Assembly (NCBI RefSeq): GCF_016820655.1
Contig: NZ_WSFT01000037.1
Location: forward strand, 1-24,000
Source of the DNA: Anaeromonas frigoriresistens
GTDB taxonomy: Bacteria > Bacillota > Clostridia > Tissierellales > SIT17
Direction of reading: 5' to 3'
Length of the DNA stretch: 24,000 nt
Below, one piece after another: positions 1 through 24,000 of this stretch (within the stretch, counting starts at the first letter, position 1; each line of letters starts with the position of its first letter). A model generated the notes under the pieces. The model ran no database searches and was not told the DNA's origin. It saw only the letters and a list, made by a program, of their open reading frames with translations. The position numbers and the translations under genes were made by a program.

Positions 1-62
1 TGTTCCACTATTAATACCTTACCTAAGGCTATGCCCGGAGAAGCACTAGTACCTGTAAACAT
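1..62 (-). CDS. ptsI: PTS enzyme I (PEP-protein phosphotransferase), first ~20 codons only; the gene runs off the left edge
   Basis: Too short for the ORF track. The reverse complement of 1-62 reads ATG TTT ACA GGT ... = MFTGTSASPGIALGKVLIVE, which matches the conserved EI N-terminus (ASPGIA.GK). A GAAAGGGG SD lies at 70-77, 7 nt upstream. The gene sits 14 nt after the HPr stop, in the classic ptsH-ptsI order. Confidence 0.7.
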   Translation of the reverse strand, partial: MFTGTSASPGIALGKVLIVE

Positions 63-76
63 ATAATTACCCCTTT

Positions 77-343
77 CTAAGCTTGATTGAAATTTGATTC
101 TATTAATTTTACTAATCCTTCAACTGCTTCTTTCTCATCGCTACCTTCAGCTATAATTGTAATTATATCTCCTTCAACTGCTCCCATGCTTAAGATTCCC
201 ATTATACTCTTAGCATTGTATTCTTTATCACCGTTTATTGCTTTAATTTCTGATTTATATTTAGAGGATTCACTAACAAAAAGACTGGCTGGTCTTGCAT
301 GTAATCCTGTTTTATTTGTTATTTTAACTTCACTTTTAATCAT
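77..343 (-). CDS. ptsH: Phosphocarrier protein HPr
   Basis: 88 aa. The His15 active-site motif TNKTGLHARPAS and the Ser46 regulatory motif NAKSIMGILSMG are both intact. SD AAGAGG lies upstream. Confidence 0.95.
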   Translation of the reverse strand: MIKSEVKITNKTGLHARPASLFVSESSKYKSEIKAINGDKEYNAKSIMGILSMGAVEGDIITIIAEGSDEKEAVEGLVKLIESNFNQA

Positions 344-367
344 ATCTTGATAACCTCTTTTCTTTTA

Positions 368-1102
368 TTAGTTTATATTTAGATATTCTGCTATTTCTTT
401 ATCTATTATTATTGTTACATTAGAATGTACTTGTAGTATAGATGCTGGTACATTTGTACTAACCTTACCATCTATTATTTTAGAGATAATCTCTTTTTTG
501 TTCTCTCCATTGGCCAATAAAAGTATCCTTTTTGATTTCATTATCGATGCTAATCCCATAGTAATTGCTTTCTTAGGTACTTCTTCTATAGAATCGAAGA
601 ATCTGCTGTTTGCTTTGATTGTATTTGTCTCTAAATCAACTAGGTGGGTACCAGTAGATAATTCTTCTCCAGGTTCATTAAATCCTATATGTCCATTGAC
701 TCCTATTCCTAATAGTTGAAGATCTATTCCACCCTTCTTTTCTATCAAGGCATCATAATCTTTACATTCTTTCTCTATATCTTCTGTTAATCCATTTGGA
801 ATATGAGTGTTGTTCATATTAATATTCACATTATTAAATAAATTCTTTTTCATGAAGTATGAATAACTTTGTTCATGAGTTGAATCTAATCCATAGTACT
901 CATCTAAATTAAATGTCTCAACTTTAGAAAAGTCTAAGTCTTCCTCTCTATGCAAATTCACTAGTTCCTTATAGGTACCTATAGGTGTACTCCCTGTAGC
1001 TAGACCTAGTATAGGATTAGATTTTGTTTTTATTTCTTGGGCAATTATATCAGCTGCCTTTTTACTTAATTCTTCATAATCTTTCGCTACTATTATTTTC
1101 AT
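368..1102 (-). CDS. nagB: Glucosamine-6-phosphate deaminase/isomerase
   Basis: 244 aa. MKIIV..LGLATGSTPIGTYKEL..FNLDEY..IGVNGHIGFNEPG are typical NagB motifs. SD GGAGGA lies 8 nt upstream. The start is 1 nt after the upstream gene's stop. Confidence 0.95.
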   Translation of the reverse strand: MKIIVAKDYEELSKKAADIIAQEIKTKSNPILGLATGSTPIGTYKELVNLHREEDLDFSKVETFNLDEYYGLDSTHEQSYSYFMKKNLFNNVNINMNNTHIPNGLTEDIEKECKDYDALIEKKGGIDLQLLGIGVNGHIGFNEPGEELSTGTHLVDLETNTIKANSRFFDSIEEVPKKAITMGLASIMKSKRILLLANGENKKEIISKIIDGKVSTNVPASILQVHSNVTIIIDKEIAEYLNIN

Positions 1103-1103
1103 G

Positions 1104-2318
1104 TTACTTATCCTCCACTAATAACCTATAGAAACTCTCACCATTTTCAGGGTTTGATACATTAAAATACTCAGCTACTGTAGCTGCTATATCTGATAGA
1201 GTCTCTCTCTCTCCGATATTAATATTATTTAACCCTTTGCCATATGCCAGTAGAAATGTTTTTTCTCTAGTATGTTGACTATGACCAATAGTAGGATCAT
1301 TCCCATGATCTGCACTTATAAAGAGAATATCTTCCTCAGTCATTTTTTCTAATATATTTCCTAGATATTTATCTGCAAGCATAATTTTATCCGCATATCC
1401 TTGAATATCTTCTGCATGGCCTCTCAAATCTGTTTCTTGAACGGTGGCTGAGATTAATCCTTCATTCATTTTATCTATATTTTCTATTATTTTTTTCATT
1501 ACTAGTTCAGTATCTACTGCCGGTATTTTTGTTGCTTTTTCACATTCTATTATATCTTGCATTTTACCTATTAAGGTAACTTCTCTATTTTCTTTAGTTA
1601 AAATACTTGAAATTTGTTTAGAAGGGTCTACCCCATATCCCATATGTCTAGCTTGATAATCTTTTTTATATACTCCTGATTTTGGTGAATTAACTCCAAC
1701 TAAACCATCATCTCGCTGTTCTATGCTATTAATGAGTTGCTCTGGACTAACTTCATGACCCCCTAAGGCTATTACCCTATTTACTTTTACATTTTTCCTT
1801 ACAACTTGTCCTATTTCCATAACTTTTTCAAAGGATATATAGTCTAATGGAGCACTTATATTGTATATCTGTCCATAATCAGTTTCTATATTATCTGCTA
1901 CTATAACTACTTTATTAACTAATAAATATTGTTTTTCTAGGTCAGGTATTTCTACTTCATAGCCTTCTTTTTCTAAAGCTTCTTTTACTTCATCTATACA
2001 ATCAACAAAGGGTTTCATCAAAGGTTTTTTAGGATCAGTACCCATTATTTCCTGATGCCCTGCGTAACTATCTGCTCCATAATGTTTAAGGTTTAGCTTA
2101 CCATAACTACCTTCATTCTCAACACTTTTTAGTCTCTCATGCTTTAAAATTTTATTTATACCTAACTTTTCTAAATTAGGTATCTCTATTTTATCAGCTT
2201 TATCTAATATATGTTGAAAGGTATTAGCTCCTTTATCTTGGGGTCTAGTCTCCACTACATCATCCATGTAGCCCACCCCTAAACTATCTAATATTAGTAC
2301 AATTGCTCTTTTTTTCAA
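1104..2318 (-). CDS. YhfW-like phosphopentomutase-family metalloenzyme (alkaline-phosphatase superfamily phosphomutase)
   Basis: 404 aa. The N-terminus KKRAIVLILDSLGVGYMDD and the motif SADHGNDPT(I)GHS are the DeoB/YhfW-type metal-binding motifs. The start codon is TTG (plus-strand caa at 2316-2318), preceded by AAGGCGGTGA. Confidence 0.85.
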   Translation of the reverse strand: MKKRAIVLILDSLGVGYMDDVVETRPQDKGANTFQHILDKADKIEIPNLEKLGINKILKHERLKSVENEGSYGKLNLKHYGADSYAGHQEIMGTDPKKPLMKPFVDCIDEVKEALEKEGYEVEIPDLEKQYLLVNKVVIVADNIETDYGQIYNISAPLDYISFEKVMEIGQVVRKNVKVNRVIALGGHEVSPEQLINSIEQRDDGLVGVNSPKSGVYKKDYQARHMGYGVDPSKQISSILTKENREVTLIGKMQDIIECEKATKIPAVDTELVMKKIIENIDKMNEGLISATVQETDLRGHAEDIQGYADKIMLADKYLGNILEKMTEEDILFISADHGNDPTIGHSQHTREKTFLLAYGKGLNNINIGERETLSDIAATVAEYFNVSNPENGESFYRLLVEDK

Positions 2319-2331
2319 TTAAATCACCGCC

Positions 2332-3507
2332 TTATCTAAGTTTATTTCCAAAACTGTCATAAACTCCAATAATTCTAGGTTCATCCTTTTGTATTCCTTC
2401 TACTAAGACAACTTCACTTCTTGTTACAAATATTTGTGTTCTAAAGGAATAGATTACAGTATCTCCTACTGATGCTTTTTTCTCTCCTATTTTTAAAGTC
2501 CCATAATAATCTATAGATTCTGGAGATACTTCTTCCGCTTCTAGTATATTTTCTTTCATAGCTTTAAAGTCTGTACCAACCATTGCTTTTTTTAATCTAG
2601 ATCTTCTATAAAATCCTCCCCCATATACATAGGCTTTATCTTCAAAACAATGGGATATCTCACTTAAATAAATCATAGCCGGTATCTCTTCTAACACATT
2701 ATTCCCATGAAGAGGAGTGGTTCCTGTTAGGGCGTGACCTGGTTCTCCATGGGTTCCCCCTATTTCTTTGAGTAATGGTAAAGATGCTATAGTGTTAGCA
2801 CTAGGAGTATTTATCTGCTTTATATCTATATCCAATTCTTCACTTAGTTTATTTGCACACCTTATTGCTGTATTTGCATTTTCTGTAGGTTGAATTTGAT
2901 TTTCATTACAGGTATATAAAAAGCATGGGAAGGCTGTAACTCCTACTATATTTACACCTTGTAGCATTTTTATTTCTTTTGCCTTTTTTATTAATTCTTC
3001 TTCTTTAAATCCTCCAACTTGACCTTCATAAATCATATCCTTAGATCCTACTACTTTTAGTAGTATATCCTGTTTCATTCCTAAATTTATAGCTTCTTCT
3101 GATATCTCTTTTGCTTTTTCTACAGTAAAGACAGTAATAACTTCTGGTTTATAAAATAATATTTGTTTAATCATATTAGTAGGTATTTGAACTAAATGTC
3201 CAACATTTCCTAATTTTATCCCAGCTTCAGCTAATCTTATTGCTTCCCAAGGGTCCACTGCCACAGCTTTTTCTATACCACTTTCAGCAATCACTTTAGC
3301 TACTTCAGGGTTCCTTCCTATCTGTTTTGTCATCATATATAATTTTATATTTAATTCTTCAGCTTTCTTTGCAAGTTTTGTAGCATTAGATCTTATAGCA
3401 TCTATATCTAGGATGTATGAATTAGGCTTTATGTCTCCATTTCTATGAAAATCAATTGCGCTTTTTATCAGTCCTTCATTTCTTTTTATCGTCATATCTA
3501 GAAACAT
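2332..3507 (-). CDS. YhfX-like PLP enzyme (alanine-racemase N-terminal, fold-type III; putative amino-acid racemase/lyase)
   Basis: 391 aa. Candidate PLP-lysine context LYMMTKQIGRNP, with a TIM-barrel-like N-terminal part and a beta C-terminal part. The start abuts the upstream stop (3508). SD AAGGAAGGTGAG. Confidence 0.75.
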   Translation of the reverse strand: MFLDMTIKRNEGLIKSAIDFHRNGDIKPNSYILDIDAIRSNATKLAKKAEELNIKLYMMTKQIGRNPEVAKVIAESGIEKAVAVDPWEAIRLAEAGIKLGNVGHLVQIPTNMIKQILFYKPEVITVFTVEKAKEISEEAINLGMKQDILLKVVGSKDMIYEGQVGGFKEEELIKKAKEIKMLQGVNIVGVTAFPCFLYTCNENQIQPTENANTAIRCANKLSEELDIDIKQINTPSANTIASLPLLKEIGGTHGEPGHALTGTTPLHGNNVLEEIPAMIYLSEISHCFEDKAYVYGGGFYRRSRLKKAMVGTDFKAMKENILEAEEVSPESIDYYGTLKIGEKKASVGDTVIYSFRTQIFVTRSEVVLVEGIQKDEPRIIGVYDSFGNKLR

Positions 3508-4614
3508 TTATTTCTCACCTTCCTTTAAAACCCTTTTTATAGATTCTTCTAATACTCGAAGAACTGTATTTGAACCTGATCTCATCGGATTTATACGTAT
3601 CATATAATCCTCCAATTTAGGATCCGATTTTAGGAAGGTACCTGAAACTCTATAAAACATAGCCGTCACTTCATATCTTGATTCAGCTCCTATTGGGTAA
3701 GGTGCCGCACCTAATTTTGTACTGTTTTCTAGAACTTTTTTAGCTATAGGCTCCTCAAATTCTACTAATATTACTCTAGATTGAGCATTTGCTATAAATG
3801 CTGATTTAACCCCTTCTACTCTTCCAGCATTTAATATTTCTATTACTTTATTAATTTCCTGAGCTTGTATTGCTAAAGATACAGGAGCATATACTAGGGA
3901 TCTTAAGGCATCCATAGCTTCATGACCTTGAACTTGGCTACCTCCTGAATAGTTAATTCTTCGTATTTCTTCTATTATATTTTTCTTTCCCACTACACAG
4001 CCTACTCCTTGAGGTCCTAATAGTTTAAATAAAGAAAAAGCGCTGACATCTGCTCCTAACTCTATTCCTATTTTTTCAGCTTTCATTACAACATAATTAT
4101 CATCTATTAATATAGTAATACCCTTATTTACATCTTTAATTTTTTTTATAACTACTTCTAAATCATATTTATCATCTAACTTTTGTCTTGAGTGTTGTAT
4201 AAGTGCAAAATCTACAGCTTTAAATTTTTCTTTATCTTCCTCTAAAATATTGTTAAAGTCTACCTTCAGAGTTTCCAATCCCATAGATTCTACTATAATC
4301 TTTGTTGTTGGATATATAGGAGCATCATGGATTAATATTTTTTGTGTAGGTTTTAGAACTGAATTCATAACATTTCTTATGGCTCCTGTGCCTGACCCTC
4401 GAACTAGGACAGCATCTTCTGCTCCAAAAAATTGAGCTAGAACATTTTCCACTTTTCGAGTATATTTAGGTTGACCTATTCCTGGTACTACTCCTAGGTC
4501 TCCTCCTTGAAAAAATTCATTCCCATCAAAATTTTGATGGATTATATCAACTAATTTAAATTGCATTTCTTTTGCTTTTTCTATATCTACAGTCCTTATA
4601 GGATATGCTTTCAT
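3508..4614 (-). CDS. YhfS-like PLP-dependent enzyme (fold-type I, aminotransferase/SelA-like)
   Basis: 368 aa. Glycine-rich loop RGSGTGAI, aspartate ILIDDNY, and candidate Schiff-base lysine in SAFSLFKLLGPQG. SD TAGGAGG. Confidence 0.75.
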   Translation of the reverse strand: MKAYPIRTVDIEKAKEMQFKLVDIIHQNFDGNEFFQGGDLGVVPGIGQPKYTRKVENVLAQFFGAEDAVLVRGSGTGAIRNVMNSVLKPTQKILIHDAPIYPTTKIIVESMGLETLKVDFNNILEEDKEKFKAVDFALIQHSRQKLDDKYDLEVVIKKIKDVNKGITILIDDNYVVMKAEKIGIELGADVSAFSLFKLLGPQGVGCVVGKKNIIEEIRRINYSGGSQVQGHEAMDALRSLVYAPVSLAIQAQEINKVIEILNAGRVEGVKSAFIANAQSRVILVEFEEPIAKKVLENSTKLGAAPYPIGAESRYEVTAMFYRVSGTFLKSDPKLEDYMIRINPMRSGSNTVLRVLEESIKRVLKEGEK

Positions 4615-4625
4615 ATATAAACCTC

Positions 4626-5534
4626 CTATATATCTAATAAGTTTTTTGGATTTTGTTTTAACATAGTATCAATTTCTTCTTTACTTACTCCTGCTTTTAA
4701 AAGTTTCGGAATAAAATTATCTAATAAATAACTATATCCAATTCCTCCATTGACAGCTAAGTGAGATTTCCTAGTTATGTCTTGAGATAATACTATTTGA
4801 TTTAAATGTCCTCTATTTATTAACTCTTTAATATGTTTCACCCTATTTTCATCAGATTGATAATTAGATTTACCAATGGTATCAAAGGCCAAGTAACATC
4901 CATTATCAGCAATTCTTAGATGATAATCTAAATCACAATTTAAGTCTAAATGACCGATTACCACTTTATTAAGATCAATATTATTTTCTTTCATAAATTT
5001 TATTTGCTCTAATGCATAGGTCCCTAATGTTGTATGGGTTGAAAATGGTCTTCCTGTTTCAATGTGTGCCCTTGCTGCTACTTTAAATACCTTGTGTTCC
5101 ATCGGTGTCATAGTATCTTTACTAGTACCAATTTCTCCTATTACATGAGCTTTTGCATTAGTCCCATCTATTCCTTCTAATATATCTTTAATCAATAATT
5201 TACTTAGCTCTTTCTTTTCCATTTCATATACGTAAGATGGTAAAAATGGTTCCTTGTAAAATCCAGTGCTAGCTACTACATGAATTCCCGCCTCATTAGA
5301 TATTTTTTTCATTACTTCTATGTTTCTACCCATACCTCTATTTGTAACTTCTACAAGAGTATCTATACCTTTTTCCTTTATTAATTTCATTTCTTTAATC
5401 AAAGATTCTATATCATCAAATCTCGTATCTAAATCTTTCTTTTGTGATGATAAATCTATACTTAAATGTTCATGTATATAGGTGTTTCCTAAGTCATCTT
5501 TATTAATTATTCCATTAATAGTTGCTATACTCAT
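4626..5534 (-). CDS. php: Phosphotriesterase homology protein (amidohydrolase superfamily, Php/YhfV type)
   Basis: 302 aa. HxH motif TYIHEHLSIDL, bridging-Glu context VIGEIGTS (as in E. coli Php rather than a carbamylated Lys), and later His/Asp ligands STHTT, IGHLD, LSQD. SD AGGAGGG. Confidence 0.9.
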   Translation of the reverse strand: MSIATINGIINKDDLGNTYIHEHLSIDLSSQKKDLDTRFDDIESLIKEMKLIKEKGIDTLVEVTNRGMGRNIEVMKKISNEAGIHVVASTGFYKEPFLPSYVYEMEKKELSKLLIKDILEGIDGTNAKAHVIGEIGTSKDTMTPMEHKVFKVAARAHIETGRPFSTHTTLGTYALEQIKFMKENNIDLNKVVIGHLDLNCDLDYHLRIADNGCYLAFDTIGKSNYQSDENRVKHIKELINRGHLNQIVLSQDITRKSHLAVNGGIGYSYLLDNFIPKLLKAGVSKEEIDTMLKQNPKNLLDI

Positions 5535-5555
5535 ATTATTCCCTCCTAATTTAGT

Positions 5556-6674
5556 CTAAATAAAGCCCTTATTCTTTTTCTTATATCCTTCTATAAAATA
5601 TCTGCTATATAATTCTGGAACAGAATACAGTTTTCTTATCATATCACCTAATTTTATAGCTGATTTCCCACTTTCTAGTCCCTTCTTTGCAATAATTAAT
5701 ACTCCTATCCCTAATTCCCTAGTGGGAATAGTTACAGCAGTAGCATCAATCATATTAGCTACTTTTAATAGATATTTTCCAGACTCATTCTGTATATTAG
5801 AGCCAACCTTCCCCCATGTACCTAACACTGAATCTCCTAAACCATATATATCTATCGGTCCTTCCATTGTGATGATAATATCTATATCTTCTTTAAATAT
5901 TTCCTCACAAAAAGGAATCGCCTCAAGTCTACTTTCTATCTTATTAAAATCTTTTTCAATTATTTCTACAGAATCTTTAATCCCATCTATAACTCCATTT
6001 AAAGATTCCCTCATGTCTATTCCATTTGGTAATAAAATAGATTCTTTTTTAGGGATAACAATTTTTATTTTTTCATTTTTGTTTTCATCAATACTTACAT
6101 TTTTTTTAGTTATAAGAGTTTCTATTGCTGATTTACATATATCATAACTATGAGATATAACTCCAATCCCTGGAGTGAACTTTATATTATCAGTTGATGC
6201 TTTAATACTAGTTCCTTTAAGCCCCATTCCCTTAGCCATTATCGAAAATAAACCAGTACTAATTGCAGGAGCTAAAACTGATCCGCCCCCATCTGTTCCT
6301 ATTGCCAAATCATTTATTCCTTTTAGTATGTTAACGCATCCTCCACTGGATGAACCTGTCATTACTCTGCCAGTTAATGGATTTATTAAGTCTATATCTA
6401 TAGCCCTACCTCTTTCGGACATCTTATCTATAGTATGAAATAAATAACCATTATTTTCTTTTAATCTTTCTACCAGTTTTTTATCTATTTCTTCTGTATT
6501 CTTAACACCAAATAATACTAAAGAACTATCCGGATTTTCTTCCAGAGTAATAACAGCTTCTTCCAATATTTCTTTTCTACAATATACTACACTACCTTCT
6601 TCTTCCTTAGCCTTTAAGACTGCTTTACTTACTTTATTCATTTGCATTAGTATATTTTTCTGTGTTGAATCCAT
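5556..6674 (-). CDS. Divergent, short amidase-signature (AS) family protein
   Basis: 372 aa. AS core MTGSSSGGCVNILKGINDLAIGTDGGGSVLAPA corresponds to canonical GGSSGG...GTD.GGS(I/V)R.PA, so the cis-Ser and the nucleophile Ser are retained. Candidate Lys in VLFGVKNT. SD AAAGGAG. Confidence 0.6.
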   Translation of the reverse strand: MDSTQKNILMQMNKVSKAVLKAKEEEGSVVYCRKEILEEAVITLEENPDSSLVLFGVKNTEEIDKKLVERLKENNGYLFHTIDKMSERGRAIDIDLINPLTGRVMTGSSSGGCVNILKGINDLAIGTDGGGSVLAPAISTGLFSIMAKGMGLKGTSIKASTDNIKFTPGIGVISHSYDICKSAIETLITKKNVSIDENKNEKIKIVIPKKESILLPNGIDMRESLNGVIDGIKDSVEIIEKDFNKIESRLEAIPFCEEIFKEDIDIIITMEGPIDIYGLGDSVLGTWGKVGSNIQNESGKYLLKVANMIDATAVTIPTRELGIGVLIIAKKGLESGKSAIKLGDMIRKLYSVPELYSRYFIEGYKKKNKGFI

Positions 6675-6692
6675 ATTAAAACTCCTTTTTTT

Positions 6693-6726
6693 CTAATAAA
6701 GTCAAGGTTTCCCTTGACTTTATTAG
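6693..6726 (-). promoter_or_regulatory. Intra-operon perfect stem-loop (15-bp stem, GAAA loop on the mRNA strand) between yhfT-like and the amidase gene
   Basis: CTAATAAAGTCAAGG-TTTC-CCTTGACTTTATTAG on the plus strand. On the minus-strand transcript the loop is GAAA, followed by AGAAAAAAAGGAG (no U-tract). It sits in the only large gap (70 nt) of the operon. Confidence 0.5.
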
Positions 6727-6744
6727 GTTCATTACTATATTTTT

Positions 6745-8025
6745 TTATGCTGGAGGTGTAAATAATCCTATTACTGAAAGAATGTTAACTAATATTCCTA
6801 CTATTATTGCAGATATTGGTCCTACTGCCATTTTAACTACTGGTTTACCTGCTATTTCATTTAATATATAAAGACCTATAACAATAAAGAACCCTATACC
6901 AGGAGCAATCGCATTAGCAGCATTCATACCCCCTACTAATAGTGCTATTTCTAGAAGTTTTGACATTGCAGTACGGATATTATCGCCAGACTTTCTTACT
7001 CCAGGGAATTTATCTAAAAGCTTTGAAATTTTATCTAGGAATAATACTTCTCCACCTATAACAAGAGCACCAGCAATAGCTGCTACGATAGGATTCGCGA
7101 TAAATAAACCTATTGCGAATACAAATGTCATTCCTACAGGGGCATATACTCCAGTTGCTATAGCAGTTGATGCTATTAAAGGTATAAATCCTATACCTCT
7201 TGCTAAAGCTGCAAAACCAGCGTCAATTGCTTTTCCATCTTTTAATAAGTTAAGAGATATTGGGTCTCCTGCCATAAGATCCATAGCAGTAGCTGCTGCC
7301 ACAAGACCACCCATAACCATTAAGTATGGTACATTTTTCTTGATTCTCTTTACTCTCTCTCCAAATACAGACACTAAGTCCACAGCTTCTTCATCTGATT
7401 TTTCTCTTACTGCAAAAATAATTAATATAATCATACCTACAATTAGAGCAGAACCTTCTGGATTAATATTTATTGAAACTGCTCCTATAGCTAATGGACT
7501 TACTACTATGGCTAATTGTCTTGCTAATACTGAAAATCCTAAATTTATTAAACCTTTTTTAGCTCCATACTGATATCCAGTAGCAAGAGCTGGGAATGCT
7601 GCAAAGGCTATTACTATTGGAGCTCCTACTTCCCCTAAACTTCCCATGAAGTTAACAGGTAGTAATTCGAAAGCTTTTACTATACTTTCTAATCCAAGTA
7701 ATATTCCTGCACCATATAAAGCACCTATTATCCCAGAGATTACTAGTCCTTTTTTGCCATCTGGTGAAGATGTACCAATTATATCTGTACCTAATAATAT
7801 TGAATGTATCAGAATAATACTTGCTGTTAATGAAAATGGGATACCAAACCCTATAACTAATCCAAAACTCATTGCAAAAGAAGTAGCTGCAAGTTCTTTT
7901 CTACTCATTCTTCCCTCGATATGTTCTGGCATTATAGGTCTTAACCCGTCATTAAATACTGCTATACCTTTATTGGCCATAATAGAAGCTAAGGCTCCAA
8001 TTAAAGCTATTAATATGATATTCAT
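6745..8025 (-). CDS. YhfT-like polytopic membrane protein (putative transporter)
   Basis: 426 aa. Almost entirely hydrophobic and Gly/Ala/Ile-rich, with about 10-12 spans by eye. It sits next to a DUF2620 gene, as in the E. coli yhfU-yhfT pair. SD AAGGGGGAAG. Confidence 0.8.
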   Translation of the reverse strand: MNIILIALIGALASIMANKGIAVFNDGLRPIMPEHIEGRMSRKELAATSFAMSFGLVIGFGIPFSLTASIILIHSILLGTDIIGTSSPDGKKGLVISGIIGALYGAGILLGLESIVKAFELLPVNFMGSLGEVGAPIVIAFAAFPALATGYQYGAKKGLINLGFSVLARQLAIVVSPLAIGAVSININPEGSALIVGMIILIIFAVREKSDEEAVDLVSVFGERVKRIKKNVPYLMVMGGLVAAATAMDLMAGDPISLNLLKDGKAIDAGFAALARGIGFIPLIASTAIATGVYAPVGMTFVFAIGLFIANPIVAAIAGALVIGGEVLFLDKISKLLDKFPGVRKSGDNIRTAMSKLLEIALLVGGMNAANAIAPGIGFFIVIGLYILNEIAGKPVVKMAVGPISAIIVGILVNILSVIGLFTPPA

Positions 8026-8047
8026 TGTCTTCCCCCTTAATTATTAT

Positions 8048-8410
8048 TTATTTTTTTAAAATTTCATTTACAATAATAGGAACTGCTTTTTCGTAATGAT
8101 CACCAGTAAATCCAAATGCTACTTTTCCTTCTGATACTGCCTTAACTATTTCTTCTTCTTTAGGTTGCTTACCTGGCATAGATACTGTTGCACATTTATC
8201 TCTAGTTAATAAAGCTATGGCCATACTTAATGCTCCACCACCACCAGTGTGACAAGCTCCTAAATAATAATCAGCCTTTCCTGTCTTAACAGCATTAGCA
8301 GCTTGTATATCAGATTTTACTACTACTTCTACCTTTTCACCCCCTAATTCTTTTACTAAATCAGCTATACTCTGTTTTTCTACTTGTCCACCAACTACAA
8401 ATTTAATCAT
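8048..8410 (-). CDS. YhfU-like small soluble protein (DUF2620)
   Basis: 120 aa. Beta-alpha N-terminus MIKFVVGGQ. Cys-His in a glycine-rich loop, YYLGACHTGGGGALSMAIAL. SD GAGGAGG. Confidence 0.75.
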   Translation of the reverse strand: MIKFVVGGQVEKQSIADLVKELGGEKVEVVVKSDIQAANAVKTGKADYYLGACHTGGGGALSMAIALLTRDKCATVSMPGKQPKEEEIVKAVSEGKVAFGFTGDHYEKAVPIIVNEILKK

Positions 8411-8427
8411 TTATATTCCTCCTCTTT

Positions 8428-8787
8428 TTATTTTTTTACTAAAGTACATGCATGCAATGCTAAGAATCCTTTTTCTGATTCTGGTATTTCTATATTTAGT
8501 TTTGTTTCAATTGCTTCATAAAATTCAGGTAGTTCACAATAAATTTCACTTTGTTTAACTTCTTCTAATGCCATTTCATTCATCTCTTCTATTTCTTCAC
8601 CTTTCTTTATCCTAGATAAAGCCATAGCTAAATGAGTCACTAACATAGAGGAATTTTCTTCGGTCATTTCTAAGGAATATTTGTTTTCGAATTTACTAAT
8701 AAATTCTAAAGTAGCCTCCTTTATATCTTGACTTATCTCGCCAGCTTCTTTTAATATATCCAGTCTTTGTTTCAGTAATTTATCCAT
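8428..8787 (-). CDS. YhfY-like stand-alone PRD-domain protein
   Basis: The track ORF starts at 8814, but GGAGGG sits 8 nt before the ATG at 8787 (MDKLLKQRLD...). It is a single PRD with both conserved His contexts (LVTHLAMALSRIKKGE and GFLALHACTL). No RNA-binding, DNA-binding or EII domain is present. Confidence 0.8.
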   Translation of the reverse strand: MDKLLKQRLDILKEAGEISQDIKEATLEFISKFENKYSLEMTEENSSMLVTHLAMALSRIKKGEEIEEMNEMALEEVKQSEIYCELPEFYEAIETKLNIEIPESEKGFLALHACTLVKK

Positions 8788-8809
8788 TTTTAAAACCCTC
8801 CACTCAATG

Positions 8810-8827
8810 TACATTTTTTTGTATATT
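8810..8827 (-). promoter_or_regulatory. Copy 1 of an 18-bp conserved motif (plus strand TACATTTTTTTGTATATT; gene strand AATATACAAAAAAATGTA), 23 nt upstream of the yhfY-like start
   Basis: Identical to 9804-9821. Contains the inverted repeat TACA-N8-TGTA (ATACA-N6-TGTAT in copy 2). Confidence 0.4.
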
Positions 8828-8840
8828 AATCTAAAAAAAA

Positions 8841-9779
8841 CTAATATATTGGTATTATTTCATTATTCATAACTTTTTTTTGAATTTTTTCTACTTCTTT
8901 TAAATCAATAAATCTATTTAATATATTTCCAAATTCTTTATTATTCTTACTTATTACAACCACTGCTATAGTATCTTCTTTAGCAAGTTCTCTTGTCTTC
9001 TTGCTTGATAAAGGACAAATATTATATTCTAGATTTTTTTCCTTTATCTCATCCACATTCCAAATAGCTGCATCAACTTCATCATTCTTCATTTTTTGTA
9101 GTATTTGATTATAAGGAGTTTCTACGTACTCCACTTCCTTATCTCTACATTCATTTGAAGTAAGTATTACTTGATCTATAGAATTAGTATCTATTGCTAT
9201 TCTCATGCCATCTTTAATATTACTTTCATTTTTATCTCTAAAAATCACAACATGATTTCCTACATAACTACCTTCGCCAAATTCATGTACTATTTCAATA
9301 TCAGAAGATTTTCTTATTTCTAATTTAGCTGCTAACTTTGAAATTATAGTAAAACTATATTTACCTAATGTTAATGCTTCTATTCTTTTTGAAGACCCTC
9401 TCATAAAAGCTAAACTGAAAGGTATATCTCTTTCCTCAAAACCTTTATAAAGACCAGTAGCTAACCCCTCATATCTTTTAGAATAAGGTAAAGGCATTAC
9501 CCCCATTATTACACTGAAATCCGAGACTTCCCATAGTTTTTTATAATTTATTCTAACTATATAAGTACCTAAATGGCCTCTAGATTCTAATTCTAACCCA
9601 TTAATTTCTTGTAGAAACTTAAGGGCTGATTGAACTGTACCTCTTGCTGTATTAAAAATTTCAGTATATTGACTTACTGTCTTTATTCTATCACCTTCAT
9701 AATAAGTCAACATTTCTCTAGCTAATAGTATAATTACTCTTCCATTTTTGGACATTAGTTTATTTTTATAATCATTCAT
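8841..9779 (-). CDS. YhfZ-like transcriptional regulator (N-terminal wHTH plus periplasmic-binding-protein-like effector domain)
   Basis: 312 aa. HTH region IKTVSQYTEIFNTARGTVQSALKFLQE, followed by a PBP type-2-like alpha/beta domain. It is the first gene of the cluster. GAGAGG lies 11 nt upstream of the ATG. Confidence 0.75.
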   Translation of the reverse strand: MNDYKNKLMSKNGRVIILLAREMLTYYEGDRIKTVSQYTEIFNTARGTVQSALKFLQEINGLELESRGHLGTYIVRINYKKLWEVSDFSVIMGVMPLPYSKRYEGLATGLYKGFEERDIPFSLAFMRGSSKRIEALTLGKYSFTIISKLAAKLEIRKSSDIEIVHEFGEGSYVGNHVVIFRDKNESNIKDGMRIAIDTNSIDQVILTSNECRDKEVEYVETPYNQILQKMKNDEVDAAIWNVDEIKEKNLEYNICPLSSKKTRELAKEDTIAVVVISKNNKEFGNILNRFIDLKEVEKIQKKVMNNEIIPIY

Positions 9780-9803
9780 ATTAAATTCAACCTCTCAGGA
9801 GAA

Positions 9804-9821
9804 TACATTTTTTTGTATATT
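9804..9821 (-). promoter_or_regulatory. Copy 2 of the 18-bp motif, 25 nt upstream of the yhfZ-like start and 8 nt downstream of the predicted -10
   Basis: 18/18 identical to 8810-8827. It overlaps the predicted transcription start, so it is a candidate operator or leader element. Confidence 0.4.
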
Positions 9822-9829
9822 GTAATTCC

Positions 9830-9857
9830 ATTATAACAGATTAAATATAAAATTCAA
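9830..9857 (-). promoter_or_regulatory. Sigma-A-type promoter of the yhf-like operon
   Basis: The minus strand reads TTGAAT-16 nt-TATAAT with TGT immediately upstream of the -10 (extended -10). On the plus strand, ATTCAA is at 9852-9857 and ATTATA at 9830-9835. Confidence 0.55.
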
Positions 9858-10083
9858 GGATATAATTATAATTTTCTTTCAATTTTTCTATACAGAAAAT
9901 ATTTCAAAAAAATTTAGTACTAATCAAATAAGGTTATATATGTAATAGAGTACCTAAAAGATTACTACATTTATATCTATGAAAGTATATAATCGTTAAA
10001 AAATTAGGTAGTATGTGATAAAATGTTTATGAAGACGAAATATTCGCATCTCGAAATATTATTATGCAAAAAGGATGTTTTAA

Positions 10084-11487
10084 ATGGTAAATTTGTCAGA
10101 TGATTTAACACCGAAAAAAATGAGAAAAAATATATTGAATTTAGCTTGGCCTGCAGCTCTAAGGATGTTTTTACAAAGTATTGTAGGTATAGTGGATATT
10201 ATGATGGTGGGAAGTATAGGGGCCCACGCTTTAGCCACTGCTGATGTTAGTAATAGGTTTGTTTTTGTTACTATAGGAATATTATCTGCTTTAACTATGG
10301 GCTCTACAGCTTTAGTCGCAAGGTATAAAGGAGCTAAAGACTCTATAAAAACTGATAATATAATAATTCAATCTCTACTAGCTGGTTTTATATTATCCAT
10401 AATTGTTGCAGTTTTAGGCTTTATTTTTGCTAAGGATATTCTAAATGGAATGATGATATTAATGGATGAAGTTGATCCTTTTATATTAACTGAAGGAAAT
10501 ATATATCTAAAAATAGTATTTACTTCTATGATTTTTGCTCTACCCACTTTGATGATTAATTCTATTCTTCAAGGATTAGGAGATATGAAAACTCCTTTAT
10601 ATATAATGGTACTAACAAATATAGTAAATGTCCTTGGAAATTACTTATTTATTTTTGGTATTGGATTTTTACCACAGCTTGGAGTTACGGGAGCTGCTCT
10701 AGGTACTGGCCTTGGAAGACTGGTTGGTTTCTTAGTAGCTATATATGTATTATCAAGTAAAAGAACTGTTATTAAGATACATTTCGATAAGGTAAAGTGG
10801 AAGCTTGATTGGGATATTATAAAAGAAATATTAAATATAGGAGTTCCTGCCTCAGTAGAACAATTAGTTAGACAAGGAAGTCAGATAATATATACTATTT
10901 TAGTTTCAGGGTTAGGAACTATAACTATAGCATCAAATGCTTTAGCAATGAATATTAATTCCTTACCAATGATGATAGGATTTGGCTTTGGATTAGCTGC
11001 TACTACTTTGGTAGGTCAAAGCTTAGGAGCAGGTAAAGAAGATTTAGCCACAGAATATGGGAAGCAGACTACTTATATAACTATGATAATAATGACAATA
11101 ATATCTATCCCAATGTTTATTTGGGTAGAGCCTATAATCAAACTATATACTACTAACCCTGAAGTTATATCCTTATCCAAACCGGTAGTAAGAATGGTAA
11201 TAACTATCCAACCTATATTTGCAATCTATATAGTTTTAGTGGGAGCATTAAGAGGTGCTGGTGATACTAGATTTACTATGTTTACTACTATGGTTGGTAA
11301 TTGGACCGGAAGATTACTTTCAAGTCTTTTCTTTGGATATGTTTTAGGATTAGGACTAATAGGTTTTTGGATAGGAATGATGATAGATATATCATCAAGA
11401 GCTTTAATAGTATTTTACCGATTCAAATCTAAGAAGTGGCAAAGAATATATGATAGAAAAGAAAATATAAGTAAAAAAGCAGCTTGA
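10084..11487 (+). CDS. MATE-family efflux transporter
   Basis: 467 aa with 12 hydrophobic spans. The typical MATE N-terminus (ILNLAWPAALRMFLQSIVGIVDIMMVG) is repeated in the second half (ILNIGVPASVEQLVRQG). Confidence 0.9.
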   Translation: MVNLSDDLTPKKMRKNILNLAWPAALRMFLQSIVGIVDIMMVGSIGAHALATADVSNRFVFVTIGILSALTMGSTALVARYKGAKDSIKTDNIIIQSLLAGFILSIIVAVLGFIFAKDILNGMMILMDEVDPFILTEGNIYLKIVFTSMIFALPTLMINSILQGLGDMKTPLYIMVLTNIVNVLGNYLFIFGIGFLPQLGVTGAALGTGLGRLVGFLVAIYVLSSKRTVIKIHFDKVKWKLDWDIIKEILNIGVPASVEQLVRQGSQIIYTILVSGLGTITIASNALAMNINSLPMMIGFGFGLAATTLVGQSLGAGKEDLATEYGKQTTYITMIIMTIISIPMFIWVEPIIKLYTTNPEVISLSKPVVRMVITIQPIFAIYIVLVGALRGAGDTRFTMFTTMVGNWTGRLLSSLFFGYVLGLGLIGFWIGMMIDISSRALIVFYRFKSKKWQRIYDRKENISKKAA

Positions 11488-11492
11488 AATAG

Positions 11493-11538
11493 ATAATACC
11501 TATACAAGAATTCTTGTATAGGTATTATTCTTTTTTTT
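11493..11538 (+). terminator. Rho-independent terminator of the MATE gene
   Basis: Perfect 18-bp palindromic arms ATAATACCTATACAAGAA|TTCTTGTATAGGTATTAT, followed by TC and T8. Confidence 0.8.
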
Positions 11539-11551
11539 ACCATATTAAAGC

Positions 11552-12502
11552 TTAAATTGAAAATTCAAAATCGTCTATTGAATATTCATCATCTTTATCT
11601 TCATTTTTATCTTCACTTTCTCTTTTGCAAGAATCAGATAATAGGGGTAAATCACAAGCTTTAGCTCTAGATGGGAAAAGTATCACTTGTTCATAATTAG
11701 TCGGATACAAATCTGCATCAAACTCTTCTGTTATTGGTTTATCAATAATGTTGTCATTTTCATCATATTGACTATTTAATACATCTACAATTATATTTCC
11801 AATTTGTCTACCTAGCCGTAATCCTTCTGAAAGATCAGCTGGAAAATGTACCCCACCATATAGTCTAGATAATGAATTTTCTTCTGCTAATTCTCTTAAC
11901 TTATTAGCTTCTGATGGAAAGAAATAGCTTAGTATAACTTCTGCTGTCCCAGAAATAACTGAATGTCCAGAAGGATAAGCTGGAAATTTAGGAGTACATA
12001 TCTCTGTAACTAATTCTTGATCTAGCTGGTTTGGTCGTGCTACATCCCAAAGATACTTATAGTACCAAGCAACTATAAAAGCATCATTTATACCAGCATG
12101 AACTGCTGCTAGTACTCTAGCTGCATATACAGGAGTAAGTCTGTAAGTATCTATTAGTCTATCAATTATGGGTGTCCACTGTTTAGTTGCAGGCCCATCT
12201 CCCCAATACTCTGCTATTACTTTCTCCTCCTGAGTCAGATTATCCAGGGTTTCTTTAACTATTAAAAGCTCTTTATTGAAGTTAAAATAGTCTGGATTCA
12301 ATATATCAAAATTAATAACTTTACCATCTAATGTTGTAAACTCTCCTTCTGTATTTCTATCCATAAAATACAATGGCCATGATCCAGCATTAGGATCTAG
12401 TCCCTGGGGAACTGTGTCTTCTCCTGCATATGGTAATTCAGACCATTTTCTTGACAAATTTATATCTGAACATTTTTTATTTTTATATGAGTCTATATTC
12501 AT
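11552..12502 (-). CDS. PAP2-superfamily / vanadium-haloperoxidase-like protein (acid-phosphatase-related), soluble, no signal peptide
   Basis: 316 aa. All three PAP2 motifs are present: KYLWDVARP (Kx6RP), PSGHS, and SRLYGGVHFPAD (SRx5Hx3D). I see no N-terminal hydrophobic segment. The C-terminal tail is acidic (ESEDKNEDKDDEYSIDDFEFSI). SD GGAGGG. Confidence 0.75.
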   Translation of the reverse strand: MNIDSYKNKKCSDINLSRKWSELPYAGEDTVPQGLDPNAGSWPLYFMDRNTEGEFTTLDGKVINFDILNPDYFNFNKELLIVKETLDNLTQEEKVIAEYWGDGPATKQWTPIIDRLIDTYRLTPVYAARVLAAVHAGINDAFIVAWYYKYLWDVARPNQLDQELVTEICTPKFPAYPSGHSVISGTAEVILSYFFPSEANKLRELAEENSLSRLYGGVHFPADLSEGLRLGRQIGNIIVDVLNSQYDENDNIIDKPITEEFDADLYPTNYEQVILFPSRAKACDLPLLSDSCKRESEDKNEDKDDEYSIDDFEFSI

Positions 12503-12665
12503 AGTAACCCTCCAACATATGACTTTTCTTAGTTCAATATATGTTAGAAAATATTTCTATGATACTAATGGTGTGTTAAATTCAGAATATTTTTTTAATT
12601 TTTAGATATATATCATATATTATGATAAAATAGACTATAATATTAAAGGTGGGAGGGTTGTACTT

Positions 12666-14675
12666 ATGGTGAAATCAAGTAAAAACTTAACTTTATTATT
12701 TTACTTTTTGATATCTTTTATATATATAGAAATCATTTTTAGAAATTTTACTATCGGTGATATTTGGACTTTTGGACTTATATATTCTTTTATTTTTATG
12801 AGTACCATCGGAATTATTTTCTTTATTATATGTAGTTATTTTAATGGAGGAGTACAAAAAATCATAGGAGTTTTATTGTTAACATCTATTGCGTTCATAT
12901 ACTCTTCCCAACTAATCTACTATAAAATATTTAAAACTTTTTATAGCTTATATTCTGCCAGTAATGCTTCTCAAGTTCTAGAGTTTTCTAAAGATATATG
13001 GTCAATAACTCAAAATAACTTAATTTTAATCTTCCTATTATTTATTCCATCTATCATGTTAATTATCTTTGGAAATAAAATAATACCTCTTAAAAAAGTC
13101 AAATGGTACTATAAAACTGCACTAGTAGGATGTATTATTATATCTCATATTATAGGTATTGTTACTTTGTTTTTCAGTGATAAAGATCAATACTCTGCTT
13201 ATGATTTATATTTTGATAGTACTTCTATGAATCTATCTGTAAGTAAATTAGGATTAATAACTACAATGAGACTAGATTTACAAAGACAGTTAACTGGATG
13301 GTCTCCAGAGTTAAAGACAGACAATATTGATATTGCAGAGTATTCAAAGTATAAAGCTAGTAAAAATATTTTAAAAAAAGAGCCTACAGAACAAACAAAA
13401 GTAGAGTACAACACTATGGATATTGACTTTGATGGATTGATATCTACGGAAAGTAATAAATCCATCAAAGAAATGCATGAATACTTTAATTCCATACCTC
13501 CTACACCCAAGAATGAATACACTGGGAAGTTTAAAGGATATAACCTTATATTCATAACTGCCGAGAGCTTTTCTCCCTATGCAGTTCATGAAGATTTAAC
13601 CCCCACTCTCTATAAGTTAGTAAATGAAGGTTATAATTTTACAAACTTTTATAACCCTATCTGGGGTGTAAGTACAACGGATGGTGAATATGTAGCCTGC
13701 ACTGGATTAATTCCTAAAGATGGAGTATGGAGTTTTCTTAAATCTAGTGATAATCATCTTCCTTTTGTTATGGGAAATCAATTGAAAAATTTAGGATATA
13801 AAACAGTAGCATATCATAATCATAGTTATAAATATTATGATAGACATTTATCCCATCCTAATATGGGCTATGAATATAAGGGAATAGGAAATGGTCTTAA
13901 AGTAAAAAAAACTTGGCCTGAATCTGATATAGAAATGATGGAGAAAAGCATCCCTGAATATATAGATAACGAGCCTTTCCACGCCTATTATATGACTGTA
14001 AGTGGTCATATGCAATATAACTTCTTTGGAAACTATATTGCCTTAAAGAATAAAAAATTAGTAGATCACCTGCCCTACTCTACTGAGGCAAAAGCTTATA
14101 TATCTACTCAGATTGAATTAGATAAGTCATTGGAGTACCTCCTGGATAAACTAGAAGAAAAGGGTGTGGCTGATAAGACACTTATAGTATTAAGCTCCGA
14201 TCATTATCCTTATGGACTAAACAAAGAAACAATAGATGAATTAGCCGGTCATCCAGTCGAGGAAAATTTTGAAATATATAAAAGTCCACTCATTATTTAT
14301 GCTAAAGGTATGGAGCAGGTTACTATTGATAAGCCTTCTTCAAGCTTAGATATAATCCCTACTGTTTCTAATTTACTAGGATTGGAGTATGACTCAAGAC
14401 TCCTTATGGGTAGGGATATATTCTCTGATTTTGATCCTTTAGTTATCTTTCAGAATAAAAGTTATATAACTAATAGAGGTAAGTATAACTCAATTACTAA
14501 AGAGTTTATTCCTAATAAAGATGAGGTAATAGAAAATGAATATATAAATATGTTTTCATATATTGTCAATAGTAAATTCTACTATTCTGCAAAGATTCTT
14601 GAAACAGATTATTATAATAAAATATTAGATGAATATAAGAAAAAAATAGCTCAAAATTCAACAGGAGAAGAATAG
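12666..14675 (+). CDS. LTA-synthase (LtaS)/sulfatase-family membrane enzyme (polyglycerolphosphate or phosphoglycerol transferase-like)
   Basis: 669 aa. The N-terminal ~200 aa carries about 5 TM helices, followed by an alkaline-phosphatase-superfamily domain (LIFITAESFSPY, nucleophile region GVSTTDGEY, LSSDHYPYG). SD GGTGGGAGGG. Confidence 0.85.
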   Translation: MVKSSKNLTLLFYFLISFIYIEIIFRNFTIGDIWTFGLIYSFIFMSTIGIIFFIICSYFNGGVQKIIGVLLLTSIAFIYSSQLIYYKIFKTFYSLYSASNASQVLEFSKDIWSITQNNLILIFLLFIPSIMLIIFGNKIIPLKKVKWYYKTALVGCIIISHIIGIVTLFFSDKDQYSAYDLYFDSTSMNLSVSKLGLITTMRLDLQRQLTGWSPELKTDNIDIAEYSKYKASKNILKKEPTEQTKVEYNTMDIDFDGLISTESNKSIKEMHEYFNSIPPTPKNEYTGKFKGYNLIFITAESFSPYAVHEDLTPTLYKLVNEGYNFTNFYNPIWGVSTTDGEYVACTGLIPKDGVWSFLKSSDNHLPFVMGNQLKNLGYKTVAYHNHSYKYYDRHLSHPNMGYEYKGIGNGLKVKKTWPESDIEMMEKSIPEYIDNEPFHAYYMTVSGHMQYNFFGNYIALKNKKLVDHLPYSTEAKAYISTQIELDKSLEYLLDKLEEKGVADKTLIVLSSDHYPYGLNKETIDELAGHPVEENFEIYKSPLIIYAKGMEQVTIDKPSSSLDIIPTVSNLLGLEYDSRLLMGRDIFSDFDPLVIFQNKSYITNRGKYNSITKEFIPNKDEVIENEYINMFSYIVNSKFYYSAKILETDYYNKILDEYKKKIAQNSTGEE

Positions 14676-14700
14676 AATTCCTCTCCTTATTATTTTTCTT
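14663..14700. terminator. Probable bidirectional terminator between convergent genes
   Basis: AGGAGAAGAAT-AGA-ATTCCTCTCCT (6 bp + 1 mismatch + 4 bp stem), followed by TATTATTTTTCTT on the plus strand. The loop contains the LtaS-like stop codon. Confidence 0.55.
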
Positions 14701-14947
14701 TCCAATACTTAGAGCCATCCCTTTTTCTGGACAATAGTTTATAATCAATCATTCCTCTTCTTATCATGAAATAATCTCCATAAGTATGCCATTTATCAAT
14801 GATATCATTTACTTCTTTTTCACTATATTCTTTACCTTCTTCAAATTTATCAGCTATGTATTTTACTACTTCTATTTTTAATAAATGTTTTGAAGGCCAA
14901 CTTTTGACTCTTCCCTTTTCATCTAAGAAGTTTTCAAATTTAGACAT
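14690..14947 (-). CDS. DUF2087 domain protein (small)
   Basis: The track ORF extends to 15019 and overlaps the upstream gene. AAAGGTAGGGGAG precedes the ATG at 14947 (MSKFENFLDEKGRVKSWPSK...). The C-terminus YFMIRRGMIDYKLLSRKRDGSKYWK is the DUF2087 signature. It is paralogous to the C-terminus of the upstream gene. Confidence 0.7.
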   Translation of the reverse strand: MSKFENFLDEKGRVKSWPSKHLLKIEVVKYIADKFEEGKEYSEKEVNDIIDKWHTYGDYFMIRRGMIDYKLLSRKRDGSKYWKEK

Positions 14948-14957
14948 TTTATCTCCC

Positions 14958-15722
14958 CTACCTTTCTTTAATCCAATAGCTACTACAATCTTTAGTTCTA
15001 TCAAAAAATCCATATTCAATTAAATATCGTCTTATAGTAGCTATATCAGGATAAATTAATTTTAATATATTGTTTAATTCTTTTTCTGTGTACTTTTTTT
15101 CTTGATCAAATATTGATGCAATCTCTCTTAAAACAGAAATTTTTCTTTTCTCCTTTGATGGAAAGGATTTTAATATTAATGGATCTTGTGATTCAAAATA
15201 TGTGTTTATTACCTTCTTATGTTCATTATTAGTTATAATGTATCGTTCATCTAACATTTTTGCTCCTCCATGAGGTTTAACTAATCTCTCCTTTGAATCT
15301 TGATTAGTTAATAACTCCACCGACTCAAAAATTGCCAGATATAATTTTGCCTGTTTAGCCTTTTCTCTAAGTATGAATCTTTGATGTCTAACTGTGGAAG
15401 GGGCTATTCCATTCTTCTTAGCAATTTCCTTGTCCGATAGCCCTTTAGATATATCTTTTAATAAACTACTTTGTTTTTCAGTTATGCCAGTATATTTTTT
15501 ATCATAACTTAGTAAATTTTCTAATACTCCTCCATGTACTACCTTATTGTGCTCTTTTATTGCTTTATATGCTTCATATAAACGGTTTTCTATTTCATAA
15601 ATTCGTCCAATCTCAAAGATATCCCCACATTGTAAACATTTATAATGTTCTTCTTTGGAATTAAACTTGTAACCATTTTTTATTTCATTTAACTCCGAAT
15701 CAAAAATTTGGTTATCCATCAT
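14958..15722 (-). CDS. Transcriptional regulator: Cys-containing N-terminal region, LuxR/GerE-like HTH and C-terminal DUF2087 domain
   Basis: 254 aa. HTH LSDKEIAKKNGIAPSTVRHQRFILREKA. C-terminal KISVLREIASIF..YTEKELNNILKLIYPDIATIRRYLIEYGFFDRTKDCSSYWIK parallels the downstream small protein. GGAGGG lies 2 nt before the first ATG and 5 nt before the second (15719). Confidence 0.7.
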   Translation of the reverse strand: MMDNQIFDSELNEIKNGYKFNSKEEHYKCLQCGDIFEIGRIYEIENRLYEAYKAIKEHNKVVHGGVLENLLSYDKKYTGITEKQSSLLKDISKGLSDKEIAKKNGIAPSTVRHQRFILREKAKQAKLYLAIFESVELLTNQDSKERLVKPHGGAKMLDERYIITNNEHKKVINTYFESQDPLILKSFPSKEKRKISVLREIASIFDQEKKYTEKELNNILKLIYPDIATIRRYLIEYGFFDRTKDCSSYWIKER

Positions 15723-15742
15723 AACCCTCCTTCAGTTTGCTT

Positions 15743-15777
15743 AATATATAAACATTTTATAATATTGTTTATATATT
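15743..15777. promoter_or_regulatory. Perfect 12-bp inverted repeat with 11-bp spacer (candidate operator) in a divergent promoter region
   Basis: AATATATAAACA-TTTTATAATAT-TGTTTATATATT. The spacer contains TATAAT. The element lies 21 bp upstream of the HTH-DUF2087 start codon. Confidence 0.45.
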
Positions 15778-15851
15778 TGCAATATATTTATTGTGATAAA
15801 GGTCGAAATATTCTGATATAATATAGTAAATGGAAATAAAGGGGAGATTGG

Positions 15852-16322
15852 ATGCTTAAATTAATTATAATGAACAATGAAGAATTTGATAACTATATGG
15901 AGAACTCTATTGTTCATTATGCGAAAGAATTAGTTAATTCTGGAGCTTATAAAGAGGAGGATTCATTAAAGGTATCTAAAGAGACTTTTAATAGATTCTT
16001 ACCTGATGCACTAAATACAAAAAGACATAATATAATGAATATATTAAATGAACATGGTGAGAAAATAGGTATGATTTGGTATGGTCCTAAAGGAAATCAA
16101 GATAGTGATGAGGCATTTATATATGACTTTTCTATCTCTGAAGATTTTAGAGGTAAAGGATATGGTAAAGAATGTCTGAGCTTTATTGAGGATGAAGCAA
16201 AAAATAATAATTTCAATAAAATATCCTTACATGTTTTTGGTCACAATAAAAGAGCAATAGGATTATATAAAAAAATGGGATATGAGCCCTTTAGTATGCA
16301 TATGTCAAAGGAAATAAAATAA
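15852..16322 (+). CDS. GNAT-family N-acetyltransferase
   Basis: 156 aa. Acetyl-CoA motif A FRGKGYGKECLSFIEDEA and the C-terminus AIGLYKKMGYEP. SD AAAGGGGAG. Confidence 0.85.
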   Translation: MLKLIIMNNEEFDNYMENSIVHYAKELVNSGAYKEEDSLKVSKETFNRFLPDALNTKRHNIMNILNEHGEKIGMIWYGPKGNQDSDEAFIYDFSISEDFRGKGYGKECLSFIEDEAKNNNFNKISLHVFGHNKRAIGLYKKMGYEPFSMHMSKEIK

Positions 16323-16343
16323 AGATAGGGGACCCCTATCTTT
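16321..16343. terminator. Bidirectional terminator hairpin between convergent GNAT and flavodoxin-like genes
   Basis: AAAGATAGGGG-A-CCCCTATCTTT, followed by ATTTTATTT. Confidence 0.6.
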
Positions 16344-16346
16344 ATT

Positions 16347-16793
16347 TTATTTAGATGAATTTATTATTTCTTCTATGACCCTTTCTTCATTTTTTTCATG
16401 TTTTACTATGCCATAGTTTTCTTTGAACTTTCCATGCTTATTCTCATATTTATTAATAGCTTTCTCTACATTACTTCCATCACATGTAATCACTAGCTTA
16501 ACCTGATTTGAAGGTACTCCTTTCAAAAACGTTCTAATTGCCGGCGCTGGTCCTCCTGCCCATAGAGGGGATAACACTATATATTCTTCAGATCTATCTA
16601 TTTCCCCATTAATCTTAATACTAACTTCTTTACCTATTGTGGCATAAAAACCACCTTTGATAAATCCTAGTATTCCCTGCCAGCTTTTATTATCAGTTAC
16701 TTCTATAGCTTTAGTATCTAGTCCATTAGCTACTTTTTCCGCTACTCTTTTACTTACACCTGTCCTTGAGAAATACACTATGTTATATCCCAT
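16347..16793 (-). CDS. Flavodoxin-like protein
   Basis: 148 aa. N-terminal FMN-phosphate loop IVYFSRTGVSKRVAEKV. SD AAGGAG. Upstream promoter TTGTAT-17 nt-TATAAT on the minus strand around 16830-16860. Confidence 0.7.
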   Translation of the reverse strand: MGYNIVYFSRTGVSKRVAEKVANGLDTKAIEVTDNKSWQGILGFIKGGFYATIGKEVSIKINGEIDRSEEYIVLSPLWAGGPAPAIRTFLKGVPSNQVKLVITCDGSNVEKAINKYENKHGKFKENYGIVKHEKNEERVIEEIINSSK

Positions 16794-16887
16794 AACATCA
16801 TCTCCTTATTATTTCTTAAGAGTCTTTCTATATACTTATAATTAATTATAGGCATATTTTGTTAAATATACAACAAGATTAAAGAGA

Positions 16888-17436
16888 TTATTTTTTAAAA
16901 CAGGAGTTTATATGATCGTTTATAACTCCTATTGCTTGTAAATGAGCGTATATCGTAACTGACCCTACAAATTTAAAACCCTTCTTTTTTAAATCTTTGC
17001 TTACTCTATCTGATAAATCAGATTTAGGTGGAACTTCAGATATATTATCATAATTATTCATTATAACTTCATTATCAGAAAATCCCCATATGTATTTATC
17101 AAAGCTCCCATATTCCTTTTGAATTTCCATAAACCTATTAGCATTATTTATTGTTGCTTCAATTTTTCTTCTATATCGTATAATTCCTTCATTATTGAGC
17201 AATTCTTGTATTTTATTTTCATCATAGGTAGAAATCTTTTCATAATCAAAATCATCAAAAGCCTTTCTAAAATTCTCTCTTTTTCTTAGTATTGTTATCC
17301 AACTAAGTCCTGCCTGCATTGATTCTAACATTAAAAATTCAAAGTGCTTTCTATCATCATGAACTGGTACTCCCCATTCTTCATCATGATATTTTATATA
17401 TAGGTCATCCCCTTTACACCAGTCACATCTATTCAT
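16888..17436 (-). CDS. tag: DNA-3-methyladenine glycosylase I
   Basis: The track ORF starts at 17460, but AAAGGAGG sits 7 nt before the ATG at 17436 (MNRCDWCKGDDLYIKYHDEEWGVPVHDD...). Tag signature: Zn-binding Cys/His, HDxEWG, and LESMQAGLSW. Confidence 0.9.
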   Translation of the reverse strand: MNRCDWCKGDDLYIKYHDEEWGVPVHDDRKHFEFLMLESMQAGLSWITILRKRENFRKAFDDFDYEKISTYDENKIQELLNNEGIIRYRRKIEATINNANRFMEIQKEYGSFDKYIWGFSDNEVIMNNYDNISEVPPKSDLSDRVSKDLKKKGFKFVGSVTIYAHLQAIGVINDHINSCFKK

Positions 17437-17550
17437 ACAAATACCTCCTTTTCTTTTCATCTTATATTATATAACTTTCTCAACACTAATCCATTATCCT
17501 CGGAATAAAATATATAGTAATATATCTTTTATATGAAAGGAGTCTCAATT

Positions 17551-18207
17551 ATGGAATATACAATGATACCATCGGGACAGCATCAGCTACCCCCGTTACC
17601 ATACTCATATAATGCTTTAGAGCCTATAATTTCTGAAGAAACCTTAAGGTTACATCATGATAAGCACCATAAAGGATACGTGGATAGCCTAAATAATGCC
17701 GAAGTTAATCTAGTAGAGTCACGACAAAATAATGCTTATGAATATATAAAATACTGGGAAAATGAATTAGCTTTTAATGGTTCAGGACATATTTTACACA
17801 GTATTTACTGGTCTATCATGGCACCTATCGGTATGAGAGGAGAGCCTGGACTTTATACAATGGATGAGATAAATAAGTACTTTGGTAACTTTGAGAATTT
17901 TAAAGAACAATTCATCAATGCTACTGCAAAAGTAGAGGGTTCAGGCTGGGGTATACTCACTTGGCAACCTACTTGGAATCACCTGGAAATATTGCAGGCA
18001 GAAAAACATCAGAACCTGACTCAGTGGAGCGGGATTCCTATCCTGGTATGTGATGTATGGGAGCATGCATATTATTTAGACTATCAGAACAAAAGAAAAG
18101 AATATATTAATGAATGGTGGGACTTGATTAATTGGTATGAAGTCGAAAGAAGACTTTATTTAGCTATGATGGGTCAAGTGCCTATGACTTCCATGAGTTT
18201 CTGTTAA
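17551..18207 (+). CDS. Superoxide dismutase, Fe/Mn family
   Basis: AAAGGAG sits 8 nt before the ATG at 17551 (the track start at 17533 lacks an SD). Motifs LPPLPYSYNALEP, HHDKHH, and DVWEHAYYLDYQNKR. The second-sphere region reads FNGSGHILHS / LQAEKHQN, so I do not assign metal specificity. Confidence 0.9.
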   Translation: MEYTMIPSGQHQLPPLPYSYNALEPIISEETLRLHHDKHHKGYVDSLNNAEVNLVESRQNNAYEYIKYWENELAFNGSGHILHSIYWSIMAPIGMRGEPGLYTMDEINKYFGNFENFKEQFINATAKVEGSGWGILTWQPTWNHLEILQAEKHQNLTQWSGIPILVCDVWEHAYYLDYQNKRKEYINEWWDLINWYEVERRLYLAMMGQVPMTSMSFC

Positions 18208-18214
18208 ATGAAAG

Positions 18215-18242
18215 AAAGAGGCAGAATAAATTCTGCCTCTTT
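18215..18242. terminator. Bidirectional terminator between SOD and the convergent membrane-protein gene
   Basis: AAAGAGGCAGAAT-AA-ATTCTGCCTCTTT. Arms are 13 bp and perfect; the 2-nt centre implies the innermost pairs open. Confidence 0.65.
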
Positions 18243-18246
18243 AATA

Positions 18247-18744
18247 TTATATTTGCTTTTTTATTAATGGATAAAGAATTAAAGCTAGAGCTCCTCCGAT
18301 CAATGCAGTAAATAACTGTGGTAGAGAAAAGGCAGTAATTATTGGTGAAGGTATTTTAGGCATGAAATAGGGCAATATCATCCTAACTGCCATAGCTAAA
18401 AAACCAAATTTAATAAAGGAAGATATTATTATAGCACTCCAGTCTTTCCCTTTAAAATTCATCTTATTATGTATTAAGTAAAATACTACAACTAACACTA
18501 TATTTCCAGTAATAATTATTGGTATTATTGGAAGTATTCTAATTATACCCACCATAAAGGCAATCATAGGAGTCATTGTTCCAATAAAAATACCAGAAAT
18601 AGGTCCTGAGATTAAAGTAGCTAGGATCAAAGTCATATTAACTAAAGGTCCTACTAAAGGTTGAGCAAATTCTCTAAACCCTATCTGAAATATAAGAGCT
18701 AATGATAATAGAAGTGCTGTTCTAACTAGTTTTTTAGTATCCAT
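18247..18744 (-). CDS. Small polytopic membrane protein, ECF-transporter S-component-like
   Basis: CAGGAGGA precedes the ATG at 18744 (MDTKKLVRTALLLSLALIFQ...). About 165 aa with 5-6 TM helices, an architecture typical of ECF substrate-capture subunits. The window contains no EcfA/EcfT genes and no riboswitch-sized leader. Confidence 0.5.
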   Translation of the reverse strand: MDTKKLVRTALLLSLALIFQIGFREFAQPLVGPLVNMTLILATLISGPISGIFIGTMTPMIAFMVGIIRILPIIPIIITGNIVLVVVFYLIHNKMNFKGKDWSAIIISSFIKFGFLAMAVRMILPYFMPKIPSPIITAFSLPQLFTALIGGALALILYPLIKKQI

Positions 18745-18796
18745 TATGAATCCTCCTGTAATAAATATCACTACTACAATTATTATATAATAAATG

Positions 18797-19699
18797 CTAT
18801 AGAGTTTTCCATTTTATTATTATTTTAAGGTTTCCTTCATTAAGTTCTGCTGAGATACTATGTCCCATCTGTTCCACTAATTGTTTAGTTATGGCAAGGC
18901 CTAACCCTGAGCTATTATCACTTCGGGTTTTATTTGCAGTGAAAAACCTATCAAACAGTCTAGATATATGATCTTTTTCTAAATCTTCAGCATCATTTTC
19001 AAAGCTCATTAAAATATAATTATCCTTTTGTTTTAATTCTATTTTCACAAAGCTATTACCGTATTTAATCATATTCTGAATTAGGTTAGAAATAATTCTC
19101 CTAACTGCTTTCTCATCTGCAATGGTAGATTCTAAATTATTGTCTATCTCTATAATTGGCTCTATACCTTTTTCTATAAAATCATTATAAAAGGAAGCTA
19201 TTATATCTGAAGTTACTATAGGTAGTTTTATAGACTTTAATTGAAATTGGTATTCTTTTCCTTCTAGTCTAGAGAATTCATAAAAACTTGATATAAGAAT
19301 TTCTAGAGATTTAGCTCTTCTTTTTATAATATCAACATATCTTTTTTTGTCATCATCAGATAAGTTATCATCTTCTATAAGCTGAATATATCCCATTATT
19401 GATGTCAAGGGTGTCCTTAAATCATGAGACATGTTGGCAATAGCTTGTTTAAGCTCTAAATCCACTTTTTTATATTCACTTTTCATTTCTTGTTTTTCTA
19501 CTAAAGTTCTATTTATCTCTGTAACTAATTCTTGTAATATCTTATCAGTAGAAGAAAGCTGTATTTTAGAATTCGTATCTATTTTATTTATTCTCTTTAA
19601 TTGATTAGTTGTATTTTTAATTTCCTTCTTTAAAAATACATAAAGGGTGAAAAGTATACCTATTATAATAATAAGAAAAACAATTATTAAGTTTTGCAT
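18797..19699 (-). CDS. Sensor histidine kinase (HisKA/HATPase_c) with a single N-terminal TM helix and no extracytoplasmic domain
   Basis: H-box MSHDLRTPLTSIMGY, N-box ISNLIQNMIKYG, G-box SGLGLAITKQLVEQMG. The track start at 19708 is a GTG inside the SD. AAGGAGG lies 9 nt before the ATG at 19699 (MQNLIIVFLIIIIGILFTLYVFL). Confidence 0.85.
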   Translation of the reverse strand: MQNLIIVFLIIIIGILFTLYVFLKKEIKNTTNQLKRINKIDTNSKIQLSSTDKILQELVTEINRTLVEKQEMKSEYKKVDLELKQAIANMSHDLRTPLTSIMGYIQLIEDDNLSDDDKKRYVDIIKRRAKSLEILISSFYEFSRLEGKEYQFQLKSIKLPIVTSDIIASFYNDFIEKGIEPIIEIDNNLESTIADEKAVRRIISNLIQNMIKYGNSFVKIELKQKDNYILMSFENDAEDLEKDHISRLFDRFFTANKTRSDNSSGLGLAITKQLVEQMGHSISAELNEGNLKIIIKWKTL

Positions 19700-19720
19700 A
19701 TTTTCCACCCTCCTTATATT

Positions 19721-20473
19721 CTATTTAACTTCTTTCTTGCTAAAGTATATCATACTTGAAATACTAAATACCACTACATAGGATAATCCTACTAATACTG
19801 CAAACCTTATTTCAGAATTAGTCAAAGTCTTCGATACAAGAACAGTTAATTGACTAGTTAATAAGATATCAAAGGCATATTGAAATTTATCCCATACAAA
19901 GTGGGTTAATAGATTTAATACTTGACCTAAGAATAGAAATAACCCTGCGTATAAAAATCCAAAAATAGTATTTTTGTTCATTACTAAGGCTAAGAATGTT
20001 CCTAGGGTAATAGCTCCCATCCATAGGGTAGAGGCAGCAAGTAATCTTATACTAAAATCTTGGAATAAATCTATATTTACATTCTCATCTATTCCGAATA
20101 TTATGGATCCACTTCCAAAGAATACTGTTAAGATAATTATAGCTGATAGAATAGCTAGAACTGCTGTCACTATTAGTTTTGAAATAACTATTTTATTTCT
20201 AGAAATACCAAAGGACATAGCATTCTTTAAGGTTAGATTTTTTTGTTCCTCCGCCGTTACTAAGTCAATGAATATCAATACTAAAAATAAAGGCATGGTT
20301 AGCATTCCGATACCAATTTCAAATAAAGTGGATACTCCTATAATTTCCATCCCTGGAGTAACCTTTAAAGCTATATTTAATACTATAGTTAATACAGAAG
20401 TAATAACAACAAAATTCCAAAAAGCCATTCTATTAAAATTCCTATAAGCTTCAGCTCTCATATAATTAAGCAT
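19721..20473 (-). CDS. ABC-2-type permease (6 TM)
   Basis: About 250 aa, hydrophobic. GGAGG is 8 nt from the ATG at 20473 and only 2 nt from the ATG at 20479. The gene overlaps the ATPase stop, which suggests translational coupling. Confidence 0.75.
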   Translation of the reverse strand: MLNYMRAEAYRNFNRMAFWNFVVITSVLTIVLNIALKVTPGMEIIGVSTLFEIGIGMLTMPLFLVLIFIDLVTAEEQKNLTLKNAMSFGISRNKIVISKLIVTAVLAILSAIIILTVFFGSGSIIFGIDENVNIDLFQDFSIRLLAASTLWMGAITLGTFLALVMNKNTIFGFLYAGLFLFLGQVLNLLTHFVWDKFQYAFDILLTSQLTVLVSKTLTNSEIRFAVLVGLSYVVVFSISSMIYFSKKEVK

Positions 20474-21389
20474 TCCCATTACCTCCTACTCTCTTAATAA
20501 AGTAATTCTCAAGACTTTCTCCAACTTGATGGGCTGAATAAAGTATTATGTTATTATCTACTAAAGTTTTTATAACTACTTCAGGTGTATCAATTAACTC
20601 ATATAATCTAATTTCATTTTTATCTCTAACCTCATAATCAGTACAATTTAATTCTTCTTCAATTACTACAGAAGTTTTCTTTGCATCCTTTACCTTTAAC
20701 GCTAAGGAACGTCTGCATTTTTCTTCTATTTCTTTAGAAGATAATTGTTCAATTAAATCACCATTATTTAAGAACCCATATTTAGTTGCGATCTGAGATA
20801 ATTCTCCTAATATATGACTAGAAATGATTATAGTTATATTTTTTTCTTTATTAAGTTTAAGAAGTAACTCTCTAATTTCTACTATCCCTGTAGGATCAAG
20901 ACCATTAATAGGTTCGTCTAATATTAATAAATCTGGGCTTCCTAATATAGCTGCAGCTAATCCTAACCTCTGTTTCATTCCCATTGAAAAGTTCTTAAAC
21001 TTCTTTTTACCAGTATCACTAAGTCCTACTAACTTAAGGGCTTCATCAATAACATCCTTACCGACAATACCTCTTTGAATTCTAAAATATTCTAGGTTTT
21101 TTCTAGCAGATAAATATGGGAAAAAACTTGGAGTTTCTACAATAGCCCCGGTTCTCTTTCTTACTTCGTTTAATCCTTCATTAGAAGTCTCTCCAAAAAG
21201 TTGAATCTCTCCCTTTGTAGGTAAAGTTAAGCCTGTTATCATTTTTAATAATGTAGTTTTCCCTGCTCCATTTTTTCCAATAAGTCCATATATATCCCCT
21301 GACTTAATTTCTATATTGACATTATTCACAGCCAGTTGATTTCCATATTTTTTTACTAAGTTGTTAGTTTTCAGTATAGTTTCAGACAT
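20466..21389 (-). CDS. ABC transporter ATP-binding protein
   Basis: Walker A GKNGAGKTT, signature FSMGMKQRLGLA, Walker B LLILDEP, H-loop SSHIL. SD AAGGAGG. Confidence 0.9.
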   Translation of the reverse strand: MSETILKTNNLVKKYGNQLAVNNVNIEIKSGDIYGLIGKNGAGKTTLLKMITGLTLPTKGEIQLFGETSNEGLNEVRKRTGAIVETPSFFPYLSARKNLEYFRIQRGIVGKDVIDEALKLVGLSDTGKKKFKNFSMGMKQRLGLAAAILGSPDLLILDEPINGLDPTGIVEIRELLLKLNKEKNITIIISSHILGELSQIATKYGFLNNGDLIEQLSSKEIEEKCRRSLALKVKDAKKTSVVIEEELNCTDYEVRDKNEIRLYELIDTPEVVIKTLVDNNIILYSAHQVGESLENYFIKRVGGNGNA

Positions 21390-21432
21390 TTTTAATAACC
21401 TCCTTTTCTTTTATACTTATATTGTAGATTAG

Positions 21433-21475
21433 AATATAAAAGAAAATATAAAGAAAAACTTAAGAAAGTCTTAAG
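21433..21475 (-). promoter_or_regulatory. Two sets of ~11-bp-phased direct repeats upstream of the ABC genes (candidate response-regulator boxes)
   Basis: CTTAAG at 21459-21464 and 21470-21475 (11-bp phasing; the second overlaps the RR stop codon). Tandem AATATAAAAGAA / AATATAAAGAA at 21433-21455. A TATAAG -10-like hexamer lies further downstream on the gene strand. Confidence 0.35.
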
Positions 21476-22172
21476 TTTTATCGTTCATCTTGAATCCAAT
21501 TCCCCAAACTGTATGAATGTATTCTGTATCAGGATCAGCTTTTGCTAGTTTTGACCTTAAATTACTCATATGTACATTAACCGTATTGTCATCTCCTAGA
21601 TATTCTGAATCCCACACTGATTCAAATAAGTTTGCCTTTGTAAATACTTTATTGGGATGACTCATCATTATCTTTAATAGTTTAAATTCTCTTGCAGTGA
21701 CTGCTATAGCTTGACCTTTCACTTCTACCTCAAAGGTCTCTGTATTTAAAACTAAATTTTTATGTTTGAATATGTTTGAATTATTATCTCCATTAGAGAA
21801 TATTAAATATCTTCTTAACTGAGACTCTACTCTTGCAACAACTTCTTCTATATCAAAGGGCTTTGATATGAAATCATCGGCTCCTAATCTTAATACTTCT
21901 ACTTTAATATCCTGTCCTGGTTTTGCAGAGATGACTAGAATTGGTATTGTTTTAACATTTCTAATGTCTGAAATAAGTTCCTCTCCAGTAATACCAGGAA
22001 TCATTAAATCTAATAGGACGAGGTGATACTCCTGCTGTTCTAAGCAAAATTTAGCCTCAGATCCAGAGTAAGCACTTCTTACATTATATCCTTGTTTACT
22101 CAATATTTTATGTAATAAATTATTAATGTCTGCATCATCTTCAACTACTAATATATTGATATTATCCTTCAT
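21471..22172 (-). CDS. OmpR/PhoB-family response regulator
   Basis: Receiver domain ILVVEDDADI...VLLDLMIPGITG...ISAK. The winged-helix C-terminus ends ..IHTVWGIGFKM. SD AAAGGAG. Confidence 0.9.
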   Translation of the reverse strand: MKDNINILVVEDDADINNLLHKILSKQGYNVRSAYSGSEAKFCLEQQEYHLVLLDLMIPGITGEELISDIRNVKTIPILVISAKPGQDIKVEVLRLGADDFISKPFDIEEVVARVESQLRRYLIFSNGDNNSNIFKHKNLVLNTETFEVEVKGQAIAVTAREFKLLKIMMSHPNKVFTKANLFESVWDSEYLGDDNTVNVHMSNLRSKLAKADPDTEYIHTVWGIGFKMNDKT

Positions 22173-22237
22173 TATAAAAACTCCTTTTTAACTTTTCCTA
22201 ATTCTTTATTCAATATTATACAATAGTTTTCCTGCAT

Positions 22238-22270
22238 TAAATAGGGACAGAATATATTCTGTCCCTATTT
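22238..22270. repeat. Palindromic repeat copy 1 (32-bp perfect palindrome) in a divergent intergenic region
   Basis: AAATAGGGACAGAATA|TATTCTGTCCCTATTT at 22239-22270. The 29 bp TAAATAGGGACAGAATATATTCTGTCCCT (22238-22266) is identical to 22674-22702. Confidence 0.8.
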
Positions 22271-22338
22271 ATAATATTCTAAATAAAATCCCGATTTATT
22301 GAAATAATAAATAATAAATCTAAGGAATGTGTGATTAT

Positions 22339-22614
22339 ATGAAAAAAGATATCAATAATAACAAGTATAATAATTTAAAATTTACAGATATACTTGCAGT
22401 TGATAGAACAATTCTTGCCAATGAAAGAACTTTTTTAGCTTATATTAGAACTTCATTAAATGTTTTAGCAGCTGGTATATCTTTTATAAAACTTTTTAAA
22501 TTTTTACCAATTCAAATTTTAGGATATATCTTAGTCCCATTAGGACTAATTATCTTTATTATAGGGCTCTATAGATTCTTAAAAATCAATAAAAACATTC
22601 ATAAGAATGATTAA
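22339..22614 (+). CDS. DUF202 (YidH-like) small membrane protein
   Basis: Signature LAVDRTILANERTFLAYIRTSL followed by two TM helices. The start is ambiguous: ATG at 22327 (the AAGGA abuts the ATG with no spacer) or ATG at 22339 (12 nt spacing, preferred). Confidence 0.75.
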   Translation: MKKDINNNKYNNLKFTDILAVDRTILANERTFLAYIRTSLNVLAAGISFIKLFKFLPIQILGYILVPLGLIIFIIGLYRFLKINKNIHKND

Positions 22615-22673
22615 TATCTACTTTTCTTCTGTTTCTTCTGTTAATTCAATAATTTGATCAACGGTTATCCATT

Positions 22674-22702
22674 TAAATAGGGACAGAATATATTCTGTCC
22701 CT
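22674..22702. repeat. Palindromic repeat copy 2; plausible bidirectional terminator between convergent genes
   Basis: Identical 29 bp. Here the perfect palindrome is 24 bp (22679-22702), followed by TTAATTTATATTTTTATA on the plus strand. Confidence 0.75.
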
Positions 22703-22715
22703 TTAATTTATATTT

Positions 22716-23660
22716 TTATATATTAGTCTGAGGTTTAACTACTGCCCTAGCTTCTTTAACTATAAATATTATATATCTAAATAATACATATACCACCATA
22801 GTAGTAGCCCATATAGTTTCAAAATTAACTACATATTTAAGGAATGGAATACCTTTATCAATACTTAAAAGATATTTATCAGCCATAGTGATAGCAATAG
22901 CACTAATTACAAAAGGAAAGGTAAAAGCTGAATAACTAGGATAAAATTTTAGTCTTAGCATTTTTATCATTAAAATTAGACCATAAAGAGTCATAAGTAA
23001 AGATAAAGCTATTAAAAAAATAACCATTCCTAAATTCTTATCAGTAAAGGAACTCATATAACCTGCTAATAAAAGACTAGCAGGTGCTGCAAATATTATT
23101 GTTATCGGTTGAGCAGGTTCTGGTATTTCCTTAACAGCAAACACTCTATATAACACTAAAGGAATTAATGGTAAATAGACTATTAAACCATACCAAAAGA
23201 TTATTTGACCTAATTTTGTCATTCCATAAGCAGGAGCAGTAACACTACCTACTACAATTCCTACATATAAAACAAAATAACTAGCAAAAACTTTTTTTAT
23301 ATTAAAATTAAATATAAATCTTTTAGTAAAGTATACCACTAAACTTACATTTAATATCAATGCAAATATCCAAACTGCAAAGGCAAATTGACCTACATAG
23401 GGCTTTATATATGTAGATAAAATCATCATCCCCATAGGAAAAGTAGCTAATACTCCTGCAATCACTGGATTTTGTAAACCTTCTAAAATAACCTTAGGAA
23501 ATAAGAGTAATTTTAATACTAACATAATAAATATCAATCCCGAAATACTACCTAGTAATATACGAGATGATTGACTATAAGGAGCTATTAAATTTCCTAG
23601 GGCTGCTAGTCCAAGCATTAATCCACATATCGGTATAGGTAATTTTTTAATTAAAATCAT
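22716..23660 (-). CDS. TDT-family (TehA/Mae1/SLAC1-type) anion/dicarboxylate transporter
   Basis: 314 aa with about 10 TM helices. The N-terminus KKLPIPICGLMLGLAALGNL is typical of Firmicute TDT-family proteins. The ATG overlaps the upstream gene's stop by 4 nt. Confidence 0.8.
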   Translation of the reverse strand: MILIKKLPIPICGLMLGLAALGNLIAPYSQSSRILLGSISGLIFIMLVLKLLLFPKVILEGLQNPVIAGVLATFPMGMMILSTYIKPYVGQFAFAVWIFALILNVSLVVYFTKRFIFNFNIKKVFASYFVLYVGIVVGSVTAPAYGMTKLGQIIFWYGLIVYLPLIPLVLYRVFAVKEIPEPAQPITIIFAAPASLLLAGYMSSFTDKNLGMVIFLIALSLLMTLYGLILMIKMLRLKFYPSYSAFTFPFVISAIAITMADKYLLSIDKGIPFLKYVVNFETIWATTMVVYVLFRYIIFIVKEARAVVKPQTNI

Positions 23661-24000
23661 ATAGCAAACTCTTTCTCATCAATGTTTATTAAATCTAGTT
23701 CTCTTACAATTATCTTTGCAGTACTCTCTGCTATTTCCCCAGTAAAGGATATACATTGTTTTTTATGTTCTCCAGAAGCCATATCCATTCCTTTAGTAAG
23801 GATACTACAACATAGAACTTTATGGTTTTTCTTAAATCCTTCTTGTAATTCATTAGCTAATTCTAAGGTTTTAACACTTTTTGGATCTTGAGGATTAGTA
23901 CCTTCTTTTCTTCCAAAGAAATATCCCATCATCATTATACCACCAGAAACAGCTCCACATACACACTTAGATCTTCCAATCCCTACTGGAAATCCTGATG
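23657..24000 (-). CDS. C_GCAxxG_C_C-family putative redox-active protein, 3' part (reading frame open to the right edge)
   Basis: The track starts at an internal Met (23935). The same frame stays open upstream: ..SGFPVGIGRSKCVCGAVSGGIMMMGYFFG.. Later Cys residues lie in KVLCCSIL and KKQCISF. Confidence 0.7.
   Translation of the reverse strand, partial: SGFPVGIGRSKCVCGAVSGGIMMMGYFFGRKEGTNPQDPKSVKTLELANELQEGFKKNHKVLCCSILTKGMDMASGEHKKQCISFTGEIAESTAKIIVRELDLINIDEKEFAI

What the first reader, a model, noticed from the sequence alone, without database searches (positions are those of the whole stretch)
1..9857. Full php/yhfSTUWXYZ-type orphan cluster, expanded by an amidase and fused to nagB-ptsH-ptsI in one co-directional operon
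SEEN: Twelve minus-strand genes run from 9779 to beyond position 1. Their intergenic gaps are 53, 17, 22, 70, 21, 11, 0, 13, 1, 24 and 14 nt, and each gene has its own SD. There is one consensus promoter (TTGAAT-16-TATAAT, 9830-9857) and no hairpin-plus-U-tract terminator anywhere before the left edge. The order is YhfZ-like regulator, YhfY-like PRD, YhfU/DUF2620, YhfT membrane protein, AS-amidase-like, Php, YhfS-like PLP, YhfX-like PLP, YhfW-like phosphomutase, NagB, HPr, EI. KNOWN (from memory, not searched): E. coli K-12 carries yhfZ-yhfY-yhfX-yhfW-php-yhfU-yhfT-yhfS next to the fructoselysine frl genes. Php has a crystal structure, but to my knowledge neither it nor the cluster has an assigned physiological substrate or pathway. 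INFERENCE: All eight families are present here, in a different order. The three additions (amide hydrolase, GlcN6P deaminase, general PTS proteins) give the cluster a metabolic direction. The proposed route is PTS-dependent uptake or control, amide and ester/lactone cleavage (amidase, Php), PLP chemistry on an amino-acid-like moiety (YhfS, YhfX), phosphate migration (YhfW), and exit through GlcN-6-P to Fru-6-P (NagB). That pattern fits catabolism of an amino-sugar/amino-acid conjugate, such as a glycated or N-acylated amino sugar or a cell-wall- or host-glycan-derived fragment. This is the best candidate in the window for an undescribed system.
Basis: partly seen in the sequence, partly recalled or inferred. 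Interest (0 to 1): 0.8.

Follow-up and report, generated by a model that had tools for sequence, protein, structure and literature searches.

The report
Orphan yhf/php operon, PTS-linked variant
This is a Clostridial copy of the E. coli yhf/php gene cluster, which is widespread but has no known function; its extra amidase, glucosamine-6-phosphate deaminase and PTS genes recur with the cluster in other bacteria, which suggests PTS-dependent breakdown of an amino-sugar conjugate, possibly from cell walls.

Summary
Twelve co-directional minus-strand genes with the stated gaps, SD sites and promoter encode all eight E. coli yhf/php families (30-52% identity), a compact amidase-signature enzyme, NagB, HPr and the start of EI. 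The window comes from Anaeromonas frigoriresistens (Clostridium sp. D2Q-11).

The amidase is not a local oddity. It sits in 58-63% of 150 related loci, in at least eight positions, so the nine-gene form is common outside the Enterobacteria. NagB (12 of 102 dereplicated lineages), a non-homologous NagB-II-like deaminase, and HPr (8) or HPr-EI (5) recur in several different arrangements. The adjacency is therefore not fortuitous.

New leads are secreted PBP4B-like hydrolases in about 29 loci, a MupG-PTS insertion in the sister species, two invariant PRD histidines, and a candidate YhfZ operator (TACA-W6-TGTA).

A single transcript is unproven. A conserved hairpin with covariation, terminator-like in relatives, lies between yhfT and the amidase gene.

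I found no published function for the cluster. Best model: PTS-controlled catabolism of an amide-linked amino-sugar phosphate, ending at GlcN-6-P. The substrate is unknown. I rate it a new variant of a known orphan system.

The parts
9830..9857 (-). Sigma-70-type promoter TTGAAT-16-TATAAT with TG extension, upstream of yhfZ
   Evidence: 10/12 match, TG before the -10; sequence read
9804..9817 (.). Operator-like palindrome TACA-A6-TGTA (O1), 12 nt downstream of the -10; candidate YhfZ binding site
   Evidence: 2 matches in the window, 0.06 expected; found at yhfZ in 25/72 loci; 0.017 per kb elsewhere
8841..9779 (-). yhfZ-like regulator (HTH_41 plus a YhfZ_C binding-protein-like domain)
   Evidence: NF041241, 405.8 bits against 260; 33% to E. 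coli YhfZ; PDB 2OZZ
8810..8823 (.). Second copy of the same palindrome (O2; the 18-mer AATATACAAAAAAATGTA is identical to O1), in the yhfZ-yhfY gap
8428..8787 (-). yhfY-like stand-alone PRD protein (119 aa) with conserved His52 and His112
   Evidence: both His at least 95% conserved in 78 sequences; closest to PRD1 of LicT and GlcT
8048..8410 (-). yhfU-like DUF2620 protein; conserved Cys53-x-Thr55-Gly4, Cys73, His105; flavodoxin-like fold nearest to RpiB/LacAB
   Evidence: (pLDDT 96.6)
6745..8025 (-). yhfT-like polytopic membrane protein, presumed permease
   Evidence: 600 bits; 41% to E. coli YhfT; hydrophobic throughout; DUF2620 directly upstream in 70/77 loci
6693..6726 (-). Conserved intercistronic hairpin (15-bp arms, GAAA loop); GC core followed by UUUAUU; possible attenuator, terminator or mRNA-stability element
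   Evidence: dG -22, z -7.8; 94.8% paired, 5 pairs with double changes, 0/500 shuffles
5556..6674 (-). Compact (372 aa) divergent amidase-signature enzyme, with predicted triad Lys58 / Ser108 / Ser132
   Evidence: 1077 homologues; invariant K58, S108, S132; pLDDT 91; Foldseek E about 1e-14 to AS amidases
4626..5534 (-). php-like PTE-family binuclear-metal hydrolase
   Evidence: 46% to E. coli Php; best PDB 1BF6/4LEF, then 3PNZ; H21, H23, E134, H167, H195, D252 conserved
3508..4614 (-). yhfS-like fold-type I PLP enzyme (Lys197)
   Evidence: 52%; PDB 4J8L
2332..3507 (-). yhfX-like fold-type III (alanine-racemase-fold) PLP enzyme (Lys61)
   Evidence: 42%; PDB 4KBX
1104..2318 (-). yhfW-like phosphopentomutase-family phosphomutase (TTG start)
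   Evidence: PRK12383, 568.8 bits; 41%
368..1102 (-). nagB, glucosamine-6-phosphate deaminase
   Evidence: TIGR00502, 307 against 236.9; NF001684, 336.8 against 326
77..343 (-). ptsH (HPr) with His15 (GLHARPA) and Ser46 (KSIMG)
1..62 (-). 5' end of ptsI (EI); only 20 codons lie in the window
   Evidence: weak; N-terminus resembles the full EI at the same position in L089; that EI: TIGR01417, 770 bits

Best explanation
The locus is the Clostridial nine-gene form of the conserved, functionally unassigned yhf/php cluster (yhfZ-yhfY-yhfU-yhfT-amidase-php-yhfS-yhfX-yhfW). In this lineage it is extended by nagB-ptsH-ptsI. I read it as a substrate-inducible catabolic system that depends on the PTS.

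Regulation (inferred). YhfZ, a winged-helix protein with a binding-protein-like effector domain, binds the TACA-W6-TGTA palindromes at the promoter and in front of yhfY. The stand-alone PRD protein YhfY, with two invariant histidines, couples expression or uptake to phosphotransfer from EI and HPr.

Uptake (inferred). YhfT, always partnered with YhfU, brings the substrate in.

Cytoplasmic chemistry (inferred from families only). An amide bond is cleaved by the compact amidase-signature enzyme. In other species a secreted PBP4B-like hydrolase acts outside the cell. Php hydrolyses an ester, lactone or lactam of a phosphorylated intermediate. YhfW moves the phosphate. The two PLP enzymes process the alpha-amino-acid-like part. 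The sugar part leaves as glucosamine-6-phosphate, which NagB converts to fructose-6-phosphate and ammonia.

The most likely source of the substrate is an amino-sugar conjugate from the cell envelope, such as a muramyl- or glucosaminyl-amide. The compound itself is not identified.

Shown here: gene content, homology, conservation of catalytic residues, recurrent synteny, and the cis-elements. Inferred: every biochemical step, the operon structure and the substrate.
For: Identity of the cluster: (all eight families; 30-52% identity to E. coli).

The amidase is a regular member. It is present in 43/68 genome loci in at least 8 positions, in 41/80 metagenome loci and in 59/102 dereplicated lineages. 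Its triad K58/S108/S132 is invariant, with the 24-residue Ser-Ser spacing I recall for malonamidase E2 (own knowledge), and the fold is the AS fold.

Amino-sugar-phosphate exit. NagB lies next to or inside the cluster in 12/102 lineages and in at least four arrangements: after yhfW, between yhfX and the amidase (L073, L101 group), on the opposite strand between yhfZ and the PRD gene (L080), and after yhfW in L135. In L116 a double-SIS protein related to the GlmS isomerase domain and to NagB-II takes its place. That is a non-homologous enzyme of the same reaction class.

PTS dependence. The PRD protein is in essentially every locus, with both histidines at least 95% conserved. HPr or HPr-EI follows yhfW directly in 8 and 5 lineages, with and without NagB, at 36-71% HPr identity.

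Cell-envelope lead. PBP4B-like PF00144 proteins occur in 16/72 genome loci and 13/80 metagenome loci, and all but one of those examined carry a signal peptide. E. coli PBP4B is encoded in the murQ-murP-yfeW MurNAc-PTS operon (PMC5061867). The sister species carries a Lac-type PTS IIB-IIC-IIA plus MupG (6-phospho-N-acetylmuramidase family) inside the cluster.

Regulation. The palindrome occurs twice in the window against 0.06 expected, and at yhfZ in 25/72 loci against 0.017 per kb elsewhere.

Php. After E. coli Php, its nearest solved relative is 3PNZ. NCBIfam's next family is phospho-furanose lactonase.
Against: There are no experimental data for any member, and I found no literature on function.

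NagB accompanies only about 12% of lineages, and HPr/EI 5-8%. E. coli and most Bacillaceae loci have none of them, so GlcN-6-P may be a product only of lineage-specific substrates.

The sister species lost both the amidase and nagB but kept the core.

The cluster contains no recognisable EIIA, no canonical EIIB/EIIC, no kinase and no etherase or glycosidase. How the phosphate is introduced is therefore unexplained.

The flanking genes show no other recurrent family.

The YhfU fold match to RpiB is marginal (Foldseek E = 1e-3, TM 0.61-0.66; hhalign probability 2%). A profile search found no RpiB relatives.

The hairpin after yhfT may split the locus into two transcription units.
Confidence: 0.5

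Rival explanations
1. nagB-ptsH-ptsI is the organism's ordinary housekeeping unit. It merely lies downstream of the yhf cluster, is expressed from its own promoter inside yhfW or nagB, and has no functional tie to the cluster.
For: EI and HPr are general proteins needed by every PTS. HPr here has the canonical His15 and Ser46. Most yhf clusters lack these neighbours: 0/68 species genomes have EI and 1/68 has HPr. nagB has decayed in the sister species while the core persists. A 9/12 promoter-like site lies inside nagB at 921-893.
Against: The gaps are 1, 24 and 14 nt, with no terminator between yhfW and ptsI, and there is no promoter-like match in the last 500 nt before ptsH. HPr or HPr-EI lies directly after yhfW in at least 8 sequence-distinct lineages with different gene orders, with or without NagB. 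NagB is embedded inside differently ordered clusters (L073, L080), and in L116 a NagB-II-like gene replaces it. In L089 the first canonical terminator (stem plus T7) comes only after ptsI.
Confidence: 0.2
2. YhfY, YhfU and YhfT together form a so far undescribed PTS-type uptake module. HPr~P phosphorylates a PRD histidine of YhfY, YhfY passes the phosphate to Cys53 of YhfU (an EIIB analogue), and YhfT (an EIIC analogue) imports and phosphorylates the substrate. The cluster's need for EI and HPr would then be catalytic and not only regulatory.
For: DUF2620 lies directly upstream of yhfT in 70/77 loci. Cys53 is invariant, in a glycine-rich loop on a flavodoxin-like fold, and a PTS EIIB-Lac structure appears among the fold matches (rank 13). 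A DUF2620-PRD fusion protein exists (P0303). The cluster recurrently carries its own HPr and EI. It has downstream phosphate-handling enzymes but no kinase. The same trio of PRD protein, Gly-rich Cys protein and membrane protein defines the paralogous EF_0829/EF_0830 families, which match weakly.
Against: The Cys sits after strand 3, as in RpiB, and not in the first loop as in known EIIB domains. The best fold matches are RpiB isomerases, with Cys53-x-Thr55 aligned to the catalytic Cys66-x-Thr68. YhfT matches no EIIC family or solved structure. The fusions are single representatives and could be gene-calling artefacts. No PRD is known to act as a phosphocarrier to a permease (own knowledge).
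Confidence: 0.2
3. The substrate is not derived from the cell wall. It is a glycation product or an amino-sugar acid, for example a Heyns or Amadori compound such as glucoselysine, or 2-amino-2-deoxy-aldonates and their lactones such as D-glucosaminate. The PLP enzymes would act on the alpha-amino-beta-hydroxy acid and Php on a phospho-lactone.
For: The E. coli cluster lies next to the fructoselysine frl operon. Php's closest characterised-type relatives are phospho-sugar lactonases. YhfX matches a 3-hydroxy-D-aspartate aldolase weakly, and YhfS matches beta/gamma-lyases and TIGR03576. The L116 SIS protein also matches the FrlB deglycase weakly. From my own knowledge, Salmonella DgaE is a SelA-like PLP lyase for D-glucosaminate-6-P within a PTS operon.
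Against: This reading does not explain the secreted PBP4B-like hydrolases or the MupG-PTS insertion. No aldolase or deglycase is conserved in the cluster. The frl adjacency is seen only in E. coli, and none of the 150 other loci showed frl-like neighbours as a recurrent family.
Confidence: 0.2
4. The cluster catabolises a D-amino-acid-containing peptide or amide with no sugar moiety. NagB and the PTS genes would be regulatory or coincidental passengers.
For: The cluster encodes an alanine-racemase-fold enzyme, a Cys/Met-family PLP enzyme, an amidase, DD-peptidase-like PBP4B homologues, and a YhfZ effector domain resembling amino-acid-binding proteins (SBP_bac_3, E = 5e-4).
Against: A phosphopentomutase-family enzyme is universally conserved (68/68). 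In three loci it is replaced by a PHP-domain phosphoesterase, so a phosphorylated intermediate is intrinsic to the pathway. Two unrelated GlcN-6-P deaminase types associate with the cluster.
Confidence: 0.1

Closest known systems
Escherichia coli K-12 yhfZ-yhfY-yhfX-yhfW-php-yhfU-yhfT-yhfS cluster (b3383-b3376)
   Same: All eight protein families are shared, at 30-52% identity, in a co-directional, tightly packed cluster. The catalytic and PLP residues are conserved across both.
   Different: The gene order differs. E. coli has no amidase, nagB or ptsHI in the cluster, and no TACA-W6-TGTA site upstream of yhfZ. RefSeq still annotates the E. coli genes as 'putative' or 'uncharacterized'. Four of the proteins have crystal structures deposited as uncharacterised (1BF6/4LEF, 4J8L, 4KBX, 2OZZ).
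EF_0829-EF_0839 / AHA_3910-type cluster (NCBIfam TIGR03576, TIGR03577, TIGR03582 and neighbours; Pfam Gly_rich_SFCGS)
   Same: It appears to be a paralogous design: a stand-alone PRD protein, a small Gly-rich Cys protein, membrane protein(s), a fold-type I PLP enzyme and an amidohydrolase. The window's PRD protein, DUF2620 protein and YhfS each match the corresponding family weakly (E = 1.2e-3, 2.1e-3 and 1e-8).
   Different: All matches are far below the family cut-offs, so the window's proteins are not members. The rest of that cluster's content is from my memory. It is also uncharacterised in the searchable literature.
MurNAc / peptidoglycan-recycling operons: E. coli murQ-murP-yfeW(PBP4B) and B. 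subtilis murQ-murR-murP-amiE-nagZ-namZ
   Same: These combine PTS-dependent uptake of an amino sugar, an exported amide-cleaving hydrolase, and an exit through hexosamine-6-phosphate (PMC5061867; PMC8054146). PBP4B-like exported proteins accompany many yhf clusters, and a MupG-PTS module is inserted in the sister species.
   Different: The yhf clusters contain no MurQ etherase, MurP or NagZ. The window itself has no PBP4B-like gene. That AmiE belongs to the same PF00144 family is from my memory and was not tested.
PTE-family phospho-sugar lactonases (NCBIfam NF045706 phospho-furanose lactonase; Lmo2620, PDB 3PNZ)
   Same: They belong to the same superfamily as Php and are its next-best matches (138.5 bits; 145.7 bits). 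They offer a precedent for hydrolysis of a phosphorylated lactone delivered by a PTS (own knowledge of Xiang et al. 2012).
   Different: Php here scores far below that family's cut-off (138.5 against 630) and is clearly of the E. coli Php subtype (288 bits to 1BF6). No substrate is known for that subtype.
Amadori and amino-sugar-acid PTS pathways (frlABCD; Salmonella dgaABCDEF and gfrABCDEF)
   Same: They share the logic of a phosphorylated amino-sugar derivative processed by deglycase, deaminase or PLP-lyase steps into glycolytic intermediates. frl lies next to yhf in E. coli.
   Different: No orthologous enzymes are shared. Those systems use canonical EII components or a kinase. The details of dga and gfr are from memory.

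Membership tests
yhf/php cluster (E. coli yhfSTUWXYZ-php type) | All eight protein families encoded together, co-directionally | tested here: met
   YhfZ_C/HTH_41, PRD, DUF2620, YhfT, PTE, YhfS-like_C, YhfX-like_C, Metalloenzyme/PRK12383; 30-52% identity to the E. coli proteins
yhf/php cluster (E. coli yhfSTUWXYZ-php type) | Curated equivalog models passed (YhfZ_full NF041241; YhfW-type mutase PRK12383; Php PRK09875) | tested here: inconclusive
   YhfZ 405.8 against 260 (passes); YhfW 568.8 against 254 (passes); Php 339 against 486 (fails the equivalog cut-off, although the best PDB hit is E. coli Php at 288 bits)
yhf/php cluster (E. coli yhfSTUWXYZ-php type) | Catalytic and cofactor residues conserved (Php metal ligands, PLP lysines, mutase metal ligands, PRD histidines) | tested here: met
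   H21/H23/E134/H167/H195/D252; YhfX K61; YhfS K197 and D171; YhfW D11/D297/H301/D337/H338/H349; PRD H52/H112; each at least 95% conserved over 70-80 sequences including E. coli
Amidase signature (AS) family, PF01425 | Sequence match above Pfam's gathering score | tested here: not met
   23.6 bits against 27, covering only residues 102-143; the NCBIfam amidase models score at most 33 bits against cut-offs of 390-560
Amidase signature (AS) family, PF01425 | AS fold | tested here: met
   AF2 model with pLDDT 91; Foldseek E = 2.5e-14 to 1e-12 and TM 0.52-0.67 to more than 50 AS amidase chains, at 12-16% identity; about 80-100 residues shorter than these
Amidase signature (AS) family, PF01425 | Ser-cisSer-Lys triad within the GGSS(G/S)G ... 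GxDxGGS motif | tested here: met
   K58, S108 and S132 invariant in 43 family members; the motif reads GSSSGG...GTDGGGS; the S108-S132 spacing is 24. Positions were assigned by alignment, and activity was not tested
NagB glucosamine-6-phosphate deaminase | Passes the curated equivalog model | tested here: met
   TIGR00502 307.1 against 236.9; NF001684 336.8 against 326
General PTS proteins HPr and EI | HPr domain with phosphorylatable His15 (and Ser46); EI domains | tested here: inconclusive
   HPr met: PF00381 104.6 bits, with GLHARPA and KSIMG. EI: only 20 residues are visible (E = 0.011); the syntenic gene in L089 is a full EI (TIGR01417, 770 bits)
Single operon / one transcription unit | One promoter, with no internal terminator or promoter | not testable with these tools
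   Short gaps and SD sites favour co-transcription. A conserved hairpin at 6693-6726 and promoter-like sites at 6762-6734 and 921-893 leave the question open
Canonical PTS permease (EIIA/EIIB/EIIC) | Recognisable EII domains in the cluster | tested here: not met
   YhfT and DUF2620 match no EII family. The EIIA_2 genes near two loci belong to separate neighbouring operons
RpiB/LacAB sugar-phosphate isomerases (for YhfU/DUF2620) | Detectable homology and the catalytic Cys/Thr/His | tested here: inconclusive

The most novel reading that the evidence does not exclude
The yhf/php cluster, a conserved eight-gene set in E. coli K-12 with four crystal structures and no published function that I could find, encodes a PTS-dependent salvage pathway for a cell-envelope-derived amino-sugar amide. 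Its entry module (PRD protein YhfY, Cys protein YhfU, membrane protein YhfT) would be a new kind of PTS permease that takes phosphate from HPr without a classical EIIA or EIIB. That would explain why several lineages carry their own ptsH-ptsI directly behind the cluster.
Probability: 0.15. Interest if true: 0.85.

Novelty: new variant of a known kind. Interest (0 to 1): 0.6.

Why it matters
The yhf/php cluster is one of the larger blocks of E. coli K-12 genes without an assigned function. I found it in at least 373 species genomes. Structures of Php, YhfS, YhfX and YhfZ have been solved, but no substrate has been assigned.

The Clostridial variants add genes of known chemistry: an amidase, two unrelated GlcN-6-P deaminase types, HPr/EI, exported PBP4B-like hydrolases and a MupG-PTS module. 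These turn an open-ended question into a short list of testable substrates, namely amino-sugar amides, muramyl derivatives and de-N-acetylated cell-wall sugars. They also yield a testable regulatory model: YhfZ operator sites, and PRD phosphorylation by HPr.

If YhfY, YhfU and YhfT prove to be a phosphotransfer-driven permease, that would add a new PTS family.

Tried and rejected
1. I could not retrieve the window's own contig to see full-length EI and what follows it. Neither HPr nor the amidase is on record by exact match, so the 3' end of the unit was judged from L089 instead.

2. Nine literature searches found no functional study of yhfSTUWXYZ/php, DUF2620, YhfT or the SFCGS/DUF4310-4312 system.

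3. An Rfam scan of the whole window returned no family. There is no known riboswitch or RAT-type antiterminator element.

4. A census of 86 flanking and embedded extra ORFs against Pfam found no further family in more than two members. MCP, MetNIQ-like ABC and FAD-oxidase neighbours are sporadic.

5. I rejected the idea that a dedicated EIIA accompanies the cluster. The EIIA_2 hits near Vagococcus loci belong to a separate operon with its own Mga/PRD regulator.

8. E. coli's yhfZ upstream region lacks the TACA-W6-TGTA motif, so the operator model cannot be transferred to E. coli directly.

9. The three minus-strand terminator-like hits from the scan (4541, 6546, 1186) lie inside genes with weak stems, and their number is no more than the shuffles give. 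I dismissed them.

Full report
**What is there**

The gaps are 53, 17, 22, 70, 21, 11, 0, 13, 1, 24 and 14 nt. For the second gene the ATG at 8787 behind GGAGGG is the real start; the ORF lister extends it to 8814. Every gene has a GGAGG-type SD. The best minus-strand promoter match is TTGAAT-16-TGTTATAAT at 9857-9830.

Pfam and NCBIfam place the products as follows:
- YhfZ: NF041241, 405.8 bits against a cut-off of 260.
- A stand-alone PRD protein, DUF2620, and YhfT (600 bits).
- A weak Amidase match, and PTE (305 bits).
- YhfS-like and YhfX-like PLP enzymes.
- A YhfW-type phosphomutase: PRK12383, 568.8 against 254.
- NagB: TIGR00502, 307 against 236.9.
- HPr, and the first 20 residues of EI.

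blastp against the E. coli K-12 proteins gives 30-52% identity for all eight yhf/php products. The amidase is 100% identical to a protein of Clostridium sp. D2Q-11, also named Anaeromonas frigoriresistens. The rest of the window (MatE, PAP2, a sulfatase-family protein, GNAT, SOD, a histidine kinase, an ABC ATPase) is unrelated, and there is no nagA.

**The amidase**

Its sequence similarity to the amidase-signature (AS) family is confined to about 45 residues and falls below Pfam's threshold. Three other results support the assignment:
- The family has about 1,077 members of about 370 residues.
- K58, S108 and S132 are invariant within GSSSGG...GTDGGGS.
- An AlphaFold model (pLDDT 91) matches more than 50 AS amidase structures, at Foldseek E about 1e-14 and TM 0.52-0.67.

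It is therefore a compact, divergent AS enzyme that is probably active. It has no signal peptide.

**Comparative genomics**

A scan of one genome per species with a YhfT alignment found 373 species carrying the gene, and I analysed the best 80 loci. Among 68 complete clusters:
- The amidase is present in 43, in at least eight different positions.
- NagB is present in 7.
- HPr is present in 1 (Geosporobacter).
- EI is present in none.

A metagenome scan with YhfW added 80 loci. They contain the amidase in 41, NagB in 11, HPr in 8 and EI in 6. After dereplication at 90% YhfW identity there are 102 lineages, with the amidase in 59, NagB in 12, HPr in 8 and EI in 5. Many contigs are truncated, so these counts are lower bounds.

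A contig from another organism, L089, has the identical 12-gene order at 58-85% protein identity. There, a stem plus T7 terminator appears only after ptsI.

NagB occupies several positions:
- after yhfW;
- between yhfX and the amidase (L073 and the L101 group);
- on the opposite strand between yhfZ and the PRD gene (L080).

In L116 its place is taken by a double-SIS protein related to the GlmS isomerase domain and to NagB-II, followed by HPr-EI.

HPr-EI also follows yhfW directly in clusters without NagB (L100, L139, and L164/166/168). All of these HPr proteins keep His15 and Ser46.

The adjacency is therefore recurrent and not confined to this strain.

**Further accessory genes**

A PF00144 protein occurs in 16 of 72 genome loci and 13 of 80 metagenome loci. 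It lies inside or beside the cluster at varied positions. Its best NCBIfam match is PBP4B, at 250-323 bits against a cut-off of 385. All but one of those examined begin with a signal or lipoprotein peptide.

E. coli PBP4B (yfeW) is the third gene of the murQ-murP MurNAc-PTS operon, and the B. subtilis murQRP operon continues with the exported MurNAc-L-Ala amidase AmiE (PMC5061867; PMC8054146).

In 52 of 72 genome loci at least one of the two serine amide hydrolases is present.

The sister species A. gelatinilytica (L018) shows a remodelled cluster:
- Only the last 45 codons of the amidase gene and two fragments of nagB remain.
- A Lac/Cel-type PTS IIB-IIC-IIA plus a MupG-family 6-phospho-N-acetylmuramidase gene is inserted between yhfU and yhfT.

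In three Bacillaceae loci YhfW is replaced by a PHP-domain phosphoesterase, which argues that a phosphorylated intermediate is intrinsic to the pathway. No other family recurs among 86 neighbouring ORFs.

**Core proteins**

Catalytic and cofactor residues are at least 95% conserved over 70-80 sequences including E. coli:
- Php metal ligands.
- YhfX Lys61.
- YhfS Lys197 and Asp171.
- YhfW metal ligands.
- PRD His52 and His112.

The PRD protein is nearest to PRD1 of LicT and GlcT and has no RNA-binding domain.

DUF2620 lies directly upstream of yhfT in 70 of 77 loci. Its model (pLDDT 96.6) is flavodoxin-like. The top seven PDB matches are RpiB isomerases (TM 0.61-0.66, E about 1e-3), and an EIIB-Lac domain ranks lower. 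hhalign puts Cys53-x-Thr55 on the catalytic Cys66-x-Thr68 of RpiB, but with low probability. A profile search of 1.8 billion proteins found only 173 family members, including PTE-DUF2620, DUF2620-PRD and DUF2620-YhfT fusions or fragments, and no RpiB relatives. YhfU is therefore either an RpiB-like isomerase or an EIIB-like phosphocarrier, and I cannot decide between the two.

Php's nearest relatives after E. coli Php are 3PNZ and the phospho-furanose lactonase family. Php, YhfS, YhfX and YhfZ all have PDB entries deposited as uncharacterised.

**Cis-elements**

An identical 18-mer, AATATACAAAAAAATGTA, occurs 12 nt downstream of the -10 and again between yhfZ and yhfY. Its core palindrome is TACA-W6-TGTA. 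The core occurs twice in the window against 0.06 expected. It occurs upstream of yhfZ or in the yhfZ-yhfY gap in 25 of 72 loci, against 0.017 per kb elsewhere. This is a strong candidate for the YhfZ operator. E. coli lacks it.

The 70-nt yhfT-amidase gap holds a perfect 15-bp hairpin (dG -22 kcal/mol, z -7.8). Orthologous gaps keep it, with compensatory changes: 94.8% of cells paired, five pairs changed on both sides, and 0 of 500 shuffles reaching the score, in seven sequences. More distant Clostridial loci have unrelated GC-rich hairpins followed by U3-5 tracts at the same place. Bacillaceae clusters, in which php follows yhfT after 10-20 nt, have none. The element could be a partial terminator or attenuator, or an mRNA-stability or processing signal. 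A 10/12 promoter-like site lies just upstream. The single-transcript claim therefore remains open. Rfam finds nothing in the window.

**Interpretation**

The locus is a member of a known but uncharacterised system. Its gene additions are shared by many relatives and give the system a direction.

The universal PRD protein with two conserved histidines, together with the repeated capture of ptsH(-ptsI), indicates dependence on PTS phosphotransfer. NagB and a NagB-II-like substitute indicate that a hexosamine-6-phosphate is produced in at least some lineages. A cytoplasmic AS amidase or an exported PBP4B-like hydrolase in most loci indicates an amide-linked precursor. The PBP4B and MupG links point towards cell-envelope fragments.

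These are inferences from synteny and family chemistry. No step has been tested. The phosphate donor step is unexplained, since the cluster has no kinase and no classical EII. E. coli-type clusters lack all the accessory genes, and the sister species has discarded two of them.

Rival readings are set out separately: a housekeeping nagB-ptsHI unit, glycation products or amino-sugar acids as substrates, a sugar-free D-amino-acid substrate, and a new PTS-type permease formed by YhfY, YhfU and YhfT.

**Verdict**

I rate it a new variant of a known orphan kind, with interest 0.6. It is still substantial, because the comparative pattern makes an open question about an unassigned block of E. coli genes directly testable.

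Noticed in passing
window 9804-9817 and 8810-8823: An identical 18-mer (AATATACAAAAAAATGTA) with the palindromic core TACA-W6-TGTA lies just downstream of the yhfZ promoter and again in the yhfZ-yhfY gap. The motif is about 70-fold enriched at the same places in 25 of 72 related loci. It is a candidate YhfZ operator pair, about 1 kb apart.
   Followed up: yes
window 6693-6726 (minus strand): A perfect 15-bp hairpin lies between yhfT and the amidase gene. It is conserved, with compensatory changes, in relatives. In more distant Clostridia, GC-rich hairpins with short U tracts take its place. It is absent where php follows yhfT closely. It may be an attenuator or a stability element.
   Followed up: yes
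L018 (Anaeromonas gelatinilytica D2Q-14) 6253-9697, 11327-11449, 15907-16007: The sister species has a Lac/Cel PTS IIB-IIC-IIA plus a MupG-family gene and a 98-aa unknown ORF inserted between yhfU and yhfT. It retains only remnants of the amidase gene (last 45 codons) and of nagB (two fragments). A RidA-like ORF starts after the nagB remnant.
   Followed up: partly
L029 8194-9930; L044 12192-13421; L038 15750-17039; 13 further genome loci and 13 metagenome loci: Exported PBP4B-like (PF00144) hydrolases are embedded in or flank the yhf cluster at varied positions. Some have C-terminal extensions (Cu_amine_oxidN1 in L022).
   Followed up: partly
L116 8500-9558: A double-SIS protein related to the GlmS isomerase domain and to NagB-II lies between yhfT and ptsH-ptsI in a cluster without NagB or Php hits. 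It appears to be a non-homologous replacement for NagB.
   Followed up: partly
L048 14881-15699; L049 15845-16660; L051 15857-16663: In three Bacillaceae loci YhfW is missing and a PHP-domain phosphoesterase, with a PBP4B-like gene in two of them, occupies the downstream position.
   Followed up: no
P0259, P0303, P0304 (protein representatives): Fusion or fragment proteins were found: PTE-DUF2620 (413 aa), DUF2620-PRD (267 aa) and DUF2620-YhfT (294 aa fragment). They could be genuine fusions or gene-calling artefacts. Each is a single representative.
   Followed up: no
L035 and L037 (Negativicutes and Bacillota MAGs) 10001-19216: These clusters have two YhfT paralogues (58% and 47% identity to the window's), a NYN-domain gene between the second yhfT and yhfU, and no detectable YhfZ. 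An amino-acid permease and an ion-channel gene lie upstream.
   Followed up: no
L059, L068, L073 (about 400-2550): A GlcD-like FAD-linked oxidase gene lies directly upstream of yhfZ in three Bacillaceae loci. dCache chemoreceptor genes flank the cluster in six Clostridial loci (for example L019 9317-11473).
   Followed up: no
window 6734-6762 and L089 9919-9946: A promoter-like site (TTTACA-17-TATAGT; TTTACA-16-TAATAT in L089) overlaps the end of yhfT, immediately 5' of the hairpin. The -35 lies in the conserved codons for the YhfT C-terminus, so its conservation may be due to coding alone.
   Followed up: partly
window 10084-11487 (+): A MatE-family efflux gene is transcribed divergently from yhfZ, across a 300-nt AT-rich spacer. 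It has no evident link to the cluster.
   Followed up: no

Follow-up and report, generated by a model that had tools for sequence, protein, structure and literature searches.

A conserved PRD protein, DUF2620 protein and membrane protein in yhf operons: a candidate module for PTS-fed uptake and phosphorylation

The 24 kb stretch of Anaeromonas frigoriresistens DNA analysed here (the window; GC content 30%) carries a single tight operon on the minus strand, in the order yhfZ, PRD (yhfY), yhfU, yhfT, amidase-like, php, yhfS, yhfX, yhfW, nagB, ptsH and ptsI, with a promoter-like site at 9857-9830 ahead of yhfZ. Intergenic gaps are 0-70 nt, and there is therefore no space for an overlooked gene within the operon. 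Its features, from the first gene onwards, are as follows:

8841-9779, minus strand: yhfZ, first gene of the operon, HTH_41 + YhfZ_C regulator (NF041241, E 1e-121)
8428-8814, minus strand: yhfY, stand-alone PRD protein (PF00874, E 1e-14)
8048-8410, minus strand: yhfU, DUF2620 protein of 120 aa (PF10941, E 2e-48, 163.8 bits against a cut-off of 25)
8219-8269, minus strand: conserved YhfU loop, YYLGACHTGGGGALSMA in translation, with the Cys53 codon at 8252-8254
6745-8025, minus strand: yhfT, polytopic membrane protein of 426 aa, presumed translocator (PF10797, E 3e-180)
5556-6674, minus strand: amidase-signature-like protein of 372 aa (partial PF01425, residues 102-143 only)
4626-5534, minus strand: php (yhfV), phosphotriesterase-homology amidohydrolase (PF02126, E 7.5e-91)
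3508-4614, minus strand: yhfS, fold-type I PLP enzyme (PF22475 + PF00266)
2332-3507, minus strand: yhfX, alanine-racemase-fold PLP enzyme (PF21279 + PF01168)
1104-2318, minus strand: yhfW, phosphopentomutase-family phosphomutase (NF009049, E 6e-171)
368-1102, minus strand: NagB-like glucosamine-6-phosphate deaminase/isomerase (PF01182, E 2e-25)
77-343, minus strand: ptsH, HPr (TIGR01003, E 2.4e-28), 24 nt after nagB
1-61, minus strand: ptsI, first 20 codons of Enzyme I (EI), MFTGTSASPGIALGKVLIVE, ending at the window edge

The true start of yhfY is probably the Met at codon 10. A preliminary description of this DNA had reported an HPr with intact His15 and Ser46 motifs, the start of EI and a PRD protein with both phosphorylatable His contexts, and all are present: GLHARPA (His15) and AKSIMGIL (Ser46) in HPr, MFTGTSASPGIALGKVLIVE read from position 61 of the minus strand, and VTHLAMALSR and LALHACTL in YhfY. 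The same is true of what it had said of YhfU, namely the length of 120 aa, the MIKFVVGG N-terminus, the loop and the 22-nt gap to the start of yhfT downstream. It had also found no EII in the window, in agreement with our Pfam and NCBIfam scans of all ORFs of at least 85 aa across the whole 24 kb, which gave no match to EIIA, EIIB or EIIC families. YhfT, described as the only membrane protein, is so within the operon but not within the window, where MATE, PAP2, ECF-S, ABC-2 and SLAC1-type proteins are encoded outside the operon. Rfam and tRNA scans of the window gave no match.

Conservation of Cys53 had been named beforehand as a check on its proposed role as phospho-acceptor, and across 48 diverse DUF2620 homologues (28-80% identity) Gly51 and Cys53 are the sole invariant columns, so that the proposal is left standing on this point. 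Residue 54 varies (H/Y/S/A/N/Q/W), and the 'Cys-His' pairing can no longer be regarded as a family feature; those homologues that were inspected have Thr or Ser at position 55. The AlphaFold model of YhfU (pLDDT 97) shows an alpha/beta domain of the flavodoxin type with five strands. Cys53 ends strand 3 on its C-terminal side, and next comes a Gly-rich loop at the N-terminus of a helix. As modelled, the geometry around Cys53 is of the anion-binding, low-pKa kind, on the face where this fold usually has its active site. A search of the model against the PDB, which had been suggested for comparison with EIIB, placed RpiB nearest: the five best matches are all RpiB (Foldseek; TM 0.63-0.66, probability 1.00), and there is no EIIB among the 50 Foldseek matches listed. 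Phmmer and hmmsearch matches in the PDB (cytochrome c6, flavodoxin, alphaRep) were rejected as spurious.

Sequence profiles give a similar picture. None of the 48 homologues matches a PTS HMM at E <=1, and six match the LacAB_rpiB HMM (best E 0.009), none of them above the Pfam gathering threshold; for E. coli YhfU, in which the Cys is C52, the score is 13.7 bits (cut-off 24.7). An hhalign alignment of YhfU with E. coli RpiB is full-length and colinear, the Cys-x-Thr-Gly-x-Gly loop after YhfU strand 3 aligning with catalytic Cys66/Thr68 of RpiB (C53 opposite Cys66, T55 opposite Thr68). In the same alignment the positions of RpiB Asp9/His10 are Gly-Gly in YhfU, those of His99/Asn100 are Ser/Glu-Glu/Gly, and YhfU stops short of RpiB residue 133, hence it has no equivalents of Arg133/His134/Arg137. 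We take the latter three to be the phosphate-binding site of RpiB, and rely on the RpiB literature for the presumed roles of Cys66/Thr68, Asp9/His10 and His99/Asn100. YhfU is a shortened RpiB/LacAB-fold domain that retains just the Cys-x-Thr-Gly-x-Gly loop. It has the beta-alpha order of RpiB/LacAB proteins (PF02502; for example E. coli RpiB, PDB 1o1x, 5ifz) but is ~30 residues shorter, and it is encoded with a PRD protein and YhfT, at times fused to the PRD.

EIIB proteins of the Lac/Gat/Asc type (PF02302; ChbB, GatB, UlaB) have a four-stranded Rossmann-like fold with the phospho-Cys in a beta1-alpha1 P-loop. They are likewise small alpha/beta proteins (100-120 aa) with an invariant Cys and a small-residue loop at a helix N-terminus, and their context is similar to that of YhfU, whose gene lies with those of a membrane protein and a PRD protein and, in several lineages, also with ptsH and ptsI. 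However, the Cys of YhfU follows strand 3 of a five-stranded sheet rather than strand 1 of a four-stranded one, YhfU has no EIIA partner and its membrane partner is not EIIC-like. Alignment by hhalign gave no match of YhfU to ChbB, GatB or Lac-type EIIB, and just an 18-column loop match to UlaB, with C53 opposite UlaB Cys9. YhfU is outside the known EIIB families, PF02302 included.

YhfT scores 600.2 bits against PF10797 (cut-off 26.1), and no second Pfam signal was found in it; nor did hhalign of its N-terminal against its C-terminal half find an internal repeat. Its AF2 model (pLDDT 80) is all-helical and has no structural relatives in the PDB, the best being LeuT at TM 0.14-0.17, with TM <=0.24 in the matches listed. 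Compared with known EIIC proteins (Glc/Lac, Asc/Gat, Man, Gut) there was no HMM match and no fold match in the PDB; we know of no solved structure for Gut-type EIIC. On the evidence of the model, YhfT would be a membrane protein with a fold not yet among solved structures.

The three proteins keep close company across the 82 loci compared. YhfT occurs with yhfU in every one, yhfT lying directly downstream of yhfU in 78 and yhfU ~8 kb away from it in two. A PRD match was obtained by tblastn in 75 loci and a divergent PRD ORF family covers further ones, giving essentially all loci. PRD, YhfU and YhfT are found together in all full-length contexts examined, the same trio recurs in divergent metagenomic contexts, and it stays a block where the order of the enzyme genes changes. 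The operon enzymes belong to phosphosugar-acting families; the amidase-like gene is present in 44 of the 82 loci, the nagB-like gene in just nine. No kinase, EIIA, EIIB or EIIC ORF recurs in or around the 82 operons, nor among the metagenomic contexts that were annotated. A sugar ABC importer adjoins the L095 and L104 clusters, and in three loci a canonical PTS with a DUF871/MupG-like gene lies within the operon or next to it (L012 and L023 by inspection, the third by ORF clustering only), so that at least some genomes have another route to phosphorylated substrate. An hprK-lgt pair adjoining the operon in L099-L101 was judged coincidental because it is the same as the uvrA-hprK-lgt neighbourhood conserved in Firmicutes.

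HPr and EI genes have joined the operon repeatedly. Among the comparison loci, ptsH with or without ptsI is appended in four of 82, in different lineages: HPr only in L009 (Geosporobacter) and L054, and HPr with EI directly after yhfW in L042 (a Treponema MAG) and L083 (Paenibacillus tyrfis). In the window both follow nagB. All five high-GC contexts encode YhfU::PRD (or DUF2620 and then a separate PRD gene), YhfW, YhfX, HPr and EI, with an aldolase in three of them, and genes overlap by 1-4 nt in L104, the context checked. With the window, nine further contexts thus bring to ten those in which ptsH, with or without ptsI, accompanies the candidate EII genes; they represent Clostridia, Paenibacillus, the Treponema MAG, another Bacillota MAG and the high-GC clade. 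The junctions of the appended ptsH differ between contexts, and some genes overlap. Pairwise HPr identity is 33-49%, with the exception of the close relative L009 (72%), and independent recruitment is therefore indicated. In 78 of the 82 comparison loci, and in E. coli too, the neighbourhood has no HPr or EI gene.

A second recurring link joins YhfU to the PRD. A YhfU::PRD fusion is kept in six proteins (P0303, P0391-P0395) down to 55% identity, all retaining the Cys and both PRD histidines, and in this high-GC clade the DUF2620 and PRD genes overlap where unfused. In E. coli YhfY the second of the PRD histidines is missing. PRD and YhfU are retained where an unrelated GntR/UTRA regulator replaces YhfZ, and the conserved partner of the PRD is therefore YhfU, not a DNA-binding protein. 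Several other apparent fusions were rejected: P0258 and P0366 are php/yhfU read-throughs of neighbouring genes, the linker of the supposed yhfU-yhfT fusion P0306 is out of frame, the long N-terminal extension of P0397 probably overlaps an opposite-strand GntR gene, and P0377 counts as a repetitive false positive. That EIIB-Cys and PRD-His exchange phosphoryl groups is established PTS chemistry (BglF/BglG), and the PRD activators MtlR, LicR and LevR contain EIIB-like Cys domains. As in YhfU::PRD, the PRD of MtlR, LicR and LevR/DgaR is covalently joined to a Cys/His-phosphorylatable PTS-like domain. PRDs are known targets of HPr and EII, both of which exert control on these activators, and it is with this PRD logic of PTS control that the precedent of Cys/His exchange is to be compared (PMC4987338). 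YhfU::PRD differs in having no DNA-binding or AAA+ domain and in an RpiB rather than EIIB-Gat fold for the PRD-linked domain, and the yhf regulator, YhfZ or GntR/UTRA, is encoded separately.

We postulate that YhfU, YhfT and YhfY could be the module by which the yhf catabolic operon takes up and phosphorylates its substrate, drawing the phosphoryl group from the PTS. Phosphate would pass from PEP through EI to His15 of HPr, and HPr would hand it to Cys53 of YhfU, perhaps directly but more likely via a histidine of the stand-alone PRD serving as an EIIA surrogate. Cys53~P would then phosphorylate the substrate, probably an amino-sugar derivative, during import by YhfT or just afterwards, and the product would be passed to phosphosugar-type enzymes, which are the YhfW mutase and NagB here and SIS, GPI-cupin and KDPG-aldolase proteins in other clades. 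As pointers to amino-sugar derivatives we take NagB, the MupG/DUF871-plus-PTS genes and a neighbouring GH18 gene. What was observed is the gene content, the fold, which residues are conserved, how the genes co-occur and fuse, and the repeated ptsH/ptsI linkage; from these we infer each phosphotransfer step, Cys53 as acceptor, the PRD as relay and the coupling of phosphorylation to transport. Such a non-canonical PTS-dependent phosphoryl relay through Cys53 is our best reading, albeit a tentative one that falls slightly short of an even chance. The preliminary description had proposed YhfU and YhfT as an EIIB/EIIC-like pair; as a matter of family membership this is not supported (no PTS HMM match, an RpiB fold, a YhfT unlike EIIC), but the functional idea behind it gains from the invariance of Cys53, the constant trio, the PRD fusion, the repeated recruitment of HPr and the missing kinase. 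The 3' position of EI and HPr in an inducible catabolic operon would also fit a catalytic need better than upstream sensing. A precedent for PTS phosphoryl flux beyond the seven EII families is the PTS-dependent dihydroxyacetone kinase (DhaK/DhaL/DhaM), where phosphate from EI and HPr reaches non-EII, non-transport proteins to phosphorylate a metabolite; DhaM, however, uses an EIIA-Man-like His domain with ADP as bound cofactor, and the system has no Cys carrier, PRD or membrane protein. Several points count against a relay through Cys53. The contexts have no EIIA, we know of no catalytic HPr-to-Cys or PRD-to-Cys relay, and the nearest structural and sequence neighbours of YhfU are isomerases (RpiB/LacAB), not phosphocarriers. 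To these are added the many loci without HPr/EI, the ABC importers, the loci with a canonical PTS, the two loci in which yhfU and yhfT lie apart and the histidine loss in E. coli YhfY.

HPr could serve solely to phosphorylate the PRD, a known HPr target, and this is the core of an alternative that we consider unlikely, in which the link to the PTS is purely regulatory: YhfY and YhfU would be a split sensor docking on YhfT, itself a secondary carrier or transceptor, and would report substrate flux and PTS state to YhfZ (GntR/UTRA in other clades), the substrate being phosphorylated elsewhere or never. Such an arrangement would resemble the transporter-controlled PRD activators with EIIB-like domains, exemplified by MtlR, LicR and LevR, and the architecture of YhfU::PRD suits a regulator, as does the lack of EIIA and, in most operons, of dedicated HPr and EI. 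PRDs are moreover documented HPr/EII targets (PMC4987338). Against a purely regulatory role, distal EI/HPr genes that are co-transcribed with and translationally coupled to the catabolic genes are odd for a sensor needed before induction, PRD and YhfU survive the swap of YhfZ for GntR/UTRA, and the missing kinase is left without explanation. The alternative given in the preliminary description, in which YhfU is an accessory subunit of a secondary carrier and is controlled by HPr, is still a live rival.

An invariant Cys is equally expected of an RpiB-type catalytic base, and YhfU might be an isomerase or epimerase of the RpiB/LacAB superfamily, with Cys53 as base and Thr55 as proton shuttle, beside an ordinary secondary carrier YhfT whose adjacency would reflect operon history only. 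The five RpiB structural matches, the six homologues matching LacAB_rpiB and the colinear alignment pairing C53/C66 and T55/T68 all point this way, and LacAB-type enzymes do work on PTS products. We nevertheless consider it quite unlikely: YhfU is without the Asp9/His10, His99/Asn100 and Arg133/His134/Arg137 equivalents, the gene of an enzyme is not expected to stick to yhfT and the PRD gene while other enzyme genes shuffle, and a conserved isomerase-PRD fusion would have no rationale. Finally, HPr and EI could be the general ptsHI of the organism adjoining by chance, with YhfU and YhfT unrelated to the PTS. The HPr of the window has a normal Ser46 and looks housekeeping, and pts genes are not adjacent to most yhf operons, but ten separate contexts with differing junctions and some overlaps compare with a random-placement expectation far under one, a PRD protein is universal in the cluster and HPr identities of 33-49% argue against a single recent transfer. 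Chance adjacency is accordingly very improbable and effectively already refuted by the comparative data.

The PTS has been described with seven Enzyme II families. A larger claim, and a rather doubtful one, is that PRD(YhfY), DUF2620(YhfU) and YhfT constitute an unrecognised Enzyme II class, with a PRD-SFCGS-DUF4310-4312 set (see below) as its sister class; the PRD would be the histidine relay between HPr and an RpiB-fold cysteine carrier, which would phosphorylate the substrate moved by a membrane protein of new fold. If true, the PTS catalogue would gain an Enzyme II whose parts are a Cys carrier of isomerase fold, a free PRD and a membrane protein of novel fold, PRDs would serve catalysis as well as regulation, and a function would be assigned to the E. 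coli operon yhfZYXW-php-yhfUTS. The question bears on eight genes of E. coli K-12, yhfS to yhfZ including php, and no functional study of these, of DUF2620, the YhfT family, SFCGS or DUF4310-4312 was found in the literature searched. Should YhfU turn out to be an enzyme or a partner in regulation, PRD, YhfU and YhfT still define, as a universal trio, a functional module that is new, and with the comparative data a vague DUF annotation becomes a simply testable question. The high-GC operons are natural material for reconstitution, because they encode their own EI and HPr and the YhfU::PRD fusion.

The preliminary description had mentioned an Enterococcus/Aeromonas cluster of analogous architecture, and this is broadly right: YhfU has a sub-threshold match to TIGR03577 (EF_0830/AHA_3911) and YhfY to TIGR03582 (EF_0829). 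Window YhfU scores 16.4 bits against Gly_rich_SFCGS (PF14272; cut-off 27.3), an HMM matched by 17 of the 48 DUF2620 homologues (best E 8.4e-6), which suggests at the profile level that the two may be related but separate families. Gene order in E. faecium also counts in favour of the relay, for after SFCGS, DUF4312, DUF4311 and DUF4310 come an amidohydrolase, a lyase of the DgaE family and a KDGP aldolase; the relation of yhf to SFCGS is based on the HMM cross-matches and the gene list of this one paper (PMC11934601). As in yhf, a PRD, a small Gly-rich Cys protein and DUF membrane protein(s) come first in the EF_0829-EF_0833/AHA_3910-3914 clusters, an amidohydrolase comes next along with a PLP enzyme, and the list names no kinase (PMC11934601). 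In contrast to the single YhfT, the membrane part in EF_0829-EF_0833 is two DUF proteins plus DUF4312, and the enzymes are a DgaE-type lyase and KDGP aldolase instead of YhfW and YhfX. DgaE reportedly acts on the 6-phosphorylated product of the dga permease, according to Miller et al. in 2013. The Salmonella dgaABCDEF genes encode a PTS permease for D-glucosaminate and enzymes for its breakdown (PMC4987338). A tblastn search of a plasmid collection with YhfU and YhfY found no SFCGS/EF_0830 sequences, and the weak PRD matches in Pediococcus, Radiobacillus and Proteus turned out to be antiterminators of the ordinary BglG type, with canonical EII genes next to them.

Within the window (30% GC), one co-directional array runs on the minus strand from position 9779 to the window edge, with gaps of 0-70 nt between its genes and no terminator-like sites between them.

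Genes of the minus-strand array, from gene 1 to the window edge
Gene 1, minus strand: yhfZ, HTH_41 and YhfZ_C
Gene 2, 8428-8814, minus strand: yhfY, stand-alone PRD protein
Gene 3, 8048-8410, minus strand: yhfU, DUF2620 protein, 120 aa
Gene 4, 6745-8025, minus strand: yhfT, membrane protein (PF10797), 426 aa
Gene 5, 5556-6674, minus strand: amidase-signature-like protein, 372 aa, partial match to the amidase-signature family
Gene 6, minus strand: php, phosphotriesterase family
Gene 7, minus strand: yhfS, PLP enzyme
Gene 8, minus strand: yhfX, alanine-racemase fold
Gene 9, minus strand: yhfW, phosphopentomutase family
Gene 10, minus strand: NagB-like deaminase
Gene 11, minus strand: HPr, with His15 and Ser46
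Last gene, at the window edge, minus strand: EI, first 20 codons only

The preliminary description was accurate on the 22-nt gap between yhfU and yhfT, the YhfU start (MIKFVVGG) and its loop YYLGACHTGGGGALSMA with Cys53, as well as on His15 and Ser46 of HPr and both PRD histidines; ORFs throughout the 24 kb are also, as it stated, without a match to any EIIA, EIIB or EIIC family. E. coli K-12 shares the core (yhfZ-yhfY-yhfX-yhfW-php-yhfU-yhfT-yhfS), without HPr, EI, NagB or amidase. Just ~40 residues of the window 'amidase' (102-143, the GSSSGG region) match the amidase-signature family; the protein is a divergent or truncated relative.

DUF2620 is a small family, with 174 matches at E <=0.001, one repetitive false positive included, in a profile search of 1.84 billion cluster representatives. 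Gly51 and Cys53 are the sole invariant positions across 48 YhfU homologues (28-80% identity), with G8, D34, D47, G56, G58, L61, F99 and G100 nearly invariant; His54 varies, and the 'Cys-His' pairing is thus not a family feature. AlphaFold models YhfU with very high confidence (pLDDT 97) as a five-stranded beta-alpha domain; strand 3 finishes at Cys53, and a Gly-rich loop then runs into a helix. All five best PDB matches of this model in Foldseek are ribose-5-phosphate isomerase B (RpiB; TM 0.63-0.66), followed by generic flavodoxin and CheY folds (TM <=0.51), with no EIIB among the 50 matches listed. Sub-threshold matches to Gly_rich_SFCGS occur in 17 of the 48 family members and to LacAB_rpiB in six, while none matches a PTS family. 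In agreement with an RpiB-like fold, a diverse YhfU profile is colinear with the entire E. coli RpiB, placing C53 opposite the catalytic Cys66 and T55 opposite Thr68. By this alignment, YhfU has no equivalents of Asp9/His10, His99/Asn100 and Arg133/His134/Arg137, the remaining catalytic and phosphate-binding residues of RpiB. Fold and sequence matches together mark YhfU as a stripped-down RpiB-fold domain that retains only the Cys loop, outside the known EIIB families to which it had been likened. Placement of YhfT in known EIIC families was likewise rejected. At the protein level, window YhfT shows 100% identity to YhfT from Clostridium sp. D2Q-11, a strain also called Anaeromonas frigoriresistens.

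We compared 82 loci, 80 from a one-genome-per-species scan and two from large replicons (Bacillus thuringiensis and Cetobacterium). YhfT was matched in all 82, YhfS in 78, YhfZ in 77, Php and YhfX in 76 each, the PRD in 75 by tblastn (with more positive loci from a divergent PRD ORF family), YhfW in 71, the amidase-like protein in 44, NagB in nine, HPr in four and EI in two. yhfU lies immediately 5' of yhfT in 78/82 loci, and PRD-YhfU-YhfT stays one block where the enzyme genes change order. Clustering of the remaining neighbouring ORFs in the 82 loci gave no recurrent EIIA, EIIB, EIIC or kinase. A secreted beta-lactamase/D-aminopeptidase-like serine hydrolase (~430 aa) flanks the operon, just upstream or downstream, in 15 Bacillaceae-type loci (L073:14937-16226 and 14 others).

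HPr alone lies directly 3' of the last enzyme gene in Geosporobacter and a Bacillota MAG, and HPr with EI in a Treponema MAG and Paenibacillus tyrfis. The HPr of Geosporobacter, a close relative, is 72% identical to that of the window; because the other operon-appended HPr proteins reach only 33-49% and their junctions with the yhf operon differ among loci, these additions to Bacillota-type operons look like separate recruitments. In three 31% GC metagenomic contigs (L099-L101; L099:4411-6800), the genes immediately upstream of yhfZ are those for HPr kinase/phosphorylase and lgt, probably reflecting the uvrA-hprK-lgt neighbourhood conserved in Firmicutes and not a functional link.

In metagenomic contigs of 64-70% GC, YhfU and the PRD are fused in a 267-aa protein. 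Six of these fusions, with identities as low as 55%, are colinear with window YhfU plus YhfY, and in them the Cys and the two PRD histidines are preserved; a related lineage has the two genes unfused but overlapping. Window YhfY also keeps both histidines, unlike E. coli K-12 YhfY (L001:17061-17423), where the first is kept (MTHMASALMR) and the second is Asn (LLANLYG). All five high-GC contexts with enough DNA have the order YhfU::PRD (or DUF2620 then a separate PRD gene), YhfW, YhfX, HPr, EI, followed in three by a KDPG/KHG-type aldolase, with gene overlaps of 1-4 nt (checked in one, L104). Genes for YhfT, a PTE-family protein and an SDR are close by, and a divergent unit encodes a 2-hydroxyacid dehydrogenase, GPI-cupin, YhfS-like protein, class-III aminotransferase and SIS protein; no EIIA, EIIB, EIIC or kinase occurs in the five. 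A GntR/UTRA regulator replaces YhfZ in this clade while PRD and YhfU are retained, so that YhfU rather than the DNA-binding protein is the constant partner of the PRD. The PRD-YhfU-YhfT trio recurs in other divergent contexts, one of them a minimal cluster of PRD, YhfW, YhfX, YhfU and YhfT with an adjoining GH18 enzyme. This secreted-type protein (CBM_4_9, fn3, Glyco_hydro_18; metagenomic contig L110:6788-8593), just 3' of the cluster, points to GlcNAc, chitin or glycan-derived compounds as substrates.

Where the window has just 22 nt between yhfU and yhfT, the congeneric Anaeromonas gelatinilytica D2Q-14 (L012:6625-9724) carries a full canonical Lac/Cel-type PTS (EIIB, 107 aa, Cys in MFVCAGGMST; EIIC, 424 aa; EIIA, 102 aa), accompanied by a small membrane ORF and a 366-aa protein of the DUF871/MupG-like kind. 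In Caldanaerobacter subterraneus (L023:1081-4207), genes for a Crr-like EIIA-Glc, a Glc-family EIICB and a DUF871/MupG-like protein lie directly 5' of yhfZ on the same strand. DUF871-like genes adjoin the cluster in three loci by ORF clustering (these two inspected), hinting at an amino-sugar or muropeptide-type substrate. Two high-GC contexts (L104:1749-5666 and L095:4598-8489) have a sugar-type ABC importer (periplasmic binding protein, ATPase and permease) beside YhfT or the cluster, so uptake in these contexts may not depend on YhfT alone.

That the PTS is involved in the PRD-YhfU-YhfT module is close to certain, because the PRD is universal in it and ten separate contexts have recruited ptsH or ptsHI; chance adjacency of pts genes and yhf operon is hardly credible. 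We favour, at a little under an even chance, a catalytic link through a PTS-like module that is non-canonical and has Cys53 at its centre, because the operons encode phosphosugar-family enzymes yet no kinase, EI and HPr lie, translationally coupled, at the distal end of an inducible catabolic operon, the geometry around the invariant Cys suits phosphate, and YhfU::PRD resembles an EIIB-EIIA arrangement, phosphoryl exchange between EIIB Cys and PRD His being known chemistry. Weighing against catalysis are the missing EIIA and a PRD relay for which we know of no precedent, the location elsewhere of the pts genes for most yhf operons, and the ABC importers or canonical PTS-plus-DUF871 modules beside the cluster in a few genomes; a PTS link serving solely as a regulatory sensor seems to us unlikely. 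The closest relatives of YhfU are isomerases, in which an invariant Cys is likewise expected; this weakens the catalytic reading and speaks for YhfU as an RpiB-like enzyme, which we consider improbable. Of the proposed EIIB-like/EIIC-like pair, membership in known families falls, whereas the Cys53-centred mechanism survives, strengthened by the comparative evidence, with phosphotransfer steps that we infer throughout. If it is true, the module would constitute an additional Enzyme II class. Functional work on yhfS to yhfZ, DUF2620, YhfT or the SFCGS cluster was absent from the literature searched.

The analogy with an Enterococcus/Aeromonas cluster holds in outline: below threshold, YhfU cross-matches Gly_rich_SFCGS and TIGR03577 (EF_0830/AHA_3911), and YhfY cross-matches TIGR03582 (EF_0829). 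DgaE reportedly works on the 6-phosphorylated product of the D-glucosaminate PTS permease (work attributed to Miller et al. 2013). Salmonella dgaABCDEF encodes a PTS permease for D-glucosaminate together with the enzymes that catabolise it (PMC4987338), and a transposon of E. faecium has genes for SFCGS, DUF4312, DUF4311 and DUF4310 as well as for an amidohydrolase, a lyase of the DgaE family and a KDGP aldolase (PMC11934601). By analogy, the SFCGS/DUF431x genes would appear to stand where a PTS permease would.

Elsewhere in the window, a PAP2-superfamily protein (316 aa, minus strand, very acidic C-terminal tail) and an adjoining 669-aa membrane-anchored sulfatase/LtaS-like protein (plus strand), together at 11552-14675, are unrelated to the yhf operon. 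Two neighbouring DUF2087 genes lie at 14690-15722 on the minus strand, one for a protein of 254 aa that combines a LuxR/GerE-like HTH with a C-terminal DUF2087, the other a short ORF with DUF2087 alone, overlapping the end of the first; the scores reported for the two are identical.
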